From an uncultured delta proteobacterium (GTDB lineage Bacteria; Desulfobacterota; WTBG01): 64,000 nucleotides of DNA. The stretch covers positions 463,457 to 527,456 of the forward strand of contig CAWCBP010000001.1 in NCBI GenBank assembly GCA_963793865.1. The letters are read 5' to 3'. Below, one piece after another: positions 1 to 64,000 of this stretch (position 1 is the first letter of the stretch; each line of letters opens with the position of its first letter). The translations under genes were made by a program, and so were the position numbers. The notes beneath the pieces were generated by a model. That model was not told the origin of the DNA. It did not search any database and saw only the letters and a list, made by a program, of their open reading frames with translations.

Positions 1-459
1 AGGTACCTCTCGGGTGACGCGACGGCACTGAGCGGCGAGGAGCAGAACGGCTTAAAGCTCTTCATGGATAAAGGGTGCGCCGGCTGTCACGGGGGGATCA
101 ATATGGGAGGAACCGGATATTTTCCCTTCGGGGTGGTCGAGAAGCCGAAGGCGGAGATTACCGCGGGGGATATGGGCCGGTTTAAAGTAACCGGGTCCAA
201 AAGCGATGAGTATGTCTTCAAGTCGCCGTCCTTAAGGAACATAGCGCTTACCGCGCCTTACTTTCATTCGGGCAGGGTATGGAGCCTGCGGGGGGCGGTG
301 GCTATCATGGGGTCGGCGCAGCTCGGCATTTCTCTGTCGGATGGTGACACGGACGCCATCGTGTTGTTTTTAAGGACCGCGACCGGGCGACAGCCGCGAA
401 TAGAGTACCCCATATTGCCGGTGAGCACGGAATCGACGCCTAAACCGAAGCTCGACTGA
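1..459 (+). CDS. Dihaem cytochrome c peroxidase (CCP/MauG family), 3' fragment; 5' end lies outside the window
   Basis: The frame is open from nt 1. It has a CxxCH haem motif (CAGCHGG) and the FKSPSLRN motif typical of bacterial CCP C-terminal haem domains. Confidence 0.8.
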   Translation, partial: RYLSGDATALSGEEQNGLKLFMDKGCAGCHGGINMGGTGYFPFGVVEKPKAEITAGDMGRFKVTGSKSDEYVFKSPSLRNIALTAPYFHSGRVWSLRGAVAIMGSAQLGISLSDGDTDAIVLFLRTATGRQPRIEYPILPVSTESTPKPKLD

Positions 460-568
460 TGTGAACTGCCTGTTTGTCTTGCGTCATCTCACGGCACTGC
501 CCGGGCATTAAGCCGGTTTTCAGATGCTGCCTGTTCTCCTCCCATGGCGCTCAGCGAGGGATGACTGT

Positions 569-1225
569 ATGACTGATGCACGATCGTGCACAACGCTGAA
601 TCCCCAAGCCTGGCCGGTCATACGCGACCGCACGGCGTACCTTGCAAAGCTGGCGGCGGGGCTGGATGTGCTGGACATCGGGTGCACGGGAAGAAAAGGC
701 AGCGGACGGCTGCCCGACTGCGCCAGTACCCTGCACCACGAAATCCGGCCTTTCTGCGCCTCTCTGACGGGGCTCGACATTGATGCCGAGGGCGTTGAAG
801 TCATGAGAAAGGCGGGCTACCATGCGGTATGCGGCGATGTTTCCTCAGCCAGCCTGAAACAGCGATTTGATGTCATCATTGCCGCGGAAGTCATTGAACA
901 CCTGCCCAATCCCGCCATGGCCCTGTGCAATCTGAAAGGGCATCTCAAAAACAGCGGTACGCTGGTTTTAACCACCTGCAATCCATTTTACTACCGCCAG
1001 CAATCACGCATCGTGCGGCACGGCGCCGTTCAGGTCAACGCGGCCCATACCTGCTGGTATGACCCTTTGACGCTGGCGCGGATGTTGCGCAGCGCGGGAT
1101 TTACCGTGGTAAAAGGCGCGTGGATTACACCCGGGAAAAGATGGAACCCGATGACCTTTGCGGCACGGTGGAGAAAATACTGGAACCCCAACTTCCTGGT
1201 TGAAGCAAAGCAGGACGATCAGTGA
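569..1225 (+). CDS. Class I SAM-dependent methyltransferase
   Basis: Motif I VLDIGCTGR, a post-I acidic residue and motif II DVIIAAEVIEHL. Alternative upstream start at 524. Confidence 0.7.
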   Translation: MTDARSCTTLNPQAWPVIRDRTAYLAKLAAGLDVLDIGCTGRKGSGRLPDCASTLHHEIRPFCASLTGLDIDAEGVEVMRKAGYHAVCGDVSSASLKQRFDVIIAAEVIEHLPNPAMALCNLKGHLKNSGTLVLTTCNPFYYRQQSRIVRHGAVQVNAAHTCWYDPLTLARMLRSAGFTVVKGAWITPGKRWNPMTFAARWRKYWNPNFLVEAKQDDQ

Positions 1226-1389
1226 CACGCGGAAATAAAAAAGAGGAAAAAGAGATTGCTTTATCGTCCCGCTCTGACGGGACTCCTCGCAACGATGCGC
1301 TTATTTTTTTTCGCATGCGGTTATTTCCGGGCATACAACGAGAAAACCTTTTATGGGGGGATGCGATATGGCGATGCATAGAGGATCAA

Positions 1390-2752
1390 ATGATGCAGGA
1401 CGACAGGGGCCGGTCCGGTTCGGGCGGTACGAGAAGGGATTTTATTAAAATGTTCGGAGCTGCCGCGGCAGGAAGCGTGGCCGGCCTCCTGCTGCCGAGA
1501 GCGGCGGGGGCAGAGGATTCAACAGCAATCATTGAAGAACCTCCTTTTGCAGGATCCCGGTGATGAGCTGTTTTGGGCGCGGGTGCGCAGGCAATTTGTG
1601 ATCAAGCCCGGGTTGACCTACATGAATACCGGCACCGAAGGCTCCATACCCCGCTTTGTACTGTATCGCATGCAGAACTATTTCCGTGAGTTTGCCGAGA
1701 ACCCCTGGGATGCCATTATAGGAAGCAAGGTTTTCGGTCCGGACATGAAGGATACGCGCATCAGGATGGCCGGTTTTGTGGGTGCAGACGAAGGTGAAAT
1801 CCTGCTTACCCACAACACCACCGAAGGCATGTCGTTCACTGCCAATGGCCTGGAGTTGCAGGAAGGAGATGAGGTGCTGACAACCCTGCATGAGCACTCT
1901 GCGGGACTGGTCTGCTGGGAGATTCTCCGGGAGCGGCGAAAGGTGACCCTGACCCAGATTGAACTTCCCACCCCGGCGGCGGACAAGGATGAAATCGTCG
2001 ATGCCTTCGCCCGGGCAATTACGCCACGCACCCGGGTGATGAGCTTCTGCCATGTCAACTATACCACCGGGCTGCGCATGCCGGTGAAGGAATTGTGCCA
2101 GCTGGCCCGGGATAACGGCATCATCTCGGTGGTTGACGGGGCTCATGCCATAGGTATGCTCAATCTGAATCTGCACGACCTGGGATGTGACTTTTATGCC
2201 ACCTCTCCCCATAAGTGGCTCAATGCCCCTCCCGGAACAGGCGTGCTGTATATACGGAATGGCATGCTCGAGCAGCTCTGGCCCACGGTCACCGAAGTCT
2301 CGCCGCATGCCACCAGCATCAGCGTGCTGCAGGGCAGAGGCCAGCAGTGCACACCGGCATTCGCCTGTCTCAATGACCTCGCTGACTTTCAGGAGTACAC
2401 GATCGGTAAGGATCGTATCCAGAGCCGTATACTGGCATTAAGCTCCTATTTAAAGGAACAAATTAAGGAGGCTTGGAATGCCGATAGCCTTTTTTCACCC
2501 ACCGATGAAACGCTCTCATCGGGGATCGTATCCTTTAATCCCTTTGAGGATCATTTTGATATTGCAAAAGCTAAAATTTACATCCAGTTAAAGGAGAAAT
2601 ACAAGATCGTTATACGGCGGGTTGATTTTAAAAACCGGCTTGCCGACAGCAAGAAAACCCAGGCGATGCGGGTTTCAACGCATATCTTTAACAGCTACCG
2701 GGATATAGATAAACTGATCAGCTCGCTGCAGGTACTCATGGCCGAGATGTAG
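1390..2752 (+). CDS. Tat-signal class V PLP-dependent aminotransferase (cysteine desulfurase / isopenicillin-N epimerase-like), interrupted by an apparent +1 frameshift near 1532-1563
   Basis: Frame 1 (1390-1563) encodes a twin-arginine signal (TRRDFIKMFGAAAAGSVAGLL...AGA). Frame 2 (1532-2752) encodes an aminotransferase class V body (ELFWARVRRQFVIKPGLTYMNTGTEG...HKWLNAPPGTG). Removing the t at 1561 joins the two reading frames. Confidence 0.65.
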
Positions 2753-2979
2753 GATAACCGGCAGAGGCACATTTATGTGCGAATTATTCGCGGCTGAAGC
2801 CGCTCCTAACGGTTATAGGGAAGTGCGTGATGGAGGGCCATGCTCTGTCATGGCCGCATAAATATAGGAAGCGACGGAGCTCGTCCCTCCATCAAATTTG
2901 GTAAACAGTCATGGGGGTAGCCGCAAGCTTTAGCTTGCGATTTTGGACGCAACGGAGTGCGTGCCTCCAAGGCAGGTTG

Positions 2980-3813
2980 CTACGGACGCTGCAGTAATTC
3001 CAAGAGCTGTGTATGAACGTGTCCGTTTGAAAACAGGTAATCGCCCCGCTCAGGCTTCCAGGGATTGCCGCTGAAGTCGCTTACCTTTCCGCCGGCCTCC
3101 TCGACCAGGAGAACGCCGGCGGCCACGTCCCAGGGCTCGATGGCGGTGGTGAAATACGCCTCCCCCCGGCCTGAGGCCACCCACGCCGTTTCCAGTCCGG
3201 CTGAACCGAGCTTGCGGATGTCGGTGACATGGGGATAAACGCTGTGCAGGAGACTCCCCGTCCTTTCCCGGTCTTTGGATCCCCCTTCGCAATAGATGAT
3301 ATAGTTTCGATTGAGATCCCCGATGGTTGAAACCTCAAGCTTCACGCCGTTGAGATAAGCTCCCTTGTTCCTTTCCGCCAGGTAAAGCTCGTTGAGGGCG
3401 GGGGCATGTATAACTCCCAGGGTGAGTTTACCCCGGTGCATGAGCGCAATGCAGACCGAAAAAAAAGGATTGTGATTGGAGAAATTGCCGGTCCCGTCCA
3501 GCGAATCAACGATCCAGAGCCATTCATCACCGGCTTGATGATAGCCGCTTTCCTCAGTCAAAAGGCTGTGCCGGGGATAGGCTTTGCTGATTTCTGCAGT
3601 AATGAGACCATCGACCAGTTTATCGTAGCTGCTGGCCGCCTCTTTTGCGGTATTCCTCAAAAAAATAGAAGCGTGATCACGACGAAAACCTTCCAGCAGG
3701 ATATCCCCCGCCTTCCGCGCCACCTGCACCGTAAAGTCCCGCAACCCTTCAGCCATGTATCGCTCCCTATTGGTCATCATGTGTACGCCATCGCCATTTA
3801 TTAACCTGTTCAT
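2980..3813 (-). CDS. Inositol monophosphatase family protein (SuhB/IMPase-like)
   Basis: WIVDSLDGTGNF and EPWDVAAG motifs. Alternative start near 3780. Confidence 0.8.
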   Translation of the reverse strand: MNRLINGDGVHMMTNRERYMAEGLRDFTVQVARKAGDILLEGFRRDHASIFLRNTAKEAASSYDKLVDGLITAEISKAYPRHSLLTEESGYHQAGDEWLWIVDSLDGTGNFSNHNPFFSVCIALMHRGKLTLGVIHAPALNELYLAERNKGAYLNGVKLEVSTIGDLNRNYIIYCEGGSKDRERTGSLLHSVYPHVTDIRKLGSAGLETAWVASGRGEAYFTTAIEPWDVAAGVLLVEEAGGKVSDFSGNPWKPERGDYLFSNGHVHTQLLELLQRP

Positions 3814-3974
3814 CTTAGCACACTCGATTCAGAGGGGGAAGTCTCCCGGGGTCTTTTTTTAATTAAGCAATTACGAGCTGCGTGCCGATACGAATAAAAG
3901 ATTTATTTATATTAGATGGACCGGTTATCGCACGTAGCATTCCCTTGTTGTCTAAGCCGTAAGGAAACGTTCTT

Positions 3975-5165
3975 ATGGATCTGATCAGCATCATTGAGGA
4001 TCAGCAGAAGCAGGCCCTGCCTGATGAGCCCGGATCGTTGTTTGACAGGATTCGCCGCCTGGAGGAATCCAACAGCGCCCTCATTGCCATCCAGAACAAG
4101 CTGGAGCGGTTAAGCCAGTTTCATGCAGAGATGGTGCTGTCCTATGACATTTATGACATCCTGGAGAAGGGGCTGGCCAAGTTTCAGGAGCTGGTCAGGA
4201 CCAAGGTATGCTCCGTCTTCCTGGTGCACGAACACGGCTACCAGTTTGTCAATAAATCCATACCCGCGGAACTCGCGCCGGCCGCTCAAAAGGAGGTGGA
4301 GGCGCAGATACAATCAGGGACATTCGGCAGGATCATGAGCAGCGGCATGCCGGCCTGTGTGCCTGCCGATAACTTCAGAGGTGAGAAAAACCAGCCTCTC
4401 AGCGTTTTAATGGCCCCGCTGATCCACCGGGGGAAAACCATCGGCGTGGTGGTGATTGTCTTTGAGGAGGACCGGGATTTTATACGGCAGCAAACCCTGA
4501 AGCTCCTCTATATTCTGGCGGGTTTTTTTTCCATGGCCATACAAAACGCACACCTGTTCGGCGATCTGAAAAGCAGCTACTTTGATACCATCAGGGGCGT
4601 GGCCAATTCGGTTGAAGCGCGGGATCCCTATACCAAGGGTCACTCGCGCAGGGTGGCGCGCATCGCCAGGTCAATGGCGGAATCGCTTAACTGGACAAAG
4701 GAGGCGCTTGAGTTTATCGACTGGGGCGGCATGCTCCACGATGTGGGGAAAATAGGCATCCACGATAAAATACTCAATAAGAAAGCACGGCTTGAAGATA
4801 ACGAGTTTGAAACCATGAAAATGCATCCGGTCATAGGAGCCCAGATAGTGGAGGGGATCGGCTTTTTGAAACCCGTGGTTCCCTACATTTTAGAGCACCA
4901 CGAGCGGTATAACGGGAACGGTTATCCCCGCGGCCTTGTGGGTGATCAGATTTCGATTGAAGGACGACTGCTGGCGGTGGCCGACGTGTTTGATGCCATG
5001 ACCACCGAAAGGCCCTATCAGAAGGCATTTGAACCTGAAGTGGCTTTCAATAAAATTGTGGCCAATAAAAAAATTCTTTTTGATCCTCTCATCGTCCAGG
5101 CATTTGAACATGTCTGGCAAACGGGAAAAATTCAGGAGATTCTTGATGCCTTCAAAAAGGCCTGA
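3975..5165 (+). CDS. GAF domain-containing HD-GYP phosphodiesterase (cyclic-di-GMP)
   Basis: C-terminal HD motif HDVGKIGI with HHERYNGNGYPRGL (HD-GYP). N-terminal GAF-like region. Confidence 0.8.
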   Translation: MDLISIIEDQQKQALPDEPGSLFDRIRRLEESNSALIAIQNKLERLSQFHAEMVLSYDIYDILEKGLAKFQELVRTKVCSVFLVHEHGYQFVNKSIPAELAPAAQKEVEAQIQSGTFGRIMSSGMPACVPADNFRGEKNQPLSVLMAPLIHRGKTIGVVVIVFEEDRDFIRQQTLKLLYILAGFFSMAIQNAHLFGDLKSSYFDTIRGVANSVEARDPYTKGHSRRVARIARSMAESLNWTKEALEFIDWGGMLHDVGKIGIHDKILNKKARLEDNEFETMKMHPVIGAQIVEGIGFLKPVVPYILEHHERYNGNGYPRGLVGDQISIEGRLLAVADVFDAMTTERPYQKAFEPEVAFNKIVANKKILFDPLIVQAFEHVWQTGKIQEILDAFKKA

Positions 5166-5553
5166 AGCCGGTTGCCGGTAATTCCTTCCCATTCCTTCTG
5201 CTCCATCCCCATCCAAAACTTTTCTCTTTTCTCCCGCCGGGTAATCGAGTATACAAATACAAGGGTACAGGGTTTAGGGTAAGGAGGAGTTGACAGTTGC
5301 CAGTTCACAGTTTGCAGGGTAAAGCTGCGTTGCAATTGTGCTGACCTCCTTCTCATTTCTTCGTATCACCCAAGTGATTTACATTGACATAAAGGTCATT
5401 CTGTGGCTTGACCACAGCATCCAGATGCAATTTTTCATTGGATCCTGCGATCAAGTCGCAGGATGACTTAAAAGGCATTTTGAGACAGTAGTATTAAGAT
5501 AATCCTCTCATCATTTCTCATTTGGAACATTTGATATTTGAATTTTGGGTTTG

Positions 5554-5577
5554 TTTCGGATTTCGTGCTTCGGATTT
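5554..5577. repeat. Copy of the AAATCCGAAGCACGAAATCC repeat (reverse orientation) in the 5' intergenic region of the AlkP-family gene
   Basis: TTTCGGATTTCGTGCTTCGGATTT is the reverse complement of 62100-62119 plus flank. Confidence 0.5.
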
Positions 5578-5631
5578 GATTCACAATCCAGTATCCAGCA
5601 TCATGTTTTTATAATCCCAGGGAATCATCGC

Positions 5632-6957
5632 ATGAACTGCGCAACGTCCCCCACGAAGCTCCTGCTTCTTGCCTTTGACGGCCTTTCATTTCCCCTGCTC
5701 AAACGGCTGGTTGATGCCGGTGACCTGCCGTGCTTCAAGGCGCTGATGGACAGGGGATCCTGGGGGCTGTTCGAACCGTTTGTCCCCTCCAACTCCGCCG
5801 TCATATGGACAAGCGTCATGACCGGCATGCATCCCCGCAAGCACGGAATCGACAGCTTCATCTATTACACGGCAGGGAAAAGGGTCTTCAGGAAATCCTC
5901 GGTAAAAAAGCTGCTGAAGCTCGGCTTCCGGCCGCTCTTCAACCTGCTGAAGCGCAAGGGATACGTGCGCGATCATCCATTCACGCTGAGCATGGTCGGG
6001 GAAAAAATGCTCTGGGAGCTTTTTGCAGAGGGCGGCCGCACGGCAGGAGTCATCAACTGGTGGCACAGCTGGCCCGCTCCCGCGCTTCCCGGCTTTATTG
6101 TATCAGACCGGGTGCATTACTGGAGATCGCGTGAAAGAAGCCATGCGCCGGGTGAATTAGCGGATGCATGCCTCATGTATCCTCCCCGGCTGGCTGACGA
6201 AATCATGAGCAGGCTGGTCAATCCTTATGAGATACCCGATGAGGCCTATCAGCAGATCATGAAGATTGATGCGGCAACCGTCGGGAGCATGAAAGATGCC
6301 CACTATGAGCGCCATCAGCTCATGAGCGAATTCAAGTATCTCTACGCCATGGATGAATCGGTGAAGAGCATGGCGCTCTATTGCATCGATCGTCTGTCCC
6401 AGCCGGATTTGCTGGCCCTGTATTTCAGGGGAATCGACATTATTTCTCACTGCGCTTTGAAATATGCCCCCCACAACAGGGATGACTCGGTCAGCGATGA
6501 AGATGCGTCCCGGTTTGGCGACACGGTCAATGCCTATTACCGTCACACCGATGCGCTGCTCGGGGAAATTGTGCGCGCCGTATCCAGGGATACGGCCGTT
6601 TTGGTTGTGTCCGATCACGGATTTGATAAAGAGCCTGACGGACGCTTCGGTCACAGGAAAACAGCGCCGCCCGGGACATTCATTGCCGCGGGAAAACCAT
6701 TTGCGCGGGGCGCCCTCCCGCGGCAGGTGAAACTCTATGATGTTGCGCCCACCCTGCTGTACCTGTCCGGCCTGCCCTGCTCACGGGATATGGAAGGCAG
6801 GGTGATTACCGAGTGTATCGACCGGGAATTTCAGCGCGACCATCCGGTCTGTTACATCGATAGCTATGGTCCACCCGTCCGGCATCACGCCCCGATTGTT
6901 TCTGAGAGTGAAGAGCTCATCAAGGAGCGCCTCCGAGCCCTCGGCTACATAGATTAA
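5632..6957 (+). CDS. Alkaline phosphatase superfamily / nucleotide pyrophosphatase-phosphodiesterase family protein
   Basis: LLLAFDGLSFPL near the N-terminus, the VVSDHGF metal-site motif, and AlkP-like size. The ORF track starts at 5545; the ATG at 5632 is preferred. Confidence 0.65.
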   Translation: MNCATSPTKLLLLAFDGLSFPLLKRLVDAGDLPCFKALMDRGSWGLFEPFVPSNSAVIWTSVMTGMHPRKHGIDSFIYYTAGKRVFRKSSVKKLLKLGFRPLFNLLKRKGYVRDHPFTLSMVGEKMLWELFAEGGRTAGVINWWHSWPAPALPGFIVSDRVHYWRSRERSHAPGELADACLMYPPRLADEIMSRLVNPYEIPDEAYQQIMKIDAATVGSMKDAHYERHQLMSEFKYLYAMDESVKSMALYCIDRLSQPDLLALYFRGIDIISHCALKYAPHNRDDSVSDEDASRFGDTVNAYYRHTDALLGEIVRAVSRDTAVLVVSDHGFDKEPDGRFGHRKTAPPGTFIAAGKPFARGALPRQVKLYDVAPTLLYLSGLPCSRDMEGRVITECIDREFQRDHPVCYIDSYGPPVRHHAPIVSESEELIKERLRALGYID

Positions 6958-7002
6958 CTCCCCGCAACATCACCTAACCAATAGAAATACTTTAAAATTA
7001 TC

Positions 7003-7034
7003 TTGACACTTCTATATGTGGTGGTGTATTTAAT
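7003..7034 (+). promoter_or_regulatory. Sigma-70-like promoter (TTGACA, 18-nt spacer, TATTTA) upstream of a small ORF
   Basis: A perfect -35 hexamer TTGACA at 7003-7008 with an AT-rich -10 region about 18 nt downstream. Confidence 0.4.
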
Positions 7035-7142
7035 TACTAATGCCATATATTGATTGATGCAGGCAGAGGTTCGACTCAGAGCGGCCGGTTGCATCAATGC
7101 CTGAATGGCGCGCCACTCGGGAAGGGAAGGGGGTGAAAAGTA

Positions 7143-7211
7143 ATGGCAACAAAGAAAAAGGCAGCAAAAAAGAAGGCAACCAAGACAGCTTGTTGTTCAA
7201 AGAAGAAGTAA
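7143..7211 (+). CDS. Candidate small ORF encoding a 22-aa lysine-rich peptide MATKKKAAKKKATKTACCSKKK
   Basis: Strong SD (GGGAAGGGAAGGGGGTGAAAAG) 3-8 nt before the ATG. Upstream promoter. Downstream hairpin with T-run terminator at 7243-7286. Confidence 0.4.
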   Translation: MATKKKAAKKKATKTACCSKKK

Positions 7212-7242
7212 GCTTGTGATCAATCGAATTTGTTGTACGAGG

Positions 7243-7286
7243 TCTCCCAAAGAATGAAGCCAGTTTTTTGGGAGATCGCCTTTTTA
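7243..7286 (+). terminator. Rho-independent terminator (stem TCTCCCAAA/TTTGGGAGA then TCGCCTTTTT)
   Basis: A 9-bp GC-containing stem followed by T5, located 30 nt after the small-ORF stop. Confidence 0.55.
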
Positions 7287-7396
7287 ATGAGTAACCTGCT
7301 ATAAACTATGCAGATTTTTGTTGACAAATAAACTATTTGCAATAGATTAGCCGTAATTCGTTTAGCTCAACTCTCTTTTGTTGCGGGAAACAGCTT

Positions 7397-8056
7397 ATGG
7401 ATGCACTTGCTGCCATTAATGATCGTTCAAGCATTCGGTGCTTTACCGACCAGCCTGTGGGGCGGGAGACCATTGAGCAGTTGCTGGATTGCGCGCGCAA
7501 GGCGCCGTCCGCCTCCAACCAGCAACCCTGGAATTTTGTGGTGGTGAGCGGGCACAGCAGGGACACGTTGGCCGGGGCCCTGCTTGCGGCACAGAAAAAC
7601 CGGGGCAAACATTATGATCCATCCCGGAGCAGGTCCCTGCCTGATGCCTACGTGGAGAGAAGCAGGAAGCTCATCAAGAGCTTACGGTCACATCTCGAGG
7701 CGATCAGCCTGCAGGCTGTGCCGTTCCTGGAGGAGGGGAGCTGCTCGTTTTACGGGGCGCCTGTTCTCATCCTGGTGACCATGGACAAGGCGCATATACC
7801 GTCTCAATTGATAGATATCGGATGCGCGGTGCAAAATCTCTGCCTTGCCGCACACGCCCGGGGACTGGGTACCTGCATTATTGCACTCATACTCATGTTC
7901 GGAGATGTGATACGGGAACAGCTTTCCCTGGGGGAAGAGGTGGAGGCGGTGGTCGGCATCGCCCTCGGGTACCCGGATCGCGGGTCAGCGATCAACCGGT
8001 TCCGGGCCCCGAAAGAAGAGCTGAGTTCCGTGACGCGGTGGATAGGCTTCGATTAG
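7397..8056 (+). CDS. Nitroreductase family protein (NAD(P)H-flavin oxidoreductase)
   Basis: N-terminal SIRCFTDQPV...SASNQQPWNFVVV typical of the nitroreductase fold. Confidence 0.8.
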   Translation: MDALAAINDRSSIRCFTDQPVGRETIEQLLDCARKAPSASNQQPWNFVVVSGHSRDTLAGALLAAQKNRGKHYDPSRSRSLPDAYVERSRKLIKSLRSHLEAISLQAVPFLEEGSCSFYGAPVLILVTMDKAHIPSQLIDIGCAVQNLCLAAHARGLGTCIIALILMFGDVIREQLSLGEEVEAVVGIALGYPDRGSAINRFRAPKEELSSVTRWIGFD

Positions 8057-8187
8057 GGGATGCCCGCGCCCGGATTGGGGCTTGCAGCATCGTGCAACCG
8101 CATGCCATGCCGCGGGTAATGCAATATCGCCGGAGAAGCTGCCGGCTTGATAAACAAAGGGATCTAACCTGATGAGAGGAGGAGGTA

Positions 8188-8466
8188 ATGCTTAAATCAG
8201 ATCTGATTGAAAAAGTTGCCAGGGAAATGAACATGAACAATGACATTGCCCAGCTGGTGATCAACAACGTATTCGATGCCATGACAGAGGCGCTCAGCAG
8301 GGGGGAGAGCATTGAGATACGAGGCTTCGGCAGCTTCAGCGTGAGGACGTATGCTTCCCGGGAGGGCAGAAACCCCAAATCAGGGGCGAAAGTCGCTGTC
8401 CCGCCCCGAAAGAAACCTTTCTTCAAGGTGGGCAAAGAGTTGAAGAACAGGGTTAATACTTTGTAA
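8188..8466 (+). CDS. Integration host factor / HU family DNA-binding protein (IHF subunit-like)
   Basis: GFGSFSVRTYASREGRNPKSG arm motif. 92 aa. Confidence 0.85.
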   Translation: MLKSDLIEKVAREMNMNNDIAQLVINNVFDAMTEALSRGESIEIRGFGSFSVRTYASREGRNPKSGAKVAVPPRKKPFFKVGKELKNRVNTL

Positions 8467-8602
8467 CTTCCCGCCGAAACACATTTTGTGTTACAGTAAT
8501 GGGAGGGGTACCATGAACCTTTTTATTATCCTCCATGCCTTCCGGACATTGTAACTTTCCTGCATCCGCTCCTTACAATACATCCGGACAAAGCTATCTT
8601 TT

Positions 8603-9538
8603 ATGCAGAGTGAAGACATGACCGGGCAGGCCGGCGGTCTGCCATCCGGCTTTGATGCTGCGGCACGGGATGAAGGTAAGCACGGGACAAAGCCCCGCAC
8701 AAAACCCTCCATTGCTGTCAACGTGGTTCTGTTTATCTGTACGGTCGGGACGACCGTTCTGGCCGGCGCGCTCCAGCAGGGAGTCAATCCCTTGGAGGAC
8801 CCGTCGCAGCTGATCAAGGGGCTGCCGTTTTCGGCTGCGCTGTTGTTCATCCTGCTGGCCCATGAAATGGGGCATTTCCTCACCTCAAAATATTACCGCA
8901 TTGATGCCAGCCTTCCCTATTTTATACCGGCGCCCACGTTCATAGGGACCTTCGGCGCGTTCATCAAGATGCGCTCCCCGATGCTGAATAAGCGTGTTCT
9001 GCTTGATGTCGGGGCCAATGGTCCGCTGGCCGGGCTGCTGGTGACCATTCCGGTTCTGGCGGTCGGCCTGAAGCTCTCTGAAGTGAAAGCGCTCACAACC
9101 CCTCTGGAGGGGGGCATGGCGCTGGGATCATCTCTCATCCTTTATTTCATGACCACGGTTATTCTGGGCCCCCTGCCCGATACGCACCAGGTGATTCTCC
9201 ATCCCCTGGGCTTTGCGGGCTGGATCGGATTGCTGGTCACATCCATGAATCTCATACCGGTGGGGCAGCTCGACGGCGGGCACATTGCCTACGCGGTCTT
9301 CGGCAGGAAAACGAGGCACATATCAACGGCAGTCCTCATCTGTCTGCTCGGCCTTGGCATCTGGGCGTCGCAGATGTGGCTGATGTGGGCTCTCATCCTT
9401 TTTGTCCTGCTGGGCATACGGCATCCCGCGCCGCTTGATTATGATGAGCCGCTGGACCGCAGGCGCAGAATGCTGGGCCTGGGCATGCTGGTGATTTTTG
9501 TGCTGACCTTTGTGCCGGTGCCGTTCGGAAATCTGTAA
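8603..9538 (+). CDS. Site-2 protease family (M50) membrane metalloprotease
   Basis: HEMGHF zinc-binding HExxH within hydrophobic segments. Multi-TM. Confidence 0.75.
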   Translation: MQSEDMTGQAGGLPSGFDAAARDEGKHGTKPRTKPSIAVNVVLFICTVGTTVLAGALQQGVNPLEDPSQLIKGLPFSAALLFILLAHEMGHFLTSKYYRIDASLPYFIPAPTFIGTFGAFIKMRSPMLNKRVLLDVGANGPLAGLLVTIPVLAVGLKLSEVKALTTPLEGGMALGSSLILYFMTTVILGPLPDTHQVILHPLGFAGWIGLLVTSMNLIPVGQLDGGHIAYAVFGRKTRHISTAVLICLLGLGIWASQMWLMWALILFVLLGIRHPAPLDYDEPLDRRRRMLGLGMLVIFVLTFVPVPFGNL

Positions 9539-9544
9539 GGCTTG

Positions 9545-11029
9545 ATGCATATGGGCAACAACCGGGGAAAGACAACCGGCATCATCATCAGGACCGTCAT
9601 CATGCTGCTGTGGCTGGGCATGATGGGAATACTGGTGCAAAGAACCTGCTTTGACGGGGGGAGCAGCCATGCCCGGGCGGGCGGCACCGCAAGCCAGCTG
9701 CGGCCGCGGGAAGAGTGGATGGGTATTTACTGGGGCGGGGAAAAGGTCGGCTATTCCGTTTCAAAGATAAAAAAGTCGCGCGACGGATATCAGATGGATG
9801 AGCAGGCGGTCATGGATCTCACGGTCATGGGGACCTCCCAAAGGATAGACACCGAGCTGACCTCCCGGGTGGATAATGCCTTTACCCTGCGGTCATTTGA
9901 CTTCCGGATGATGTCGAACCTTTTCAGCTTTAAGGCGGCGGGGACTGTGGAGGGCAACCGGCTGCAGCTGGAGCTGGAGTCGGGGGCAAGCACGAAGCGC
10001 ACTGCCATCGAGCTGGAAGAGGCGCCCTGCCTTGCCGGCACGATCAAGCCGCTTATGCTTTCCGAGGGACTGGAGGTGGGGAAAAGGCTGCGCTACAGCA
10101 TTTTTGATCCCGCCACCATGGCCAGCGCCCCGGTGGAGATCGTGGTTGAGGGGAAGGAGGACCTGGAAATTCGCGGAAGGACCATTGCGTGCTACCGTCT
10201 CGGGAGCACATTTAAAGGCATCACGCTGCGCTCCTGGATAGATGAGGAGGGCAATACCATGCGCGAAGAGAGTCCGATGGGCCTGATGCTGATCCGGGAA
10301 AGCAAGGTTGACGCCCTGACCGCCAACTGGCGCGGCACAAAAAAGGATTTTCTGACGGCCAGCGCCATCCCGGTGGAAAGGCCCATCACCGCCGACTATC
10401 CGGCCTATCTCAAGGTGCGCCTGCTGAACTGCGACCTGCAGGGATTTGACCTTTCCTCACAACGGCAGGCGCTGCGCGCCGATACGCTGGAAATTACACG
10501 GGAGGATCTTTCGGACCTGCCTCCCTGCATCATCCCCGTCGGCGGAAAGGAAATGCAGGAATATCTCAGCCCCACCCCTTTTATTCAGAGTGCCGACCCC
10601 GCACTTCGCGCGCAGGCCGGTGAAATTATCGGTGATGAGCGCGACGCCCTCAAGGCGGCTGCGCTCCTTCATGGCTGGGTATACCGCACGATTGAAAAGA
10701 GGCCGGCCCTGAGCATTCCCAGCGCGCTGGATGTGTTGCGATTGAAGGTGGGCGACTGTAATGAACATGCCACGCTCTTCGTTGCCCTTTGTCGCGCCGC
10801 GGGCATACCCTGCAAGCTCTGCGCGGGAATCGTGTATAATCAGGGCAGCTTCTATTACCATGCCTGGTCCGAGTTTTACGCGGGGCGCTGGGTGAGCGCG
10901 GACCCGACCCTGGACCAGCTTCCGGCGGACGCGACCCACATCCGGCTGATTGAAGGGGGGCTGGACCGGCAGCTTGAAATCATCCGGCTGATCGGAGCGC
11001 TGAGGGTGGAGGTGGTGGAATACCGATGA
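9545..11029 (+). CDS. Transglutaminase-like domain membrane protein
   Basis: N-terminal TM segment. C-terminal transglutaminase core GDCNEHATLFVALCRAAGIPCKLCAGIVY...HAWSEFY...SADPT (Cys-His-Asp). Confidence 0.75.
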   Translation: MHMGNNRGKTTGIIIRTVIMLLWLGMMGILVQRTCFDGGSSHARAGGTASQLRPREEWMGIYWGGEKVGYSVSKIKKSRDGYQMDEQAVMDLTVMGTSQRIDTELTSRVDNAFTLRSFDFRMMSNLFSFKAAGTVEGNRLQLELESGASTKRTAIELEEAPCLAGTIKPLMLSEGLEVGKRLRYSIFDPATMASAPVEIVVEGKEDLEIRGRTIACYRLGSTFKGITLRSWIDEEGNTMREESPMGLMLIRESKVDALTANWRGTKKDFLTASAIPVERPITADYPAYLKVRLLNCDLQGFDLSSQRQALRADTLEITREDLSDLPPCIIPVGGKEMQEYLSPTPFIQSADPALRAQAGEIIGDERDALKAAALLHGWVYRTIEKRPALSIPSALDVLRLKVGDCNEHATLFVALCRAAGIPCKLCAGIVYNQGSFYYHAWSEFYAGRWVSADPTLDQLPADATHIRLIEGGLDRQLEIIRLIGALRVEVVEYR

Positions 11030-11856
11030 TGCAGCTGCGCGAGCTTTCAAAGCGGTTCGGCAATCTCATGGCTGTCGACGGCGTTTCCCTGGAAGTGAAA
11101 CGGGGGGAGATTTTCGGTTTCCTGGGCCCGAACGGGGCGGGGAAGACCACCACCATCAAAATGCTGGCGGGCCTGATCAAGCCCAGCAGCGGGCGGGTGA
11201 TCATTGACGGGTGGGACCTGGAGGAGCGCCCGCGGGAGGCGAAAAAGGCGGTGGGGTTCATTCCCGACCGGCCGTTTCTCTATGAAAAGCTGACCGCACA
11301 TGAATTCCTCCGTTTTCTTGCAGGGCTTTACGGCTGTCCCGCGGATGGAACCGATGAGCGCATGACATCGCTTTTGCGGCTGTTCGGCATTGAGGAGTGG
11401 AAGGACGAGCTGATTGAAAGTTTTTCTCACGGCATGAAGCAGCGGCTGGTGATGGTATCCGCGTTTTTGCATCAGCCCAAGATAATCATTGTGGATGAGC
11501 CCATGGTGGGGCTGGATCCGGCCGGCGCCCGGCTGGTAAAAGAGGTGTTCCGAAGCTTTGCCTCACGCGGAGGGGCGGTCTTCATGTCCACCCATACCCT
11601 GGAAGTGGCGGAGGAGGTCTGTGACCGCATTGCCATCATTCACGGGGGCCGGATTGTGGCGTCGGGTACGATCGATGAGCTCAGGCAAAAGGCGGGCAGC
11701 GAGGGGGTTAAGCTGGAAACCCTCTTTTTCAAGCTTACCGGGGGAGAGCAAGAGCGCCGCCTGGCGGAGTCGATGCAGTTCAATGACGGGTTGTTGAAAA
11801 AGTGTTTTCTTCAGGCTCTTCAAAAGCCCCTCCCCCTTGAGCCACAAATCAGATGA
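11026..11856 (+). CDS. ABC transporter ATP-binding protein
   Basis: Walker A GPNGAGKTT, signature SHGMKQRL and Walker B IIIVDEP. Its start overlaps the upstream stop. Confidence 0.9.
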   Translation: MMQLRELSKRFGNLMAVDGVSLEVKRGEIFGFLGPNGAGKTTTIKMLAGLIKPSSGRVIIDGWDLEERPREAKKAVGFIPDRPFLYEKLTAHEFLRFLAGLYGCPADGTDERMTSLLRLFGIEEWKDELIESFSHGMKQRLVMVSAFLHQPKIIIVDEPMVGLDPAGARLVKEVFRSFASRGGAVFMSTHTLEVAEEVCDRIAIIHGGRIVASGTIDELRQKAGSEGVKLETLFFKLTGGEQERRLAESMQFNDGLLKKCFLQALQKPLPLEPQIR

Positions 11857-13589
11857 GTGTTTTTCAACAACCTGCTAAGGAGATCACGGGCATGGGTGAG
11901 ACCGTGCTGCTGCTGGCGGCAAAAGTACGTTCATACAGGAACAGCTCAAGGGATGCGGGTAGCAGTAAGCTGGTTCGCCTGATGGTCTTTTCTGCCGCTG
12001 CGCTGCTCTTCTGGGCCGGGACCTTTTACATATTTTACCGCGTGCTGGGCTACTTTGCCGGCATCGAGGTCATCGGGACCCTGCTCGCCGCCAAGCTGCT
12101 TTCCATGGTCTTTCTCACCTGCTTCTCGCTGCTGCTCTTCAGCAATACCATCACCGCGCTTTCCACCTATTTTTTGTCGGACGACCTGCAGCTGCTCAAC
12201 GCGGTGCCTGTTTCCGCCACCGGCCTCTATGCCGGCCGGTTTCTTGAAACCGTGATCAGCAGCTCCTGGACGGTGCTTTTCTTCAGCTCGCCCGTCTTCC
12301 TCGCCTACGGCCTGGTGTACCATGCCTCGTTTGCTTATTATCTTGCCCTGGCAGGGGTGATCATCCCCTTTGTTCTCATCCCTGCCGCGGCAGCAACCGT
12401 GCTCATCCTGCTTCTGGTCTCCCTCGTTCCCGCGCGCCGCCTCAAGGAAATCATCGTGCTTACCTTCATCCTGATTGTGGTGGGGGTGTTTCTCTTCATC
12501 CGCTTCCTTCAGCCCGAGCGGCTGGTGGACCCGGAGAGCTTTTACCTGGTGATGGATTATATCAGCAATTTACGAACACCCGCCTCTCCCTTTTTTCCCA
12601 GCCAGTGGGCTGCAGACGCCCTGGCCCCCTTTCTTTTCGATTCCGCGCGGTGGTCGCAGTTCCCGGTCATGCTGCTCTGGAGCACCGGTCTGGCCTTCGC
12701 GGTCATGGGCGAATGGGTCTTCAAGCGGCGCTACGTTGACGCCTGGTCAAAGGCCCAGGAGGCCAGAAGCGCCCGCTGGTCCCGGTCAACACCGCTCAAC
12801 CGCTCTCTTGATTGGCTGCTGAAGCCCCTATCCCCGGCGGTCCGCGTCATCATTCTGAAGGATCTGAAGCTTTTTCTGCGGGACACCAACCAGTGGACGC
12901 AGCTCTTCCTGATCGGGGCGCTGATCGTTATCTACGTGTATAATTTCAGCGTCCTTCCCATGGAGCGGTCGCCGCTTCCCACATTCTATCTGCAGAACGT
13001 CATTGCCTTTCTTAATCTGGGGCTGGCGGCCTTTGTGATTGCCGCCATAGCCGGGCGGTTTACCTTCCCCGGCGTGAGCATCGAGGGGAAGGCCTTCTGG
13101 ATTCTCAAGTCATCGCCCCTGGAGCTGCGCACGGTGCTCTGGAGCAAGTTCTGGGTCAATTTCCTCTTCCTGCTGGTTCCGGCGGAACTGTTGATCATCA
13201 CCACCAACCTGCTGATGAACGCGGCCCCTTTCATGCAGTGGCTCTCGGTGCTGAGCATTGCGGGAATGACCTTCGGCATTACCAGCCTGGGCATGGGGTG
13301 CGGCGCCCGCTTCCCCCGCTTCAACGCGGAAAACGTATCGCAGGTGGCCACGGGCTTTGGCGGCATGTTTTACATGATCGTGGCGGTGCTGTTTATCGGG
13401 CTGATGGTGGTGCTGGAGGCGCGCCCGGTCTATCTCTTTTTCATGGCGCAATTCAGGGGCCTGCCCCTGACCGGGTGGGAGCTGGCCGAGATTGCCGGGC
13501 TGCTCGCGGCCGCCGTGCTGCTGAATGCGCTTGTGGCCATTCTCCCCATGCGCCTGGGGCTTAAGCAACTCGCAAGCCTGGAAGTGTAG
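11853..13589 (+). CDS. ABC transporter permease (large multi-TM, ABC-2-like)
   Basis: 578 aa with more than 10 hydrophobic segments. Start overlaps the stop of the ATPase. Confidence 0.6.
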   Translation: MSVFQQPAKEITGMGETVLLLAAKVRSYRNSSRDAGSSKLVRLMVFSAAALLFWAGTFYIFYRVLGYFAGIEVIGTLLAAKLLSMVFLTCFSLLLFSNTITALSTYFLSDDLQLLNAVPVSATGLYAGRFLETVISSSWTVLFFSSPVFLAYGLVYHASFAYYLALAGVIIPFVLIPAAAATVLILLLVSLVPARRLKEIIVLTFILIVVGVFLFIRFLQPERLVDPESFYLVMDYISNLRTPASPFFPSQWAADALAPFLFDSARWSQFPVMLLWSTGLAFAVMGEWVFKRRYVDAWSKAQEARSARWSRSTPLNRSLDWLLKPLSPAVRVIILKDLKLFLRDTNQWTQLFLIGALIVIYVYNFSVLPMERSPLPTFYLQNVIAFLNLGLAAFVIAAIAGRFTFPGVSIEGKAFWILKSSPLELRTVLWSKFWVNFLFLLVPAELLIITTNLLMNAAPFMQWLSVLSIAGMTFGITSLGMGCGARFPRFNAENVSQVATGFGGMFYMIVAVLFIGLMVVLEARPVYLFFMAQFRGLPLTGWELAEIAGLLAAAVLLNALVAILPMRLGLKQLASLEV

Positions 13590-13924
13590 CAGGCTGTTGA
13601 AAAACACCCATCCCCTGCGTTACACGCTCCTCCTTCGTCACTGCAGCGTACTTGTATGTACGCCTCATTCCTCAGGATTTCGCGTGCCTTGCATCTGGAT
13701 GTTTTTGATCAGCCTGCTGAAAATACTTTTTCAATAACCTGCTAGGCGGCGGAGACAGCCGTTGTTTAGGCGGCAGGATCGGAACTTTCCGGTTGGCTTT
13801 GCTGCGCCACTGTTTACAATCAAGAAACTATGTGTTACACAGATAGCGGATGCCCCATGAGGAAAAGAGTGCACAAAGCCTGTTGAGCCGCATGAGGGCA
13901 TATGATTGAAAGGAGGTCAGCCGC

Positions 13925-14524
13925 ATGAAAGGTTCCGTGATCAGAAGTAATTGCAGGTTGTTCCTGATACTTTTTTTAAGCACACTTTTTACGGGGGCTA
14001 CGGTTATGGCGGAGGAAGCAAAACAGCGCATACTGCTTGATTTTGAACAATCGGGTGACGCCGCCAACTGGTCCGTCATCAACGATGTGGTCATGGGTGG
14101 GGTTTCAAACAGCAGCTTTACCGTGCAGAAGCCGGGAACCGCTGTTTTCTCCGGTGCGGTCTCATTGGAAAACAATGGCGGCTTTGCCTCGGCAAATATG
14201 AAACCGGCACAATTCGATGTGAGCGGGTTTGACGGCATCAGATTCCGGGTTAAAGGTGATGGGAAAAACTATAAGATTACCCTGAAAAATGACGGCGCCT
14301 TCAATGGCTTTTCCTACCGGTTTGAATTCGGCACTAAAAACGGCGAATGGCTCACCATTGATGCCCCCTTTTCAGCATTCGTTCCCAAATTCATGGGGCA
14401 AACCACCAGCGCACCGCCGGTGGACAGGGCAAAGATAAAAACCTTCGGCTTTTTAATAGCGGACAAGCAGGATGGGCCGTTCCGCCTTGAGATTGACTGG
14501 ATTGGCGCCTATAAGAAGGGGTAA
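13925..14524 (+). CDS. CIA30 (complex I intermediate-associated protein 30) family protein, secreted
   Basis: Signal peptide. A beta-rich region with the pattern VMGGVS...F.G......NGGFAS....FDVSGFDGI.F.VKGDG..YK, as in bacterial CIA30 homologues. Confidence 0.55.
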   Translation: MKGSVIRSNCRLFLILFLSTLFTGATVMAEEAKQRILLDFEQSGDAANWSVINDVVMGGVSNSSFTVQKPGTAVFSGAVSLENNGGFASANMKPAQFDVSGFDGIRFRVKGDGKNYKITLKNDGAFNGFSYRFEFGTKNGEWLTIDAPFSAFVPKFMGQTTSAPPVDRAKIKTFGFLIADKQDGPFRLEIDWIGAYKKG

Positions 14525-14554
14525 TCAGTGCACGTGCACGGGGAGGTATGATTG

Positions 14555-14884
14555 ATGAAAAAGGGTGGAATAGTCGTGATGGCAATGGTTATGGTTTTCT
14601 GCTGTGCAGCTGTTACCCGCGGGCAAAATCCCGCGGCCGTGTCCGAAGGCGAAGTCCTCTTCAAGCAGTACTGCCAGGCGTGCCATCCCGGCGGGAAGAA
14701 CGTGATGAATCCGGCAAAGACACTGTACGCGCAGGATCTGAAAAAAAATAAGATAGAAACCCCGGAAGCGATTGTAAAAATGATCCGCAAGGCGCCGCCG
14801 GGGATGACCGCCTTCGATGAAAAGGTTATATCGGATAAGGATGCGGACGCAATCGCCCTCTATATCCTGCAGACCTTTAAATAG
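14555..14884 (+). CDS. Class I c-type cytochrome (c6/c553-like), secreted
   Basis: Signal peptide, CQACH haem motif and a downstream Met ligand (PGM). About 110 aa. Confidence 0.8.
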   Translation: MKKGGIVVMAMVMVFCCAAVTRGQNPAAVSEGEVLFKQYCQACHPGGKNVMNPAKTLYAQDLKKNKIETPEAIVKMIRKAPPGMTAFDEKVISDKDADAIALYILQTFK

Positions 14885-14892
14885 CTGCAGTG

Positions 14893-15192
14893 TCATTGAG
14901 GCGGGGCGTAACCTTCCACGATCACCGCGCGGGAAGTGGCCGCCTCTTCCCTTAACGGGGCAATCTTACGGTACTCCGGCGAGGCAAAGCAGTCCCTTGC
15001 CTGCTGAACCGTTTCGAACCGGATTATCACCAGCCGTTTCGGAAGCCACTCTCCCGAGAGACGGGTTACCCTGCCTCCCCGCACCAGATACCTTCCCCCT
15101 GCCTTTTCAATAATTGACGTGGCCTGCGCGACATACCGGGCATACAGCTCCTGATTGTGGACGTCGATGTCAAGTATGAGATAGGCGGACAT
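14893..15192 (-). CDS. DUF1330 domain-containing protein
   Basis: MSAYLILDIDVHNQELYARY... matches the DUF1330 N-terminal pattern. 99 aa. Confidence 0.6.
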   Translation of the reverse strand: MSAYLILDIDVHNQELYARYVAQATSIIEKAGGRYLVRGGRVTRLSGEWLPKRLVIIRFETVQQARDCFASPEYRKIAPLREEAATSRAVIVEGYAPPQ

Positions 15193-15290
15193 GGAGCGCT
15201 CCTCGTGACTTTTTTGGATAATCCGTGAAGCCGCTTGGGCGGGCAGGGATTCCTCAGATCTGCCCCGCGTTCAACAGTTGGGCGGAAACA

Positions 15291-16520
15291 TCACGACGCT
15301 TCAGCCGGTCGGGCAACTCTTCCCAGAAAGAGGATGCTTCCCGAAGGTTTGTGCCGGATCAGAAAGATAAAGGGGTGATCAGCCCGGAAGAGGGGCGGGG
15401 AGACGGGTGCGGCGGTAAGGCGCATGGCCACCCCCGTTGCCGCGGCCGCCTCGGTTCCCTCCTCGTTGACATCCACGAAGGCCTTGTGCACCACGGCGCT
15501 GATAAAGAGATCCTTGCCGCCGGTCATGCCGGAAAAGTCAGCCGCCCCGCTGAATGCCTCCGGCATTCCCATGGCACCCAGCGTCTGGGCAAGCTCAAAC
15601 CGGGAGGTCATGGTAAATTTCGGCAGGCACACCCGGACCTCGCGTTTCCTGATGTCGTTGAGCACGGCCGTGAGTGCATCATCCGTCAGGCCGTTTTCAA
15701 GTTCCCTCAGGCCGTCAATCTTCCGGGGCAGGAGAACGATCATGGAGAGACTGTCGCCGGCGTAAGGCAGCTCGAGGGCCTGAAGCATTTCATCCTCCAT
15801 GTATCCAAAATCGTCCTGCCCGTTCATCATGGGCACCATGGTCTCCGTGCCCGGTGCTGTCCGGAACGGTTCGTCCTTCGTCCGATCCTTTATGAATCGG
15901 CTTGACCAGTTGCCTTTAAAGTATATGGCGTTGGTGAGGACCAAGCGCGTTAAGGAATCCAGCACGCCGGGCTTGATCAATTCCTGTATTTTGTTTTTGG
16001 TTTTATCCTCCACCCAGGCGTTGATCTGAAGGCGGGCCTTTTCAGCATCATTTTTAAAGCCGACCCGGTTCAATGACGCCTCGTAATACCGGCCGGTCAG
16101 GTCGGTAAAATTTTTCAGCAATGAAAAACCGCTCTCTACCCACAGCGCATTGGCGATGCTCAGTTCGATCTGCCCTTTTTCCTGCTCCTGCTTCAGCTGC
16201 GACTGAAGTGAGGAAAAGGAGGGGTGCAGCATCTGCCCGTCCGGCATGAAGTGCAGTGTATCGGCCATCTGTTTTTCAGTCGTGCCCCGGGCGCCGGCGC
16301 AGGTCATGGCCAGCGCGGCGGAGATGCTGTAGGGGGAGAAAAAAAGATTTCCCTCCGCTGTCCGCAGCCGGTTGTAGAGGTCAAGCGCAAACCGCGTGTT
16401 TCCCGCGACAACGGCTGCGGTATCGGCCGGGCTCACTGTCTCAACGGGTTTGCCGGGGAATGATGCCGCCGCGGCAGCAAAGAGTGCGAATGGCAGCAAC
16501 AAAAGGTAATGCAGTTTCAT
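15291..16520 (-). CDS. Serpin family serine protease inhibitor, secreted
   Basis: Signal peptide MKLHYLLLLPFALFAAAAAS. Serpin signatures NAIYFKGNW, a hinge/RCL region and the C-terminal FRADHPFIFLI. Confidence 0.85.
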   Translation of the reverse strand: MKLHYLLLLPFALFAAAAASFPGKPVETVSPADTAAVVAGNTRFALDLYNRLRTAEGNLFFSPYSISAALAMTCAGARGTTEKQMADTLHFMPDGQMLHPSFSSLQSQLKQEQEKGQIELSIANALWVESGFSLLKNFTDLTGRYYEASLNRVGFKNDAEKARLQINAWVEDKTKNKIQELIKPGVLDSLTRLVLTNAIYFKGNWSSRFIKDRTKDEPFRTAPGTETMVPMMNGQDDFGYMEDEMLQALELPYAGDSLSMIVLLPRKIDGLRELENGLTDDALTAVLNDIRKREVRVCLPKFTMTSRFELAQTLGAMGMPEAFSGAADFSGMTGGKDLFISAVVHKAFVDVNEEGTEAAAATGVAMRLTAAPVSPPLFRADHPFIFLIRHKPSGSILFLGRVARPAEAS

Positions 16521-16584
16521 GGGCTTTCTCCTCAGGCAGGCTTGTAGGCGCAAATCCGGAATTCGAAGCGAAATTCGAAAAAAT

Positions 16585-16735
16585 GACAAAGTTCAAATAA
16601 CAAAATCCAAATGAAAAGTGACAAAGCTCAAATGACAAAAAGTTCAAAACAAACCCGTTCGCTTGGCTGGTTTGATTATTGGTCATTTGTTTTTTTTCAT
16701 TGTTTTGAACTTTGCATTTTGCACTTTGACATTCA
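16585..16735. repeat. AT-rich imperfect long inverted repeat (about 45-nt arms) between the serpin and the NlpC/P60 gene
   Basis: The left arm ...GTGACAAAGCTCAAATGACAAAAAGTTCAAAACAAA and the right arm TTTGTTTTTTTTCATTGTTTTGAACTTTGCATTTTGCACTTTGAC are near reverse complements. Local GC is about 30%, against about 60% for the window. Confidence 0.5.
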
Positions 16736-16745
16736 CGAGCAGCCA

Positions 16746-17684
16746 TCACTGCTGGCTGCCGTGCGGGTACCACCTGCGGATGACAAACTGCTTCTGTTCG
16801 GGTAACTCCTTGACATTGTAGCTGTTGACCGGTATCCGGTCCTTCAAAATTTCAGTCAGCACCTCCCCGACAGTCCTGATTCTAACGCCGCCCTGGTTGC
16901 CGGCGCGGGTCTTGTCATAATCAAGCCGGCTTTCGATGACCCGGTCCCGGTCGAGAACAATGATCACATGTCCCGGCCAGACAATGATATCCAACGGTTC
17001 GACCGCTTGAATGATCTGAGCGAGGGGTGCATCTGCGATGGGCACCGCCTCTCCGAAGTTTACAAGCTCGCACGTGTTCCGCGGTGTCCAGCCGCCGGTT
17101 GCCTGGTAGAGAAGGCCGGAGCAGTCCAATCCCTGAAGCATCCGCCGGTTGCGTTCCTCCTGAGTGAGGGCGGCGGGTGGAGGGTAGAACGAAAGCATCT
17201 GCGGTATCCCCTCCCTCACGTTGCCGCCCCAGAGATAGGGGCTGCCCTCCGAAGAGATCAGAAAAGCGATGATGGCATTTTTGTCCGGGAGGCGCTTCTC
17301 GCGCCCGGGAGGTTTTTCAACGCTGGCGCGTACGAACCTGCTGTCTATGTAGTATCCGCCCGCCGAGGGATAGGGGTAATCGGCCGTCGTTACCCGGTAT
17401 ACGGTTTCCTCATCCCTGCGGATCACCGCCTCGATGGTAAACACGGTGCCCGGAAGGGCGATAAACTCCAGTTCGCGCAAAAGGCCTGTATCATGCCGGT
17501 CACCCGGTTGGGCGGTCTGCCTGCCGAGGATGGAGGATGCTTCCGCGGTGTTAAGCACCGGTGTAGGCAATATGGATAGTGCGTAGCCGGGGGACGGCCG
17601 TGTCATCTGCTGTCCCGGGATGTCAGCGGTTGCGCAACCGCCAAGAAGAAGGAGAAGGAAAACCGCTTTCAGCTGTGCCGGCAT
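16746..17684 (-). CDS. NlpC/P60 (C40) family peptidase lipoprotein
   Basis: Lipobox LLLGGC. YLWGG...GLDCSGLLYQATG...GHVIIVL matches the NlpC/P60 Cys/His catalytic core. Confidence 0.6.
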   Translation of the reverse strand: MPAQLKAVFLLLLLGGCATADIPGQQMTRPSPGYALSILPTPVLNTAEASSILGRQTAQPGDRHDTGLLRELEFIALPGTVFTIEAVIRRDEETVYRVTTADYPYPSAGGYYIDSRFVRASVEKPPGREKRLPDKNAIIAFLISSEGSPYLWGGNVREGIPQMLSFYPPPAALTQEERNRRMLQGLDCSGLLYQATGGWTPRNTCELVNFGEAVPIADAPLAQIIQAVEPLDIIVWPGHVIIVLDRDRVIESRLDYDKTRAGNQGGVRIRTVGEVLTEILKDRIPVNSYNVKELPEQKQFVIRRWYPHGSQQ

Positions 17685-17707
17685 CGTCGCGCCCCGGCAC
17701 GAACAGG

Positions 17708-18040
17708 CTATATGCCGATATTTGAGAGCATCACGCATATGCGGTTAACCGTGCCTACCAGGGTTGGGTGGGACGTCTCAAATCCCTTTACCGACGAGGC
17801 CAGGCCTTCCAGGGATACCTTTACCAGCTGGGGGTTCTTGTCCTGCCGAAGGGTCTCATGGGTGGAGACGGTGGTGAATCCCAGAATGCTTTCCGCCTCT
17901 TCACGACATGTTTTGGCCAGCTCTTCGATCTCGGTTTTCAGGGTTCCAAGCAGCGTGAGCAGCTCTGCCCGGTTGTCCTGCTTCATCGAATCGAGCTGTT
18001 TGACCTTTTCTTCTATGGCGGAAATAGTTTTTTTAATCAT
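17708..18040 (-). CDS. DUF4404 family protein (coiled-coil)
   Basis: C-terminal ...FETSHPTLVGTVNRICVMLSNIGI matches the DUF4404 C-terminal pattern (HP.L...I..I...L..MGI). Confidence 0.5.
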   Translation of the reverse strand: MIKKTISAIEEKVKQLDSMKQDNRAELLTLLGTLKTEIEELAKTCREEAESILGFTTVSTHETLRQDKNPQLVKVSLEGLASSVKGFETSHPTLVGTVNRICVMLSNIGI

Positions 18041-18108
18041 TTTTCAACTCCCGTCGCGCTTGTCTTAAAAACGGATTTCCGGTATCAGCTGCATTCCCCT
18101 TTATGGTT

Positions 18109-18321
18109 TCAGCCGACACCCCTGAGCCGTGAGATTTTTCCCTCTATCATCAGAATGTGTTTATGTTCTTCATCGCGCAGCTGCTCCAGCAGTTCCTGGA
18201 CCACCGTTACCGTCGAGCTGTTGATGAGCTGATTGTAAAAAGCGTAGGCTTCCCTTTCTTTTCTCAGGGCAGCGGTGAGGATGTCGATCGGTGTGCCCTG
18301 AGGGCGCTGTTTGGGTCGCAT
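18109..18321 (-). CDS. Small ferritin-like / rubrerythrin-like domain protein
   Basis: 70 aa. E...A..FY...L...LEEEHKH pattern of a di-iron half-site. Weak. Confidence 0.35.
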   Translation of the reverse strand: MRPKQRPQGTPIDILTAALRKEREAYAFYNQLINSSTVTVVQELLEQLRDEEHKHILMIEGKISRLRGVG

Positions 18322-18365
18322 AGTGACCGCTCCGAACTGGTAAAGGTTTATGACGCGGGAACAGT

Positions 18366-20016
18366 TTATCCCGCGCTGCGGGATGCGGCGGCGATAAGCG
18401 CCTGCGCCTCCTCCTGGATGAGCCGCAGATGGTCTTCACCCTTGAAGCTTTCCGCGTACATCTTGTACACATCTTCAGTGCCGGACGGCCGTGCCGCGAA
18501 CCAGCCGTTTTCGGTGATTACCTTAAGCCCGCCGATGGAAGCGCCGTTGCCGGGGGCTTCGGTCAGGACGGCAGTGATCTTTTCCCCGGCCATTTCAGAA
18601 GCGGTGATGTGCCGGGGTGAAAGATGCTGCAGTGCCGCCTTAAGCTCGGGGGTTGCCGGCGCGTCGATCCGTTCATACACCGGGTTGCCGAAACGCCCGG
18701 TAAGCTCTGCATACAGTTCGCCGGGGTCGCGGCCGGTTACGGCGGTGATTTCCGCGGCCAGCAAATCCATGATGAAGCCGTCCTTATCGGTGGTCCAGAC
18801 GGTGCCGTCCCTGCGGACAAAGGCCGCGCCGGAACTTTCTTCCCCGCCGAACGCGCATGATCCGTCAAGCAGGCCGCCGACAAACCACTTGAACCCCACG
18901 GGGACCTCACTCAATTTTCTCCGCAGCGCGCGGGCAACCCTGTCGATCATGGAGCTGCTCACCAGGGTTTTCCCGATTGCGGCATCCTCCCGCCATCCCG
19001 GCCGGTTCCGGAAGAGATACCAGATCGCCGCCGAGAGGTAATGGTTGGGGTTCAGAAGCCCCCCGCTCCGGGTGACGATGCCGTGCCGGTCATAATCGGG
19101 ATCGTTGCCGAAGGCGATGTCATACTTGTCCCTGAGCCTGATGAGGCCGGCCATGGCAAAGGGGGACGAGCAATCCATCCTGATTTTTCCGTCCCTGTCC
19201 ACGGTCATGAAGCTGAAGGCAGGATCGGCAAACCCGTTAAACACATCGATGTTTAATTGGTAACGCTCGGCGATGGGCTCCCAGAATGCGATGCCGGACC
19301 CTCCCAGGGCGTCCGCACCTATCTTCAGACCCGGCGGACTGCACGGCATCGAGGTCGATACAATGCCTGAGATCATCCACATAAGGGGTAATGTAGTCAT
19401 ATGCGCGGGTTGTGTCCGCGCGCACCGCCTTCGCGCAGGGGATCCTGCGCACATGCTTATTGTTGCCGGCCAGCAGTTCATTGGCTTCTTTTTCAATCCA
19501 GCCGGTGGTGGCGGTATCGGCAGGGCCTCCGTGCGGAGGATTGTATTTGAAACCTCCGTCATCCGGTCCATTGTGAGAAGGGGTGATGACAATGCCGTCA
19601 GCCGGGTGCGGTTTATTGCCCCGGTTGTAGCCGAGAATGGCGTGCGAAATAACCGGGGTAGGGGTGTAGCCCGAATCCATGTGCACCATCACCTCGATGC
19701 CGTGGGCGGCAAGCACTTCCAGGGCGGTGGAATGGGCCGGCTCGGAGAGCGCATGCGTGTCCTTGCCCAGGAAAAGAGGGCCGGTGATGCGGTGAGCGAC
19801 GCGGTAACGGCAGATGGCCTCGGTGATGGCAAGGATGTGATCTTCGTTGAAGCTGCCTTTAAGCGAGGAGCCGCGGTGTCCGGAGGTGCCGAAGGCCACC
19901 AGCTGGCTTTTGACCTGCGGGTCCGGATGGCGGGTGTAGTATGCGCTCACCAATAGGGGGATATTGGTCAGCAGTGACCGGGGAACCTGTTTGCCTGCGA
20001 GGGGGTGAGGCTGCAT
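18366..20016 (-). CDS. pgm: Phosphoglucomutase (alpha-D-glucose phosphate-specific), split by an apparent single frameshift near 19330
   Basis: The upstream fragment carries GTSGHRG and [23 protein letters not shown]. The downstream fragment carries GGSGIAFWE...[12 protein letters not shown]...[23 protein letters not shown]. The two are colinear with E. coli Pgm and the frames switch exactly at the junction. Confidence 0.85.
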
Positions 20017-20057
20017 GGGCGTCGCCTATGATGTAATGCTGCTGTAGCCGAAAGCAA

Positions 20058-21737
20058 TTATTTCCGTTTCTGCACCTCTTTTTTGATGCGCTGGACATGC
20101 CCGCGCCCCAGCGCCTTTACTTCGCATCCCAGCTCGAAGTAGCGCCGGATGGCCTGGTCGGGCAGGATGCCGAAGCAGTCGATCACCGCCGGCGGGCGCC
20201 CCGCCCAGCGCACCACGTCATCGGGATTGAGCGTGAGATAGGCGGTGTGGGGAACGGCAAAGATCACCGCCTCCACGCCCTGGAGCGCTTCCGGGAGGTC
20301 CTTGAGGACCCGGATGTGCGCCAGGGCTTCCTGGCTTCTGAAAAAGCGCTTCCAGGAATGTGTCGCTGAGGGATAGCTGTCCTGGCTTTCAAGCTCATAC
20401 CAGTGGTCCACGTAGGGATCGTGCACCCGCATGTCGGCGCCCATTTCGGTCAGCTTGCGGACCACCAGCTCGCTTCCGCTGTAACGGGTGTCACCCACGT
20501 CCTGCCGGTAGCTGGCGCCGCAGATGAGCACTTCCGCCCCGGCGATATACCGGTCCATGTTGCGCAGCGCGTCGCGGGTAAGCTCGGCCGCGTGCAGCGC
20601 CCGGGTGTCGTTGATGTCGATCACCGCCGGGGTGATCCTGAAGACGCTCTCCCCGTCTTCGAATCCCAGAATGTGGCGGTAGGCCCAGTAGCCGAGGCCG
20701 CCGTCCTTGGGCAGGCAATAGCCGCCGATGCCGGGCCCGGGAAAGATGATATTGCTGTGCGTGGGGCGCATTTTTATGGCGCTGATGACCTTGATCAGGT
20801 CCACCCCGTTGCGCTCGGCAAAAAGGCTCCATTCGTTGAGAAAGGCAAGGATGGTGGCGCGGTAGGTGTTTTCCACGATCTTGGTGGTTTCCGATTCAAT
20901 CGGCCGGTCCATGATGGTCAGCGGGTAGTCCCTGGTGTTGAGCACCTCGCGGAGAAACTTCTCCACCCGCTCCCGCGCTTCGGGGGTGCATCCGGCGCAG
21001 ACGCGCCAGAAATCGCGTATGCTCGACACGTACTCCCGGCCCGGCATCACCCGCTCGAAGCTGTGGGCGAGCAGCGGCTCCGACTCTATGCCCCGCTGGG
21101 CGAACGACTTCTTGAGAATGGGCCAGGCGACAAATTCGGTTGTCCCCGGCGCGACCGTTGTCTCAATCAGCACCAGGCAGGGCGGCGGAATGCTCCTGCC
21201 GATGGTGCGCATGGTTTCCTCGAGGGCCGCCATTTCAGCCTCGCCGGTTCGCATGTCACCCAGGTCATGCTTGGTGTAGTCGCACTGCACGTCCACCACC
21301 ACGCAGTCGGCAAGGGAGAGACACTGGCTGTTGTAGGTGGCAACCAGGGTTTTTTTATCCACCACGCAGCGCTTGATAATGGCCGGCACCTCCGGGTCCT
21401 CGGCGGTGACCGGGGCCTCGCCCCGGTTGAGCAGGGGGATTTTCCAGTAGCTGCGGGTGCTCGGCCTCTGGCACCCGATGACGAATTTGCTGCTGCGGCC
21501 CTTTTCATCCGTGGTGTCGGCAATAATGGCCGCCATCACCGCGCCGACAAAACCCACGCCCATTACCACCACGATTTCCCTTCCTTCAGCCCGCGCCCGC
21601 TCCGCCAGTTTTTGGATGCGTTCGAACTCGGCAGGGTAATCCTGCGGTCCGGGAATGGTAAACCGCTCACCTGCGGGACTCACTGAACAGGGCATGTCGG
21701 ATTCCTGCTGTGCTGGGATGATCTTTCTGCTTGCCAT
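20058..21737 (-). CDS. Nucleotide-sugar dehydrogenase (UDP-glucose / UDP-N-acetyl-D-mannosamine / GDP-mannose dehydrogenase family)
   Basis: Rossmann motif VVMGVGFVGAVMAA, catalytic GGYCLPKD, central and C-terminal UDPG_MGDP_dh domains. RBS AAAGGAG before the ATG at 21737. Confidence 0.8.
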   Translation of the reverse strand: MASRKIIPAQQESDMPCSVSPAGERFTIPGPQDYPAEFERIQKLAERARAEGREIVVVMGVGFVGAVMAAIIADTTDEKGRSSKFVIGCQRPSTRSYWKIPLLNRGEAPVTAEDPEVPAIIKRCVVDKKTLVATYNSQCLSLADCVVVDVQCDYTKHDLGDMRTGEAEMAALEETMRTIGRSIPPPCLVLIETTVAPGTTEFVAWPILKKSFAQRGIESEPLLAHSFERVMPGREYVSSIRDFWRVCAGCTPEARERVEKFLREVLNTRDYPLTIMDRPIESETTKIVENTYRATILAFLNEWSLFAERNGVDLIKVISAIKMRPTHSNIIFPGPGIGGYCLPKDGGLGYWAYRHILGFEDGESVFRITPAVIDINDTRALHAAELTRDALRNMDRYIAGAEVLICGASYRQDVGDTRYSGSELVVRKLTEMGADMRVHDPYVDHWYELESQDSYPSATHSWKRFFRSQEALAHIRVLKDLPEALQGVEAVIFAVPHTAYLTLNPDDVVRWAGRPPAVIDCFGILPDQAIRRYFELGCEVKALGRGHVQRIKKEVQKRK

Positions 21738-21783
21738 GAGGCCGGTACTCCTTTCGCTGCGTGGCATGAATAAGATGCGGTGA

Positions 21784-22008
21784 CTAAAGCGTCCCTTTGC
21801 CCTTGTTCGTTCCCGCGCGGTAACTGTAGAATGCCGCAAGAATGAAGCCGAAGCCGATTCCCAGAAGCAGGGTTAACCCGATGAGAATGATCTGTGGCAT
21901 GCGCAGTTCCCACAACAAAAGTTTCACCGCCACATCCTGGGTGTTCTGGATCAGGATGATCAGCAAGAGGGTGACCGCCGCCGTGGCAATGATCATTTTT
22001 GGTTTCAT
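21784..22008 (-). CDS. LapA (DUF1049) family small inner-membrane protein
   Basis: About 75 aa with two TM segments: ...IQNTQDV.VKLLLWEL.MPQIILIGLTLLLGIGFGF. Confidence 0.5.
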   Translation of the reverse strand: MKPKMIIATAAVTLLLIILIQNTQDVAVKLLLWELRMPQIILIGLTLLLGIGFGFILAAFYSYRAGTNKGKGTL

Positions 22009-22250
22009 AATAAGCACCCCCTGCCGTTCCGGTTTCCAATTTCTGGTTCAATGATATAAAATTATATACCACAACGGACATTAAATAAAAATCAAAAAAG
22101 AGCGGGCAGCCCCTCTTCCCTGTGCATGAACGCCTGCCCGCAGGGTTTGTGTTTTGCAAACGGCATTTTTATGTTAGGATAGGCTCCATGTGCGGAAGCG
22201 GGGAAAAATGAGCGGGTCGTGTGCGTATCTCTCACCCTGAAGCGAGTGCC

Positions 22251-23639
22251 ATGTTTGCACCGGGAAAGATAAAAAAAACCATACAAAAATACCGGATGCT
22301 TGAGCCGGGAGACAGGGTCGTGGTCGGTGTGTCGGGCGGGCCGGACTCAATTATGCTCTGCCATGTGTTGCACCGGCTCCGCGGCGGCTATAAGCTGGAC
22401 CTGACGGTTGCCCATCTCAATCACGGGGTGCGCGGAGCCGAGGCCGCGCGGGACGCCCGCTTCGTGGAGCGATTTGCCCGCGGGCTCGGACTTCCCTGCG
22501 TGGTGCAGGAAGCAGATGTCCCTGCCTACTGCAGGGAGAACGCGCGCTCCTTCCAGGAGGGGGCACGAGAAGTCCGGTACCGGTTCCTGGAAGAGGTGCG
22601 GAACAGGTGCCGGGCAAATAAAATTGCCCTGGGCCACAATGCTGACGACCAGGCGGAAACGCTCATGCTCTGGCTGCTGCGAGGGTCGGGTCTCAAGGGA
22701 CTGGGCGGCATGCCGCCGGTACGGGACGGCGTCATCATACGGCCCCTGATCGAAACCACCCGGGAGGAGATTGAAGCCTATCTCAGGAACCGGGAAATTG
22801 ACTTTGTGACGGACAGCTCCAACCTGAAAGGTGAGTATGTAAGAAACCGTTTGCGCCGGGAGATTTTCCCCCTTTTAAAAAAGGATTTCAACCCGCAGCT
22901 GGTAAAAGCCCTGGTTACCACCGCATCGATAATAAGCATGGAAAACGAATACCTGGATAAAATAGCTCATAAAAAACTTAAAACAGTTCTGGCATCGCAA
23001 AACGAAAACGGCGCGGTCGTAGACTGTGACCGCTTTGCCGCCTTGCCCCCGGTCATTCAGCTCCGCTGCTTGAGAGCAATCCTGGCGGGCCTCAAGGGAA
23101 ACCTGATGCGCATAAGCGCCACGCACCTGTATGATCTCATGGGGATAATGGCGGGCGTTGAATCGCACAAAAAACTGAAGCTGCCGGACGGGATTCGGGC
23201 TGAAAAGTCGTACCGCTTCCTGACGCTTACCACCGGGCTTGCTGCCGTTACCTCCCCCTTCAGCTATCAGTTTGAGGCAATGCCGGAACAGGTGGTGATC
23301 CCGGAGATAGGGAAGCGGATGACCTTTACTTTGCTGCGGAGACGGGGAATGGCACCGGAAAGGAACCCCGCAGTCGCCTGCCTTGACGCTGACGGGGTGC
23401 GCATGCCGCTTACCGTTCGCAGCGCGAAACCCGGGGATTTCTTTCAGCCGCTGGGCATGGGGGGGAAGAAGAAAATACAGGACCTCTTTACCGATGAAAA
23501 GGTGCCCGGGGCGGAGCGAAGGCGCATTCCCCTGGTCCTGTTCGGTGATGAAGTGGCCTGGGTGGGAGGCATGAGGATCAATCACCGCCTGAGGGTAACC
23601 GCTAAAACAAGGAGGGTGCTGAAAATTGAAATGGAATAG
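22251..23639 (+). CDS. tilS: tRNA(Ile)-lysidine synthetase
   Basis: PP-loop SGGPDS, HLNHGVRG, the typical TilS N-terminal domain and a C-terminal substrate-binding domain. Confidence 0.85.
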   Translation: MFAPGKIKKTIQKYRMLEPGDRVVVGVSGGPDSIMLCHVLHRLRGGYKLDLTVAHLNHGVRGAEAARDARFVERFARGLGLPCVVQEADVPAYCRENARSFQEGAREVRYRFLEEVRNRCRANKIALGHNADDQAETLMLWLLRGSGLKGLGGMPPVRDGVIIRPLIETTREEIEAYLRNREIDFVTDSSNLKGEYVRNRLRREIFPLLKKDFNPQLVKALVTTASIISMENEYLDKIAHKKLKTVLASQNENGAVVDCDRFAALPPVIQLRCLRAILAGLKGNLMRISATHLYDLMGIMAGVESHKKLKLPDGIRAEKSYRFLTLTTGLAAVTSPFSYQFEAMPEQVVIPEIGKRMTFTLLRRRGMAPERNPAVACLDADGVRMPLTVRSAKPGDFFQPLGMGGKKKIQDLFTDEKVPGAERRRIPLVLFGDEVAWVGGMRINHRLRVTAKTRRVLKIEME

Positions 23640-23791
23640 TTGCGGGTTTTCGGATAAAACATTTGATGATCGGGAATGTTTGTGTTAAAATTGCACGAAA
23701 TATGGCTGAAATATTGAGGGGGGCAGGTATGGGTACATGCCCGTATTCCGGTTGTCGGGCATGAACAGGCACAGCAGTTTCTTCCTATCCC

Positions 23792-25634
23792 GTGAGGTGC
23801 GCATTGAACCGTTTCAATAAAAATATTGCCCTGTGGCTCGGCGTGGTGCTGGTTTTTGTTCTGCTGATCAATCTGTTCAGCCAGCCGAGAGTAAAGCGGG
23901 ATGATATTAACTTTTCCGAATTTCTGGATCTGGTGGCGAAAGGCGAGGTGAGTGAGGTTCTCATCCAGGGCAGCGACGTTGAGGGCACGCTCCTGAACAG
24001 CCGGCGCTTTAAGACCTACAACCCCGGCTATGCCAGGCTGGTTGAGGACCTGCGGGAAAAGGGGGTCATGATCACCGGTGAAGCGGAAAAGCAGTCCCCC
24101 TGGACCACCATCCTCATCAGCTGGTTTCCCATGATCATTATCATCGCCATCTGGATCTTTCTCATGCGGCAGATGCAGACGGGCGGCGGCAAGGCGATGT
24201 CTTTCGGCAAAAGCAGGGCCAAGCTGCTGACCGAACAGCAGCAGAAGGTGACCTTCGAGGATGTCGCCGGCATCGACGAGGCCAAGGAAGAGCTGGAGGA
24301 GATTATCGAGTTCCTCAAGGAACCCAAAAAGTTCACCCTGCTGGGGGGCCGGATTCCGAAGGGGGTGATTCTCATGGGCGCGCCGGGGACGGGCAAGACC
24401 CTCCTCGCGCGGGCCATTGCCGGGGAGGCGGGAGTGCCCTTCTTCAGCATCAGCGGATCCGACTTCGTGGAGATGTTTGTGGGCGTGGGTGCGTCGCGGG
24501 TGAGGGATCTTTTCATGCAGGGCAAAAAAAACGCCCCCTGCATCATATTTATTGACGAGATCGACGCCGTGGGAAGGCACCGCGGCGCCGGCCTCGGCGG
24601 CGGGCATGATGAGCGCGAGCAGACGCTGAATCAGCTCCTGGTGGAGATGGACGGGTTTGAATCCAATGAAGGGGTCATCCTGATTGCCGCCACCAACCGG
24701 CCGGATGTGCTTGATCCCGCCCTGCTGCGCCCGGGCAGGTTTGACCGCCGGGTGGTGGTTCCCATTCCCGACATCAAGGGCCGCAGAGGGAATTTTAAAG
24801 GTGCATTCCAAGAACAAGCCGCTGGCGGACGATGTGGATCTGGAGACCATCGCCAAAAGCACGCCGGGCTTCTGCGGCGCCGACTTGTCCAACCTGGTGA
24901 ATGAAGCCGCCTTAATGGCGGCCCGCAAAGAGAAGAAGAAGATTGACCGCTCGGACTTTGAGGTTGCCAAGGACAAGGTGGTGATGGGTGTTGAGCGCAA
25001 GAGCATGATCATCAGCGCCCAGGACAAGGAAAATACGGCATACCATGAAATAGGGCACGTGCTGGTGGCCAAGCTCATACCCGAAACCGATCCCATACAC
25101 AAGGTGACCATCATTCCCCGCGGCTGGTCGCTTGGCCAGACGCACTATCTGCCCGATGAGAAGTACACCAAGCAGAGAAAATTCCTGCTGGCGGAGATCG
25201 CGGTGCTGCTGGGGGGCAGGGCGGCGGAGGAGATTGTCAATAAGGACGTGAGCACCGGCGCGGGCAATGACCTGGAGCGCGCAACCGACCTGGCGCGCAA
25301 GATGGTCTGCGACTGGGGCATGAGCGACAAGCTGGGGCCGCTTACCTTCGGCAAAAAGGAGGAGCAGATCTTTCTGGGCCGGGAGATTGCCCAGCACCGC
25401 GACTACAGCGAGGATACGGCGGAGCGGATCGATGAAGAGGTGAGAAGAATTATTATGGAGAATTATGAGCGGGCCAAGCAGCTGCTGGTTGAGAACACGG
25501 GCCTGCTCCACCGTCTGGCCAGGGAGCTGCTGGAGAAGGAAGTGCTGGATAACAGCGAGATCGAAAAAATAATGAAGGACTATAATCCCCTCGATAACCA
25601 CACGTTTACAACGGTGCGGGAAATGGGCGGATAG
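23792..25634 (+). CDS. ftsH: ATP-dependent zinc metalloprotease FtsH, with an apparent 1-nt deletion frameshift at about 24785
   Basis: Walker [12 protein letters not shown] and HEIGH zinc site. Reading switches from ...PIPDIKGR to [21 protein letters not shown] within GGCCGCAGAGGG. Likely start TTG 23804 or GTG 23792. Confidence 0.85.
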
Positions 25635-25791
25635 CATCTCTTCACCGGCTCGCGCGGGCATGATCCGCGGCCCCGAGCGTCCTTCCAGACAGGTGCCTGT
25701 CATATTCCCCCGGAAACGGGGATGCAGTGGCGTATCCTCCCGGTGACGGTCCCAGTGATCGCCGGTTTCCACATTTCATGAGAAGCATGCA

Positions 25792-26683
25792 GTGGGTTCC
25801 TTAAACCCTTCCACTCATGGCAATTCCGCGGCGGAATGCCGGCTGCGGCTGGAGTGCGGGAGCTACCGCCTCGACTTCAGCAGGCGAACCCATATCATGG
25901 GCATCCTCAATGTGACGCCCGATTCGTTTTCCGACGGCGGCAGATTTTTTGACCAGGGGCGTGCCGTGGATCACGCCCTGCGCATGGCGGACGAGGGTGC
26001 CGACGTCATCGACATCGGCGGGGAGTCCACCCGGCCGGGCGCCCGGCCTGTTTCCCTTGAGGAGGAGCGGCGAAGGGTGCTGCCGGTGATTGAGCGGCTT
26101 GCCGCCCGGATCCGGATACCCCTTTCGGTCGACACGGCCAAGGCGGCACTTGCGGCTGATGCCGTCAACGCAGGCGCCGTCATCATCAACGATGTCAGCG
26201 CGCTTCGCTCGGATCCGGAAATGGCGCCGCTGGCCGCCCAATGCGGTGCTGCGGTGGTGCTGATGCACATGCGGGGGACGCCGCAGGACCATGCAGCGGC
26301 AGGTCCTGTACCATGATGTGATCGCTGAGATCCATGCCTTCTTCCGGGAGCGCATCAGCGCCGCCCTGGCAGCAGGGATCGGTGAGCGGAGGATCATGAT
26401 CGACCCCGGCATCGGTTTCGGCAAATCGGTGCCCGAGGGGAATCTCTCCCTGCTGAAGCACCTCGGCTGCTTTACAGCGCTCGAAAAGCCCCTTCTGGTC
26501 GGCCCCTCGCGGAAGGCCTTCATCGGTGAGGTGCTCGGCCTTGGCCCGGGCGAGAGGGAGGAGGGGACCGCCGCTGCGGTTGCCATCGCCATCGCCAACG
26601 GCGCCGCCATGGTGAGGGTGCATGATGTCAAGGTGATGAAGCGGGTGGCCGCCATGGCCGACGCCATCATGGCCGCCGGCTGA
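25792..26683 (+). CDS. folP: Dihydropteroate synthase, with an apparent 1-nt insertion frameshift at about 26287
   Basis: GILNVTPDSFSDGG...LMHMRGTPQ then (shifted) TMQRQVLYHDVIAEI...DPGIGFGK...GPSRKAFIG. The start codon is uncertain. Confidence 0.8.
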
Positions 26684-26739
26684 ATCAATCCCCCTGCGCG
26701 GCGCATGCGGGCGCGCATCTGTTTCCCGGGAGACGGGCT

Positions 26740-27519
26740 GTGCTGGAAATAATTCAAAATCTTCGCCTCTGGGATATCATTGATATCCTCATTGTCACCT
26801 ATGTCATTTATCGCATCATCCTGCTCATCAAGGGAACCCGCGCGGTCCAGATGCTCATCGGGCTGGTGGTGGTGATCGGGCTCTACGGCATATCCTATCG
26901 CATGGGGCTGTTTACCCTCCACTGGATCCTCAATAATTTTCTCGCTTCCATCATTCTGGTGGTGGTGGTCATCTTCCAGGAGGATATCAGACGGGCGCTG
27001 AGCCGCGTGGGCAGAAATCCCTTCATCGGCGGCAGCGGCGGCAGGCTGCAGGAAGTGGAGATGGTTGAGGAAGTGGTGCGGGCCAGCGCGGAGCTGGTGG
27101 AGCGGAAGGTGGGCGCGCTGATCGTGCTGGAGCGGAAAACCGGCCTCAATGATTACATTGAAAAGGGCGTGCGCATTGACGCCGTCGTGCAGCAGGAAAC
27201 CCTGGTCAGCATATTTGTGCCCGAGTCGCCCCTCCATGACGGGGCGGTGATCATCCAGGAGGGACGGATCGCCGCGGCAGGATGCCTCCTGCCCCTGGAT
27301 GCGTCCATAGAAATAAGCGGCACCTTCGGGACGCGGCACCGCTGCGGCTTGAGCCTCTGCAAGGAGACCGACGCGGTGGTGATTATCATTTCGGAGGAGC
27401 GGAACACCATTGCCCTGGCCTTTGACGGTACCATCAGGCTGAACCTGAGCGAGCAGGTGCTCCGGGACACCCTGCTGAAACTGCTTCCCGCCGGGAAAGT
27501 GATGCTGAAACGGGCGTAG
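26740..27519 (+). CDS. cdaA: Diadenylate cyclase (c-di-AMP synthase) CdaA
   Basis: N-terminal TM segments and DAC domain with LHDGAVII...GTRHRCGL...DAVVIIISEE. GTG start. Confidence 0.85.
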   Translation: MLEIIQNLRLWDIIDILIVTYVIYRIILLIKGTRAVQMLIGLVVVIGLYGISYRMGLFTLHWILNNFLASIILVVVVIFQEDIRRALSRVGRNPFIGGSGGRLQEVEMVEEVVRASAELVERKVGALIVLERKTGLNDYIEKGVRIDAVVQQETLVSIFVPESPLHDGAVIIQEGRIAAAGCLLPLDASIEISGTFGTRHRCGLSLCKETDAVVIIISEERNTIALAFDGTIRLNLSEQVLRDTLLKLLPAGKVMLKRA

Positions 27520-27528
27520 GTAAAAATC

Positions 27529-28470
27529 ATGCAGCTGAGCGTGCTTGTACGGGATTCACTGACCAGGAACCGGGCGATAAAGTTTTTTTCGCTCCTGCTG
27601 GCGCTCACCCTCTGGTTTTTCGTGATGGGGGAGAAGAAGGCGGAGTTCTCCTTCGCCGATGTTCCCGTGGAGTTTATCAATAAACCGCCCGACATGGTGG
27701 TGACCCGGCAGTCGCCCCGCAGCGTGAATTTGCGGGTCAGCGGCTCGCGGAGCCTGCTGGCAACCATGTCTTCCAGCAGCCTCAAAGCGGTGGTGGACCT
27801 TGAAGGGGCAAAGCCGGGCAAAATGGTTTTCAGTGATTTGAGCGAGGCCGTCACGCTGCCCAACGGCACCAGGATTACCAGCATCAGCCCCGCCGAAGTG
27901 GAGCTGACCGTGGAGGCGCTGACTTCGAAGCGGGTCCCGGTGACCGTTGATCTTGCGGGAGAGCCCGCTTCGGGATATGTGGTGCAGGGGGTCTCTGTTG
28001 ACCCGCCCGTGGTTGACGTTACCGTGGCTGAAAGCGAGGCTGAATCGTTTCAGAAAGTGCTTACCCGGCCGGTGGACATCTCCGGAGAGACACGATCGGT
28101 CACGCGGGAGGTCCCCCTGGCCACGACCAATTTGGATCCCCCGCGGTCGGCCGGCAGGAAGAAGGTGCAGGTGGCGGTCACGATTAATTCGCGGATTCGC
28201 GAGAAGGTGCTGTCCGGCATACCGGTGATAGTGGTCGACAGCCGTTACAAGGCGAGCATCGTGCCCGATACCATCCAGGTGCGCATACAGTATCCCTACC
28301 AGCTGGAGGAGACAGTTGCCGCCGGCGGGATTATTGCCACCATCGATATGAAGGATGGCAGGCCGGGGACCTACAGCCGGAAGTCGGTGGTTAAGCTGCC
28401 CGAGGGGGTCTCTCTGCTGGAGTCCATACCGGACAGCTGTGAGGTGGTGCTGAGCAAGGAACCGGCTTGA
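27529..28470 (+). CDS. cdaR: CdaR / YbbR-like domain protein (regulator of CdaA)
   Basis: N-terminal TM segment followed by repeated YbbR-like beta-rich units. Conserved position directly after cdaA. Confidence 0.7.
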   Translation: MQLSVLVRDSLTRNRAIKFFSLLLALTLWFFVMGEKKAEFSFADVPVEFINKPPDMVVTRQSPRSVNLRVSGSRSLLATMSSSSLKAVVDLEGAKPGKMVFSDLSEAVTLPNGTRITSISPAEVELTVEALTSKRVPVTVDLAGEPASGYVVQGVSVDPPVVDVTVAESEAESFQKVLTRPVDISGETRSVTREVPLATTNLDPPRSAGRKKVQVAVTINSRIREKVLSGIPVIVVDSRYKASIVPDTIQVRIQYPYQLEETVAAGGIIATIDMKDGRPGTYSRKSVVKLPEGVSLLESIPDSCEVVLSKEPA

Positions 28471-28654
28471 AATTTGTAATTGTGCAAGCACCCGATAGCC
28501 GGAGGATGCTTCACTGTTGTGAAAGGTCATTGCGAGCGACCACAGGGAGCGCGGCAATCTCCATATTTTTTATTAGTCATGGGATTGCTTCGGTCGTTCC
28601 TCTCCCTCGCAATGACACTGCAACATAGTCTTCATTGAATGGGAAAGGGGTTTC

Positions 28655-29404
28655 ATGGCAGGACTGATGGTGAATGTTGACCATATCGCAACCGTAAGGC
28701 AGGCCAGGAAAGGTGACGAGCCCGACCCGGTGGTGGCTGCAGCGCTGGCGGAGCTGGGGGGCTGTGACGGCATCATCGTGCACCTGCGCGAGGACAGAAG
28801 GCACATTCAGGACAGGGACCTGGAGCTGCTGCGCGAAACGGTCAGGACCAGGCTGAACCTGGAGATGGCGGCGGTGCCGGAGATGGTGAGCAAGGCCCGG
28901 CGGATCAAGCCGGAGATGGCCACCCTGGTGCCGGAAAAGCGTCAGGAGCTGACCACGGAGGGCGGCCTTGATATAATCACCCACCGAAAATCGGTGCGGC
29001 CGGCGGTAAAGGCATTGCAGCAGGCCGGTATCGCGGTGAGCCTGTTTGTCGATCCGGACCCGCGCCAGGTAAAGGCGGCGAAGGAGAAGGCGGGGGCTGA
29101 TTACATCGAGATACATACCGGCAGCTTCGCTGAGGCAAAAACTCCCCTCCGGCAGAAGCAGGAGCTGGAGAGAATTCGGCGGGCCGCGGCACTCGCCTCC
29201 AGGCTGGGGCTGGGTGTCAATGCCGGCCACGGATTAAATTACACCAATATTAAAAAGCTGCTGGGCGTCGCTGAGATCGAGGAATTCAGCATCGGGCACA
29301 GTATCGTTGCGCGGGCGCTCATGGTAGGGATGCGGCAGGCAGTGAAGGATATGGTTGAGGTTATACAAACGCCTCCGGGCAAGGCCGAGCGGCAGCGAGG
29401 CTGA
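28655..29404 (+). CDS. pdxJ: Pyridoxine 5'-phosphate synthase
   Basis: VNVDHIATVRQAR...EPDPV, LFVDPD and IEIHTG motifs. 249 aa. Confidence 0.9.
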   Translation: MAGLMVNVDHIATVRQARKGDEPDPVVAAALAELGGCDGIIVHLREDRRHIQDRDLELLRETVRTRLNLEMAAVPEMVSKARRIKPEMATLVPEKRQELTTEGGLDIITHRKSVRPAVKALQQAGIAVSLFVDPDPRQVKAAKEKAGADYIEIHTGSFAEAKTPLRQKQELERIRRAAALASRLGLGVNAGHGLNYTNIKKLLGVAEIEEFSIGHSIVARALMVGMRQAVKDMVEVIQTPPGKAERQRG

Positions 29405-29443
29405 GGCTTTTTCTAACCCGGGTCACCTTTCTGCGGAGGAAGG

Positions 29444-31048
29444 ATGAAGGTTGTCACTGCGGAGATCATGCGACGGCTGGACCGCAAAACCATCGAAGAG
29501 GCCGGCATCCCCGGCATGGTGCTGATGGAAAATGCCGGCCGGGGCGTTGCGGGCGAGATATTCCGGGAATATCCCCGCATTCCCGGGGACAGGGTGGCAG
29601 TTGTGGCGGGAAGGGGGAACAACGGCGGCGACGGCTTTGTCATCGCCCGGTATCTCATCAACCGCGGGCTCGAGGTGCGGGTGTTTCTTCTCGCATCACC
29701 CGAAGCGCTGAAGGGTGACGCCGGGATGAACCTGGACATTCTCCGGCGGATGAAGGCGGACATCCGGGAAGTCACCGGTCAGGATGCCTGGAGGGCGGCG
29801 CGGCCGGAGCTTTCAGCCTGCGGGCTGATCGTCGACGCCATCCTGGGAACAGGGCTTTCCAGTGAGGTCGGCGGGCTGACCGCGGAAGTCATCAACCACA
29901 TCAACCGGACGGGAATACCTGTCGTGTCGGTTGACCTGCCCTCGGGGCTGCACGCCGATACCGGCGAGGTGCTGGGCACCTGCGTGAAGGCCGCTTGTAC
30001 CGTCACCTTCGGTCTGCCCAAGACAGGACTGTGCGTCCATCCCGGGGCGGACTATGCCGGACGGGTGAGGGTGATCGACATCGGCATTCCTGCCGCTCTG
30101 GTTGAAGCCGAAGGGATAAGGGACCGGGTGCTGACCTTTGACGATGCCTGCCGGATGCTCAGGCCGCGCGAGGCTGCGGCCCACAAGGGCGATTGCGGGC
30201 ACGTGCTGGTGGTGGCCGGCTCACCCGGTAAAACAGGGGCGGCCGCACTCTGCTGCGGGGGCGCTGCCGGCGCGGGCGCGGGTCTGGTAACCCTGGCCGT
30301 TCCGGAAAGCCTGAACGGCATCATGGAGGTGAAGCTGACCGAGGTGATGACGGAGCCAGTTCCCGGGGAAGTAGCCGGTTACTTCGGAGCCGGCAGTCTT
30401 GAAGCGGTGATGAAACTGATGGCGGGCAAGACGGTGCTGGCGCTGGGACCGGGCATTTCCACCCGGGCCGGGGCTGCACAGCTGGTCCATGGCCTTGTTG
30501 AGCGAAGCACCATCCCCCTGGTCATCGATGCCGACGGGCTGAATGCGCTGAGCGGCAGCCTGGAGGTGCTCAGCCGGGCAAAGGCACCGGTGGTGCTGAC
30601 CCCCCATCCCGGCGAGATGGCGCGTTTGGCGGGATCGGGCGCGCGTGAGGTGCAGCGTGACCGGGCCGGGGCGGCACGGGATTTCGCCAGGCGCTACGGG
30701 TGCTGCCTGGTGCTCAAGGGGGCGCGCACGCTGGTTGCGGAACCTGACGGGTCCGTTGCCGTCAATCTTACCGGCAATGCGGGCATGGCCTCCGGCGGTA
30801 TGGGAGACGTGCTCACCGGAATGATCGCGGGGTTCATGGCGCAGGGGTATGATGCCGCCCTCAGCGCGCGCGCGGCGGTTTTCTGCCACGGCATGGCCGG
30901 GGATCTGCTGGCATGCGAAGAGGGCCCGCAGGGGTTCCCGGCCGGCGATCTGATCCGGGTGCTGCCCCGCGTGCTTAAGTCCTTGCTGGAGCGCAGGCTT
31001 CCCGCATCCCTCGGCGCCGGGTATGCTTCGATGGATGCACGTTTGTAG
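29444..31048 (+). CDS. nnr: Bifunctional NAD(P)H-hydrate repair enzyme Nnr (epimerase + ADP-dependent dehydratase)
   Basis: YjeF-N (GNNGGDGFV) and a C-terminal carbohydrate-kinase-like domain (GPG...GGMGDVLTG). Confidence 0.85.
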   Translation: MKVVTAEIMRRLDRKTIEEAGIPGMVLMENAGRGVAGEIFREYPRIPGDRVAVVAGRGNNGGDGFVIARYLINRGLEVRVFLLASPEALKGDAGMNLDILRRMKADIREVTGQDAWRAARPELSACGLIVDAILGTGLSSEVGGLTAEVINHINRTGIPVVSVDLPSGLHADTGEVLGTCVKAACTVTFGLPKTGLCVHPGADYAGRVRVIDIGIPAALVEAEGIRDRVLTFDDACRMLRPREAAAHKGDCGHVLVVAGSPGKTGAAALCCGGAAGAGAGLVTLAVPESLNGIMEVKLTEVMTEPVPGEVAGYFGAGSLEAVMKLMAGKTVLALGPGISTRAGAAQLVHGLVERSTIPLVIDADGLNALSGSLEVLSRAKAPVVLTPHPGEMARLAGSGAREVQRDRAGAARDFARRYGCCLVLKGARTLVAEPDGSVAVNLTGNAGMASGGMGDVLTGMIAGFMAQGYDAALSARAAVFCHGMAGDLLACEEGPQGFPAGDLIRVLPRVLKSLLERRLPASLGAGYASMDARL

Positions 31049-31056
31049 GGCGTGAT

Positions 31057-31551
31057 ATGGGATGTCAGATCAGCATTGTATCGCACAGCCCCGATGAGAC
31101 GGCCGCCTGGGGCAGGAAGCTGGGGACGCTGCTTGAGGCCGGCGACGTCGTGGCATTGATCGGCGAGCTGGGCGCGGGCAAGACCACCCTGGCGCAGGGT
31201 ATCGCGCGGGGTGCAGGCATACCCGAGGAGAGCTATATTGCCAGCCCCACCTTCACCCTGATCAACGAGTACCGGGGAAGGGTGCCGCTCTACCATCTTG
31301 ACTTTTACCGCATTGAGGGCCCTTCCGATTGTGCGGGCCTCGGATTGGAGGAGTACCTGGGAGGAGCGGGCGTTGCCCTGATCGAGTGGGCCGATAAACA
31401 TGAGGCGCTGCTTCCCCGTGACCGCCTGACGGTCCGGCTGGCATACCTGGATGAAACCACGCGGAGGGCGGCGGTATCGGCAACGGGCGATCGTTCCGCC
31501 CGGCTGGTGCGGGCACTCCAAAAGATGCTGCCGGGCATGGAAGGTCATTGA
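31057..31551 (+). CDS. tsaE: tRNA threonylcarbamoyladenosine biosynthesis protein TsaE
   Basis: P-loop GELGAGKTT, SPTFTLINEY. About 160 aa. Confidence 0.85.
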   Translation: MGCQISIVSHSPDETAAWGRKLGTLLEAGDVVALIGELGAGKTTLAQGIARGAGIPEESYIASPTFTLINEYRGRVPLYHLDFYRIEGPSDCAGLGLEEYLGGAGVALIEWADKHEALLPRDRLTVRLAYLDETTRRAAVSATGDRSARLVRALQKMLPGMEGH

Positions 31552-31643
31552 GACCGTGCCCGGCCTGCGGAAGACTGATGGGCGGAGGCTGGCGTACGGC
31601 CCCGGCCCCGATGAAGCGATAGAAAGATAAGGAGGATATCACA

Positions 31644-32879
31644 GTGGCGCTGATTGTTCAAAAGTTCGGGGGTACATCGGTTGGTTCCATCGAGCGGATA
31701 CGGAACGTGGCCGGTAAGGTCGTGGGGACGAGAAAGGCGGGCCATGACTTGGTGGTGGTGGTTTCCGCCATGGCGGGAGAAACGGACCGCCTGATCAGGC
31801 TGGCAAAGGAGATGGCGGATAAACCGGACGGGCGGGAATATGACGTGATGGTTTCCACCGGCGAGCAGATTTCCGTTGCCCTGCTGGCCATGGCCATACA
31901 GTCCCTCGGCTATCACGCCGTCTCCCTGCTGGGCTTTCAGGTGAGGATTATCACCGACAGCGATTTTACCAAGGCGCGCATCGAGAGCATTGACACCGGG
32001 GCGATAGCCGGGGCGCTGAAAAAGGGAAGCATCGTGGTGGTCGCGGGGTTTCAGGGGATTGATGAGGGGGGCAACATTACCACCCTGGGCAGGGGGGGAT
32101 CCGATACCACGGCGGTGGCGCTGGCCGGCGTGCTCAAGGCCGATGTGTGCGAGATCTATACCGACGTGGAGGGGGTGTATACCACCGATCCTTCCATATG
32201 TCCGCACGCCCGAAAGCTGGAGCGCATATCCTATGATGAAATGCTGGAGATGGCCAGCCTGGGCGCGAAGGTGCTGCACACCCGCTCGGTGGAGTTTGCC
32301 AAGAAATATTCCATTCCCATACATGTCCGGTCCAGCTTTACTGAAAATGACGGAACCCTAGTCACCAAGGAGGATGCAATCATGGAAAAAGTTCTTGTGT
32401 CGGGTGTCACCTATGACAGGAATGAGGCCAAAATTACCATCGTGAAGGTGCCCGACACGCCCGGGACCGCCTCAAGGATTTTTACGCCCATCTCCCGGGC
32501 CTCCATCAACGTGGACATGATCATCCAGAACGTGAGCGAGGACGGGTGTACCGATCTCACCTTCACCGTTCCCGAAACCGAGGTGAACCGGGCCCTGGAG
32601 GTGGTCAGGAAGGTCGCCAGGGATATAGGCGCCGCCGACGTGCAGTGCAACAAGGATATTGCCAAGGTTTCCATCGTGGGCGTGGGCATGCGCAGCCACG
32701 CGGGCGTTGCCGCCAGGATGTTCGAGGTGCTGGCAGGGGAGGGGATCAATATCATGATGATCAGCACCTCGGAGATTAAGATTTCCTGCGTGGTGGACGC
32801 AAAGTATACCGAGCTGGCGGTGCGGGTGCTCCATGATGCCTTCGGCCTGGGCGGGAAGCCGGAAACTGCGGCAGGGTAG
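31644..32879 (+). CDS. lysC: Aspartate kinase
   Basis: KFGGTSV N-terminus, amino-acid kinase domain and two C-terminal ACT domains. GTG start with an AAGGAGG RBS. Confidence 0.9.
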
Positions 32880-32909
32880 TGCGTCACCTCATCCGATCGG
32901 AGAAATCAC

Positions 32910-34481
32910 ATGCGGGACGTAACACTGTACGACACAACCTTGCGGGACGGCTCTCAGGCCGAGGATATCGCCTTTACCGTCGAGGACAAGCTGCGCATTG
33001 CCAGGAAGATTGATGAGCTGGGCATCCATTACATCGAAGGAGGATGGCCGGGGTCCAATCCCAAGGATGCAGAGTTCTTCAAGCAGGCGCGCGACCTTTC
33101 CCTCAAGCACGCCACCATCGTCGCCTTCGGCAGCACCGCAAAGGCCGGCACCCCGCCGGAGGAAGACCACAACCTGAAGGCGCTGGTCAAGGCCCGCACC
33201 GGAGCGGTGACCGTGTTCGGGAAAAGCTGGGACATTCATGTAAAGGACGCCCTGCACATCAGCCTCGCGGAAAACCTGCGCCTCATAACCGATACCGTCG
33301 CCTACCTCAAGCGGCAGTGCGCCACGGTATTTTTTGACGCGGAGCACTTCTTTGACGGCTTTGCCGCGAATCGCGCATACGCCCTCAAGACCGCCCAGGC
33401 GGCGGCCGCGGCCGGGGCGGATTGCGTTGTCCTCTGCGATACCAACGGGGGCACGCTGCCGGACAGCCTGCGGGACATCATCGGCGGGGTGCAGGGCCAT
33501 CTCAAGGGGACCCCGCTCGGCATCCATACCCACAATGACTCGGAAGTGGCGGTGGCCAACAGCATCATCGCCGTGCAGCTGGGCATCAGCCAGGTCCAGG
33601 GAACCATCAACGGCATGGGCGAGCGCTGCGGCAACGCCAATTTATGCTCCATCATACCCAACCTGGTGCTGAAGCTCAAGCTGCCCTGCATCACCGCCAG
33701 GCAGCTCGCCGGGCTGCAGGAGGTGTCACGCTTTGTCTATGAACTGGCCAACCTGCAGCCGCTCAGCCGCCAGCCCTATGTGGGAAGAAGCGCCTTTGCC
33801 CACAAGGGCGGCGTCCACGTCAGCGCCATCACCAGAAAGCCCCGGACCTATGAGCATATCGTTCCCGGCCTGGTGGGCAACGTGCAGCGGGTTTTAATCT
33901 CCGACCTCTCGGGCAAAAGCAGCATTTTGCAGAAGGCCAGGGAGTTCAAGATCAACATTTCAAGCAAGGACCCGGTGGTGCAGGAGATCATGGAGCGCCT
34001 GAAGCACCTCGAAAACCAGGGGTATCAGTTTGAAGGCGCCGAGGCATCCTTTGAGCTGCTGATGATGGAGGCGCTGGGCACCCGTCGGAAGTATTTCGAG
34101 CTGGTGGGCTTCCGGATCATCAACGAGCGCCGGCCCGGCGATGAGAGCCTCTGCGAGGCGACCATCATGGTCAGGGTCGGCGGCAGAACCGAGCACACCG
34201 CCGCGCTGGGAAACGGGCCGGTGAACGCGCTCGACAACGCCCTGCGCAAGGCGCTGGAAAAATTTTATCCCCAGCTCAAGCAGACATCGCTTATCGATTA
34301 CAAGGTGCGGGTGCTCTCCTCGGGTCAGGGCACGGGCTCCCGCGTGCGGGTGCTGGTGGAATCGGGAGACGGCGCCCACACCTGGGGCACCGTCGGCGTG
34401 TCTGAAAACATCATTGAGGCAAGCTGGCAGGCGCTGGCCGACAGCGTCAACTACAAGCTCTATAAGGATGAACGCAGATAA
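32910..34481 (+). CDS. cimA: (R)-citramalate synthase (LeuA family, type 2)
   Basis: [11 protein letters not shown], the HxH metal site (GIHTHND) and a C-terminal regulatory domain. About 520 aa, next to lysC as in Geobacter. Confidence 0.8.
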
Positions 34482-35049
34482 GATCCGTTTCAGCCGGGAG
34501 CAGTGCCGGATCATGTTCGGCATGGCGGTTGCGGTGCTGGTCCTGTTTTTGTGCCGCTTCGGTCTGCCGGTCGGCGGCGCCGCGTCAGTTACTCCCGCGA
34601 CGAAGGCGGGGCACAAGCGCCCGCCCTTTGTCATCGAGCTGGCCGGAGGGGTGGCCCGGCCGGGAGTGTACAGCTTTTTCAATCAAACGGGCTTTGCCGC
34701 GGCGATACGCGAAGCGGGCGGACTGGAGAGCGGGGCCTTCGTGCCGGAAGATGTGCTGCGTGCGGCGCCGGTGAACGGCTCGCTGCTTTCCATCGGAACC
34801 GGTCCCGGGTCAACCGCGGTAACGCTGATGGATCCCCACAAGCGTTTCCTCTATTGTGTACCTTTTTCGATCAATCTGGCCGGTGCTGAGGAGCTGGCGC
34901 TGGTGCCGGGCATCGGAGAAAAAACCGCCCGCGCCATTGTGAGCTACCGGGAGCGGTACGGTGCCTTCCCGCGGCTCCAATCGCTGCTTGAGGTTCCGGG
35001 CATCGGGCGGCACACCTTCGAGCGGATGAAAGCGTTCCTTGAGGTCTGA
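34468..35049 (+). CDS. ComEA-like helix-hairpin-helix DNA-binding protein
   Basis: Signal/TM segment, then [28 protein letters not shown]...LLEVPGIG tandem HhH. Confidence 0.75.
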
Positions 35050-35052
35050 CCC

Positions 35053-35922
35053 TCACCCGGGCGGTGACAGGAAGGAGCGGGCATTCTCCCGCAAAATCCG
35101 CCGCTTCATTTCCTCTTCCACGGCAAGCTCGCTGAAATAGCGCGCGTAGGAGAGGATTTCTTCTACGGGGTTTGAGACCAGGACGGCATCCGATCCTGAC
35201 AGGATGCGGGTATGAAAGGCTTGAATAAAGGAGCAGTAGCGGGGGTTGTTTTTCCTGAGCACCGCGATGAGGTACGAAGGGTCGGTATAGGCGTTCCGGA
35301 AGCGTTCAAGCAGCTCCGTAATCCTGCGCAGGCTGTATCCCAGGTGGGGAATGCAGATCCTGAGACGGGGGTAGGCGGTGAGCATCTCGCGCAGCCAGTC
35401 GAAATGCTCCGCAAGGTTGACGTGGTAGAGGAGGGGCAGGTTGCGCTCCTGGGCGCAGCTGAAAATGTCCCCCTGGACGCGTCGGTAGCGCTCCTGTGAT
35501 ATGCCCAGTGCCTGGGGGATGCCCTGGATGGCGAGCACCCTGTCCGCTTCGGGGATATACGCGCCCTTGATGCCCGCCCACCCCGAGACCCCGGGAGCGT
35601 CCAGCAGCGGCCCGGGGTGTTCGGTCACAAACCGCACATCCAGGAAAGGCGCGATTGTTTCCTCAAAGCCGTATTCCCGCGTCCAGGCATTGAGCAGCTC
35701 GGTTTCATCGCTGTTGGCGGCGCTGATGATGGGGCGGATGTGGTCGGGCGCCAGGCTGATCTTGAGCTCGTAGCTGAAGTTGTGGAGGGGGAGCGCGGTG
35801 ATGACGATTTTCTCAAGACCGCGGGCGGTGAGGGCGGTGATGGTGCGCTTGAAGAGGGCGCCGTCTGCCGGCCTGAGAAAGCCGTGCACGTGCGCATCAA
35901 TAAACGGTTCAGGCTGCGTCAT
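35053..35922 (-). CDS. Amidohydrolase family (TIM-barrel metal-dependent hydrolase, amidohydro_2-like)
   Basis: N-terminal IDAHVHGF metal-binding HxH and later HLGY / SGSD motifs. Confidence 0.6.
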   Translation of the reverse strand: MTQPEPFIDAHVHGFLRPADGALFKRTITALTARGLEKIVITALPLHNFSYELKISLAPDHIRPIISAANSDETELLNAWTREYGFEETIAPFLDVRFVTEHPGPLLDAPGVSGWAGIKGAYIPEADRVLAIQGIPQALGISQERYRRVQGDIFSCAQERNLPLLYHVNLAEHFDWLREMLTAYPRLRICIPHLGYSLRRITELLERFRNAYTDPSYLIAVLRKNNPRYCSFIQAFHTRILSGSDAVLVSNPVEEILSYARYFSELAVEEEMKRRILRENARSFLSPPG

Positions 35923-36123
35923 CAGCGGTGCCTTCCAACAAAAGATTGACAAAGGAAAACGCACTGTGTACAGTTAGCATCTGCCGGCAGGCTTGCTGCC
36001 CCGGGGGCGTTGCGGACCGGGAAGGAGGTCGGATGCCGGCTCCTGCCCGGCGGTGCGGAAGTGCGGTGAAGCGGGGCAGCATGATCCGAAAGATATGTAA
36101 ACGCATGTGCGAGAGAGGAGTCC

Positions 36124-36828
36124 ATGCCCAGAAAAATAAAAGTGCAGCGCAAAGACGTCAATGAACCCGATGAATTCATCTCCACCTCAAGCCAGGTCGT
36201 GGCTTATGTTAAGACGCGCTACCGGTTGCTGGCGCCCGCCGCAGGTGCGGTGCTGCTGCTGGTGCTGATCGCCGTCGTCTGGTACTACTACCGGGCGGGA
36301 AGAGAGCAGGATGCCCGGGCATCGTTTAATCAGGCGGTTGCGCTCTATCAGGCACCGGGCCCGGCGGAAACCGACAGGCCTTCAGACCGGAAGTACCGCG
36401 ATGCACTTACGCAGTTCAGCGCCATTGAGGAAAAGTATCCGGGCACCGACTCGGGGGTGCATGCCCTGTTCTACCTGGGTGAGAGCTCCTACCACCTGAA
36501 GGAATACGACAAGGCAATTGACTTCTATACCCGCTTCATCAAACGCTCCCGCCCGGGCAATTACCTGCGATCGTATGCGTACGAGGGATTGGGATACTGC
36601 CATGAAGAGAAGCAGGACTACGCCACGGCCGTCGAATTCTACGGGCGGTCACTGCAGGAGCAATCCAATGCGCTGCCGGACCTGCTGTACGTTGCCATGG
36701 CGCGATGTTATGAAGCCCTGAATGACAAGACGAAAGCACTTGATTACTACAGGAAGGTGACCGGCGAAAAAGACGGATCGGTGCTGTTGACCATTGCCGC
36801 CGACAGGATTGCCTCCCTCGCGCCCTGA
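36124..36828 (+). CDS. Tetratricopeptide-repeat protein with N-terminal membrane anchor
   Basis: TM segment LLAPAAGAVLLLVLIAVVWYYY followed by TPR-like repeats (ALFYLGESSYHLKEYDKAIDFY...). Confidence 0.65.
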   Translation: MPRKIKVQRKDVNEPDEFISTSSQVVAYVKTRYRLLAPAAGAVLLLVLIAVVWYYYRAGREQDARASFNQAVALYQAPGPAETDRPSDRKYRDALTQFSAIEEKYPGTDSGVHALFYLGESSYHLKEYDKAIDFYTRFIKRSRPGNYLRSYAYEGLGYCHEEKQDYATAVEFYGRSLQEQSNALPDLLYVAMARCYEALNDKTKALDYYRKVTGEKDGSVLLTIAADRIASLAP

Positions 36829-37276
36829 CTCAGGCCGTTGCTTCCCGGGACGGTTTTGACGCCGCGGCGCGATCGCGAACCTTTCTTTGCTTCAGTTTCA
36901 GATCGCATTTATGCCTTTTTCTTTTGTGCTTGAACTTTGATCGGGCCATTACTGAATCCTTCTCCCTTCCGTTAAATCGTGGTAAATGATGTAAGCCCCT
37001 GTAGATTCCTTCCCCATCCTGCCGTGCCTTCTATATTGCACGCATGCAGACCGTACAATTAAGCATGAAAGGCGCCCCATTGTCAATACCTAATCGCCCT
37101 TGCCGCCCTCGCGGACAAGGACCCTGGAATTATTTGCGGCCGGGAGACAAGTGTGTTATTATTCTTTTAATAGAAATTTAATTATTTTTCATGCTTCATG
37201 CTGATCTGCACAGGCAGGTTGCATTAACAAAGAAATGCGGTCTCTGAACGTAAGAGGCTCCCTGGAAAGGATGCGT

Positions 37277-39025
37277 ATGGCGGTTGGAACACTTCCCGAC
37301 CCGAAAGAACTGGAAAAAGAGCTGAACGAGTACCTCACCAAGAAGTACGGCGACCGGATCAAATTGGCCACGCCGGTGGCCATGCCGCTGAAGGAAGAAG
37401 GGGTGCTTGATGGAGAGGGGGAAGCGCCCTCGCGGTCAAGGAAAATAGCCTTTGATTTAAAGCCGGAAGAGCTGGAAGCCTATCTTGACCAGTTCGTGGT
37501 CAGACAGGGCGATGCCAAGGAGGTGCTGGCCACCAAAATTTGCACCCACTTTAAACGAATACAGTACCGGGAGGCATGCCGGGGCCGGGACAATTCCGAC
37601 CGGGTGGGAATGATCAAGAACAACATCATCATGATCGGTCCCACGGGTGTGGGGAAAACCTACCTCATCAGGCTCATCGCCAAAAAGATCGGCGTACCCT
37701 TCGTGAAGGGGGATGCCACCAAGTTCAGCGAAACCGGGTACGTGGGCGGCGACGTGGAGGACCTGGTGAGAGACCTGGTGCGCGAAGCGGACGGCGACAT
37801 TGAGCTCGCCCAGTGCGGGATCATTTACATCGATGAAATAGATAAAATAGCCTCGGGCGGCACGGTCATCGGCATCGACGTATCACGCACCGGGGTGCAG
37901 AGGTGCCTGCTGAAGCCCATGGAGGAAACCGAGGTTGACCTTAAGGTTCCCCACGACCTGGTGTCGCAGATGGAGGCCATGGAGCAGTTTCGCAAAACGG
38001 GCAAGAAGGAGAAGCGGGTCATCAACACCAGGGACATCCTGTTTATCGTGAGCGGGGCCTTCAACGGCCTGAGCGAGACCATCAGAAAGCGTGTGGCCAG
38101 ACAGGGGATCGGATTCGGCGCGGAGCTTAGGAAGAGCGATAATGACGCGGACTATCTGAAAATGGTGACCCCGGAGGACCTGATCAATTACGGGTTTGAA
38201 TCGGAATTCGTGGGCAGGCTGCCGGTGGCCACCGTGTTTGACAGGCTGGAAGTGGATGACCTGTTTCACATACTCAGGCACCGCAACAGCACGGTGATTA
38301 ACGCCAAAAAACGGGATTTCCGGTCCTACGGCATCGATCTGCGCTTCGAGGAGGATGCCCTCTACACCCTTGCGGAGCGCGCCTGCGGACACAATACCGG
38401 TGCCCGGGGCCTGGTCAGCGCGGTGGAAGGCGTGCTGATGAAGTTTGAGAAGAAACTTCCCTCGACCTCCATCAAACGACTGCTGGTGACCAGGGCGCTG
38501 GTGGACGATCCCGCCGGATCACTGCAGGCGCTGTTGGAGCAGGGGGAGAGCAGCGTCGACAGGAAGCGGTACCGGAGGGCGGTTCTCAAGGAAAAGAAGG
38601 AATTGCGGGAGCACATTGTCAGGCAGAAGAACAGCTTTCCCCGGGAGCAGCGGGATCTGCTGAAGGGTGCACGGCTTTCGCTCCTGATCGACCGGGTGGT
38701 GATGAAGGGCTCCGAGGTGACCGCCGTGCTCGAAAAGATCCATTCGCTGATTGAGGAGGTCAGGCAGTACGAGGAGCTCTTTTTTGAGGAATGCGGAATT
38801 AAGATCGTGTTTGAAGACCGGGCGGTAGACAGCCTGATAAAGCGCTCTTTGGAGGAGGGAACCGCCGTGGAGGAGCTTTTAAGCGCGCTGCTGAAGAATT
38901 ATCAGCGCGGGCTCACGCTGATCCAGGAGAAGAACGGCATTCACCAGTTTGCCCTCAGCCGCGAGGCATTGCGGGATCCGGAGGGGTACCTGGACCGCCT
39001 CATTAAACAATCTTACTCACACTGA
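37277..39025 (+). CDS. ClpX-family AAA+ ATPase lacking the N-terminal zinc-finger, with a C-terminal extension of about 180 aa
   Basis: [48 protein letters not shown] (ClpX/HslU-type Walker A region) and [11 protein letters not shown] (Walker B). No CxxC pairs at the N-terminus. Confidence 0.7.
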
Positions 39026-39035
39026 ACGGAAGGCC

Positions 39036-40010
39036 ATGGCTGCAAAAAGAGATTACTACGACATTCTGGGGGTAAAAAAAACCGCCTCGGAGGAAGAGAT
39101 CAAGAAGGCCTATCGCAAGCAGGCCCTCAAGTATCATCCGGACAGGAATCAGGGCAACAAGGAGTCGGAGGAGCGGTTCAAGGAGGTGAGCGAGGCCTAC
39201 GCGGTGCTCAGCGATAAGAAAAAGAAGCAGGAATATGATGCCGTGGGATACTCGGGATTTCACCGCCGCTACAGCCAGGAGGACATTTTCAGAGGCTTTG
39301 ATATCGGCGACCTGTTCAAGGATTCCGGCTTGGGGACGGAGGACATTTTCAGCACCCTCTTCGGCGGAGGCAGGAGAACGTCGAAAACGGTCAACTTCCA
39401 GGATTTCTTCAATGCATACGGCCGTGACGCGGGCGGGGGCCCCTTTTCGGGAGCTGCGGGAGGCCGCTACTACAGTCCGCCCCAGAAGGGTGCGGACGCC
39501 ATCTACGACCTGTCCATAACCCTGGAGGAGGCCGCCGCCGGCACCTCCAAGCAGATCGCCTTCCGGGACGAAGACGAAACCCTGAACAGGGTGAACATCA
39601 AGATTCCCCCCGGCATCAGCACCGGGAAAAAGCTGAGAATCGCGGGTAAGGGACAGCGCGGATCGGAGGGGGGCCAGCACGGCGATTTGTATATCAGGAT
39701 AACCGTGCTCGATCATCCCCTCTTCAAGCGGGAGGGGAGCGATCTCTATTGTGACAAGGAGATTCAGTTCACCCAGGCGGCACTGGGGTCCACCATAGAG
39801 GTGCCCACCCTGGAAGGCGCGACGCGGAAGGTGAAAGTCCCGGCAGGCACGCAAAGCCACAGCAGGATCAGGTTGCGGGGATACGGTCTTCCCCACTTTC
39901 AGGGAAAGGGAAAGGGCGATCTCTACGTGCGGATGGTGGTGAAGGTCCCCGCCAGGTTCGACAGGCATCAGCGCGGCCTGCTTGAGGAGCTGGCGAAGGA
40001 AGGCATCTGA
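39036..40010 (+). CDS. J-domain chaperone, CbpA/DnaJ class II type (no zinc-finger CxxCxGxG repeats)
   Basis: DYYDILGV...[15 protein letters not shown] (HPD), a G/F-rich linker and the DnaJ C-terminal substrate-binding domains. Confidence 0.85.
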
Positions 40011-40072
40011 GAAGACTTCGCGGTGATGGAAGATGATGGGATATGCAGACGGGGGCAGCCGCGGGCCGCCCC

Positions 40073-40414
40073 TTATTTTTTCATGAAGCCGAATTTGACC
40101 TTCTGCTCCTCGCCGTTCTGGCCTCCATTGCCGGGCATTCCCCCGTCCATCTGCTTCTTGAGCCGGTGAACGGTGAGGGTCAATTCCTGCATCGATTTTT
40201 CCCTTTCCTTAATGGTGGCCTCGTATGTGCCCGCCTGCTCAAGCAGCTGCTTGAGCGCCTGGTCCCGGGCCTGCAGCTCCTCTTTCAGACCGCTGATGAT
40301 GTTTTCCAGCTCCGCCACTTTGGACTGGTGGCTTTTCATGGCCTCATCGTAATATCGTTTCTGGTCAAGGTATTTCTGAATGATTGAGAAGTCAGCGTAG
40401 GATTCCTGTGCCAT
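40073..40414 (-). CDS. Coiled-coil hypothetical protein
   Basis: 113 aa with heptad-rich KVAELENIISGLKEELQARDQALKQLLEQ. No family assigned. Confidence 0.4.
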   Translation of the reverse strand: MAQESYADFSIIQKYLDQKRYYDEAMKSHQSKVAELENIISGLKEELQARDQALKQLLEQAGTYEATIKEREKSMQELTLTVHRLKKQMDGGMPGNGGQNGEEQKVKFGFMKK

Positions 40415-40450
40415 GGTTTTTCTCCGTACCGCGGTGATCTCGCAATACCG

Positions 40451-41548
40451 TTAATTGGCGGAGCGGATGCCGCCCAGTTCGTCGATGCCCAGCTGCTCGC
40501 GCATGAGGTCGAACTCGCTCTGCCGCAGGGTGGAGCTGAGCGCCTCGTCAAGATTGATCATCTTGTTGGCAAGCAGCGCCAGCAGGGACTGCTCAAGCGA
40601 CTGCATGCCGTAGTGGACCACCGATTTTTCAATCTGCTCCAGTATTTCCTTGTACTGGTTGTGGGCGATCATTTTTTTTATGGCGGCGGTGGCGATGAGT
40701 ATCTCCACCGCGGGGATTCTTCCCGCCGCGTCCACCCGGTTAATCAGCCTCTGGGAGATGGCGCCGATGAGCACGCTGGCCAGCTGAAGCTTGACCTGGT
40801 TTTGCTGATCGTTGGGGAATATGTCGATGATGCGGGAAACCGCCTCATAGGTGTTGTTGGCGTGCATGGTGCTGAAGATGAGATGCCCGGTTTCCGCGGC
40901 ATTCATGGCGATGGAGGTGGTTTCAATGTCCCGCATCTCCCCGATGAGGATGACATCGGGGTCCTGCCTGAGCGCGTCCTTGAGGGCGTGGGCAAAGCTC
41001 GGGGTGTCGATTCCCACTTCCCGCTGGCTGATGATGGAGTTCTCGTTTTTAAAGAGGTACTCGATGGGATCTTCGATGGTGACGATGTGCAGGCTGTTGG
41101 TTTGATTGATAAGCTGGACCATGGCGGCCAGGGTTGATGATTTTCCGCAGCCGGTCGGCCCGGTGACGATCACCAGCCCCTGGGGCTTGGTGCAGAAGTT
41201 TTTTATTACCTGGGGAAGATTGAGGGACTCGATGGTCGGGATATCAAAGGGTATATTCCTGAAGACCAGCGAGGTGGTGCCGCGCTGGCGGAAGATGTTC
41301 ACCCTGAACCTGCCCACGCCCGGAACGGAATACGCCGTGTCGATGGAAAATTTTTGCTGAAATTTCTTTTTCAGGTTGTCATTCAAAATGGTTTCCGCCA
41401 TGGCATCAATTTCTTCGCTGGACAACGGGGAATGGTCGCCCCGGCAGAGGTTGCCGTCGATGCGCATGATGGGAGGCAGCATGGAACGGATGTGCAGGTC
41501 CGATGCGTTTTTTTGCTTTATCTCGGTCAGAAGCGTGGTTAAGAGCAT
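40451..41548 (-). CDS. pilT: Type IV pilus twitching-motility ATPase PilT
   Basis: N-terminal ASDLHI, Walker A GPTGCGKSST, Asp/His boxes and GEMRD. The start at 41548 gives the typical length of about 365 aa. Confidence 0.85.
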   Translation of the reverse strand: MLLTTLLTEIKQKNASDLHIRSMLPPIMRIDGNLCRGDHSPLSSEEIDAMAETILNDNLKKKFQQKFSIDTAYSVPGVGRFRVNIFRQRGTTSLVFRNIPFDIPTIESLNLPQVIKNFCTKPQGLVIVTGPTGCGKSSTLAAMVQLINQTNSLHIVTIEDPIEYLFKNENSIISQREVGIDTPSFAHALKDALRQDPDVILIGEMRDIETTSIAMNAAETGHLIFSTMHANNTYEAVSRIIDIFPNDQQNQVKLQLASVLIGAISQRLINRVDAAGRIPAVEILIATAAIKKMIAHNQYKEILEQIEKSVVHYGMQSLEQSLLALLANKMINLDEALSSTLRQSEFDLMREQLGIDELGGIRSAN

Positions 41549-41719
41549 AGGCAGTTTCTTACAGATGGTCTGTGCAAATGGCCTCTTGTATGGTTCGCGG
41601 CCGGACGCCGGTACACTTTCATGGGCCGGTTCCGGCATGCATGCTACCTAATTGTATCGGAGACTCCATAAATAACTTTAGCAAAACCGGCTGTTTTAAT
41701 ACGAAAATAAGGTCTGCGT

Positions 41720-41749
41720 TGTAGGGGCGACCGGCCGGTCGCCCCTACA
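41720..41749. repeat. Perfect 30-nt palindrome TGTAGGGGCGACCGGCCGGTCGCCCCTACA (REP-like); a second, truncated copy lies at 46439-46464
   Basis: An exact 15+15 palindrome. It recurs with a 24/24 core identity 4.7 kb away in another intergenic region. Confidence 0.7.
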
Positions 41750-42017
41750 TTCGAATCCCATACCGGATCCCCGCTTTCGCGGGGATGCCGGTCGGTGAAA
41801 GGGAATTCAGTCCTTCCCACACCCCCCATCCGGTTCTAATAAAGTGCACACCCCGAAAGCATTAAAGTATTAACCCCATGCTGTCGATAACAGTGAGTGC
41901 ACAATATAATACCATTTCCTGACCATGCATACGCCGCCTTACCCGGTTACTTCTTTAATCAAACGGCTGCAGTTGACGTCCTGACCTCAGGCTTTGGAAG
42001 CTTGCCAAGGGGAGCAC

Positions 42018-43520
42018 ATGAAAGGGAAGAACAAGTTTAACGATCCCAGGCTGCAATTTATTTCCAATATTTCATCCCTGGTGACCTCGGTTTTTGACCT
42101 GGACCACCTGCTGGGAATGATCATTGAATCCGCCACCGAGGTGATGAAAGCCCGGGCCAGTTCGCTGCTGCTGCTTGATAAAAAAACCGATACGCTCTAC
42201 TTCCAGGTCGCCACCGGGGAAAAGAGCGATGACGTGAAGAAATTTGAAGTCGGCCTGGGTGAAGGCATCGCGGGATACGTGGCAAAAACGGGCAAGCCGC
42301 TGCTGGTGGAGGATGTCAGCACGGATGCCCTGTGGGATAAGAAGATAAGCGAGTCCATCGGCTTTGATACCACATCCATTGCCTGCGTCCCCATGAAGAT
42401 CGGTGAGGAAGTGATCGGCGTGGTTGAAATTATTGACCGGGAGGACGGCAATCCCATCCGGCGGGAGGACATGGAAATGCTGGAGGCCTTTGCCAACCTG
42501 GCGGCGCTGGCCATCGTCAAGGCAAAGGAGTATCGCAAGGTCATTGATGAAAATGCAGGCCTCAAAAATCAGCTGGAGATGAAATACCGGATTGTGGGAG
42601 AGAGCAAGGAGATACAGAAGGTGATTACCGACGCCCTCAAGGTGGCCAATTCCAAGACCACCGTCTTGATTGAAGGGGAGAGCGGGACGGGCAAGGAGCT
42701 GCTGGCGCGCCTGATCCACCGGTCCGGGCAGCGCCGGGACCAGCCCTTCGTGATTGTCAACTGCGGCGCCCTTCCCGAAACCCTTTTGGAGGCCGAGCTC
42801 TTCGGCCATGAAAAGGGTTCCTTCACCGGCGCGCTCTACAAGAAGATCGGGCTGTTTGAGACCGCCGACGGCGGCACCATATTCCTCGACGAAATCGGCG
42901 AGATGAGCCAGACCATGCAGGTGAAGCTGCTGCGGGTCCTCCAGGAAGGCAGCTTCAACCGCATCGGCAGCTCCGTGCCCATAACCGTTGATGTCAGGGT
43001 TGTCTCCGCGACCAACAAGCAGTTAAATAAGATGACCAGGGAAGGCAAGTTCCGCGAGGACCTGTTTTACCGGCTCAACGTGATCCAGTTGAAGATTCCT
43101 CCGCTCCGGGAGCGCCGGGAGGACATTGGCGTGCTGGCGCACTACTTCCTGCGCAAGTATACCAGCGAGCGGGGCCTGCGCAAGCTGGAGTTCTCATCGG
43201 AAGCCATGAAGGCAATTTTGAGCTACGACTGGCCGGGGAATGTGCGCGAGCTTGAAAATGCCATCGAGCGGGCGGTGGTGATGGGCGACGGGGAAAAGAT
43301 CGGCGTTGCGGACCTGCCCATCGGCAAAACCGATTCAGGACTGCAGAGCGGGGTGGAGGTGGGGATGACCCTGAAAGAGGCTCAGGATATTTTCAAAAAG
43401 GAGTTTTTGACCAAGACCCTGGCCTACACCCACGGCAACCGGAAAAAGGCTGCCGATATCATGGGGATTCAGCGCACCTATCTCTCCCGGTTGATCAGTG
43501 AATTCAATTTGCGGCTGTGA
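42018..43520 (+). CDS. Sigma-54-dependent transcriptional activator with N-terminal GAF domain and C-terminal Fis-type HTH
   Basis: GESGTGKE, the GAFTGA-loop region (GSFTGA) and [13 protein letters not shown]-terminal ...[22 protein letters not shown] before the ATG at 42018. Confidence 0.9.
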
Positions 43521-43547
43521 CGACAGGCAGCGGCGGGCACCCGTCAA

Positions 43548-43826
43548 TCATTCGTCAATGGAAAACGCGCAGATGGATAAAGCGATGACGATCAGGGCAT
43601 TGATCGCCCCGGTGATGAAAAAAAACAATGCCGCGTAGTTGAACTGGAATGACTGGTGGACGAACTTATCATAGTTGTACACGTATCCCCAGTACATGGC
43701 AAAAAGTATGGCGGCTAACAGCCCGGCGGCATATTTTTTAAAGCCCAGGCAGGATATCATAATAATGATCAGTACCACCATCTGCCACAGCGGGATTTCG
43801 AGTACGATATCGGTAGTGAGTTCCAT
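43548..43826 (-). CDS. Small hypothetical membrane protein
   Basis: Three hydrophobic segments. No recognisable family. Confidence 0.35.
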   Translation of the reverse strand: MELTTDIVLEIPLWQMVVLIIIMISCLGFKKYAAGLLAAILFAMYWGYVYNYDKFVHQSFQFNYAALFFFITGAINALIVIALSICAFSIDE

Positions 43827-44140
43827 GACAATGCCCCTCCCTGACCTATACACAGCCTAAGCCTCAGCATGGTGCCCGCCGGCCGTGCGCAGTCTCTTTC
43901 ACCGCTTACGATCCAGACATATCCCGAACAATGATGCATAAATATATTTGCAAGCTCTGTGCCAGGCGGCACGCGGCTGCCGGAAGCATAATCCTCGTGC
44001 GCATCAATGATACGCCCCGATAGTATGGCTACCTGGTATATAAAAGTGCAATGAATGAAAAAAATGAGTATACAACCGTGAGCCGGTCCGGTGAGACGAT
44101 AAGGATTGAGTGCCCCGGGGAGAAAAGATTGGCGGGAGGT

Positions 44141-45060
44141 TTATTGCCGACTCTTGAAAAAATCAACCGTGTGCCTGAGCCCTTCGGTGAGTGGCATGGT
44201 CGGCGCCCAGCCCAGAACGGCACGGGCCTTTTGTAGGAGAGGACGCTGCGCAGCTGCTCGCCGGGCATGGCCGGTCCGTGCACCTCGGGGGTGCCGGGAG
44301 CCACTAATGATCTGATCTCATTGAAAATGGTATTGATGGATGTCTCTACGCCGGTGCCGATATTTATTTCACCGGTCACCTCATGCTGTAATGCCAGCAG
44401 ATTGGCCCGGGCAACATCACCCACGTAGACAAAATCCCTGGTCTGATTGCCGTCTCCATTAATGACCGGCTGATCGCCCTTCAGCATGCGCTGACAGAAT
44501 ATGGCCACAACCCCGGCCTCGCCGAAGGGATCCTGCCGCGGGCCATAGACATTGGCATAGCGGAGTACCGTGTAGGGAAGACGGTGGGTGGAAAAATAAA
44601 AGAAAAGGTATTTCTCCACGCTCAGCTTGGCGATGGCGTAAGGGCTGAGCGGACGGGTGGGGTGATTTTCATCCGCGGGGAAATAGTCCTGTTCCCCGTA
44701 CAGCGCCCCGCCGGTGGATGAAAAAATAATCTTTTTAACCTGATAGTCCTTACAGTGCTCAAGCAGCATGAGGGAACCTTTAATATTTATTTCCATATCG
44801 CGCAGGGGATCTTTGACTGAATCTCTCACCGAGATCTGGGCCGCGTGGTGGATCACCACTTCGGGTTTTTCTTCCCTGATGATGCCGACAAGCGCTTGGT
44901 CGAGGATGCTTACATGGTAGAAGGCGGCACGGGGATTTATATTTTCCCTCTTGCCGTTAGAAAGGTCGTCGACGATGACTACGGCATGACCGTTTTCTAT
45001 CAGCAGATCTGCAACGTGGGAGGCGATAAAGCCCGCCCCGCCGGTAATGACAATTTTCAT
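44141..45060 (-). CDS. NAD-dependent epimerase/dehydratase (UDP-glucose 4-epimerase-like), with an apparent homopolymer frameshift near 44230
   Basis: MKIVITGGAGFIASH Rossmann motif, YxxxK (YAIAK). The canonical C-terminus ...ARAVLGWAPTMPLTEGLRHTVDFF is present only after a frame switch at the run CAAAAGG. Confidence 0.8.
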
Positions 45061-45480
45061 GCTTAACTCCTTGAAGTATTGCGGGCCTGGCGACAGCACA
45101 TCCCCAAACGCCATGGTATTACATGGACTTCTTCTATCATAGATGCGGCGGGAATAAAAGCAGTTTTTATTTTAACAGCAGCCCCGTCTTGTTTTCCGTG
45201 AAAATCATTCTCATTCCCCCGCGACGAGTCTTAAGGCGATCATACACCCTGCGCCCGGCCATAAGCAGGTTAAAGTTTTCATGTTATTCTTCCGAAGAAC
45301 AGGTGCAGGTGGAGTCCTTTTGACCGGGATGCACCGGTGATGAGACGCTTCGCGGATCCTGCCCTGCGGGCAAACGAAGGGCTCCGAATGACATGCGAAG
45401 GGCATGGAAGGACAATCGCAGGAGTGGGGCACCTTTCATGTCACGCAACGCAATTAACACTATAGGTGAGGTGAGGAACA

Positions 45481-46299
45481 GTGGGTAAAAGCCATGGTGG
45501 CGTAGTTGTGAGCGCTCTGTTCATTGTACTGCTTTTTATGAATTCCGTTCACGCGCAGTCTCCCAATCCAAGTTATCCTACGCCTGAGGATGGAGCTTCG
45601 GATCAGTCCCTCTTTGCCACACTTGCGTGGTGGGAAAGTGAATCCCGGGAGCGCGTGGAGGGGATCATTCGTCAGAGCGTCTATTTTTCCCAGGATCCTG
45701 CGCAGGTTGAGGAGGAAAGCTTCAGCGCGCTCGTCTGCGACAATCTGCGTGTTCCCTACTGTGACCCGAACCGGGGAAGCGGCCAGCTCAGCCCCGACAC
45801 GACCTATTACTGGAAGGTGCGTGTGGTCGATGAATACAGCCAAAGCACGCCAGTCCACAGTGACATCTGGAGCTTTACCACCGCAACGGCCGAGCCGCCA
45901 TTTCCCTGTTTTACTTCCCTTGCGCTGCCGTTGACGGGGGCGGATATGGGTGCCTTGCGAAGGGTTCGGGACGAGGTGCTCGCCGCGACTCCTGAGGGGA
46001 GACAGTTGATCGATATTTATTATTCTCCCCATGCCGTTGAAGCGCTGGTGATCTCCTTCTTCAACCCGCGGGCGAGGGTAGCAGCGTACAGCCTGGTTAA
46101 AGAAGCACTGCCCGCAATACAGTCCCGGCTCAGGGGAGAACGGGCCGTCATCGAAAGCGGTACGCGTGCCCATGCTGATGCGATGCTGGCATTGTTTGAA
46201 CGGGAAGCCTCGCCTGAGTTTAAGAAGATCATTGCAGGCCTGCGGGAAAGTTTCATGCAGGGATCGCTGATTGAGAAATTAGGATTTTCGCAGAAGTAG
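45481..46299 (+). CDS. Secreted hypothetical protein (signal peptide, beta-sandwich-like N-terminal domain)
   Basis: GTG start with a GGTGAGGTGAGG RBS. Signal peptide VVSALFIVLLFMNSVHA. YYWKVRVVDE...SDIWSFTT resembles an FN3/PKD-like strand pattern. Confidence 0.45.
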   Translation: MGKSHGGVVVSALFIVLLFMNSVHAQSPNPSYPTPEDGASDQSLFATLAWWESESRERVEGIIRQSVYFSQDPAQVEEESFSALVCDNLRVPYCDPNRGSGQLSPDTTYYWKVRVVDEYSQSTPVHSDIWSFTTATAEPPFPCFTSLALPLTGADMGALRRVRDEVLAATPEGRQLIDIYYSPHAVEALVISFFNPRARVAAYSLVKEALPAIQSRLRGERAVIESGTRAHADAMLALFEREASPEFKKIIAGLRESFMQGSLIEKLGFSQK

Positions 46300-46438
46300 T
46301 AATTTCGGTTAGAAAATAGCTTATTGGGGGACGCGCTCACCGTAACCCCTCCCCCGGTCGGGAGCGGGCAATTGACAATTTTCATGCATGGTGGTGCCCC
46401 CCAAGGCCATGGGGGTTTACATGAAAATAAAGATTGTT

Positions 46439-46464
46439 TGTAGGGGCGACCGGCCGGTCGCCTT
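46439..46464. repeat. Second (truncated) copy of the REP-like palindrome TGTAGGGGCGACCGGCCGGTCGCC
   Basis: Identical to 41720-41743. The 3' arm is diverged (TTTAATAT). Confidence 0.65.
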
Positions 46465-47615
46465 TAATATTTGAAAAAATATTCATGTCCCTGCGTGAGC
46501 ATCTCAGCCCCTTGCCGGGTCAATTCCCGTAAGGCCTTCATCATGTCCTCCCGGTCCGGGGGACATCCGCCGACCCGGGGTTCAGTCTCCGCGCTGTTTG
46601 ACGCGCACTCTCCGATGGTGATCATCGCTCCGCCTGCGGTGACCGGGGTTGTACCCAGCGCAACGGTAAGGGGATGTTTGAACACCCGGTTTTCCTGAGC
46701 CAGCTGGCGGAGGGCTGAAAACAGGGGAATGATGCATCCGCTGCAGGCTGTATCCTCCCCCCGGATTGTAAGATCGGGGAATGTCTTCCCGAGCCACTCT
46801 GAGGGAAGCTCATAATGCATCTTCAGTCCCTTGATATCATCCCCTCTGATATCGATCTCCGCAAGACGCATCTCTCCCAATCCCGCGTGGAATGCCAGCC
46901 GGACCGTTTTTATCTCCCCGGGGCTTAAACCCATGAGCGCGGTGCTGACGCTGTCCGCGGCCACGATATCTCTTCCTGCCAGGACAAAGGATGCCTTCTG
47001 CCCGGGCTGGGTGGTAAAGTCCACCACGTTCATGAACGGCCTGATGATGGTGTTGAGGGCGACGACCGCGCCGTCGAGGCCAACGCGATGAAACAGCGGC
47101 TTGTCCTCCCGCTTCACAAATCCTTTGAGGTTCTTCATGGCGATGGATACGGTGGTCAGGTAGTGCGTTTTTGGGACGGGAAGGTTAATGATCCGGTCAT
47201 GCAGGAAGGCATGCTCTGAAATTTTGAATTCGGCAGGCAGGTCGGGGGAAGCGTCCTTGAAGGTACGGTAGGGGTGTTCATCAAAAAGCACCCAGGAGGC
47301 GCTGCTGCGTTCGCAGACCTCCGAGATGCCTGTTGTGGTAAAGCATTCCCTGAGCGCATGGTCAGCGGTAAAGTAGCTTGGCCCTTCTCCCACCGTTACC
47401 GCACGCGCCCCCCGCCGATGGCAGCAGTGTATCACCGCCTCTACCAGGAGAGGGCTGGTAGTCTGCCCGGTGGTGTAGGCAAGGGGCTCAAACAGGTTGG
47501 GCTTGAGCAGAATTGACTCACCGCTCAGGCTGTCAGGAAGGCCTGCACGACTCAGCAGCAGCTCCACGGCGGCAGACAGGGACTGATTTATTTTTTCTAT
47601 GCAGACAAGGGACAT
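46464..47615 (-). CDS. DUF362 domain-containing protein
   Basis: ILLKPNLFEP...GQTTSPLLVEAV... matches the DUF362 N-terminal pattern. About 380 aa. Confidence 0.5.
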   Translation of the reverse strand: MSLVCIEKINQSLSAAVELLLSRAGLPDSLSGESILLKPNLFEPLAYTTGQTTSPLLVEAVIHCCHRRGARAVTVGEGPSYFTADHALRECFTTTGISEVCERSSASWVLFDEHPYRTFKDASPDLPAEFKISEHAFLHDRIINLPVPKTHYLTTVSIAMKNLKGFVKREDKPLFHRVGLDGAVVALNTIIRPFMNVVDFTTQPGQKASFVLAGRDIVAADSVSTALMGLSPGEIKTVRLAFHAGLGEMRLAEIDIRGDDIKGLKMHYELPSEWLGKTFPDLTIRGEDTACSGCIIPLFSALRQLAQENRVFKHPLTVALGTTPVTAGGAMITIGECASNSAETEPRVGGCPPDREDMMKALRELTRQGAEMLTQGHEYFFKY

Positions 47616-47773
47616 GCTGGTTGGACCGCCGGCGTTGGGCGTGCGCATCCGCGCGCGGGCTGTTTTTTATTGACAATTGCAAGGCGATATAATAATAAAA
47701 AATTATTGGCGCAATGTAAACAATTAAACAAAGCACCCGTAGCGTGCTCCTGAGCGTAAGGAGCGTTTTATTT

Positions 47774-48646
47774 ATGAAAGCATCTTCTTGTGCCCTTCTC
47801 TTGTGCTTAAGCGCTGCCCTCTGCGGAAGGGCGATGCCCCTGCATGCCGGGCAGAAGCCGCAGCAAAAGATAGCCATTCTTCCCCTGACCACCGGCGGGC
47901 AGGAGAATATAGGTTATATTGCCGAAGGCCTGAGGGACATGATAGCCTCGCGTGTCGCTTCCGGCTCCGGCCTGGCGGTTATTGAGCAGGCCGCGGTACA
48001 AGCAAAATATGCCGGTGCCGGCCGGGAAACCCCGTCGCTGGAAAAGGTGCGGGGGGTGGGAAAGTCGCTCGGGGCTGATTACGTGCTTTTCGGCAGCGCA
48101 GCGACGATGGGGAACGACCTGATCATCGCTGTCAACATGCTTGCCGTCTCGGGTACGGGGCCCCCCGTGCCGGTATTTTCGCAAACCCTGGGGCAGGACG
48201 AGGTGATACCCCGTCTGCAGCTCATCGCCCAGGAGGTGAGGGATGCGGCGGCTGACGGTCTGATGGACCGGGAAGAAGACAGCCCCCCGCTGTCGCCCGC
48301 GGAAGAGCCGAAGGTGTCAGAGGGGGAGGGGAAGGCAGGCCCTGCGCCAGAGTCGGCGGCAGGCCCCGAACCCCCGATGGAAAGCTCCGATGCGGTCAAA
48401 CCTGATGAACCGGGGGAAGCAGCCGCCGGCAGTGACCATGAGGGGGAGGCCGGGCAGGAAGCGGGCAGCGGCGAAGCTGTTGGTGAGAAGGGAGAACGGG
48501 AGGGAAGAATAAGGGACCTTCTGTTTAAGAAGAAGGGCGACATTAAAGCCCCCCCTGAAAACCCGGCTTATGATAAGTCAGTTGATGATCTTCAGGACGC
48601 CGCCGAACCGCAACCGAAGACGAATGAACCGTCTGCCGGGGATTGA
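47774..48646 (+). CDS. Secreted protein with an acidic Pro/Glu/Gly/Ala-rich low-complexity C-terminal tail
   Basis: AAGGAG RBS and signal peptide MKASSCALLLCLSAALCGRA. A structured N-terminal domain (KIAILPLTTGG...YVLFGS) is followed by about 120 aa of low complexity. Confidence 0.5.
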   Translation: MKASSCALLLCLSAALCGRAMPLHAGQKPQQKIAILPLTTGGQENIGYIAEGLRDMIASRVASGSGLAVIEQAAVQAKYAGAGRETPSLEKVRGVGKSLGADYVLFGSAATMGNDLIIAVNMLAVSGTGPPVPVFSQTLGQDEVIPRLQLIAQEVRDAAADGLMDREEDSPPLSPAEEPKVSEGEGKAGPAPESAAGPEPPMESSDAVKPDEPGEAAAGSDHEGEAGQEAGSGEAVGEKGEREGRIRDLLFKKKGDIKAPPENPAYDKSVDDLQDAAEPQPKTNEPSAGD

Positions 48647-48700
48647 GCACGTCTGCGGGAGCGGAGAGGCGTGAGGTATCATGGCAATTCGTTGAAATAC

Positions 48701-48777
48701 GGCGGTGTAGCTCAGGTGGTTAGAGCATGCGGCTCATATCCGCAGTGTCCGGGGTTCAAGTCCCTGCACCGCCACCA
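48701..48777 (+). tRNA. tRNA-Met (anticodon CAT); could alternatively be tRNA-Ile2 (lysidine-modified CAT)
   Basis: Cloverleaf with 7-bp acceptor stem GGCGGTG/CACCGCC, D-arm TAGCTCAGGTGGTTAGAGC, anticodon loop CTCATAT, T-arm GGGGTTCAAGTCCCT and 3' CCA. 77 nt. Confidence 0.85.
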
Positions 48778-48902
48778 CTTTTTTCTGCTGAGCCACATGA
48801 GGGTAGGGGGGGCTGTTTTGCTTATGCGAAACGGCCTTTTTCGTCTCACCCGGGTGCGTGATCCGCGGCGGTATGCAGCTGCAGCAAAAAAGTGAAAAAA
48901 GC

Positions 48903-48933
48903 TTGACAGCCGCGGAACAAAAATATTATAGAT
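48903..48933 (+). promoter_or_regulatory. Sigma-70-like promoter (TTGACA, 17-nt spacer, TTATAG/TATTAT) upstream of the redox gene cluster
   Basis: Perfect -35 hexamer at 48903-48908 and an AT-rich -10. About 100 nt upstream of the first ferredoxin gene. Confidence 0.4.
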
Positions 48934-49033
48934 ACCATCTTAGTTTTTTTTTGCGCCCGGGAGCGGGCGCATAACCGGATTGCAGTGCCGAAACCTGATG
49001 AAAAGCAGGCACGGCGCTTAAAGGAGACACAGG

Positions 49034-49204
49034 GTGATTCGCATTGACAGGGAAAAGTGTGTTGGGTGCGGCGGGTGCGTGGATCTCTGCCCCCGGACGG
49101 CCATCTGTTTTGTCAAGGACCGCGCATTCGTGGATGTGCAGCTCTGCCTGGAGTGCCGGACATGCGTGAAAGTCTGCCCGGTGAAGGCGCCGTCAGAGGT
49201 GTAG
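49034..49204 (+). CDS. Small 2x[4Fe-4S] ferredoxin (56 aa)
   Basis: GTG start with an AAGGAG RBS. CVGCGGCVDLCP and CLECRTCVKVCP motifs. Too short to be in the ORF track. Confidence 0.65.
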   Translation: MIRIDREKCVGCGGCVDLCPRTAICFVKDRAFVDVQLCLECRTCVKVCPVKAPSEV

Positions 49205-49271
49205 GTTTGCGGTCACGGCGATTATGAACATGGTTCATGGTTAGTGCAGGTAAACTTTTTGCAAAGGAGAT

Positions 49272-49559
49272 GTGATTTTGGAATCGACTGCGGGATTTCA
49301 GAAAAAGATGATCAGCTGCTCGTTGCTTGATCAGGGCCGGGGCATGCCATTTCGGCCGGGAGACGCGCGGGAGTGGACGCCGGAGTGGGACAAGGACAAG
49401 TGCATCCGCTGCGGGCTCTGTTTTGTGTACTGTCCCGACGGCGCGGTGTTCCGCAATCAGGAGGGTTATTTTGAAGCTGATACCGACAAGTGCAAGGGCT
49501 GCGGCATATGCCACCGGGAATGCTGGTTCGGGGCCATCAGCATGTTCAAGGAGGAATGA
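49272..49559 (+). CDS. 2-oxoacid:ferredoxin oxidoreductase delta-subunit-like ferredoxin (PorD-like)
   Basis: N-terminal extension followed by CIRCGLCFVYCPDGAV and CKGCGICHRECWFGAI. About 95 aa. Confidence 0.6.
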   Translation: MILESTAGFQKKMISCSLLDQGRGMPFRPGDAREWTPEWDKDKCIRCGLCFVYCPDGAVFRNQEGYFEADTDKCKGCGICHRECWFGAISMFKEE

Positions 49560-49561
49560 CA

Positions 49562-50287
49562 ATGGATAAGTACAGTCTCTATGTTTCTAATTTCCTGCCT
49601 TGCAAGGAATACTTCAGCCCTGAGCTGAACCAGGCATGCCCGGGCTGCGGGCTGGCGCTGGCCATCCGCCAGACATACAAGGCCCTGGGCATGAGCATTG
49701 AAAAGGGGGCCTGGGCGTCAGCAGAGCATGGAAAGGCCGGCGCTGCCGGTTCCGGGCTCTTTGGAACGGGCGCAACCGATGTCACCTTTTTGACCATTCC
49801 CAAGGCCCGGGGGAAGCTGGTGATCTGCTGCGATAACGAAGCGGGCGGATCTCTCGCCGACCTGCTTGAGAAACCCATGCCCCAGCTCGCCGCGTCACAG
49901 GGTTTCAGCTATGTGGCCACGGCCTGTCCCAGCTATCCCTTTGACCTGTACGACAAGATGAAGCGGGCCTTCAAAAGCACTGCCGACGCCTATGTGCACG
50001 TGCTCTGTCCCTGCCCGCCGGGCTGGAAGTTTGACGCGGATTTCACGGTGAAACTGGGGCGGCTGGCGGTGGAAAGCCGGGCATTCCCCCTGTATGAAGC
50101 GGGCGCGGGCGCGTACGGCCTCACGGTGAAGACGGGGAAGCCCAGGCCGCTTGCCGACTATCTCAAGGCGCAGGGGCGGTTTGAAAAGCTGAGCGAGGGG
50201 GAAATGGCCGAGGCGCAGGCATCGGTTGACCGTGCGTATAAACATCTGGAAGGCATGATACAGCAGTATCTCGACGCGGTTGCGTAA
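49562..50287 (+). CDS. 2-oxoacid:ferredoxin oxidoreductase beta-subunit-like (TPP-binding, PorB-like), divergent
   Basis: N-terminal ACPGCG and C-terminal LCPCPPGWK....RLAVESRAFPLYE match PorB. The canonical GDG TPP motif is degenerate (GTGATD...DNEAGGS). No alpha or gamma subunit nearby. Confidence 0.5.
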   Translation: MDKYSLYVSNFLPCKEYFSPELNQACPGCGLALAIRQTYKALGMSIEKGAWASAEHGKAGAAGSGLFGTGATDVTFLTIPKARGKLVICCDNEAGGSLADLLEKPMPQLAASQGFSYVATACPSYPFDLYDKMKRAFKSTADAYVHVLCPCPPGWKFDADFTVKLGRLAVESRAFPLYEAGAGAYGLTVKTGKPRPLADYLKAQGRFEKLSEGEMAEAQASVDRAYKHLEGMIQQYLDAVA

Positions 50288-50330
50288 GATGAGTGTCCCG
50301 GCTTCGGGATATCGTTGAAAGGAGCAGGTA

Positions 50331-51080
50331 ATGTCTAAGAGTACGAGGATGAAACCAGGCGCAAAGAAGAGCTCACAAAAAAAGGCTTCGTCTCCTGCGA
50401 CTGCTCAAGCGCCCCAGGCTGCGGCCCCGGGCTCATGGGCGGGCAGCAGCAAGGCCATGTTTGAGCTCATGATCAAGGAGGTGCCGGAATCGCTGCAGGA
50501 TGTGTTCCGGGTGAAACTGATGGATATACTCGGGCAGAAGGCGAAGGGCGGTGCCTACCAGGAAGCCCAGGTTGTGGAGATCGTCAATGAAATCGTGCCC
50601 GAGCCGTTCAAGTCCAACATCCTCAAGGGTTTCGCCACCATGGGGGGTGTTGACATAAGCCTGGTTGAAGGCATCGTGGCTTCATATCCCGGCGGCCAGG
50701 AATCCGTCCCCGCCATACTTCACGCCCTGAAGGCCAAGTTCGGCCATGTGCCGGAAGAGGCGCTGCGGGTGGTGAGCCAGAAGAAAAATGTGTTCATGAG
50801 CACCCTCTACCGGCTGGTGACCTCATTCACGGCGTTCCCAACCGATTTGCCCAGGAAATACACGGTGAGCGTCTGTGACGGCACGGGGTGCCACCTCAAG
50901 GGCAGCGCTTCAATGCTGAAAAAGCTTGAGGAGAAAGCGGCCTCGCCGGACGCGGACATTAACTTGGAAAAGGTGAGATGCCTGGGCTGCTGCGACCTTT
51001 CGCCCGCGGTGCTGGTGAACGGTGAAATGTACAGCGGTGATGATGCCCATGCCAAGATTTCAGAAATGTTAGGTGAATGA
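50331..51080 (+). CDS. NuoE/HoxF-N-like [2Fe-2S] thioredoxin-fold electron-transfer subunit with N-terminal extension
   Basis: VSVCDGTGCHLKGS and RCLGCCDLSPAV cysteine pattern. About 100 extra N-terminal residues with a Lys-rich start. Confidence 0.7.
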   Translation: MSKSTRMKPGAKKSSQKKASSPATAQAPQAAAPGSWAGSSKAMFELMIKEVPESLQDVFRVKLMDILGQKAKGGAYQEAQVVEIVNEIVPEPFKSNILKGFATMGGVDISLVEGIVASYPGGQESVPAILHALKAKFGHVPEEALRVVSQKKNVFMSTLYRLVTSFTAFPTDLPRKYTVSVCDGTGCHLKGSASMLKKLEEKAASPDADINLEKVRCLGCCDLSPAVLVNGEMYSGDDAHAKISEMLGE

Positions 51081-51093
51081 TAAAGGGGAGTCT

Positions 51094-52804
51094 ATGAAAC
51101 AGGATAAACCGCTTGACCTGAACGCGATACAAAAGAAGGGGCTCAGCATGCTGGCGCCGGCGCGTGCCCGGATTACCGTCGGCATGGCAACCTGCGGATT
51201 GGCCAAGGGCGCGGGGAAGATTTTTGAAGCCCTGAAGTATGAGATCAAGAAGCAGAAAGCCAAGGCTGACCTGGTGGTGGTGGGGTGCAACGGCCTTTGC
51301 TATGCCGAACCCATTGTTGAAGTGATCTGCCCGGGAAAGCCGCGCATCACCTATGGCCGGGTGAGCGTGGAACGGGTTCCTGACCTGGTGGCCTCGGTGG
51401 CAAAGGGAGGCGTGGTCAAGGATCTGGCCCTGATGAGGATGGACCGGTTAACCGCGGAAGGCGGTGCATCGATCAAATATGCCGGGGCGAAGGTCCCCAA
51501 GGACGCGGCCGCGCTCAAAGAATGCGGGAAGCTTGATTTTTTCAAAAAGCAGATGAAGCTCATCAGCAAAAACGCCGGAACGGTCAGCCCGGAGCAGGTT
51601 GAGGAATACTGCGCGCTGGGCGGCTACCAGGCGCTGCTGAAAGCCGTTACCTCCATGAGCCCGGATGAGGTCATCAGGGAAGTAACCGTGTCCAAGCTCC
51701 GCGGCCGGGGCGGCGCCGGATTCCCGGCGGGCATTAAGCTGCAGGCATGCCGTCAGGCGGCCGGGGATGCCAAGTACATTGTCGCCAACGGCAGCGAAGG
51801 CGATCCCGAAATCGGCATGCACCGGAGCTTTCTGGAATCGGATCCCCACGCGGTCATAGAGGGGATGGCCATCGCCGGCTACGCGGTGGGTGCATCGGAA
51901 GGCTACATTTATTTGAATGACCGGTACCAGGTGGCCCACGAGCGGCTCACCCGGGCCATCGAGGGGGCGGAAGCCCTGGGACTTATCGGGAGCAATATAG
52001 CGGGTTCGGGATTTTCTTTCTCCCTGCGGGTGAAGCGGGGAGGAGGCGCGTACGTGTGCGGCGAGGAAACGGCGCTGCTCAACGCGCTGGAAGGCTCGTT
52101 CGGCGAGCCGAGACCGCGGCCCCCGTATCCCGCGGAGAGCGGGCTTTTCAACAAGCCCACCGTGGTCAACAATCTCGAGACCCTGGCAACCATTCCCGCC
52201 ATTATCGCCGGGGGCGGGGAAGCGGTACGCGGGCATCGGCACGCCGGGCAGCACCGGCACGAAAATCGTGGCCCTGTCCGGGCATGTGGCCAGGAGCTGC
52301 TGGGTGGAGGTCCCGCTGGGCATGGAGATCGGGGAGATCATTGAAACCTTCGGCGGCGGCGCCGCCAACGGAAAGAAGATAAAAGGTTTCCAGGCGGGAG
52401 GCCCGTCAGGCGGCATTCTGCCGGCCAAACTGCTGAAGATCAAGCTTGACTACGATCGCCTGGCCAAGGAAGGAAGCCTGCTGGGTTCGGGCGGGCTGGT
52501 GGTCATGGATGAGGATACTGACCTGCTGGAGATGGCAAAATTTTTCACCGACTTTTTTGCCGACGAGTCCTGTGGAAAGTGCAGCATCTGCAGGGAAGGC
52601 ACCAAGCGGCTCCAGCAGATCATCACTGATGTGATGGAAGGGCAGGGAACAAGCGAGCACATCGCCCTGGTCAAGCGCCTGGCATCAGCACTGTCGGATA
52701 CCGGCGCCTGCGCCCTGGGCAAAACCGCAGCGGTGCCCTTTATATCGGTGCTCAACCATTTCCCGCAGGTGATCGAAGGCAAACTGCTCAGGAAGAAAGC
52801 GTAA
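51094..52804 (+). CDS. NuoF-like NAD(H)-binding FMN/[4Fe-4S] flavoprotein subunit with N-terminal thioredoxin-like domain, carrying an apparent frameshift at about 52225
   Basis: GRGGAGFPAGIKL, then after the frame switch GTKIVALSGHVARSCWVEVPLG and the 4Fe-4S motif ESCGKCSICREG. Confidence 0.8.
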
Positions 52805-52844
52805 GGTCATAAACGGCGTAGCGATACGAGAGAGGATGATATTT

Positions 52845-53783
52845 ATGGTGAGCTTAAAGATAAATGGAAGGAAGATAAAGGCAGCGGAGGGCATGACCAT
52901 CCTTCAGGCGGCGCGGGTCAATGACATTGAGATACCCACGCTGTGTTCGAATGACGCGCTCAAGCCCTATGGCGCCTGCCGCCTCTGCGTGGTGGAGATC
53001 GGGAAAAACGGGAGGGTGACGGTGGACACATCCTGCACCTACCCGGTGAGCGACGGGCTGGAGGTGCAAACCAACACCCCCCGCATCAGGGAAGCGCGCA
53101 AGATGATTCTCGAGCTCCATCTGGCGCGCTGCCCCAACGTGCAGATTGTCCAGGAGCTGGCCGCGGAGTACGGGGTGACCGAAAGCGCCCAGCAGATGGG
53201 AAAGGATAATGAGTACTGCATACTCTGCGGGCTGTGCGTCCGCGCCTGCAACGACGTGGTCAAGGCGGGCGCCATCCAGTTTGCGGGACGCGGCCCGGGC
53301 AAGATGGTGGACTCGCCCTTCAGCAAGACCGCGGATGACTGCATTGCCTGCGGCTCATGCGCCTTTATCTGTCCCACCGGCATCATCAAGAAAAATGACC
53401 TGTTTTCCACCGCGCTCTGCACGCCGGACGGATGCGATCAAACCGGCCCGCAGCGCGAGATCCTGAACTGGAAGGTGGAGCACAAACTGAAGTGCTGCAA
53501 AAAGTGCGGCAATCCCTACGCGCCGGAGCCGCATCTGGAAAAGGTGAAGCGGGAAAAGAATCTGCCCAATGAATTTTTTGACATCTGCCCCTCGTGCCGG
53601 CAGTATCCGGTGGTTGACCCGGACAAGTGCCTGGGCTGCGGCGGCTGCATGGAGAACTGCCCCTGCGGCGCGCTGGAGCTCGAGGACAAGGGCGGTTATG
53701 ATAAAAAGGCGCAGCTCTATCCGCAGAACTGCACCGCCTGCCACAGCTGCGAGCTCATCTGTCCCATGCAGGCCATCAGCTAG
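52845..53783 (+). CDS. NuoG-N-terminal-like [2Fe-2S]/[4Fe-4S] iron-sulfur subunit (ferredoxin-type and His-ligated cluster domains only; no molybdopterin or H-cluster domain)
   Basis: I.INGRKI......TILQAA...IEIPTLC....L.PYGACRLCVVEI, CILCGLCVRAC, CIACGSCAFICP and CLGCGGCMENCP. Confidence 0.7.
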   Translation: MVSLKINGRKIKAAEGMTILQAARVNDIEIPTLCSNDALKPYGACRLCVVEIGKNGRVTVDTSCTYPVSDGLEVQTNTPRIREARKMILELHLARCPNVQIVQELAAEYGVTESAQQMGKDNEYCILCGLCVRACNDVVKAGAIQFAGRGPGKMVDSPFSKTADDCIACGSCAFICPTGIIKKNDLFSTALCTPDGCDQTGPQREILNWKVEHKLKCCKKCGNPYAPEPHLEKVKREKNLPNEFFDICPSCRQYPVVDPDKCLGCGGCMENCPCGALELEDKGGYDKKAQLYPQNCTACHSCELICPMQAIS

Positions 53784-53832
53784 AGAGTTGCCCCAATTCT
53801 GAATGACTATGTAAGCATCCAAGGAGGAAGTA

Positions 53833-55131
53833 ATGACGGTTTACGATCTTGCCATTGTGGGCGCCGGTCCCGGAGGTGTGCATGCTGCCAAGTGGGCGGC
53901 CAAGAAGGGGCTCAAGACGATTCTCATTGAGAAGCGCAAAGACATCTCCAAAATCACCCGTTACTGCAGCGAGCATTTGATACTCGATGAAGGCTATAAC
54001 GGGGATACGGTTTTGGTGGATCCTAAAAAAGGCACCATCACCTCGACGGCGAACGGGTGGGTGGTTGACTATAAAGGCGGTTTGTTCCCCTGCATTGATA
54101 AATGGTACTACTCTCCCAAGGGCAGGGCCATCCACTTCGCCTGGCCTGACCGGCGGCCGTATGCCTACAAGTACGACAAGGGCTTTCTGCTGGGGAGCCT
54201 GCTCGAGGAATGCCTGGCGCTGGGGGTCACCTTCCAAAATGAAACCAGCGGCTATGACGCGGTCGACAGCGCCCAGGGGGTCGAGATCAAGTGCGTGAGC
54301 AGGGGAAAGAAGGAGAAGGTGAAGGCGAAAAAGCTCATCATCGCCGACGGGTGCAACACCCGCCTGGGGCAGGCAATGGGTTTCAACGCCAGCCGCGGTT
54401 ACATGGGCTTTGCCCTGTGCATGGCCAGCTACATGTCCGGCGTGAAGAAATACAACCCTGAAGAATGGGTGCTCTGGTACGGCAGGTGCTACGGCTCAAA
54501 TCTCGCCCCCATCATCGGCACCGGGCCGGCCGGCCATTTTGAGGACTGGGCGGATGTGATCAACCTCGGCAGCCCCCGGGACCTGCCGGTGGAGGCATTT
54601 GGCCGGTTCACCAAAAACAGTCCCATAGCCGACCGGTTTGCAAACGCCAAGGTTGAAGAGCGGTACTGCTGTTCGGTCAAGGCCTTTACCCCCATTGCCC
54701 GTCCCTATAAAAGTAATACTATAATTATAGGAGATTCTGCCGCGTTTGTTGAAGTGCAGGGTCAGGGGGCTCTGAGCTGCGGTTATAAGGCCGCGGAGGC
54801 GGTTGCCAGGGAACTCAAGGGTGAAAAGGGGTTCGAGGAATACGCCGACTGGTGGCTTAAATCGTTTGAGTTCAATGACAAGGGGATGATGCAGGTGCAG
54901 CAGGGATATGCCTTTGTGCCCACCTATACCGATGACGAGCTTGACTACCTTTTCGGCCTGTGTGAGGACGTGCTCCTGGACGGGAGCTTCAGCCAGTACA
55001 AGTCATCCCGGATGATATGGGACGCAATCCTGCGCGACCCGAAGAAAATTGAGCGGGAACACCCCGCCACCTATGCAAAAATCAAGAGCGTCCGCAGCAG
55101 CACCCTTGAAAGCAGCCTCAAGGACGGCTAA
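53833..55131 (+). CDS. FAD-dependent oxidoreductase, geranylgeranyl-reductase-like fold
   Basis: YDLAIVGAGPGGVHAAKWAAKKGLKTILIEKR dinucleotide-binding motif. About 430 aa. AAGGAGGAAG RBS. Confidence 0.65.
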   Translation: MTVYDLAIVGAGPGGVHAAKWAAKKGLKTILIEKRKDISKITRYCSEHLILDEGYNGDTVLVDPKKGTITSTANGWVVDYKGGLFPCIDKWYYSPKGRAIHFAWPDRRPYAYKYDKGFLLGSLLEECLALGVTFQNETSGYDAVDSAQGVEIKCVSRGKKEKVKAKKLIIADGCNTRLGQAMGFNASRGYMGFALCMASYMSGVKKYNPEEWVLWYGRCYGSNLAPIIGTGPAGHFEDWADVINLGSPRDLPVEAFGRFTKNSPIADRFANAKVEERYCCSVKAFTPIARPYKSNTIIIGDSAAFVEVQGQGALSCGYKAAEAVARELKGEKGFEEYADWWLKSFEFNDKGMMQVQQGYAFVPTYTDDELDYLFGLCEDVLLDGSFSQYKSSRMIWDAILRDPKKIEREHPATYAKIKSVRSSTLESSLKDG

Positions 55132-55154
55132 GACGCGGGCGTTTGCTGAATCAA

Positions 55155-55190
55155 ACAAAAGCCGGGGATTTGCTTCCCCGGCTTTTGTTC
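55155..55190. terminator. Bidirectional rho-independent terminator (AAAAGCCGGGGA-loop-TCCCCGGCTTTT) between convergent genes
   Basis: A 12-bp stem flanked by an A-run and a T-run, between the FAD oxidoreductase (+) and the outer-membrane protein gene (-). Confidence 0.7.
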
Positions 55191-55206
55191 TTTCTTATGC
55201 CGTCCT

Positions 55207-56388
55207 CTAGAAGCGGTACATCACGGTGGGGGCGATGGCGAAAAGACCGGAAAAATTTGATCCCATGTCCAGCACCAGCTGAAATGACGGCGACAGTTCG
55301 ATGTTGGTTCCAATGTGCGTGCTCCACGGTTTCGAGGTCTTCTCCCGCACCCTGAACTTGACCGTACCCAAAACCGGAACGCGGGGGTCCCCCTTTATGG
55401 TGTTGGTGGTATCCCAGTAGGTTTCCCCCAGCCAGAGGTTGAGCTTACAGTCAGCCGCCTGCGTTCTCCAGCCGAGGCGGACGGAGTTCAGCATCGCCTT
55501 CACATCAGGGCTCAGGCTGTTGCCCAGGGGAATATTTCCCTGCAGCGCGCTGATGGTGTAATTCCAATCGTATGAGGCAAAGAATTTTTTATATCCCCCG
55601 ACGAGGGTGTAACCCACGCCGTAGGTGACGCCGGTCAGGTCAATGTGTATGTCAAGATCCCGGGGGTGTTTGCCAAACCGCTTGCGCAGGCGATCGTAGG
55701 GGGCAAGGCCTACTGAAGCATCGGCATCCTCGCGGGTGTACCCGAACAGCCCATAGACGTTCAAAAAGGGGAACAGCCAGGCGTCAAGGCGCAGCGCCCA
55801 GTTCAGCTCCCTGCTCTTCACCTTGATGTCGGTCAGCCCGTCCACGGCAATGGCCCGGCCCTTGATGGAAACCTGCGCGTCGCTCACGCTGATGTGCCGC
55901 CTGCCGTGATAGAAACTCGGCATTACTCCGAAGGCAAGGGGAAGGGTATGCCCCTTTGCTTCAGCCTCCTCTCCTAAAATCGGTAAAATCGTTTGCCATT
56001 TATGTGACGGGTTTGACCCCCCGGTGCCGGCGTCGTCAGCGGCAGCATCAGGTGCAGCGGCCTGCCGGTGCGCATCACCGTTCTCCGCGTTCTGTGCAAT
56101 CATGCTGCTCAGCCGCAGCTGCAACGGGTCTGAAGTTTCTGTTTCGTCAAAGAGAGGAAGCCGTGAGTGCGGTTTAATAACGCCATTCTCCTGTAATGGC
56201 GTATCCTCGATTATTGCTGCATGATTGGACAGCACCGGTTCATTTTCTGCCGACACGATAAGAGGCCGGATGATAATCATGGATAAAATAAAAATGGCGC
56301 ACCTGCACAGACTGCACAACGTCTCAAAGCGCGCGCCTGAATGAGTCCCGGATGTTTTTATCGGAGGGTATGGAAAGCACATTATCAT
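55207..56388 (-). CDS. Putative outer-membrane beta-barrel protein (porin-like)
   Basis: C-terminal ...TVMYRF with a terminal Phe and alternating amphipathic beta-strand patterns. Hydrophobic signal-like segment near the N-terminus. The start is uncertain. Confidence 0.5.
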   Translation of the reverse strand: MIMCFPYPPIKTSGTHSGARFETLCSLCRCAIFILSMIIIRPLIVSAENEPVLSNHAAIIEDTPLQENGVIKPHSRLPLFDETETSDPLQLRLSSMIAQNAENGDAHRQAAAPDAAADDAGTGGSNPSHKWQTILPILGEEAEAKGHTLPLAFGVMPSFYHGRRHISVSDAQVSIKGRAIAVDGLTDIKVKSRELNWALRLDAWLFPFLNVYGLFGYTREDADASVGLAPYDRLRKRFGKHPRDLDIHIDLTGVTYGVGYTLVGGYKKFFASYDWNYTISALQGNIPLGNSLSPDVKAMLNSVRLGWRTQAADCKLNLWLGETYWDTTNTIKGDPRVPVLGTVKFRVREKTSKPWSTHIGTNIELSPSFQLVLDMGSNFSGLFAIAPTVMYRF

Positions 56389-56694
56389 ATCTATGGTCTG
56401 TTGCTATAATCAAACAGAAAGAAGAATTCGATTTACGGAAAGTTGTATTTATCGGTTGACAGAGGCTCAGGCGGATGATAGTTAATTTCGAACCATAGCG
56501 CAGCCCTTATGAATAAAGAAAGCGGATGTAAGATATGGTAGCAGAATCCGAATGGGCAGTCAAATTTTTATGGAACTATTGTAGTGAATGCCGTTGCATT
56601 TGAGGGGCCGGCCCCGGTCCGTTGCGTAACGGCAGCGTGAGGAAATGAAGGCGAGGCCGGACAGGAATACCCACCGTGCGAGAGGAGTTTGGTT

Positions 56695-57462
56695 ATGGCA
56701 AAGGTAGCATGGAATGAGATGACTGCGTTCGCAAAAGTTATTGTGGAGGATTACAAGCTGTTTGAAGGACTGGAGCTGGTGCCGCTTGAGACCTACCAGG
56801 GCATGGACACCAGGCCGGCCTGGGAGTTTAAAACCCCCATGGCCACCGGCTTCTACAAGCCGTACCTCATCAAGGGAAGCGACCGGATCGAGAAGATCAC
56901 CATCGGGGAGCTGCATTACATGGGACGGGCCAAGTACTGCGCCCTGAACATGACCGCGAGCAACGATTACGACCTGCCCATCTATGCCTGCGAGTTTGAC
57001 GAGACGGCGCCGCGGGTGGGCGTGACCATGGATTTAATGCCCACGGTGGACATCGCCCGGCACGAGGAGTACCTGCAAAAATACTACCGGGAGATAGCGC
57101 CGCTGTGGCGGAAGTACCGAACCATACCCGGATTTACCCTTGAAGGCCGCTGTCTGGTGCAGAGAAGGTACGCGCCCTGGCCCTGGGCGCGCGAGTCGCT
57201 CTCTCCCTTCAGCCTTGACGGGCGGGTGGAGGAGAAGGAGGACCGGGTGAAGCTGATGGAGGCGGTGGTGGCCTATGCCCGGGTGTGGCTTAACCTGCTG
57301 AAGAAGGCGGAGCCCATCCGGGATGAGGGGTACCGGCAGGAGATGCTGCGCAGAAAAAGCAAAACCCAGAAATATTACCGCGATCTTGACCCGGGCGGAG
57401 AGGTGATGAAAAAGATTTTCGGCGCGGAAAAAAGCCACCTCTTCGTGAGCCTTGTCTTTTAA
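56695..57462 (+). CDS. Hypothetical protein, paralogue A; weak resemblance to ferredoxin-dependent bilin reductase (FDBR/HY2) family
   Basis: RBS GAGAGGAG. YDLPIYACEFDE...VGVTMDLMP resembles the FDBR motif LP.FG.D.V....AI.DLSP. Paralogous to the next gene. Confidence 0.35.
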   Translation: MAKVAWNEMTAFAKVIVEDYKLFEGLELVPLETYQGMDTRPAWEFKTPMATGFYKPYLIKGSDRIEKITIGELHYMGRAKYCALNMTASNDYDLPIYACEFDETAPRVGVTMDLMPTVDIARHEEYLQKYYREIAPLWRKYRTIPGFTLEGRCLVQRRYAPWPWARESLSPFSLDGRVEEKEDRVKLMEAVVAYARVWLNLLKKAEPIRDEGYRQEMLRRKSKTQKYYRDLDPGGEVMKKIFGAEKSHLFVSLVF

Positions 57463-57475
57463 AGGAGGTAGAGAA

Positions 57476-58204
57476 ATGGATGCAGGCGTAAAATGGACAC
57501 CCTATCTGGAAAAAATGAAGGGATTGATTGATTCGCTGCAGCCCACCGCGCTTCAGGAGTGGAAGGGGCAGAATCTTGCGCCCGCCCTGGAGTTTGCCAG
57601 GGGCCAAGCGCGGGGAGGGTTCAGCGCATACCGCGCTGACAAGCTGGAAAAAATAGGCATCGGCTCATTTGTCCATGCCGGCAACAGGCACTTTGCCTTC
57701 TGCAGCATCATGCCCGGGGAAGCCTATGACCTGCCCCTGTTTCTCTCGCGTCTCGATGAGGGGCCGGAGGAGGTCATTTTCCTGGTTGATATCATCCCCG
57801 CGGTGGACAGCCTGGTGGATGAGGAATACCGCAAGAAGTATATCGAGTCGGTGCAGCCCCTCTGGGACCGGTTTGCCGCCCTGCCCGGCATCTGTCCCGA
57901 GGAAAGCGATGTCATCCGCTCACTCGCCTCCATCATTTACACCGCGGCCCGGGTTCCCATCGAGAAGGAGGGGATGCGCCTGGCGGCCCTTGCCCCGCAC
58001 ACTGAATATCTCAAGAGCTACCTCGCGTTTCTTCCCGAGGCGGTGCCGGTTACCGATGAGGCGAAGAAAAAGGAGCTGGCGGCAAAACGCGCGGCGCTGC
58101 GCGCAACCCTGCGTGCCCATTTTTTCAAGGAAATGCTGCCGGGTCCGGCACGGGAAGAACTGGGTGATGGCATGATCGAACTGCTTAATGCTGTCTATTT
58201 TTAG
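57476..58204 (+). CDS. Hypothetical protein, paralogue B of the preceding gene (FDBR-like?)
   Basis: RBS AAAGGAGG. YDLPLFLSRLDE...IFLVDIIPAVD...PLWDRF parallels paralogue A (YDLPIY..EFDE...TMDLMP...PLWRKY). Confidence 0.35.
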   Translation: MDAGVKWTPYLEKMKGLIDSLQPTALQEWKGQNLAPALEFARGQARGGFSAYRADKLEKIGIGSFVHAGNRHFAFCSIMPGEAYDLPLFLSRLDEGPEEVIFLVDIIPAVDSLVDEEYRKKYIESVQPLWDRFAALPGICPEESDVIRSLASIIYTAARVPIEKEGMRLAALAPHTEYLKSYLAFLPEAVPVTDEAKKKELAAKRAALRATLRAHFFKEMLPGPAREELGDGMIELLNAVYF

Positions 58205-58217
58205 GGAGGGATGAGAC

Positions 58218-58628
58218 ATGTCGGTTATGGAAATGCTTGCGGCAGGAGCCGATTTTACCAACGCGGATGAAACGGCGCAGGGGATGATGGCTGATTTCAG
58301 CGACCACAAGGTGGGCATGAAGCTTGACGCGGACGAGTTCACCCAGGTGGTAAAAGACGGCAAGCTCTATCTGGAGCAGGGGATCCGCGAGGACTGCCAC
58401 GTGGTGCTGAAGCTGAAAACGGCCGATCTCTGCAGCGCCATCGACAACACCTTCGATCTCATGGAAATCAAGGACAAGGGGGAGCTGTTGAAGGGCGATA
58501 TGACCGATCCCAACGTTCCCGTCCACCTCATGGCCACCTTTCCCTTTTTCGATGCCATGGTCCGGCTGTATGAATCCGATCCCCGCTTTAAAAAAATGGT
58601 TGATGAGGTTAAGTCTACTTTGGGATGA
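58218..58628 (+). CDS. Small protein, possibly SCP2 sterol-carrier-like lipid-binding fold
   Basis: 136 aa with the pattern ...HVVLKLKTADLCSAIDNTFDLMEIKDKGELLKGDM.... A weak call. Confidence 0.3.
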   Translation: MSVMEMLAAGADFTNADETAQGMMADFSDHKVGMKLDADEFTQVVKDGKLYLEQGIREDCHVVLKLKTADLCSAIDNTFDLMEIKDKGELLKGDMTDPNVPVHLMATFPFFDAMVRLYESDPRFKKMVDEVKSTLG

Positions 58629-58640
58629 GGTGCCCTGCAT

Positions 58641-58847
58641 ATGGTGAAACATCTGGTCGATCTGGAAAAGTGCCGCGGCTGCGGGCAGTGCCTTGAGCAG
58701 TGCGGACTGGAACTGTGGGTTCTGGTGGAAACACCGGACGGAAAGAAAAAAGCCAAGGCAATCGAAGAGGCGGGCATGATCTGCCACTGCTGTCTTTCCT
58801 GCCAGGACGCCTGCCCGGAAAAAGCGATCACCATTCTTGACGAGTAA
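58641..58847 (+). CDS. 2x[4Fe-4S] ferredoxin (68 aa)
   Basis: CRGCGQCLEQC and CHCCLSCQDACP motifs. Confidence 0.65.
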   Translation: MVKHLVDLEKCRGCGQCLEQCGLELWVLVETPDGKKKAKAIEEAGMICHCCLSCQDACPEKAITILDE

Positions 58848-58924
58848 CGGGCCGGTGGCCGCTCATGAGCGTGTGAGCATCGGCGCAACCTGATTGTAAT
58901 GATGAATGATGAGAAGGAGTAAAG

Positions 58925-60273
58925 ATGCCCAGGGAATATGATCTGGTGGTGGTCGGCGCGGGGCCTGCCGGTTTGATGGCCGCCAAAACAGCAGCCGAAC
59001 ACGGGCTGAGCGTGGCCCTGATCGAGCGGAAAGAGCACATTACTGATATCAACCGTGCCTGCAGCATGATGGTGGTGACCCTGACCGGGAAATATCTGGA
59101 GGAGCGGGTACGCTTAAACAGCCGGGACAGGAAGCTTTGCTTCCCGGGATACGGTTTTACCGTCAACTATGACGGCCCCCACCGTGACTTTTACACCTGG
59201 GCCATATACTCCCACCGGGGCAACAAAATTCAGCTCGGCAACTATGAAGAGAACGAGCGCAAGGGCGAGAGCGGCAGGGTGAGCGCGACGTACGATAAGG
59301 GGGCGCTGCTGCGCTGCCTCCTGGAGGAGGCCCGCGCCCTGAAGGTTGATGTCTACAACCCGTATAATGTAATCCGGACCGATCTGCAGGGAGGCAGGGT
59401 GACGGTTTTCACCCGCGAGGGAAGATCCTTCAGGGGCACCTTCGTCATCGCCGCCGACGGTCGCGCCTCCAGAATAGCCCACACCCTGGGCTGCAACCGG
59501 GATCGGAAGTATTTCGGCACTGCGGTGACCCTGGGGTATGAAATGGTGGGGGTAAAGCCGCCGGAAAAATTTGCCCTCTTCCAGATATTTCTCGACGAGA
59601 CACCTTCCAAGCGGGTGTGGATGACGCCGCGGACGACGAAGGACACCTACTTCGTCATGACCACCTCGCTCACCCCCGGCGCAGACCTCGCGGGCGCCTT
59701 TGAGCGGTTTTCGAAAAAGGGTTTTTTCGCGCTCCTGGTTCGAAAAGGCAGAGATAAAGCGCACCCTGACTTCCGCGGGCAACGCGCTCTCACACATAGT
59801 CGATCCCTACAAGGACCAGGTGCTGCTTGTCTCCGACGCGGTGTGGTGCCAGGAGGCGGAGATGACCGGGGCGGTCATCAGCGGCTGGAAGGCGGCCAGC
59901 TGCCGTCAGCTTCGCCCTGGCCGATGGAAAGATATCGCGGGAAGGGGTTTCATCCTACCTCCGCTGGTGGAAAGAAGAGGTGCTGGATAAATACGATTAC
60001 CGGAGCATGATGCGCAATGCCGTGCTTCCCCTCCGGCTCACCCCTGACGAGATTGACTTCGTGCTGAGCCTGGTTAAAAAATCACTGCCCAGCATCCTTG
60101 ATCCTTATGAGACCCCCAAGCTGGTCGGCGGCGCCCTGGCGGAGATAATGCCGGCCGTTGCCAAACAGCGGCCCGCCATTCATCAGAAGCTTGCAGGGAT
60201 GCGCAATGTGCCGCTGGCCGCCGTTTTTGACGGATGCATCAGGGCGGGCTTCCCCATGCAGGCCCGCGGCTAG
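58925..60273 (+). CDS. FAD-dependent oxidoreductase (geranylgeranyl-reductase-like), paralogue of 53833-55131, with two apparent frameshifts (about 59722-59727 and about 59895-59905)
   Basis: YDLVVVGAGPAGLMAAKTAAEHGLSVALIERK. The C-terminal half is recovered in three frames colinear with paralogue 1 (AFERFSKK / SRSWFEKAEIKR...PYKDQVLLVSDA...GWKAA / SYLRWWKEEV...). The first shift is at a T6 run. Confidence 0.7.
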
Positions 60274-60369
60274 CCGCCCCACTGCGGCGATAATCCGGGA
60301 CGAGCAGTCAGCGGGGTGCAGCACAATGCCTGCCACACCCCGCCTTTCATTTTCCCCGCCCTTTCCACA

Positions 60370-62101
60370 ATGATGCGCAATGAGCATGACTCCTCCGCTG
60401 AAAAGAAAAAAATAATTCCGGCACGGCTGCCGGAGGGAATGTACCAGGCATTGGAAGCATGTCGTTGGCAAGGAGTGGATTTCCCGCGACCGGGCGGTTC
60501 TGGAAACCTACAGCAAGCTCTCGCTCGACGCGGAAGGGTTTTTAAAGAAGCACGCCCGGAACGGCTCAAGCATTCCCGCCTGCGTGGTGCTGCCGGGCGG
60601 CACCGATGAAGTGCGGTCCGTGGTGAGGATCGCCCGGCGATACCGGGTTCCCGTCATACCCTTCACCAACGGCCAGATGATGAGCGCCCCCACCTTTCCC
60701 GTTCCCATGCTCTGCATTCACCTGAGCCGGATGAACCGGGTGCTGGCCATCGATGAGCAGCTCATGACGGCCACGCTTGAACCCTATGCGGACTACGGGC
60801 AGCTTCTGGCCGAGGCTGCAAAAGTGGGGCTCTGGAATGGAGGGACGCCGCTGGCAACCACCCTGTGCAAGCTTTCGTCCCAGGTGGCCTTTGCGGGCAT
60901 CTGGCAGACCAGCAAGAAATACGGCCTGCTGGACAGAAACATCGTGGACATAAAGCTGGTGCTGCCCACGGGTGAAATCATGAGCACCGGTTCCCCCGCG
61001 GTTGCGGGCGTTGACCGCGTATGGGAGAGCGGACCGGGCCCTGACCTCACCGGGGTGGTGCGCGCCAGCGCCGGGACCACCGGCATCATTACCGAGGTGA
61101 CCGTCAAGCTGCACACCTGGGTCGGCGGGGAGCTGATGCCGGAACCGCGGGCGGGAAGGCCCTGCATTCCCTGCTATGCCGATGAGCGCTACGACCATGC
61201 CCCCGCGCCGCCCCGGCACCGCATCCACTGGATAGAGTTTCCCGACTGCGAATCCGAAATCAGGGCATACCGGGCCATCGCCCACGCGGGCATCGGCATC
61301 GGGCTCAATGCCTCGGGGGTGTATTCCTCCTATTACTGCTCCCCAACCCAGAAAATGACCGAGGAGCGGGCGACGGGCAATTTTTTCCCCGCCTTCAACC
61401 TCTATGTCATCTGCGCGGGCATCGTATCAGAGGGCCAGCTGGCCTATGAGGAAAAGGTGCTCAGGGAGATAGCGGAAGAGCAGGGCGGCAGGTTTCTCTC
61501 CCGCGACCATAAGCCGGAGGTGCTGCAGGCGCTCGCCCCGTGGAACCTGGACTGCATCAGGAATGTCTGCGGCTATCGCATGAACCGGCGCATGTACGCG
61601 GGCGGGAGCCTTCCCGCGGGTCCGCCCGAGGTGGCCCTCTATCACAGCCGGCTCTGGCGTGAAGTGCTCGAGCGCTTCGGTGAGACGCACGTCACCGACC
61701 GCGGAGGGGCGGAAACGACCCCCTTTGTGTACGGCATAGAGCCGGCGGGGCGCTACACCCTCTCGGAGACGGATATCTACCCGGATCCGATGGACCCTCA
61801 TTCGCTGGAACAATGCGTCGCCATTACCATGTACAGCGCGGTTAAAAATGGCGCCGAGCGGCACTGCGCGCCCTTCGGCTTCGGCGGTCCGGCTGAACCA
61901 TTGGTCACCTTTTTCCCCGAGCAGGGTCCCAATGTCCATCTCCTGCTGAGAAAATTAAGAAAGGTCTTTGACCCACAGGGCATCTGCAGCCCCGGCAGGC
62001 AGGTGCTTACCGAGGAAGAGCTCAAGGAATATCCGGCGGAGGCGGTTGCCAGACTGAATGAACTGCGGAAGTTTTTTAACATGGGCACGATTGAAAGGTA
62101 A
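60370..62101 (+). CDS. FAD-linked oxidase (FAD-binding PCMH/GlcD-type fold), paralogue 1 of 3; N-terminus carries an apparent frameshift at about 60458
   Basis: The N-terminus MMRNEHDSSAEKKKIIPARLPEGMYQALE continues, after a shift, as DVVGKEWISRDRAVLETYS...CVVLPGGTDEVRSVVRIA. This is colinear with paralogue 3 (KAKVIPNRVSREVFQALQDVVGPEWISEDRAV). The start codon is uncertain (60316 or 60370). Confidence 0.6.
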
Positions 62102-62243
62102 ATCCGAAGCACGAAATCCCTGAGATATGGGATATGCGATTTGTGATATGGGCTGAAAAATATTTTTTAATCCCAAATCACAGATCTCACATCACACATC
62201 AGTATGTAGTTTCGGATTTCGATATTCGGATTTCGGATTTGAG
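62100..62243. repeat. MITE-like intergenic element with terminal inverted repeats (AAATCCGAAGCACGAAATCC ... GGATTTCGGATTTCG...)
   Basis: A 20-nt arm identical (as reverse complement) to 5554-5577. Internal partial palindromes. Lies between two paralogous oxidase genes. Confidence 0.5.
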
Positions 62244-62326
62244 TATCGGGGGTTGCCCAGCCTGCTGTTGAATTACGTGTTACGGGACTCACATGACCAA
62301 GCCTGAAAACTGCCTCCTATTAGTGC

Positions 62327-62355
62327 TTGACTAATGAGGGCTGATTCACTATAGA
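62327..62355 (+). promoter_or_regulatory. Sigma-70-like promoter (TTGACT, 17-nt spacer, TATAGA) for FAD oxidase paralogue 2
   Basis: Consensus-like hexamers with 17-nt spacing, about 35 nt upstream of the ATG at 62389. Confidence 0.4.
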
Positions 62356-62388
62356 TACCCAATCGGAATACATCAAGGAGAACCGTAT

Positions 62389-63861
62389 ATGGCGCTGACA
62401 CGGAAACAGCTGGTGGATATTTTTGGCGATAAGCGGGTTATGGACGATGCCGCAACGCTTGAGGCATATTCCCATGATCAGTCCTTTGCGCCGAAACGCA
62501 TGCCTGATTTTGTGGTGTTCCCCGGGACGGTCGAGGAAGTGCAGCGGGTGGTGAGGCTGGCCAATGAGACCCGGACCCCGCTCATTCCCTACAGCTCGGG
62601 ATTGAATTTTCATGGCGCGGCCCTCCCCGACCACGGCGGGATAATCGTCAACCTTTCGCGCATGAACAGGATCATTCAGATCGATGAAGAGAACTGGTCC
62701 GCGGTAATTGAACCGGGGGTTACCTATGCGCAGCTCCAGGCCGCCCTGATGGAAAAGGGATTCCGGGTGATGATTCCATTCGGCGTGCCCCCCGGGCGTT
62801 CCGTGCTTACCAGCTTCCTGGAACGGGATCCGGTCATGGCGGCGCCCAGCTTTGAATCGGGCAATTTTCTCATCATGGACACCGAGATGGTGCTTCCCGA
62901 CGGCGAGCTGTTTAAAACCGGCACATGGTGCGCGGGGGGCGCTCCGGGAGGACCGCTGGGCCCGGTGAGAAACGTCATCTTCCGCCTCTGGACCGGCGCT
63001 CAGGGCACACTCGGCATCATGACCAAGATGAATGTCAAGATTGAGCCTTTTATCAAGGAACGGAAGATGTATTTCTTAAGCTTCAACGCGCTGGCTGATG
63101 CACGTGAGCCTTTGAAAAGGATACAGCGGAGGGAAATCGGCCTGGAGTGCTTTCTCCTGAACCGGTTTAACCTGGCTTCCCTCGTGAGCCATGAGTGGGC
63201 GGTGCCGGATACATTCCCCGCCGCACCCAAACCTTCCGAGAGCTTTGAACGATACCGGGGCATTCTCCCGGCCTGGGTGCTGGCACTCTGTATTATCGGT
63301 GCGCCCAGACATCCCGAGGAAAAGATTGCCTATGAGACAGAGGCATTACAAGAGGTGTGTCACGGTCTTAATGTCGAAGTTAAAGAAACCATTCCCCAGG
63401 TGAGCGGGTTGAGCCGGCTGATGCTCAACGAGATTCTTTATCCCTGGGGTATTCTCAAGAAATTCAATTACCGGGGATCGGTGCACAGCCTGAGCTTTAA
63501 ATGCTCGCTGGGGTCGCTGGCGGAGATGGAAGAGATTGTGCGGAACGAGTGCGAAGCGGCCGGTTACAGCGTATCTGCTTTCGGCGGTTACCTGCTCCCG
63601 CTGGAACGGGGCAGGGCGGTGCACTGTGAGTTTGACCTCCACTGTGACCTGAAGAATGATCCGGAAGCCCGGAACGTTAAGAACCTCTGGACCGGGACCG
63701 CGCAGACACTGATCAACCACGGGGCATATTTTGACCGTCCTTACGGGCCGTGGGCGGAAATGATCTATGGGCGGGCGGGTGAGTATACCACCAAGCTTCG
63801 GCAGATCAAGCAGGAGCTTGATCCCAACGGCATTCTCAACCCCGGAAAATTGTGCTTCTAA
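62389..63861 (+). CDS. FAD-linked oxidase (FAD-binding PCMH/GlcD-type fold), paralogue 2 of 3
   Basis: VVFPGTVEEVQRVVRLANETRTPLIPYSSGLNFHGAALP...LSRMNRIIQIDEENWSAVIEPGVTYAQL (FAD_binding_4-like). The C-terminal ...LDPNGILNPGKL is typical of this superfamily. Confidence 0.7.
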   Translation: MALTRKQLVDIFGDKRVMDDAATLEAYSHDQSFAPKRMPDFVVFPGTVEEVQRVVRLANETRTPLIPYSSGLNFHGAALPDHGGIIVNLSRMNRIIQIDEENWSAVIEPGVTYAQLQAALMEKGFRVMIPFGVPPGRSVLTSFLERDPVMAAPSFESGNFLIMDTEMVLPDGELFKTGTWCAGGAPGGPLGPVRNVIFRLWTGAQGTLGIMTKMNVKIEPFIKERKMYFLSFNALADAREPLKRIQRREIGLECFLLNRFNLASLVSHEWAVPDTFPAAPKPSESFERYRGILPAWVLALCIIGAPRHPEEKIAYETEALQEVCHGLNVEVKETIPQVSGLSRLMLNEILYPWGILKKFNYRGSVHSLSFKCSLGSLAEMEEIVRNECEAAGYSVSAFGGYLLPLERGRAVHCEFDLHCDLKNDPEARNVKNLWTGTAQTLINHGAYFDRPYGPWAEMIYGRAGEYTTKLRQIKQELDPNGILNPGKLCF

Positions 63862-63891
63862 ATTCTGAAGGCTTGTAAGAAAGGATGATCT

Positions 63892-64000
63892 ATGTCAGAG
63901 CCCAAAGCAAAGGTAATCCCCAACAGGGTTTCACGGGAAGTCTTCCAGGCGCTGCAGGATGTGGTGGGCCCCGAGTGGATTTCGGAAGACCGTGCGGTTA
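63892..64000 (+). CDS. FAD-linked oxidase paralogue 3 of 3, 5' fragment (continues beyond the window)
   Basis: MSEPKAKVIPNRVSREVFQALQDVVGPEWISEDRAV parallels the N-termini of paralogues 1 and 2. RBS AAGGATGA. Confidence 0.55.
   Translation, partial: MSEPKAKVIPNRVSREVFQALQDVVGPEWISEDRAV

Follow-up and report, generated by a model that had tools for sequence, protein, structure and literature searches.

The genome of an uncultured delta proteobacterium (Desulfobacterota; WTBG01) encodes NuoE-, NuoF- and NuoG-like proteins next to homologues of PorB and PorD. An earlier note on this DNA concluded that the set has no catalytic partner subunit, which raises the question of what such a flavin and Fe-S module might act on. 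We analysed the whole stretch of 64,000 nt, hereafter the window (GCA_963793865.1, contig CAWCBP010000001.1, positions 463,457-527,456, forward strand), together with related loci and solved structures.

The module belongs to a six-gene operon

The interval 49272-55131 is a single operon, comprising the PorD-, PorB-, NuoE-, NuoF- and NuoG-like genes and a sixth gene for an FAD enzyme (Table 1). The latter begins 49 nt past the NuoG-like stop codon, beyond the coordinates of the earlier note. The gaps between the six genes are small, and an intrinsic terminator starts 23 nt 3' of the FAD-enzyme stop codon; no further terminator-like site was found on the plus strand between 49272 and 55131. The earlier note had considered that an adjacent catalytic subunit might emerge after correction of sequencing errors; the probable one is encoded here without any such correction.

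Table 1. Genes and other features of the operon (positions within the window).
Feature	Position	Strand	Remarks
PorD-like delta ferredoxin, 95 aa	49272..49559	+	2x[4Fe-4S], extra invariant N-terminal Cys16
Truncated PorB-like protein, 241 aa	49562..50287	+	without thiamine-diphosphate site
NuoE/BfuC-like [2Fe-2S] subunit, 249 aa	50331..51080	+	N-terminal extension of ~110 aa
NuoF/BfuB-like FMN and NAD(H) subunit, 576 aa in the corrected frame	51073..52804	+	
Frameshift site in the NuoF-like gene	52216..52219	+	GGGG versus GGG in the closest relative
NuoG/BfuA-like Fe-S subunit, 315 aa	52836..53783	+	
FAD-dependent oxidoreductase, geranylgeranyl-reductase (GGR) fold, 432 aa	53833..55131	+	probable catalytic subunit
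Intrinsic terminator, end of the six-gene operon	55154..55189	+	15-bp stem (8 G-C pairs), then a T-tract

The six-gene set recurs at about 26 loci, in uncultured Thermodesulfobacteriota MAGs and one Myxococcota MAG; all carriers are uncultured MAGs. The order PorD, short PorB, NuoE, NuoF, NuoG, FAD enzyme was observed in all sufficiently long loci of this kind (group 1). Their flanks are unrelated to each other, and the only recurrent gene families are these six, found in 20-26 loci (the next commonest neighbour occurs in 5). Gene set and order are conserved as one unit. The descriptive statements of the earlier note held. Its conclusion on a missing catalytic partner did not, since the FAD-enzyme gene closes the operon and is syntenic in each related locus of sufficient length.

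Related cassettes were assigned to group 2. Group 2a carries the same NuoG with no adjacent FAD enzyme, and group 2b consists of PorD, PorB, NuoE and NuoF only. Wherever NuoG is present, it lies directly 3' of NuoF. The PorB/PorD-like module is strictly kept beside NuoE/F in approximately 56 loci, and 24 of 33 MAGs contain both groups.

The NuoF-like gene of the window is split by an extra G in the run at 52216-52219, giving ORFs 51073-52344 and 52268-52804. The 5.9-kb cassette shows no other indel when compared with locus L004, and the extra G is not present in the closest relative. Past this site, the corrected frame shows 26 synonymous versus 2 non-synonymous codon differences; by this measure, the downstream region is under purifying selection. 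The frameshift stems from a sequencing error or from a mutation that arose very recently and is not a feature of the system.

The PorB-like subunit lacks the thiamine diphosphate site

The PorD-like protein was recognized as a delta-type ferredoxin in the earlier note, and it scored 77 bits with TIGR02179 (PorD_KorD), above the curated cut-off of 60, and matched PorD_Arch with E = 3.5e-23. Its 8 cluster cysteines form two CxxCxxCxxxCP motifs and, as with C16, none of them varies among 28 group-1 sequences.

The PorB-like protein gave no Pfam match. The NCBIfam models of PorB, VorB and OOR-beta aligned with its C-terminal half only (residues 104-235 versus 160-298), with scores far under the cut-offs. 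When it was aligned with full-length Por-Bfu PorB, the segments with ATGC, GDG and YMNTGIQ were found to be deleted. The homology to a TPP beta subunit proposed earlier stands, but the GDG motif, described as degenerate, is missing with its whole segment. C27, C30 and C152 are invariant; three of the four canonical cluster cysteines are kept, and the third is gone. The 425 homologues, none of which has a Pfam domain, form a small, well-separated family of their own (roughly 10-12 clusters at 50% identity), and the thiamine-diphosphate-binding segments are gone in every member. The nearest full-length PorB genes (33-37% identity) lie in PorG-PorD-PorA-PorB-BfuC-BfuB-BfuA operons of Dehalococcoidia. 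As judged from these alignments, the PorB-like subunit is unable to bind thiamine diphosphate and the operon product cannot be a 2-oxoacid oxidoreductase; the subunit is probably a single [4Fe-4S] electron-transfer scaffold that serves as electron carrier only.

The reported absence of alpha and gamma subunits from the window was confirmed. In tblastn searches of the 64 kb, none of four PorA and four PorG queries, taken from the most closely related full Por-Bfu loci, gave a match at E < 0.1, and the larger ORFs from 25.8 to 64 kb showed no POR or POR_N domain in Pfam scans. Because the thiamine-binding segments are absent in all family members, a PorA encoded far away would be unable to restore catalysis, and a hunt for it elsewhere in the genome is moot. 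We also compared the proteins with PorABDG, VorABDG, oxalate oxidoreductase (5c4i) and the POR of M. acetivorans (9bt4). The delta subunit is of bona fide PorD/KorD type, and the C-terminal half of beta is kept, scoring 102 bits with OOR beta and carrying YVATACPSYPFDL and H(V/I)LxPCPxGW as motifs. However, alpha and gamma are absent here, and beta lacks the TPP_enzyme_C signature, the GDG/YMNTG segments and the third cluster Cys.

The frameshift, the truncated PorB and the lack of PorA and PorG in the window might suggest a decaying Por-Bfu remnant made of pseudogenes, or a real pyruvate oxidoreductase with PorA and PorG encoded elsewhere. This idea is already contradicted and hardly tenable: the truncated architecture, with its invariant motifs, recurs in approximately 56 loci that show 40-97% identity, the codon differences and the intact closest relative argue against decay, and PorA elsewhere would be no remedy for a family without thiamine-binding segments.

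The NuoE-, NuoF- and NuoG-like proteins resemble the NADH arm of bifurcating enzymes

The solved Bfu enzymes used for comparison were NfnABC (9n5u, 9bov), HydABC (7p5h, 7q4v, 8a6t), NiFe-HydABCSL (7t2r) and WorABCSL (9mqx). With NfnB, HydB and WorA as best solved matches, the kinship to the NADH arm of bifurcating enzymes proposed in the earlier note was borne out. Common to all are the FMN/NAD(H) domain, the B1 cluster, the thioredoxin-like N-terminal domain (3Cys+Glu) and the C1 [2Fe-2S] subunit.

In the NuoE-like protein, the Pfam domain 2Fe-2S_thioredx covers residues 113-244, and the N-terminal extension, previously put at about 100 aa, therefore comprises ~110 aa. It distinguishes the protein from the solved Bfu enzymes, occurs in groups 1 and 2 (proteins of 217-336 aa) but not in Por-Bfu (149-157 aa), and holds one helical module of ~70 aa; module repeats were also seen. 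NfnC and HydC are the best matches among solved structures, and the ligands C182, C187, C217 and C221 are all present. In subgroup 1b (L001-L003 and L023-L029), NuoE has lost one to three of the four C1 Cys ligands, L027 excepted, and NuoF has lost two Cys of the thioredoxin-like site. As all six genes are kept there, a C1-dependent mechanism cannot be universal.

The NuoF-like protein contains the Pfam domains Complex1_51K, SLBB and NADH_4Fe-4S, and the extra N-terminal thioredoxin-like domain described earlier was found at residues 33-111, which align with that of NfnB and HydB. It scored 505 bits with NfnB (9n5u_B) and 505-422 bits over the NfnB/HydB chains, compared to 357 for FDH beta and 304 for Nqo1. 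The B1 [4Fe-4S] site is present. Unlike the NfnB/HydB-type PDB chains, the protein ends ~70-85 aa earlier; by these comparisons it is closest to bifurcating BfuB but has neither the B2 site nor, at its C-terminus, the B3/B4 ferredoxin domain. In the Por-Bfu homologue, residues 569-621 form a Fer4 dicluster. In groups 1 and 2, NGSEGDPEIGMHR takes the place of the nucleotide loop N(A/C)DEGDPGA(F/Y)MDR of canonical NuoF/BfuB, and NADH as substrate is therefore not certain.

As stated earlier, the NuoG-like protein stops after its Fe-S domains, and no H-cluster or molybdopterin domain was found in it. It contains a [2Fe-2S] domain, which is 100% conserved, 2x[4Fe-4S] and a Cys4 zinc-finger-like site. 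For residues 7-256, the best match among solved structures is WorA (9mqx_A; PMC12318220), with which it shares A1, A2, A4 and the Cys4 zinc finger. An additional 2x[4Fe-4S] ferredoxin domain follows at residues ~258-315, which is missing from Por-Bfu BfuA, whereas WorA has an adaptor helix plus WorS. By its domain content, the protein is a WorA-type BfuA plus a fused C-terminal ferredoxin domain.

Within the BfuABC family, Por-Bfu (Por-BfuA-G) is predicted to be linked to pyruvate (Schut et al. 2022, PMC9304861). Its Dehalococcoidia loci (L061-L083) resemble the operon in the order PorD ... PorB-BfuC-BfuB-BfuA, in NuoF (38-43% identity) and in the WorA-type BfuA core. They differ in having PorG and PorA but no GGR-like gene, a PorB of 306-313 aa that matches TPP_enzyme_C, a short BfuC (149-157 aa), a BfuB of 618-630 aa with a C-terminal Fer4 dicluster, and a BfuA of 242-258 aa that lacks the additional ferredoxin domain. 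In groups 1 and 2, PorB truncation, NuoE extension and loss of the BfuB C-terminal B3/B4 domain occur together, with or without NuoG and the FAD enzyme; Por-Bfu shows none of the three.

The FAD enzyme is the likely catalytic partner

The FAD enzyme has the GGR fold and the GGR catalytic cysteine (Cys47 equivalent), and the cavity motif PxxYxWxFP is kept in part (P209xxW212...G217). It scores under the TIGR02032 cut-off and shares only 14-20% identity with the archaeal GGRs of T. acidophilum (3oz2) and S. acidocaldarius (3atq). In three of four contexts, the gene of a free-standing relative (45-47% identity) has a gene for a 2x[4Fe-4S] ferredoxin of 56-57 aa next to it on the 3' side. The best match of these ferredoxins is the C-terminal domain of NuoG (41-45% identity, 45-49 bits), compared to 31-35 bits for PorD or the middle domain. 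Unlike in archaeal GGRs and their ferredoxin-partnered paralogues (reviewed in PMC10821996), the predicted donor ferredoxin here is fused to the NuoG-like subunit of a putative NADH-linked complex. The GGR-like flavoenzyme is likely the catalytic partner of NuoEFG and the PorB/PorD-like set; such a third-substrate module is not among the listed Bfu functionalities.

We consider it somewhat better than an even chance (about 0.55) that the operon encodes a soluble six-subunit flavin/Fe-S oxidoreductase, NADH- and ferredoxin-linked and derived from a Por-Bfu-type enzyme. The NuoF-like FMN would be the site of reaction with NAD(H). One path would lead from B1 via A1, A2 and A4 and the fused ferredoxin domain to the FAD of the GGR-like enzyme, which may reduce a putative, probably hydrophobic C=C substrate, e.g., an isoprenoid. 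The other would start at the NuoE-like [2Fe-2S] cluster and lead through the PorB-like [4Fe-4S] cluster to the two clusters of the PorD-like protein, where ferredoxin could dock; co-variation suggests that this path stands in for the lost B3/B4 domain. The NuoE N-terminal module is probably an adaptor. With two such paths, NADH, ferredoxin and substrate reduction would be coupled in a candidate bifurcation or confurcation.

Several observations count against this explanation. The B3/B4 domain that the NuoF-like protein lacks was reported to be essential for bifurcation in HydABC (PMC11829005). Further counterevidence comes from the ligand losses of subgroup 1b in C1 and the NuoF thioredoxin site, the changed NuoF nucleotide loop, the three of four cluster Cys in PorB, the partial GGR cavity motif with its sub-cut-off TIGR02032 score, and the group-2a NuoG without an adjoining FAD enzyme.

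The complex could instead be a plain reductase that draws on NAD(P)H and does not bifurcate, with a NuoE/F/G diaphorase that feeds the GGR-like flavoenzyme through Fe-S clusters and with PorB/PorD as accessory or structural wires without ferredoxin coupling. C=C reduction with NADH, being exergonic, does not require coupling. Such a reductase would also agree with the ligand losses in subgroup 1b and with the absence of the B2 site and B3/B4 domain, which set bifurcating BfuB apart from non-bifurcating homologues (PMC9304861, PMC11829005). We regard this reading as unlikely, as it leaves unexplained why the three-cluster PorB/PorD module, which includes a delta subunit of ferredoxin type, is so strictly retained beside NuoE/F, in group 2b even with NuoE/F alone, and NuoF is much nearer to bifurcating BfuB than to non-bifurcating FDH-beta or Nqo1.

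The gene content of group 2b, the small ferredoxin gene as the only companion of free-standing FAD-enzyme relatives, and the coexistence of groups 1 and 2 would fit two enzymes: PorD/PorB with NuoE/F as a soluble NADH:ferredoxin oxidoreductase, and NuoG with the FAD enzyme as a reductase dependent on the ferredoxin that the former enzyme has reduced or oxidised. This appears quite improbable, since electron transfer from NADH to ferredoxin is endergonic by itself, NuoG invariably lies directly 3' of NuoF, and the N-terminal [2Fe-2S] domain of NuoG is fully conserved; in all solved homologues, this domain provides the docking and the electron connection to BfuB/NuoF.

FixABCX/EtfABCX (7koe) combines a flavoprotein module that binds NADH, an element of dicluster ferredoxin type and a GGR/PHBH-fold FAD subunit, with ferredoxin as second partner, and the overall logic of the six-gene complex is similar. 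The NADH module here is of NuoEF/Bfu type and not EtfAB, and the flavoprotein is nearer to GGR than to FixC, with the GGR Cys kept. We consider a Fix-like enzyme, in which NADH reduces quinone and ferredoxin together, NuoE/F replace EtfAB and the sixth protein reduces menaquinone as FixC/ETF-QO does, very unlikely.

Organization and conservation of the six-gene unit

The genes of the cassette, which lie on one strand (see table), are separated by anything from an 8-nt overlap to a 49-nt gap. No plus-strand terminator-like site was found within the cassette in addition to the strong one behind the sixth gene, and the gene next after the operon lies on the opposite strand. Upstream, an Rfam scan of 48500-49400 returned the tRNA-Met alone and no riboswitch. 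No sigma-54 promoter was detected between this tRNA and the first gene, and pattern matches near the cassette were at chance level. The sole perfect TGGCAC-N5-TTGCA match of the window (43949-43964, minus strand) lies away from the cassette; it adjoins a gene for a GAF-domain sigma-54 activator (41994-43520, plus strand) and is oriented to a small ORF (43548-43853).

Features of the cassette and its immediate surroundings
Feature	Position	Strand	Remarks
tRNA-Met (CAT) gene	48701-48777	+	~495 nt upstream of operon
PorD-like ferredoxin	49272-49559	+	95 aa
PorB-like protein	49562-50287	+	241 aa
NuoE-like protein	50331-51080	+	249 aa
NuoF-like gene	51073-52804	+	ORFs 51073-52344 and 52268-52804; 576 aa after repair
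NuoG-like protein	52836-53783	+	315 aa
FAD-dependent oxidoreductase	53833-55131	+	432 aa
Intrinsic terminator, strong	55154-55189	+	15-bp stem + T-tract, 23 nt 3' of sixth gene

An earlier note had described the NuoE/F/G-like genes and the PorB/PorD-like pair as a module without a catalytic partner. This view has to be revised, as a conserved sixth gene, encoding the FAD enzyme, belongs to the same unit. Three contexts taken from the list of PorB-like homologues had an identical order of six genes. A scan of 185,579 species-representative genomes, with loci mapped by tblastn, yielded three locus groups. Group 1 (L001-L029 and L060), from Thermodesulfobacteriota or "delta" MAGs and one Myxococcota MAG, is of the window type, with PorD, a short PorB, NuoE, NuoF, NuoG, and the FAD enzyme, the last present in every contig long enough. 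The paralogous cassettes of group 2 (L030-L059) carry PorD, short PorB, NuoE, NuoF and, in some cases, NuoG (311 aa), and they lack the FAD enzyme; both groups coexist in 24 of 33 MAGs. Behind some group-2 copies lies a rubrerythrin gene, which is reminiscent of the predicted Rub-Bfu. Group 3 (L061-L083), mostly from Dehalococcoidia, encodes PorG, PorD, PorA, full-length PorB, BfuC, BfuB, and BfuA, the last three being the NuoE-, NuoF-, and NuoG-type subunits of bifurcating Bfu enzymes. This gene set corresponds to the Por-Bfu enzyme predicted by Schut et al. (PMC9304861). When the flanking ORFs of group 1 were clustered, the six cassette genes alone recurred (20-26 loci; next neighbour, 5 loci), indicating that the sixth gene is an integral, conserved member of the unit. 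A Spirochaetota contig also carries NuoE-NuoF-NuoG-FAD enzyme.

The frameshift in the NuoF-like gene

The closest relative of the window is L004 (DNA identity ~92-94%, protein identity 95-97%), which belongs to a Microflora Danica MAG with the label "uncultured delta proteobacterium". Relative to it, the run at 52216-52219 of the NuoF-like gene contains one additional G in the window, and this is the sole indel across the 5.9-kb cassette. Downstream of the shift, read in the corrected frame, 26 codon differences are synonymous and 2 non-synonymous. The gene has thus been under purifying selection. The shift itself is either a very recent event or an error introduced by assembly or sequencing. 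Of these, a sequence error is favoured by several ±1 indels relative to L004 in the neighbouring gene at 58925-60010. The possibility that the cassette is a pseudogene was rejected on the basis of the single indel and the codon differences behind it.

The indels in the neighbouring gene, which encodes a second protein resembling geranylgeranyl reductase (GGR), lie around 59681-59901 (region 58925-60273). Its product has 361 aa, compared to 446 aa for the homologue at a related locus. This gene is probably also frameshifted, which points to indel-type sequence errors in the assembly. At a Por-Bfu locus of another Microflora Danica MAG (L062, 8781-10227), PorA is split into two overlapping ORFs, probably by another homopolymer-type frameshift of long-read MAGs.

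PorB-like and PorD-like subunits

The first protein proved to be a PorD-like ferredoxin, as had been proposed: it scored above the curated cut-off of TIGR02179, and the eight Cys of its 2x[4Fe-4S] delta-subunit pattern are invariant. The second protein is, as also proposed, a homologue of thiamine-diphosphate (TPP) beta subunits, although PorB, VorB, and the oxalate oxidoreductase beta subunit were matched over its C-terminal half only. No Pfam domain was found in it or in any of its 425 homologues. Aligned with full-length PorB of Por-Bfu, it keeps the N-terminal CxGCG and CxDNE motifs and the entire C-terminal half, and two segments are gone. The first deletion (~50 residues) spans ATGC, with the third cluster Cys, as well as GDG, and the second (~22-30 residues) spans YMNTGIQ. 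No thiamine-diphosphate site (TPP_enzyme_C; GDG...N motif) was found; full-length PorB of group 3 matches TPP_enzyme_C at 76.5 bits, whereas the short form does not. The AlphaFold2 model has a pLDDT of 73, and its match to the POR/OOR beta fold spans 125-172 columns only. Three Cys (C27, C30, C152) are invariant, and two more (C90, C150) almost invariant; with the canonical third Cys (ATGC) lying in the deleted segment, C90 or C150 could replace the missing [4Fe-4S] ligand.

Among 1.84 billion representatives searched with a profile, ~10-12 clusters corresponded to full-length short forms (258-383 bits), whereas true PorBs were matched in their C-terminal half only, with at most 174 bits. The short PorB thus constitutes a small and discrete family that is thiamine-less. 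The current annotation of these genes as "pyruvate:ferredoxin oxidoreductase beta subunit" is misleading.

The reported lack of PorA and PorG in the 64-kb window was confirmed by tblastn, in which four PorA and four PorG sequences from the nearest full Por-Bfu operons gave nothing below E = 0.1. The alpha (POR_N, PFOR_II) and gamma (POR) subunits are also absent from all loci of groups 1 and 2. With neither alpha nor gamma subunit and no thiamine site, the cassette is not a 2-oxoacid oxidoreductase.

NuoF-like and NuoE-like subunits

The N-terminal thioredoxin-like domain ascribed to the NuoF-like protein is present, with residues 33-111 aligning with NfnB and HydB. The repaired protein scored 505-422 bits against bifurcating BfuB proteins (NfnB, StnB, HydB, WorB; NfnB 505), compared to 357 bits for the NAD-dependent FDH beta subunit and 304 bits for Nqo1. 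Complex1_51K and NADH_4Fe-4S were found together with the FMN motifs, consistent with an FMN/NAD(H) domain, and the ligands of the B1 [4Fe-4S] cluster (C500, C503, C506, C546) are 100% conserved. The B5 site of window-type NuoF consists of C41, C72, C76, and E79, and such a 3Cys+Glu pattern has been described at this site for Csac NfnB (PMC11829005); it is degenerate (C-S-S-E) in subgroup 1b (L001-L003 and L023-L029 of group 1).

The C-terminal part is different. The B2 site of BfuB, 3 Cys and 1 His beside a four-helix bundle (PMC9499530), is absent, as there is no Cys past C546 and the protein ends 30 residues later. The C-terminal ferredoxin domain with B3 and B4, reported to be essential for bifurcation (PMC11829005), is absent as well. 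The second NuoF fragment (178 residues) contains SLBB and NADH_4Fe-4S only, and NADH_4Fe-4S extends to residue 170. The protein stops directly after the B1 helices; BfuB chains in the PDB run ~70-85 aa longer, and the BfuB homologue of Por-Bfu carries Fer4 at 569-621. Lacking B2, B3, and B4, the cassette does not qualify as a canonical Bfu enzyme. In the nucleotide loop (residues 236-254; 51778-51834), NGSEGDPEIGMHR replaces N(A/C)DEGDPGA(F/Y)MDR, which is conserved in solved BfuB/NuoF proteins and in Por-Bfu. The altered loop is common to groups 1 and 2 only, all of them short-PorB cassettes, and nucleotide specificity may differ in these proteins.

The N-terminal extension of the NuoE-like protein noted previously is real and comprises ~110 aa ahead of the [2Fe-2S] thioredoxin-like domain (residues 113-244). 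The best solved matches were NfnC and HydC, and all ligands of the C1 [2Fe-2S] cluster of BfuC (C182, C187, C217, C221) are present. The extension is one ~70-aa helical module, which occurs in two copies in some relatives; NuoF of subgroup 1b has gained a 95-aa copy of it at its own N-terminus. The family searches gave sub-threshold matches only (PCP_red, E = 0.18; DUF2621, E = 1.5e-4, below cut-off). In subgroup 1b, the C1 ligands of NuoE are largely lost, as seen in patterns like SADA, CADA, and CCGC, with all four intact in L027. Two Cys of the thioredoxin-like site of NuoF are lost as well, and all six genes are kept.

The NuoG-like subunit carries an additional ferredoxin domain

As stated in the earlier note, the NuoG-like protein ends with its Fe-S domains, and only Fe-S domains were found in it. 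Its best solved match was WorA of the bifurcating WorABCSL complex (9mqx_A), over residues 7-256. WorA contains the A1 [2Fe-2S] cluster, two ferredoxin-type [4Fe-4S] clusters, and a Cys4 zinc finger, and lacks a His-ligated cluster (PMC12318220). The NuoG-like protein has the same N-terminal set, namely the [2Fe-2S] Cys and two CxxCxxCxxxCP motifs, all 100% conserved, and a Cys4 site in alignment with the zinc finger of WorA; no motif for a His-ligated cluster was found. It thereby fits the N-terminal Fe-S domain of BfuA (A1, A2, ±A3, A4). Unlike WorA and the BfuA of Por-Bfu (the latter 242-258 aa), it has an additional C-terminal 2x[4Fe-4S] domain. The small ferredoxins encoded beside free-standing relatives of the FAD enzyme matched this domain best (41-45% identity, 45-49 bits); with PorD or the middle domain, the scores were 31-35 bits. 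From this we infer that a GGR-type partner ferredoxin was fused onto BfuA and acts as the wire to the FAD enzyme. A shifted gene boundary, by which BfuB's C-terminal domain would have been relocated to NuoG, was also considered. This was rejected because the additional domain lies at NuoG's far end and resembles the GGR-partner ferredoxins most.

The sixth protein resembles geranylgeranyl reductases

Sequence comparison assigns the FAD enzyme to the geranylgeranyl-reductase superfamily, as a distant member. Its match to TIGR02032 (E = 5e-17, 62.4 bits) stays below the cut-off of 158.8. The AlphaFold2 model, built from 37 homologues (pLDDT 89.6), has a GGR/PHBH-type fold, with a GxGxxG FAD motif. 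In 3oz2, the Cys of the PVRCGEG motif is the aligned counterpart of C45, which, like R43, is invariant in the 37 homologues; C45 is the equivalent of Cys47, the conserved catalytic Cys of archaeal GGRs (PMC10821996). The cavity motif PxxYxWxFP is kept in part only, with P209xxW212 and G217 alone conserved. The fold together with the catalytic Cys suggests a hydrophobic C=C substrate. In three of four contexts, a 56-57-aa 2x[4Fe-4S] ferredoxin comes after the free-standing relatives (~422 aa, 45-47% identity), the fourth being a cluster with FAD_binding_4 and CCG proteins.

A possible role of the FAD enzyme as a substitute for PorA on PorB was considered unlikely, because PorB and PorD co-vary with NuoE and NuoF and are retained in group 2, which has no FAD enzyme.

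A putative bifurcating complex

Judged from the relationships of its subunits, the cassette clearly descends from the Por-Bfu/Wor-Bfu lineage. The BfuABC family tightly couples NAD and ferredoxin redox chemistry with a third substrate (PMC9304861, PMC11829005), and the modules surveyed so far act on H2, formate, NADPH, F420, CO, pyruvate, aldehydes, aryl-CoA, quinone, or peroxide (PMC9304861). A GGR-like module is not among these functionalities, and the supplement text has no GGR or FixC entry (PMC9304861). Our literature searches for the gene combination of the cassette found no description.

The truncation of PorB, the gain of the NuoE N-terminal module, and the loss of the BfuB C-terminus occur together in groups 1 and 2, with or without NuoG and the FAD enzyme, and none of the three occurs in Por-Bfu. 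In canonical Bfu enzymes, B3 and B4 form the ferredoxin-facing branch (PMC11829005, PMC9499530, PMC12318220). In view of the co-occurring changes, the simplest reading is that PorB and PorD, with three [4Fe-4S] clusters and a ferredoxin-type delta end, would provide this low-potential branch. The BfuA-type chain with its fused ferredoxin domain would serve the GGR-like enzyme. Arguments against a canonical Bfu mechanism are the absence of B2, B3, and B4, the altered nucleotide loop of NuoF, and subgroup 1b, which largely lacks the C1 ligands and lacks two Cys of the thioredoxin site and yet retains six genes. The complex may bifurcate (NADH to substrate and ferredoxin), confurcate (NADH and reduced ferredoxin to substrate), or simply pass electrons on. 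The evidence is all comparative, and every carrier is an uncultured MAG.

We estimate a chance of roughly one in four that the cassette encodes a new architectural class of flavin-based bifurcating enzyme. NADH would be oxidized at the FMN of NuoF, the exergonic branch would lead through the fused ferredoxin and the GGR-like enzyme to a C=C or quinone-type substrate, and the endergonic branch would lead through the thiamine-less PorB/PorD, exapted for B3/B4, to ferredoxin. If true, it would provide the first example of a bifurcating complex that reuses a TPP-enzyme subunit as its low-potential exit. The B3/B4 domain of Bfu enzymes is regarded as indispensable. A natural variant without this domain, always with a POR-derived three-cluster module instead, would allow a direct test of what the low-potential branch needs. 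The PorB-like protein is predicted to be a clear example of how a subunit of a thiamine-diphosphate enzyme can live on with electron transfer as its only function. As a putative C=C reductase, the GGR-like enzyme would be an addition to the third-substrate modules of Bfu and, in uncultured Thermodesulfobacteriota that are probably energy-limited, would tie NADH/ferredoxin energy coupling to the reduction of hydrophobic substrates such as lipids or quinones.

Ferredoxin-dependent reductase genes downstream

A gene cluster for ferredoxin-dependent reductases was found at 56689-60010 (plus strand) in this non-phototrophic Thermodesulfobacteriota-type genome. It contains two Fe_bilin_red (FDBR-like) genes (56689-57462 and 57452-58204; best solved match phytochromobilin synthase, E = 1.7e-8), a 136-aa ORF without family, a 68-aa 2x[4Fe-4S] ferredoxin, and the second GGR-like paralogue (58925-60010). 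The cluster is kept in the closest relatives only (L004, L006, L008, and the P0023 locus) and may be related to pre-PcyA lineages (PMC10151467). It is followed by two FAD_binding_4 (GlcD/AGPS-like) genes at 60584-62101 and 62389-63861. On an unrelated contig (L088), a gene for a ~422-aa GGR-like protein occurs together with a TetR gene, a 56-57-aa ferredoxin, and two FAD_binding_4 genes. L084 has the same set but no ferredoxin, and L087 has TetR, the GGR-like gene, a ferredoxin, and an FDBR-like fragment. The recurrence of similar combinations on these unrelated contigs suggests a shared putative pathway.

Follow-up and report, generated by a model that had tools for sequence, protein, structure and literature searches.

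Two adjacent genes, A and B, in the analyzed stretch of DNA (64 kb, hereafter the window) encode real relatives of the ferredoxin-dependent bilin reductases (FDBRs), the enzymes that produce pigments of algae and plants. Both belong to an unstudied bacterial branch, and their uncultured host is probably an anaerobe of the sulfate-reducer type. With slightly better than even confidence, we assign them, together with the genes of the small protein p136 and of a 68-aa ferredoxin, to one operon, the products of which would make up a reductase module that uses ferredoxin and falls into the FDBR/RCCR structural superfamily (Table 1).

Table 1. Features of the module and its surroundings, numbered from the first letter of the window
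Feature	Position	Strand	Basis or remarks
Upstream accessory redox block	49034..55131	+	two ferredoxins, OFOR-beta-like, NuoE/NuoF-like, 2Fe-2S/4Fe-4S protein, GGR-like flavoprotein 1
Terminator-like hairpin, bidirectional, 15-bp stem	55154..55189	.	terminator scan
Divergent 393-aa protein	55207..56388	-	weak OMP_b-brl match only
Sigma-70-like promoter candidate, TTATCA-17-TATAAT with TG	56382..56410	+	consensus scan 10/12; pattern match only
FDBR-like protein A, putative catalytic subunit	56695..57462	+	255 aa; invariant Cys99-Glu100, plus Asp232
FDBR-like protein B, divergent paralog of A	57476..58204	+	242 aa; both acidic residues gone
p136, SCP2 (sterol-carrier-protein-2) fold	58218..58628	+	invariant His30, Asp59-Cys60-His61, His103
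68-aa 2x[4Fe-4S] ferredoxin, presumed electron donor	58641..58847	+	Fer4 matches; two CxxCxxCxxxC motifs
GGR2, geranylgeranyl-reductase-like FAD flavoprotein	58925..60273	+	TIGR02032 GG-red-SF 76.6 bits, cutoff 158.8
VAO/GlcD-type FAD-binding flavoprotein 1	60316..62101	+	GlcD-like FAD_binding_4 match
VAO/GlcD-type FAD-binding flavoprotein 2 (VAO2), 490 aa	62389..63861	+	NCBIfam glcD 90.9 bits, under cutoff

Two Adjacent Paralogs of the Bilin Reductase Family

The first-pass annotation had described two neighboring paralogous proteins of ~250 aa, each gene with its own Shine-Dalgarno sequence and both proteins sharing a motif pattern reminiscent of FDBRs, and each of these points held. The ATG of A follows a GGAG at a distance of 7 nt; directly behind its TAA stop (57460-57462), an AGGAGG precedes the ATG of B, the gap between both genes being 13 nt. 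The ORF list puts the start of A at a TTG (56689), while we place it at the ATG (56695) because MA(K/R)V begins all homologs. The motifs read YDLPIYACEFDE, MDLMP, and PLWRKY in A and YDLPLFLSRLDE, VDIIP, and PLWDRF in B. With 27% identity across 195 residues (BLASTP, E 8e-24) and a probability of 99.9% (E 2.5e-33) in the hhalign comparison of the two family profiles, the paralogy of A and B is well beyond chance. Comparison of the four genes with a 97%-identical MAG locus (L005) revealed 84 substitutions and zero indels, with synonymous to nonsynonymous codon differences of 26:7 in A and 12:12 in B. Based on the missing indels and these ratios, both genes are regarded as intact and selected, A being under strong purifying selection.

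In the profile search against Pfam PF05996 (Fe_bilin_red) that had been proposed as a check, A scored 52.3 bits (E 7.7e-14), above the gathering cutoff of 31, whereas B stayed below it with 23.7 bits (E 4.4e-5); a precomputed PF05996 match is present in many B orthologs. A has the FDBR fold, an alpha/beta/alpha sandwich with a central antiparallel sheet that is common to RCCR and the oxygen-dependent coproporphyrinogen oxidase (CPO), and with B being homologous to A, the presumed likeness to bilin reductases is supported for the pair.

The closest relatives of solved structure are HY2 and PebB, yet the identity of this lineage to A amounts to just 17-19%. Profile comparison of A with the PcyA sequences in the PDB gave E-values of about 0.1-0.5; in sequence terms, A stands well apart from PcyA, with HY2/PebB and RCCR-related bacterial sequences being closer. 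The RCCR profile PF06405 was matched below its gathering cutoff of 24.9. Scores against the NCBIfam equivalogs of PebA and PebB (NF009720, NF009722, and NF009723; 25-27 bits for A and 16-33 bits for B) were ~10 times under the cutoffs of 263-327, ruling out PebA/PebB orthology. Outside their own families, the nearest protein is the FDBR/RCCR-like OGL44139.1 of Candidatus Schekmanbacteria (35% identity and 133 bits to A, 30% and 117 bits to B). Rockwell et al. placed Schekmanbacteria proteins between FDBRs and RCCR, in the RCCR outgroup (PMC10151467), and in our neighbor-joining tree, a rough guide calculated without support values, A, B, and the Schekmanbacteria relative fall into one uncharacterized bacterial clade. 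Two clades are mentioned as uncharacterized in PMC13193486; the supplements of two FDBR papers from 2026 held no matching accession or taxon, and a literature search for PF05996/Fe_bilin_red or bilin reductases in sulfate reducers yielded nothing relevant. Annotated homologs retrieved by cluster look-ups are named "hypothetical protein", besides one automatic "phytochromobilin:ferredoxin oxidoreductase" in a Dehalococcoidia MAG.

Active-Site Residues

Glu100 of A aligns with Asp105 of PcyA and provides the central strand with an acidic residue at the site of the proton-donating Asp or Glu of PcyA, PebS, and pre-PcyA (PcyA Asp105, PebS Asp105, and pre-1 Glu91). The Cys99-Glu100 pair is invariant across 27 A sequences. 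The second acid, Asp232, is located inside a "DPGGE" motif at the position of HY2 Asp256, PebS Asp206, and PcyA Asp220, A thereby retaining the C-terminal-helix Asp used by HY2-type enzymes; a subclade of solo A-like proteins carries Ser instead. The catalytic residues of PcyA were checked as proposed: the Glu76-His88-Asp105 set reads Gly71, Ala83, and Glu100 in A, so that an acid is kept at the Asp105 position while His88 and Glu76 are absent, which rules out an active site of the PcyA type. HY2 differs from A as well, having Asn where PcyA carries Asp105 and Asp where PcyA carries His88. The pattern of A, Glu without the His88 and Glu76 counterparts, is shared by pre-1. Enzymatic activity is documented for pre-1 FDBRs carrying this Glu (PMC13446030), and pre-1 converts biliverdin to 3E-phytochromobilin.

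In B, the Asp105 position is occupied by Arg92, being family-variable (R/Q/L/Y/F), and the C-terminal helix has no Asp at the corresponding position. Likewise, the distant locus L037 encodes one paralog with Asp and one with Ala at the PcyA Asp105 position. These losses limit the resemblance to PebA/PebB pairs pointed out earlier. Cyanobacterial PebA/PebB are also two adjacent FDBR-fold genes thought to serve one substrate; however, they come from separate FDBR lineages, and both have kept their catalytic Asp residues, whereas B lacks these acids.

A Conserved Four-Gene Module

The best-conserved gene of the module is p136 (67-97% identity), whose product has the SCP2 lipid-carrier fold with no sequence-level match to Pfam SCP2. 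This fold rules out a bilin-binding globin (BBAG). From the UbiJ-type SCP2 carriers, p136 differs by an invariant Asp-Cys-His and two more His. An SCP2-like carrier as obligatory partner of an FDBR-fold pair is new; to our knowledge, the pairing of an SCP2 protein with any FDBR-fold protein has apparently never been described before.

The four genes are spaced by 12-13 nt. A scan of genome contigs provided a related set of 30 loci, all from MAGs, and the order A-B-p136-ferredoxin is kept in ~24 of 27 informative loci, and wherever the flank of a pair-type locus is long enough, p136 is followed by the small ferredoxin. An SCP2-like homolog comes after the FDBR-like gene also in L037 and L038; in L039, this place is taken by a 141-aa protein, which gave no BLAST match to p136 and resembles the L038 proteins by eye only. 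The unit of an FDBR-like followed by an SCP2-like gene hence recurs in distant relatives. The setting of the pair among ferredoxins, a further claim of the initial reading, is evident in the window from the ferredoxin gene two genes downstream as well as from the upstream block with two ferredoxins and NuoE/NuoF/2Fe-2S genes.

A role as pseudo-enzymes, in which A and B bind or chaperone a ligand and sequester or traffic a pigment without redox chemistry, would agree with the acids lost from B, with the absence of His88 and Glu76 counterparts in A, and with one pre-1 FDBR that looked nearly inactive at first (PMC13446030). We nevertheless consider such a role quite improbable given that Glu100 and Asp232 are conserved in the paired A proteins, that the module includes a ferredoxin gene at every evolutionary depth examined, and that A is under strong purifying selection.

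Hosts and Genomic Context

The hosts are uncultured Thermodesulfobacteriota of sediment, soil, and groundwater, probably strict anaerobes as judged from taxonomy, sample names, and ferredoxin-rich gene content. The distribution is patchy over few uncultured lineages, with several divergent paralogous loci per genome. Neighbors among the 30 loci encode GGR-like (14) and VAO-type (11) flavoproteins, MFS transporters (10), BNR (10), MMPL (9), DUF1302 (9), and DUF1329 (8) proteins. A sigma-54 activator, MarR, and TetR represent the regulators near the module, and a chemoreceptor gene is linked in three loci. Close to its FDBR-like gene, L039 encodes UbiD; L038 has genes for an LCM-type methyltransferase and a DUF2284 protein, and L037 one for a B12-radical SAM enzyme. 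The DUF1302/DUF1329/BNR/RND set is tied to the handling of hydrophobic substrates in Pseudomonas and Castellaniella. In the window, GGR2 carries two single-base insertions (59733 and 59901) that shift its reading frame, its intact form comprising 448 aa in L001 and L005, and VAO flavoprotein 1 shows indels at 60394 and 60455 versus L005, its N-terminal part apparently lying in another frame. The PDB sequence matches of VAO2 (E about 1e-25 to 1e-20) are confined to the FAD domain and comprise D-lactate dehydrogenase, eugenol/vanillyl-alcohol oxidases, and p-cresol methylhydroxylase; for GGR2 and VAO2 alike, the PDB matches are generic to this domain and do not narrow the substrate.

Solo A-like genes adjoin two HemF-like genes (PF01218, 39-42 bits, cutoff 31.8) and an MFS transporter gene; the neighbor of the Schekmanbacteria gene belongs to the same MFS family (32% identity). 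The Schekmanbacteria gene stands alone: the 6-8 kb covered around it contain neither B nor a gene for an SCP2 protein or a ferredoxin. GAF-domain proteins are encoded within the window.

No heme oxygenase (PF01126 or other) was detected among the scanned ORFs of the window, nor in L001-L004 and L035-L039, the loci annotated with Pfam. Genes for a ChuW-type enzyme, a phytochrome, a BBAG globin, or a V4R protein were likewise not found in the window or the annotated related loci. Consequently, nothing is seen in the vicinity that would supply or use a bilin. Pre-PcyA resembles A in being an FDBR fold of non-phototrophs with a clustered Fe-S protein gene (Rockwell 2023, PMC10151467; Frascogna 2026, PMC13446030). 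Its clusters (pre-1/pre-3) combine heme oxygenase, a BBAG globin, two V4R proteins, and the Fe-S protein (PMC10151467); heme oxygenase, BBAG, and V4R are all absent beside A and B, whose partners are the SCP2-like protein, ferredoxin, GGR-like and VAO-type flavoproteins, and transporters, ruling out a cluster of the pre-PcyA type. HY2 and PebB, in turn, occur in plastid-bearing and cyanobacterial lineages with heme oxygenase, without the paralog, SCP2, and ferredoxin operon found here, and RCCR is a plastid enzyme of plants and algae that takes over from an oxygenase.

Classical bilin biosynthesis, with A and B acting like PebA/PebB or HY2 on biliverdin to supply a phytobilin chromophore for a bilin-binding sensor or globin, is very unlikely. 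The nearest solved relatives HY2 and PebB, the superficially pebA-pebB-like adjacency, the similarity of Glu100 and Asp232 to the residue patterns of active pre-1 and HY2, and the GAF-domain proteins would speak for it. Against it stand the failure to find heme oxygenase, phytochrome, BBAG, or V4R genes in the window and related loci, the low equivalog scores, the lost acids of B, a context of transporters, flavoproteins, and an SCP2 carrier in multiple copies per genome, and habitats of the hosts in which the O2-requiring heme oxygenase reaction is unlikely.

Proposed Function and Significance

From homology and gene order, we infer the following mechanism for the reductase module. From the small ferredoxin, electrons would reach the substrate in the pocket of A one at a time, following the cofactor-free radical chemistry of FDBRs, and Glu100 and Asp232 would protonate this substrate, resulting in the two-electron reduction of a conjugated C=C bond. 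B may be a non-catalytic or otherwise specialized partner; RCCR is said to be dimeric, and an A/B heterodimer is conceivable as a guess. p136 might deliver a poorly soluble substrate or carry the product away, the geranylgeranyl-reductase-like and VAO-type flavoproteins could perform further redox steps, and the MFS and RND/DUF1302/DUF1329/BNR genes could serve to transport the compound across the envelope.

As leading single candidate for the substrate, held with clearly less than even confidence, we propose a tetrapyrrole-derived pigment taken up from anoxic sediment or soil, because tetrapyrrole binding is common to all characterized members of the FDBR/RCCR/CPO fold (PMC13193486). Candidates are a bilin, a phyllobilin or chlorophyll catabolite, an anaerobic heme-breakdown product, and the side chain of a cyclic tetrapyrrole. 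The HemF-like neighbors of the solo A-like genes are counted in favor of this link. The partners (SCP2, GGR-like, VAO-type, UbiD, MarR/TetR, and RND/DUF1302/DUF1329) fit a lipid-like, phenolic, or isoprenoid substrate at least as well. It is a tentative possibility that the fold was recruited to a non-tetrapyrrole, i.e., a hydrophobic conjugated compound such as a polyene/isoprenoid, quinone, vinyl- or alkyl-phenol, or phenolic lipid, being reduced in anaerobic catabolism or as an electron sink. The lipid-carrier fold of the obligatory p136, the nearby flavoproteins resembling GGR, VAO/eugenol oxidase, and p-cresol methylhydroxylase, UbiD in L039, the regulators, transport sets, and chemoreceptor, the several paralogous loci per genome, and the lack of a nearby heme oxygenase are in line with such a recruitment. 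The tetrapyrrole binding throughout the fold, the HemF-like genes, and the generic FAD-domain matches of the flavoproteins, all under family cutoffs, argue against it.

Another alternative is the biosynthesis of an endogenous hydrophobic molecule (a modified lipid, a quinone, or a reduced tetrapyrrole cofactor) exported to the envelope by MMPL/RND proteins. Such transporters can export, as exemplified by the apolar monoterpene efflux transporter AmeD of Castellaniella (PMC6394551), and the methyltransferase and DUF2284 in L038 and the B12-radical SAM enzyme in L037 would suit a biosynthetic route. Considering the variable, mosaic context, the catabolic-type regulators, the chemoreceptor linked in some loci, and the multiple divergent copies per genome spread patchily over few uncultured lineages, we regard this alternative as improbable.

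Combining the module with the tetrapyrrole candidate, we put forward, as a speculative proposal that we hold to be doubtful in its entirety, that anaerobic members of the Thermodesulfobacteriota reduce environmental tetrapyrrole pigments without an O2 step in the cell, by means of an A/B pair of which one subunit keeps the catalytic acids, an SCP2-like loader, and a dedicated ferredoxin, relatives being present in Schekmanbacteria and Dehalococcoidia. According to Rockwell et al. [quoted passage not shown] Here, a coherent and selected clade of the FDBR fold resides in ferredoxin-rich operons of probably strict anaerobes, with heme oxygenase not nearby. If O2-free pigment reduction holds true, this would represent an anoxic pathway of pigment degradation or pigment respiration and a counter-example to the O2 dependence proposed for all FDBR/RCCR/CPO-fold enzymes, bearing on where and when the fold arose. 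With a tetrapyrrole-derived substrate, the module would give a first access to the way in which anoxic habitats process bilins and chlorophyll catabolites, whose flux is very large; with a different substrate, A would be the first case of an FDBR-fold enzyme having been recruited for a non-tetrapyrrole. In both cases, the four genes make up a small, soluble module that is open to a direct test.

Flanking Genes and Regulatory Elements

The upstream redox block is not considered as core of the system because it is found in just ~5-9 related loci. It is a possible NADH-to-ferredoxin electron supply, with a truncated OFOR-beta-like protein (match to 5c4i_C, E 1.5e-28) and a NuoF-like gene frameshifted at 52216. 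The strong hairpin divides this block from the A operon. The divergent 393-aa protein is possibly an outer-membrane beta-barrel as judged from its weak profile match; it found no sequence match in the PDB and is conserved just in the closest loci (L001, L005, and L011). A scan for sigma-54 promoters ahead of A and ahead of the upstream block found none, the single perfect match lying elsewhere at 43949-43964. The sigma-70-like candidate precedes A, in the intergenic region between the two divergent genes.

Two adjacent FDBR-like paralogues in a compact operon

The first-pass annotation had reported two adjacent paralogous genes, each with its own ribosome-binding site, encoding proteins resembling ferredoxin-dependent bilin reductases (FDBRs). 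Both genes are present and preceded by such sites (see table), and their products, A and B, are paralogues as judged by BLASTP (27% identity, E 8e-24) and by profile-profile comparison of their families (probability 99.9%, E 2.5e-33). The YDLP...,.D..P and PLW motifs noticed earlier form the conserved core of their alignment. The genes for p136, an SCP2-fold protein, and Fd68, a 2x[4Fe-4S] ferredoxin, follow with intergenic gaps of 13, 13, and 12 nt along the operon, which has a promoter-like site upstream. By tblastn, B, p136, and Fd68 lie behind A in about 24 of the 27 loci having enough flank. In the close p136 family, His30, Asp59-Cys60-His61, and His103 are invariant, and these Cys and His side chains might coordinate a metal or metallo-tetrapyrrole; the distant L037 homologue lacks the Asp-Cys-His motif.

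Locus L005, from MAG MFD02979.bin.2.54, shares 97% identity with the window and shows zero indels across the 2153 bp of A-B-p136-Fd68. Single-base indels at 52216, at 59733 and 59901, and at 60394 and 60455 split, respectively, the NuoF-like gene, GGR2 (geranylgeranyl-reductase-like, GGR), and the N-terminus of the VAO-type flavoprotein VAO1 into separate frames. They may be residual long-read assembly errors, as some sit in homopolymer runs, or genuine pseudogenisation of flanking genes.

Coordinates of features in the window and in related loci
Feature	Location	Strand	Remarks
A	56695-57462	+	255 aa; ATG 56695 is the start common to all homologues; GGAG 7 nt upstream
B	57476-58204	+	242 aa; AGGAGG directly 3' of A's stop codon
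p136	58218-58628		SCP2-fold
Fd68	58641-58847		68 aa
Terminator	55154-55189		15-bp stem; closes preceding transcription unit
NuoF-like	51073-52804
GGR2	58925-60273
VAO1	60316-62101
OFOR-beta-like	49562-50287		241 aa
tRNA-Met (CAT)	48701-48777
Sigma-54 promoter	43949-43964	-	TGGCACAGAGCTTGCA
Sigma-54 activator	41994-43520	+	GAF domain
Serpin	15291-16589	-
L033, solo-type	8165-12113
L034, solo-type	8052-12077
L025, L026, L027, solo-type
L028, fusion protein	7943-9886		647 aa
L037, module	8001-12622
L038, paralogue pair	3180-4505
L024, paralogue pair	8371-9688

Superfamily membership and relatives

A scored 52.3 bits against Pfam Fe_bilin_red (gathering score 31), with a below-threshold match to RCC_reductase; B fell below the gathering score at 23.7 bits (E 4.4e-5). 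A profile built from 27 A-family sequences and searched against all PDB sequences retrieved tomato HY2 (E 1e-12) and Guillardia PebB (E 1.4e-8), and reached PcyA only at E 0.1-0.5. The AlphaFold2 model of A (pLDDT 90, pTM 0.90) matched both HY2 and PcyA in Foldseek (E about 1e-11, TM 0.74), so that the FDBR resemblance, originally a motif-based guess, is borne out by profile and predicted fold. The suggested analogy to PebA/PebB pairs did not extend to orthology: the NCBIfam equivalog models gave only 16-33 bits where the cutoffs stand at 263-327, which argues that A and B are superfamily members and orthologues of no named enzyme.

Of the 1.84 billion representative proteins covered by an exhaustive HMM search, only 130 matched at E<=1e-3 and 50 at the stricter E<=1e-10. 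Both A and B belong to a group of roughly 30 bacterial representatives, whose members include proteins from Dehalococcoidia and Thermodesulfobacteriota MAGs and are all named "hypothetical" except for one automatic name; next come the HY2/PebB cluster of plants and three representatives of RCCR. The closest relative of both outside their families is OGL44139.1 from Candidatus Schekmanbacteria. Rockwell et al. described sequences from Schekmanbacteria as lying "between FDBRs and RCCRs" and assigned them to the RCCR outgroup (PMC10151467), and our rough NJ tree agrees. A species-level genome scan yielded 30 loci, often two per genome and every one from uncultured MAGs, most of which are labelled as Thermodesulfobacteriota or "delta proteobacterium"; the sources are sediments of lakes, springs, and hydrothermal sites as well as Danish soil/sediment long-read bins.

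FDBR homologues of heterotrophs are already known as pre-PcyA, with the Schekmanbacteria relatives mentioned as outgroup (PMC10151467). In the papers searched, we found no account of the A/B clade, its pairing of a catalytic with a non-catalytic paralogue, its association with SCP2 and ferredoxin proteins, or its confinement to probably anaerobic lineages. The clade is directly relevant to the published view that every enzyme with the FDBR fold is ultimately O2-dependent (PMC10151467).

Active-site residues

The Synechocystis PcyA sequence, confirmed against PDB entry 2D1E, was aligned to the A profile and then with 20 other sequences. Conservation of the PcyA catalytic residues, left as a question by the first-pass annotation, proved partial in A: acids occupy the positions of Asp105 (Glu100, within an invariant Cys99-Glu100) and of Asp220/HY2 Asp256 (Asp232), but His88 and Glu76 are replaced by Ala83 and Gly71. 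B has neither acid, showing variable Arg/Gln/Leu/Tyr/Phe at the first position and no Asp at the second. Like A, pre-1 pre-PcyA enzymes carry Glu at the 105 position without His88 or Glu76, and Table 2 of PMC13446030 reports their conversion of biliverdin to 3E-phytochromobilin. Since A shares the residue pattern of these active enzymes, it is plausibly catalytic, and B plausibly not in the same way. The two FDBR-like paralogues of the distant locus L037 are equally asymmetric in the alignment (Asp vs Ala).

Proposed role and candidate substrates

Fold, residues, operon structure, and co-conservation argue for a reductase module that depends on ferredoxin: A would be the catalytic subunit, B its specialised or non-catalytic partner, p136 the carrier of a hydrophobic ligand, and Fd68 the electron supply. 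The module could serve catabolism, an electron sink, or biosynthesis. Classical chromophore biosynthesis by A/B is unlikely; no gene for a heme oxygenase, ChuW, phytochrome, globin, or V4R protein was found among the window ORFs scanned or in the annotated related loci.

A tetrapyrrole substrate has the precedent of the entire fold and is favored by HemF-like neighbours. These occur in an A-like subclade with Ser replacing Asp232 and no B, SCP2, or ferredoxin gene alongside: two adjacent 250-aa HemF-like paralogues (PF01218, Coprogen_oxidas, 39-42 bits, cutoff 31.8) precede the solo gene, and an MFS transporter homologous (32% identity) to one beside the Schekmanbacteria gene follows. The A-like gene and the two HemF-like genes thus set three members of one tetrapyrrole-binding superfold side by side, our best hint of tetrapyrrole-related substrates. 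L034 and L005 belong to one MAG, which hence holds both locus types. The host of the HemF-like proteins is a presumed anaerobe.

Alternatively, the SCP2 carrier, GGR-like and VAO-type flavoproteins, UbiD, the RND/DUF1302/DUF1329 set, and MarR/TetR regulators point to a lipid-like, phenolic, or isoprenoid compound. The commonest further neighbours among the 30 loci are GGR-like (14) and VAO-type (11) flavoproteins, MFS transporters (10), BNR (10), MMPL (9), DUF1302 (9), and DUF1329 (8); the BNR/MMPL/DUF1302/DUF1329 set has been tied to fatty-ester and monoterpene handling in Pseudomonas and Castellaniella. 

The pairing of FDBR-like with SCP2-like genes is seen again in more distant relatives. 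L038 has two FDBR-like genes with an SCP2-like gene behind each, and GGR-like, VAO-type, MMPL, and BNR genes nearby. The L037 module comprises FDBR-like, SCP2-like (28% identity to p136), ferredoxin, 78-aa ferredoxin-like, FDBR-like, ferredoxin, and B12-binding radical SAM genes, with an anaerobic ribonucleotide reductase (NRDD) on the same stretch. BLAST confirmed p136 homology for the L037 and L038 SCP2-like proteins, and found none for the 141-aa protein of L039 (UbiD, FDBR-like, 141-aa protein, VAO-type, CCG-domain), which resembles the L038 proteins by eye only.

Further observations on the gene neighbourhood

The block upstream of the operon (two ferredoxins, a truncated OFOR-beta-like protein, NuoE/NuoF-like proteins, a 2Fe-2S/4Fe-4S protein, and the GGR-like GGR1) is confined to the closest loci. 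Its OFOR-beta-like protein shows homology to 2-oxoacid:ferredoxin oxidoreductase beta subunits in their C-terminal half alone (oxalate oxidoreductase 5c4i_C, E 1.5e-28); a PorD-like ferredoxin precedes it, alpha and gamma subunits are absent, and it may have been repurposed as an electron-transfer protein with an Fe-S/TPP domain. The tRNA-Met gene just 5' of the ferredoxin/NuoEF block marks the left edge of the redox gene cluster. Next to the activator gene is a sigma-54 promoter that matches the consensus perfectly; nothing comparable was found upstream of the FDBR-like operon. In L028, whose contig stops just after the A-like gene, an Old-Yellow-Enzyme + pyridine-nucleotide-disulphide-reductase fusion lies directly upstream of that gene, an architecture like that of 2,4-dienoyl-CoA reductase and gut bilirubin reductase BilR. 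Upstream of FDBR-like genes, L038 and L024 carry an adjacent pair of 210-222-aa paralogues (41-61% identical across the two loci); the L024 copies have no Pfam match and bear an N-terminal signal-like region with arginines (RREFGKK / RRGFSKK). The window also encodes a full-length bacterial serpin (Pfam Serpin, 416 bits).

Follow-up and report, generated by a model that had tools for sequence, protein, structure and literature searches.

The last three genes of the 64,000-nucleotide stretch of DNA analyzed here (the window), designated c1, c2, and c3, are flavoprotein genes that we propose, with a probability of roughly 0.55, to specify both subunit types of a single heteromeric VAO/PCMH flavoenzyme for a hydrophobic compound, working without an Fe-S subunit. 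The PCMH-like 490-aa subunit (54.8 kDa) would be the product of c2, and the ~570-aa subunit (~63-64 kDa) would exist in two old, alternative versions, the products of c1 and c3.

60370-62101, + strand: c1, 570-type VAO/PCMH-superfamily flavoprotein gene, frame-split
62389-63861, + strand: c2, 490-type (PCMH-like) VAO-superfamily flavoprotein gene, intact, 490 aa, 54.8 kDa
63892-64000, + strand: c3, N-terminus of a second 570-type gene, cut by the window end, with 36 codons inside the window

The sequence-only reading of this DNA had described three tandem genes with a FAD_binding_4 core, and this description holds. PF01565 matched c1 with 74.5 bits (residues 69-206) and c2 with 89.8 bits (residues 39-177), the cut-off being 26.4, and it is present in the c3 orthologues of two related loci, L001 and L006, the 36-aa fragment in the window being too short for a search of its own. 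Of its 36 residues, 33 are those of the intact 570-aa genes that follow the c2 orthologue in L001 and L006, and the c3 orthologue has a mass of 63.1 kDa. PF02913 (FAD-oxidase_C) matched c2 with 21.8 bits against a cut-off of 21.2, over the final 21 residues only (profile positions 228-248), and gave no match in c1. As it stands, c1 runs in frame 1 from 60370 to 60457 and in frame 2 from 60461 to 62101, its sole start-bearing open reading frame being 60584-62101; deletion of one inserted base near 60458 (GAAG[C]ATG) joins the frames into a product of 576 aa and 63.8 kDa. This frameshift had been overlooked. The N-terminus KxKxIP...EWIS.DRAV, previously ascribed to all three proteins, is common to c1 and c3, but c2 begins MALTRKQLVDIFGDKRVMDD. 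Relatives of c2, all of ~490 aa, form over 120 clusters with identities of 56-94%, and the signature GA[FY]F[SD]RPYG.WA plus H..E is common to all 490-type proteins.

c1, c2, and c3 are paralogues within the VAO/PCMH superfamily and are orthologues of neither GlcD nor D-LDH. The two-domain fold (FAD-binding plus cap) is complete in the predicted models of both c1 and c2. With the AF2 model of c2 (pLDDT 85), Foldseek returned vanillyl-alcohol dehydrogenase, eugenol oxidase, PCMH, and mouse LDHD at TM scores of 0.73-0.79, and the c2 family profile aligned with PCMH PchF over its full length (E 1.8e-35). In both respects c2 resembles PchF and the 4-phenol-oxidising VAO group (VAO, eugenol oxidase, vanillyl-alcohol dehydrogenase), and the stretch of c2 equivalent to the GlcD motif is likewise of the PCMH type. 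Identity to this group is, however, only 18-24%, and its Tyr-Tyr-Arg phenolate triad is absent: where PCMH has Tyr95, Tyr473, and Arg474, c2 has His75, Asp449, and Arg450 in a profile alignment in which a one-residue shift is possible. In the same type of alignment, with the register uncertain, the covalent flavin-binding Tyr384 of PCMH aligns with Phe359 of c2, and the nearly invariant His366, 6-7 residues further on, falls near the position expected for VAO His422. A further difference is that a gene for a cytochrome c subunit (PchC) is lacking here, no cytochrome domain having been found in any open reading frame scanned between 44 and 64 kb.

The 490-type gene shares its locus with a 570-type homologue in 73 of 85 related loci, a pairing that spans Thermodesulfobacteriota, Chloroflexota, Asgard archaea, Bathyarchaeia, and Thermoleophilia. 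At 53 of the 80 genome-scan loci, a GlcF/HdrC-like CCG-motif Fe-S gene (420-430 aa) comes after the 490-type gene, and it is found even where the 490-type protein is 53-56% identical to c2; among the loci examined, distant c2 relatives show the exact gene order FAD / Fe-S / FAD. The Fe-S subunit gene is missing from the window's clade, and tblastn found no HdrC/GlcF-like gene in the whole 64-kb window (best hit E 3.4). Several conserved positions also set the c2 clade apart from the triad-type proteins (SSG.N.HGA versus SSG.PHFRGDT, GSVHDL versus GGCQ[DE]IFF, and LERGRA.HCEFDLHC versus QP..QG..CHCEF), and its chemistry may therefore differ from theirs.

The genes upstream of c1, and the region immediately upstream of c2, are as follows.

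50331-51080, + strand: NuoE-like gene
51073-52804, + strand: NuoF-like gene, frame-split
52836-53783, + strand: NuoG-N-terminal-like Fe-S protein gene
53833-55131, + strand: 432-aa Pyr_redox/GGR-like flavoprotein gene
56695-57462 and 57476-58204, + strand: two tandem ferredoxin-dependent-bilin-reductase-like genes (PF05996, E 7.9e-14 and 4.8e-5)
58218-58628, + strand: gene for a 136-aa protein
58641-58847, + strand: gene for a 68-aa 2x[4Fe-4S]-type ferredoxin
58925-60273, + strand: geranylgeranyl-reductase-family (GGR-like) FAD flavoprotein gene (TIGR02032, 76.6 bits, under its cut-off)
62319-62380, + strand: putative promoter region of c2, read from the sequence

The NuoEFG-like genes and the 432-aa flavoprotein gene (50331-55131) probably form an NADH/ferredoxin electron-supply module, and the pair of NuoG-like and flavoprotein genes recurs next to distant VAO pairs in L020, L043, L044, L053, and L081. 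The bilin-reductase-like pair, for which phytochromobilin synthase ranks first among PDB entries (E 1.6e-8), is conserved in L001-L006; with the ferredoxin and GGR-like genes it belongs to the conserved cluster in which c1, c2, and c3 lie. Orthologues of the 136-aa protein, which has no PDB or Pfam match, and of the ferredoxin are together 78-90% identical in L001 and L005. Because the Fe-S subunit gene is missing in the window's clade, electron transfer would proceed through other encoded partners, and we suggest a route via the 68-aa ferredoxin, the GGR-like flavoprotein, and the NuoEFG-like module. Nanopod-type genes (Ycf48/BNR, MMPL, DUF1302, DUF1329) directly follow the VAO pair in L001, L005, L007, and L008 and flank distant VAO pairs in more than 10 loci; none is visible within the window, and in close relatives they are located just past its end. 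The substrate of the enzyme would be a hydrophobic compound, imported by a Nanopod-type envelope system. Upstream of c2, the palindrome ATTAGTGCTTGACTAAT (62319-62335) overlaps a TTGACT (62327-62332) that is followed, after a 17-nt spacer, by TATAGA (62350-62355) and then by the ribosome-binding site AAGGAG (62375-62380). In an alignment, TTGACT-17-TATAGA/TATACA and AAGGAG are kept in the window, L006, and L005, and the palindrome in the window and L006 only; a consensus promoter scanner did not include this region among its predictions. Neither the logic of two subunit types nor the conserved cluster around them had been remarked upon in the sequence-only reading.

A GlcDEF-like flavoprotein named "Magic" (ORM2a, BzS1) was put forward in 2026 as the enzyme that activates benzene under anaerobic conditions, a function that is only proposed (PMC13101534, PMC13416013). 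In BzS1, the proteins BzS1_12970/80/90 (54.5/46.5/65.8 kDa) together account for some 20% of the proteome; BzS1_12970 carries FAD_binding and oxidase C domains, and BzS1_12990 carries the FAD-binding domain only (Musat et al. 2026, PMC13416013). ORM2a proteins #24-26 (WAC08368.1-WAC08370.1) were modelled with AlphaFold 3 as a GlcDEF-like heterotrimer, and protein #26 has only 26-29% identity to distant MAG homologues (Toth et al. 2026, PMC13101534). The likeness drawn here is one of gene layout, subunit sizes, and Pfam pattern; candidate cluster representatives that were looked up included none of the accessions of these proteins. In both systems, neighbouring genes specify two unlike VAO/PCMH-type subunits (54.5 + 65.8 kDa versus 54.8 + 63-64 kDa in the window genes), the smaller with FAD_binding_4 and a trace of FAD-oxidase_C and the larger with FAD_binding_4 only; the hosts are strictly anaerobic Desulfobacterota, and both gene sets are accompanied by Ycf48/BNR-MMPL-DUF1329 Nanopod genes, in the case of the window's clade in relatives. 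In its gene layout the pair matches the GlcDEF-like heterotrimers (FAD / HdrC-GlcF-like Fe-S / FAD), which are the predominant proteins of anaerobic benzene degraders. The window differs in that the HdrC/GlcF-like gene is missing and no CoA-transferase, MaoC, or AMP-ligase neighbours were found among the open reading frames scanned, bilin-reductase-like, GGR-like, ferredoxin, and NuoEFG-like genes being present instead; moreover, the c2 clade has conserved motifs of its own and the window carries two alternative large-subunit genes. E. coli GlcDEF likewise has two VAO-type flavoprotein subunits with a homologous FAD-binding domain, and its CCG-motif Fe-S subunit has a counterpart here only in the wider family. 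In contrast, GlcE has ~350 aa, whereas the second subunit here has ~570 aa and a complete cap domain; glcD scores are far under the cut-off, GGNVAxNAGG is missing, and the window's clade is without the Fe-S subunit.

Adjacency alone is no proof of a heteromer, and we infer the association of c2 with c1 or c3 from adjacency together with the published ORM2a model. The three proteins could instead be independent enzymes, self-sufficient homo-oligomeric VAO-type dehydrogenases like vanillyl-alcohol oxidase, eugenol oxidase, or D-lactate dehydrogenase, each with its own substrate and adjacent only because they serve a shared pathway. The complete two-domain fold of c1 and c2 would suit such enzymes, as would the flavin-loop motif G..G..G[IL][IM]T retained in both and a mean column identity of 67-70% over the whole length of both the 490-type and the 570-type family, which is expected of catalytic proteins rather than scaffolds. 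We nevertheless regard this explanation as unlikely, given that the two types are neighbours in 73 of 85 loci from different phyla, bacterial as well as archaeal, that the pair usually brackets a single Fe-S gene in the GlcD/GlcF/GlcE pattern, and that the ORM2a homologues were modelled as a single complex (PMC13101534). A bolder version of the heteromer proposal, which we hold to be rather doubtful, is that the window's clade represents an undescribed, Fe-S-free, two-subunit form of the benzene-suspected flavoenzyme family, which would act alongside ferredoxin-dependent reductases of the radical type (the GGR-like flavoprotein and the pair of bilin-reductase-like proteins) and Nanopod-type uptake in a new anaerobic route onto an inert hydrophobic compound, for example, an aromatic or polyunsaturated hydrocarbon or lipid.

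Four frame breaks lie between 51 and 60.5 kb, one in the NuoF-like gene, two in the GGR-like gene, and one in c1. The three that were located by alignment (59731, 59898, and 60458, the first two in the GGR-like gene) are single-base insertions in non-homopolymer contexts, unlike the classical homopolymer sequencing error, and they raise the question of whether c1 and the GGR-like and NuoF-like genes are true pseudogenes of a pathway on its way out. However, the frame pieces are still 83-95% identical to intact orthologues: the GGR-like gene is intact in L001 (448 aa), with its three window pieces 83-88% identical, and an intact orthologue of c1 exists at 95% identity. Housekeeping genes are broken likewise, ftsH being split (23792-24904 / 24684-25634), folP truncated (Pterin_bind positions 1-132 of 244 only), and glmM spread over two open reading frames, and their loss is unlikely in a free-living bacterium. 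Base-calling or assembly error is therefore the simpler cause; in c1, the extra base most probably arose in sequencing, and decay of the locus is improbable.

We consider it still less probable that these genes specify an ordinary glycolate, D-lactate, or D-2-hydroxyacid dehydrogenase system whose sequences have simply diverged. glcD (TIGR00387) is the best NCBIfam model for both c1 and c2, the top PDB matches include mouse LDHD and an entry labelled "glycolate oxidase", distant 570-type relatives are annotated "glycolate oxidase" in their sources, and conserved residues of c2 (E406, R407, R409, H412, H418) could bind a carboxylate; H412 and H418 may, tentatively, be considered for the His/His/Glu metal site of D-2-hydroxyacid dehydrogenases. 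Yet the glcD matches amount to 71.5 bits for c1 and 90.9 bits for c2, against an equivalog cut-off of 567.9, and are confined to the FAD domain, which bears out the divergence from GlcD and D-LDH previously claimed. The GlcD motif is also absent as claimed: in a regular-expression search, c1, c2, and the c3 orthologue all proved to lack GGxVAxNAGG. It had been placed in the substrate domain, but it is a feature of the FAD-binding domain; the equivalent stretches (c1 residues 166-185, c2 residues 138-158) fall within the PF01565 matches. PF02913 coverage of the cap domain, as in GlcD and D-lactate dehydrogenase, is seen in neither c1 nor c2. Sequence matches to mammalian LDHD and other D-2-hydroxyacid dehydrogenases end where the FAD domain ends, the c2 profile being full-length to PCMH and not to LDHD, and the bilin-reductase-like, GGR-like, and hydrophobic-compound envelope transport neighbours are unfit for small hydroxyacid metabolism.

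By sequence comparison, c1, c2, and c3 are old, distinct copies of the two subunit types. Identity is 21-30% between c2 and c1/c3 and 55-58% between c1 and c3-type proteins, against 74-92% between orthologues from different genomes; c1-type and c3-type proteins form separate clades in the tree, each with members from several MAGs; and the order 570-490-570 recurs in L005 and L006, two other Thermodesulfobacteriota assemblies. Although three homologous genes stand in tandem and the inverted-repeat element between c1 and c2 is missing from the L005 spacer, the recent local triplication marked by a MITE insertion that the sequence-only reading favoured is scarcely credible against these identities, clades, and shared gene order, the element's arms being common to L006 and no target-site duplication being evident. 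A collapsed or expanded repeat in the assembly is excluded because the copies are divergent and independent assemblies have the same layout.

The element itself and its relative in the window are as follows.

62100-62240 (~140 nt): imperfect palindromic element between c1 and c2, beginning on the c1 stop codon
5520-5577, + strand: solo right arm of the element family (TTTGAATTTTGGGTTTGTTTCGGATTTCGTGCTTCGGATTT), inside a 470-nt spacer

The terminal inverted repeats reported between c1 and c2 are real, and the element belongs to a dispersed family with inverted-repeat ends. Its outer arms (62100-62119 / 62214-62233, 20 nt) are 85% complementary and its inner arms (62124-62160 / 62164-62200) 78% complementary, with an RNA fold z-score of -5.8. 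An exact copy of the 20-mer GGATTTCGTGCTTCGGATTT stands at 5558-5577(+) and another at 62100-62119(-), against an expectation of 0 matches from shuffled sequence. Of the recurrence reported at 5554-5577, one arm stands, but there is no partner arm in 5160-5640, so that the 64-kb window holds one full copy and one solo arm. The arms are present in the orthologous spacer of L006, the interior of which differs and is longer, and the 90-nt spacer of L005 is without the element; because L006 has the arms at the same position, the insertion is not demonstrably recent. A search of Rfam found no family for the element, and no other named family matched. Like REP/BIME-type elements and MITEs, it is a short, non-coding sequence that ends in inverted repeats and folds into a strong hairpin, and it is dispersed through intergenic spacers of many unrelated contigs, in three cases beginning on the preceding gene's stop codon. 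It differs in that its flanks (...AGGT|AAATCC...GGATTT|GAGTA) show no direct repeat and hence no target-site duplication, that no transposase is associated with it, that the 64 kb contain only this one full copy, and that its arms are runs of GAAATCC/GGATTTC heptamer-like units rather than a unique terminal repeat. The same arm pair (TGC left, ATA right) is found in the unrelated contig L118, similar pairs occur in at least eight further contigs, and related elements are present in at least nine unrelated metagenome contigs of 47-66% GC.

The window closes with three tandem forward-strand genes of the FAD_binding_4 family, c1, c2, and c3, and with a palindrome and a promoter-like region between the first two:

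60370 to 62101, + strand: c1, starting at ATG 60370 and lying in two frames; 576 aa once one base is deleted in GAAG[C]ATG near 60458
62100-62240: imperfect palindrome of ~140 nt, starting on the c1 stop codon
62319-62380: promoter-like region upstream of c2 (about 9921-10001 in L006 and about 9925-10001 in L005)
62389-63861, + strand: c2, 490 aa, intact
from 63892, + strand: c3, only 36 codons inside the window

The N-terminus of c1 (MMRNEHDSSAEKKKIIPARLPEGMYQALE) is encoded in frame 1, and from 60461 the gene continues in frame 2 (VVGKEWISRDRAV...). With that base removed, the protein shares 95% identity with an intact metagenomic protein of 573 aa (P0121) and 79% with the product of an intact 567-aa gene in L005 (L numbers denote related or element-bearing loci in other assemblies and metagenome contigs), and nucleotide alignment with L005 places one extra base in the window. 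The c3 fragment is identical at 33 of 36 codons to the 570-aa genes located after the c2 orthologue in L001 and L006, and orthologous loci stand in for the remainder of c3. Both c1 (74.5 bits) and c2 (89.8 bits) match PF01565, FAD_binding_4 (cutoff, 26.4). An N-terminal motif ascribed by the sequence-only reading to all three genes is found in c1 and c3 but not in c2. That reading rightly noted the absence of the GGxVAxNAGG motif, but this GlcD motif is part of the FAD-binding domain instead of the substrate domain: the corresponding segments fall inside the PF01565 matches.

The same reading had proposed a recent tandem triplication. The c2 protein shares only 21 to 30% identity with c1 and c3-type proteins, mostly in the FAD domain, and c1 is 55 to 58% identical to c3-type proteins, whereas orthologues across genomes are 74 to 92% identical. 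In a neighbor-joining tree, the c1-type proteins (window, L006, L005, L009, and L011) form their own clade, apart from that of the c3-type proteins (L001, L006, L005, L008, and L020), and each clade is drawn from several metagenome-assembled genomes. The order 570-490-570, in which 490-type denotes c2-like genes of ~490 codons and 570-type denotes c1/c3-like genes of ~570 codons, also occurs in L005 (74 to 79% identity) and L006 (86 to 92%); L001, L007, and L008 carry 490-570 only. These identities, the separate clades, and the shared gene order indicate that the arrangement is inherited and is not the product of recent triplication; the same divergence, clades, and conserved order exclude an assembly artifact, the other origin that had been considered. 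Separate acquisition of c1, raised by the higher GC content at 60 to 62 kb, was rejected because c1 is slightly richer in GC than c2 in all three genomes.

Also claimed was a MITE-like insertion between c1 and c2. The c1-c2 spacer is shortest in L005 (90 nt), longer in the window (288 nt), and longest in L006 (443 nt); the window and L006 spacers have both arms of the element in common. A recurrence reported at 5554-5577 holds for one arm, which is matched exactly at 5558-5577, but that copy is a solo arm (5520-5577). A metagenome scan for the element returned at least 120 contigs. Plain (GGATTTC)n runs also satisfy the search pattern, GGATTTCGNNNTTCGGATTT; they account for 75 of the 168 motif occurrences, and some fall within long ORFs. 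These runs were set aside, and the evidence for the element was restricted to non-GAT variants. At least nine contigs carry a like inverted pair, 98 to 268 nt apart from start to start; these contigs range from 47 to 66% GC, and the genes flanking the pair are unrelated. The start of the element falls on the upstream gene's stop codon in the window, L118, and L144. An Rfam search of the palindrome found no family, only subthreshold chance matches to microRNA hairpins, and no target duplication was seen at the element. The element is genuine, a dispersed palindrome, but it provides no evidence for recent rearrangement at this site.

Copies of the element were seen at L118 14242-14382, L124 3467-3645, L141 968-1100, L144 13545-13832, L156 759-876, and L175 1450-1597, among others. 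They form a hairpin family of 100 to 290 nt, widely dispersed across metagenomes from soil, peat, and sediment that differ greatly in GC content, with arms in which runs of the GAAATCC/GGATTTC heptamer surround a variable 3-nt core (TGC, ATA, AGT, or AAT). In L006, a second, nested element with the ends CAGGCTGTTGAAAAACA ... TGTTTTTGAACAGCCTG lies between the shared arms (9685-9810). The c1-c2 spacer appears to be a hot spot of small insertions.

The promoter-like region upstream of c2, TTGACT-17-TATAGA, is kept in the window, L006, and L005. It is overlapped by the palindrome ATTAGTGCTTGACTAAT, kept in the window and L006, which is a possible operator. An HTH-cupin regulator is encoded downstream of the 490/570 pair in relatives.

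The broken frame of c1 is not an isolated case, at least seven frame breaks being present in the 64 kb, housekeeping genes included. In a geranylgeranyl reductase (GGR)-like gene (58925-60273), one base is inserted near 59731 and another near 59898, and the pieces of the gene are 83 to 88% identical to the intact L001 gene; a NuoF-like gene (51073-52804) is split, ftsH (23792-25634) is split into 23792-24904 and 24684-25634, folP (25792-26316) ends after Pterin_bind positions 1 to 132 of 244, and glmM (18366-20016, - strand) falls into two ORFs. The three breaks compared at the nucleotide level are single-base insertions in nonhomopolymer contexts, and other genes scanned elsewhere in the window have full-length domain matches. 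Decay of the cluster was rejected once ftsH, folP, and glmM were found to be frame-split too; because housekeeping genes are also broken, the data argue for sequencing or assembly error, and the source is probably an unpolished, error-prone assembly.

In single-sequence searches of solved structures, c1 and c2 matched in the FAD domain only, and the best NCBIfam model, glcD, scored 71 to 91 bits against a cutoff of 567.9. A c2-family profile built from 40 sequences aligned over its full length with the flavoprotein of p-cresol methylhydroxylase (PCMH; E = 1.8e-35), whereas matches to the 570-type profile were confined to the FAD domain plus the final helix. Structure prediction, a check that the sequence-only reading had proposed, gave complete two-domain VAO folds for c1 and c2 (AlphaFold mean pLDDT, 73 and 85, respectively), and Foldseek placed c2 near vanillyl-alcohol dehydrogenase, eugenol oxidase, PCMH, and mouse LDHD (TM, 0.73 to 0.79). 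In the profile alignment, the phenolate-binding Tyr95 and Tyr473-Arg474 of PCMH correspond to His75 and Asp449-Arg450 of c2, and the covalent Tyr384 corresponds to Phe359. Thus, c2 has a PCMH-like architecture without the residue set that defines 4-phenol oxidases, and both c1 and c2 are superfamily members outside every characterized subfamily. A cluster look-up of ten 557- to 588-aa representatives returned only generic MAG entries ("FAD-binding oxidoreductase / glycolate oxidase").

One scan of species-representative genomes yielded 585 relatives of c2, all from uncultured genomes. Thermodesulfobacteriota provide the majority, and the remainder come from Chloroflexota/Dehalococcoidia, Asgard archaea, Bathyarchaeia, Thermoleophilia, Syntrophorhabdales, and Thermincola. 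At E <= 1e-30, the 570-type profile found just 181 clusters in a set of 1.84 billion representatives, the close 570-type family being one cluster at 50% identity. A 570-type homologue shares the locus with the 490-type gene in 73 of 85 loci. At 53 of 80 genome loci, the 490-type gene is followed by a gene for a 420- to 430-aa GlcF/HdrC-like protein with CxxCxxC and CCG motifs, usually between the 490-type and 570-type genes where the latter is also present. This Fe-S gene occurs even beside relatives as close as 53 to 56% identity to c2, but none was found in loci at least 57% identical, and across the 64-kb window the best tblastn match had an E value of 3.4. A GA[FY]F[SD]RPYG.WA motif plus H..E is common to all 490-type proteins, and the Fe-S-less clade has conserved motifs of its own (SSG.N.HGA, GSVHDL, and LERGRA.HCEFDLHC).

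A single MAG, SRP192927_co7_52 (L006, L012, L038, and L071), holds at least four separate 490/570 pairs, 86, 62, 35, and 33% identical to c2; the family is expanded into many paralogous systems per organism. In Fe-S-less relatives (L013, L014, L016 to L019, and L024), a homologue of the window's 432-aa Pyr_redox/GGR-like flavoprotein (25 to 29% identity) often directly follows the 490-type gene, and a NuoG-like gene paired with a flavoprotein gene is found again near distant VAO pairs (L020, L043, L044, L053, and L081). The 432-aa-type flavoprotein may serve as electron partner in place of the Fe-S subunit.

The FAD/Fe-S/FAD gene order of the triad loci is that of "Magic," a GlcDEF-like flavoprotein reported in 2026 from the anaerobic benzene degraders ORM2a and BzS1 (PMC13101534, PMC13416013). 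In the methanogenic ORM2a ("Candidatus Anaerobenzenivorax"), the three most abundant proteins are two FAD-binding oxidoreductases and an (Fe-S)-binding protein, encoded in the order FAD/Fe-S/FAD; AlphaFold 3 models the three as a heterotrimer resembling GlcDEF, although their identity to GlcDEF is 23% at most. Another highly expressed cluster, "Nanopod," encodes porin-like, DUF1329, and Ycf48-related proteins and a transporter of the MMPL type (PMC13101534). The homologues in BzS1, a sulfate reducer, are BzS1_12970/80/90 (54.5, 46.5, and 65.8 kDa), which make up about a fifth of the proteome; BzS1_12970 has FAD-binding and oxidase C-terminal domains, BzS1_12990 has the FAD-binding domain only, and homologues in non-benzene degraders (23 to 42% identity) are said to have other functions (PMC13416013). 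Compared by size, Pfam pattern, and gene order, c2 (54.8 kDa) and c1 (63.8 kDa) or the c3 orthologue (63.1 kDa) resemble the 54.5- and 65.8-kDa BzS1 proteins, and c2 and c1 give the matching Pfam pattern. Unlike in the Magic cluster, genes for CoA-transferase, MaoC, and AMP-ligase were not found in the window ORFs scanned. PSII_BNR/Ycf48, MMPL, DUF1302, and DUF1329 genes directly follow the pair in L001, L005, L007, and L008, and Nanopod-type genes also flank more than 10 distant 490/570 pairs. The window genes are probably a version, in which the large subunit is duplicated and the Fe-S subunit is lacking, of an enzyme kind that is known but little characterized.

Upstream of c1 lies a gene cluster, of which the first four entries are kept in L001 to L006:

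56695-58204: tandem pair of genes resembling ferredoxin-dependent bilin reductases (E = 7.9e-14 and 4.8e-5 to PF05996; phytochromobilin synthase is the best match in the PDB); the pair lies at 6249-7759 in L001, 447-1959 in L005, and 3938-5442 in L006
upstream of c1: 136-aa protein with no assigned function, conserved in L001 to L006
upstream of c1: 68-aa ferredoxin, conserved in L001 to L006
upstream of c1: geranylgeranyl-reductase-family flavoprotein, conserved in L001 to L006
farther upstream of c1: proteins similar to NuoE, NuoF, and NuoG plus another GGR-like flavoprotein, genes that recur next to distant VAO pairs

By eye the 136-aa protein had looked SCP2-like, an assignment dropped when Pfam and PDB gave no support. 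The bilin-reductase-like pair stays with the VAO genes in the closest relatives, and its host is an uncultured, nonphotosynthetic member of the Thermodesulfobacteriota (sulfate-reducer lineage). Pre-PcyA clusters include heme oxygenase, V4R, and globin genes (Rockwell et al.), none of which was found in the window ORFs scanned, and searching the literature for homologues of bilin reductases in Desulfobacterota brought up no relevant report. Bilin-reductase-like genes without a heme oxygenase among these ORFs, in a nonphotosynthetic host, hint at nonbilin substrates for the fold, and the window's proteins may use one.

With homology, protein fold, the age of the copies, gene adjacency, and Fe-S gene loss all shown, we infer a complex, an electron path, and a substrate class. 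In this model, c2 would form a heteromeric flavoenzyme with c3 or, alternatively, with c1; in the window's clade, electrons would pass to or from ferredoxin-linked partners in place of a built-in Fe-S subunit; and the substrate would be hydrophobic and handled by the envelope system of the Nanopod type. How benzene and other unreactive hydrocarbons are activated without oxygen is a long-open problem in which the two 2026 papers implicate a GlcDEF-like flavoprotein. Our data suggest that its two flavoprotein subunits are members of an old and extensive family found in many uncultured anaerobes, bacterial and archaeal, and that an entire clade has dropped the Fe-S subunit and recruited other redox partners. 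Clade-wise comparison of conserved residues, together with the simpler two-gene version, could reveal the flavoprotein core's own role.

Two further genes lie on the - strand of the window. One (55207-56388) encodes a 393-aa protein without a Pfam match that has the look of an outer-membrane beta-barrel, with a signal-peptide-like start and a C-terminal ...MYRF, and is kept upstream of the cluster in L001 and L006 (65 to 68% identity). The other (15291-16589) encodes a full-length bacterial serpin (PF00079, 416 bits).
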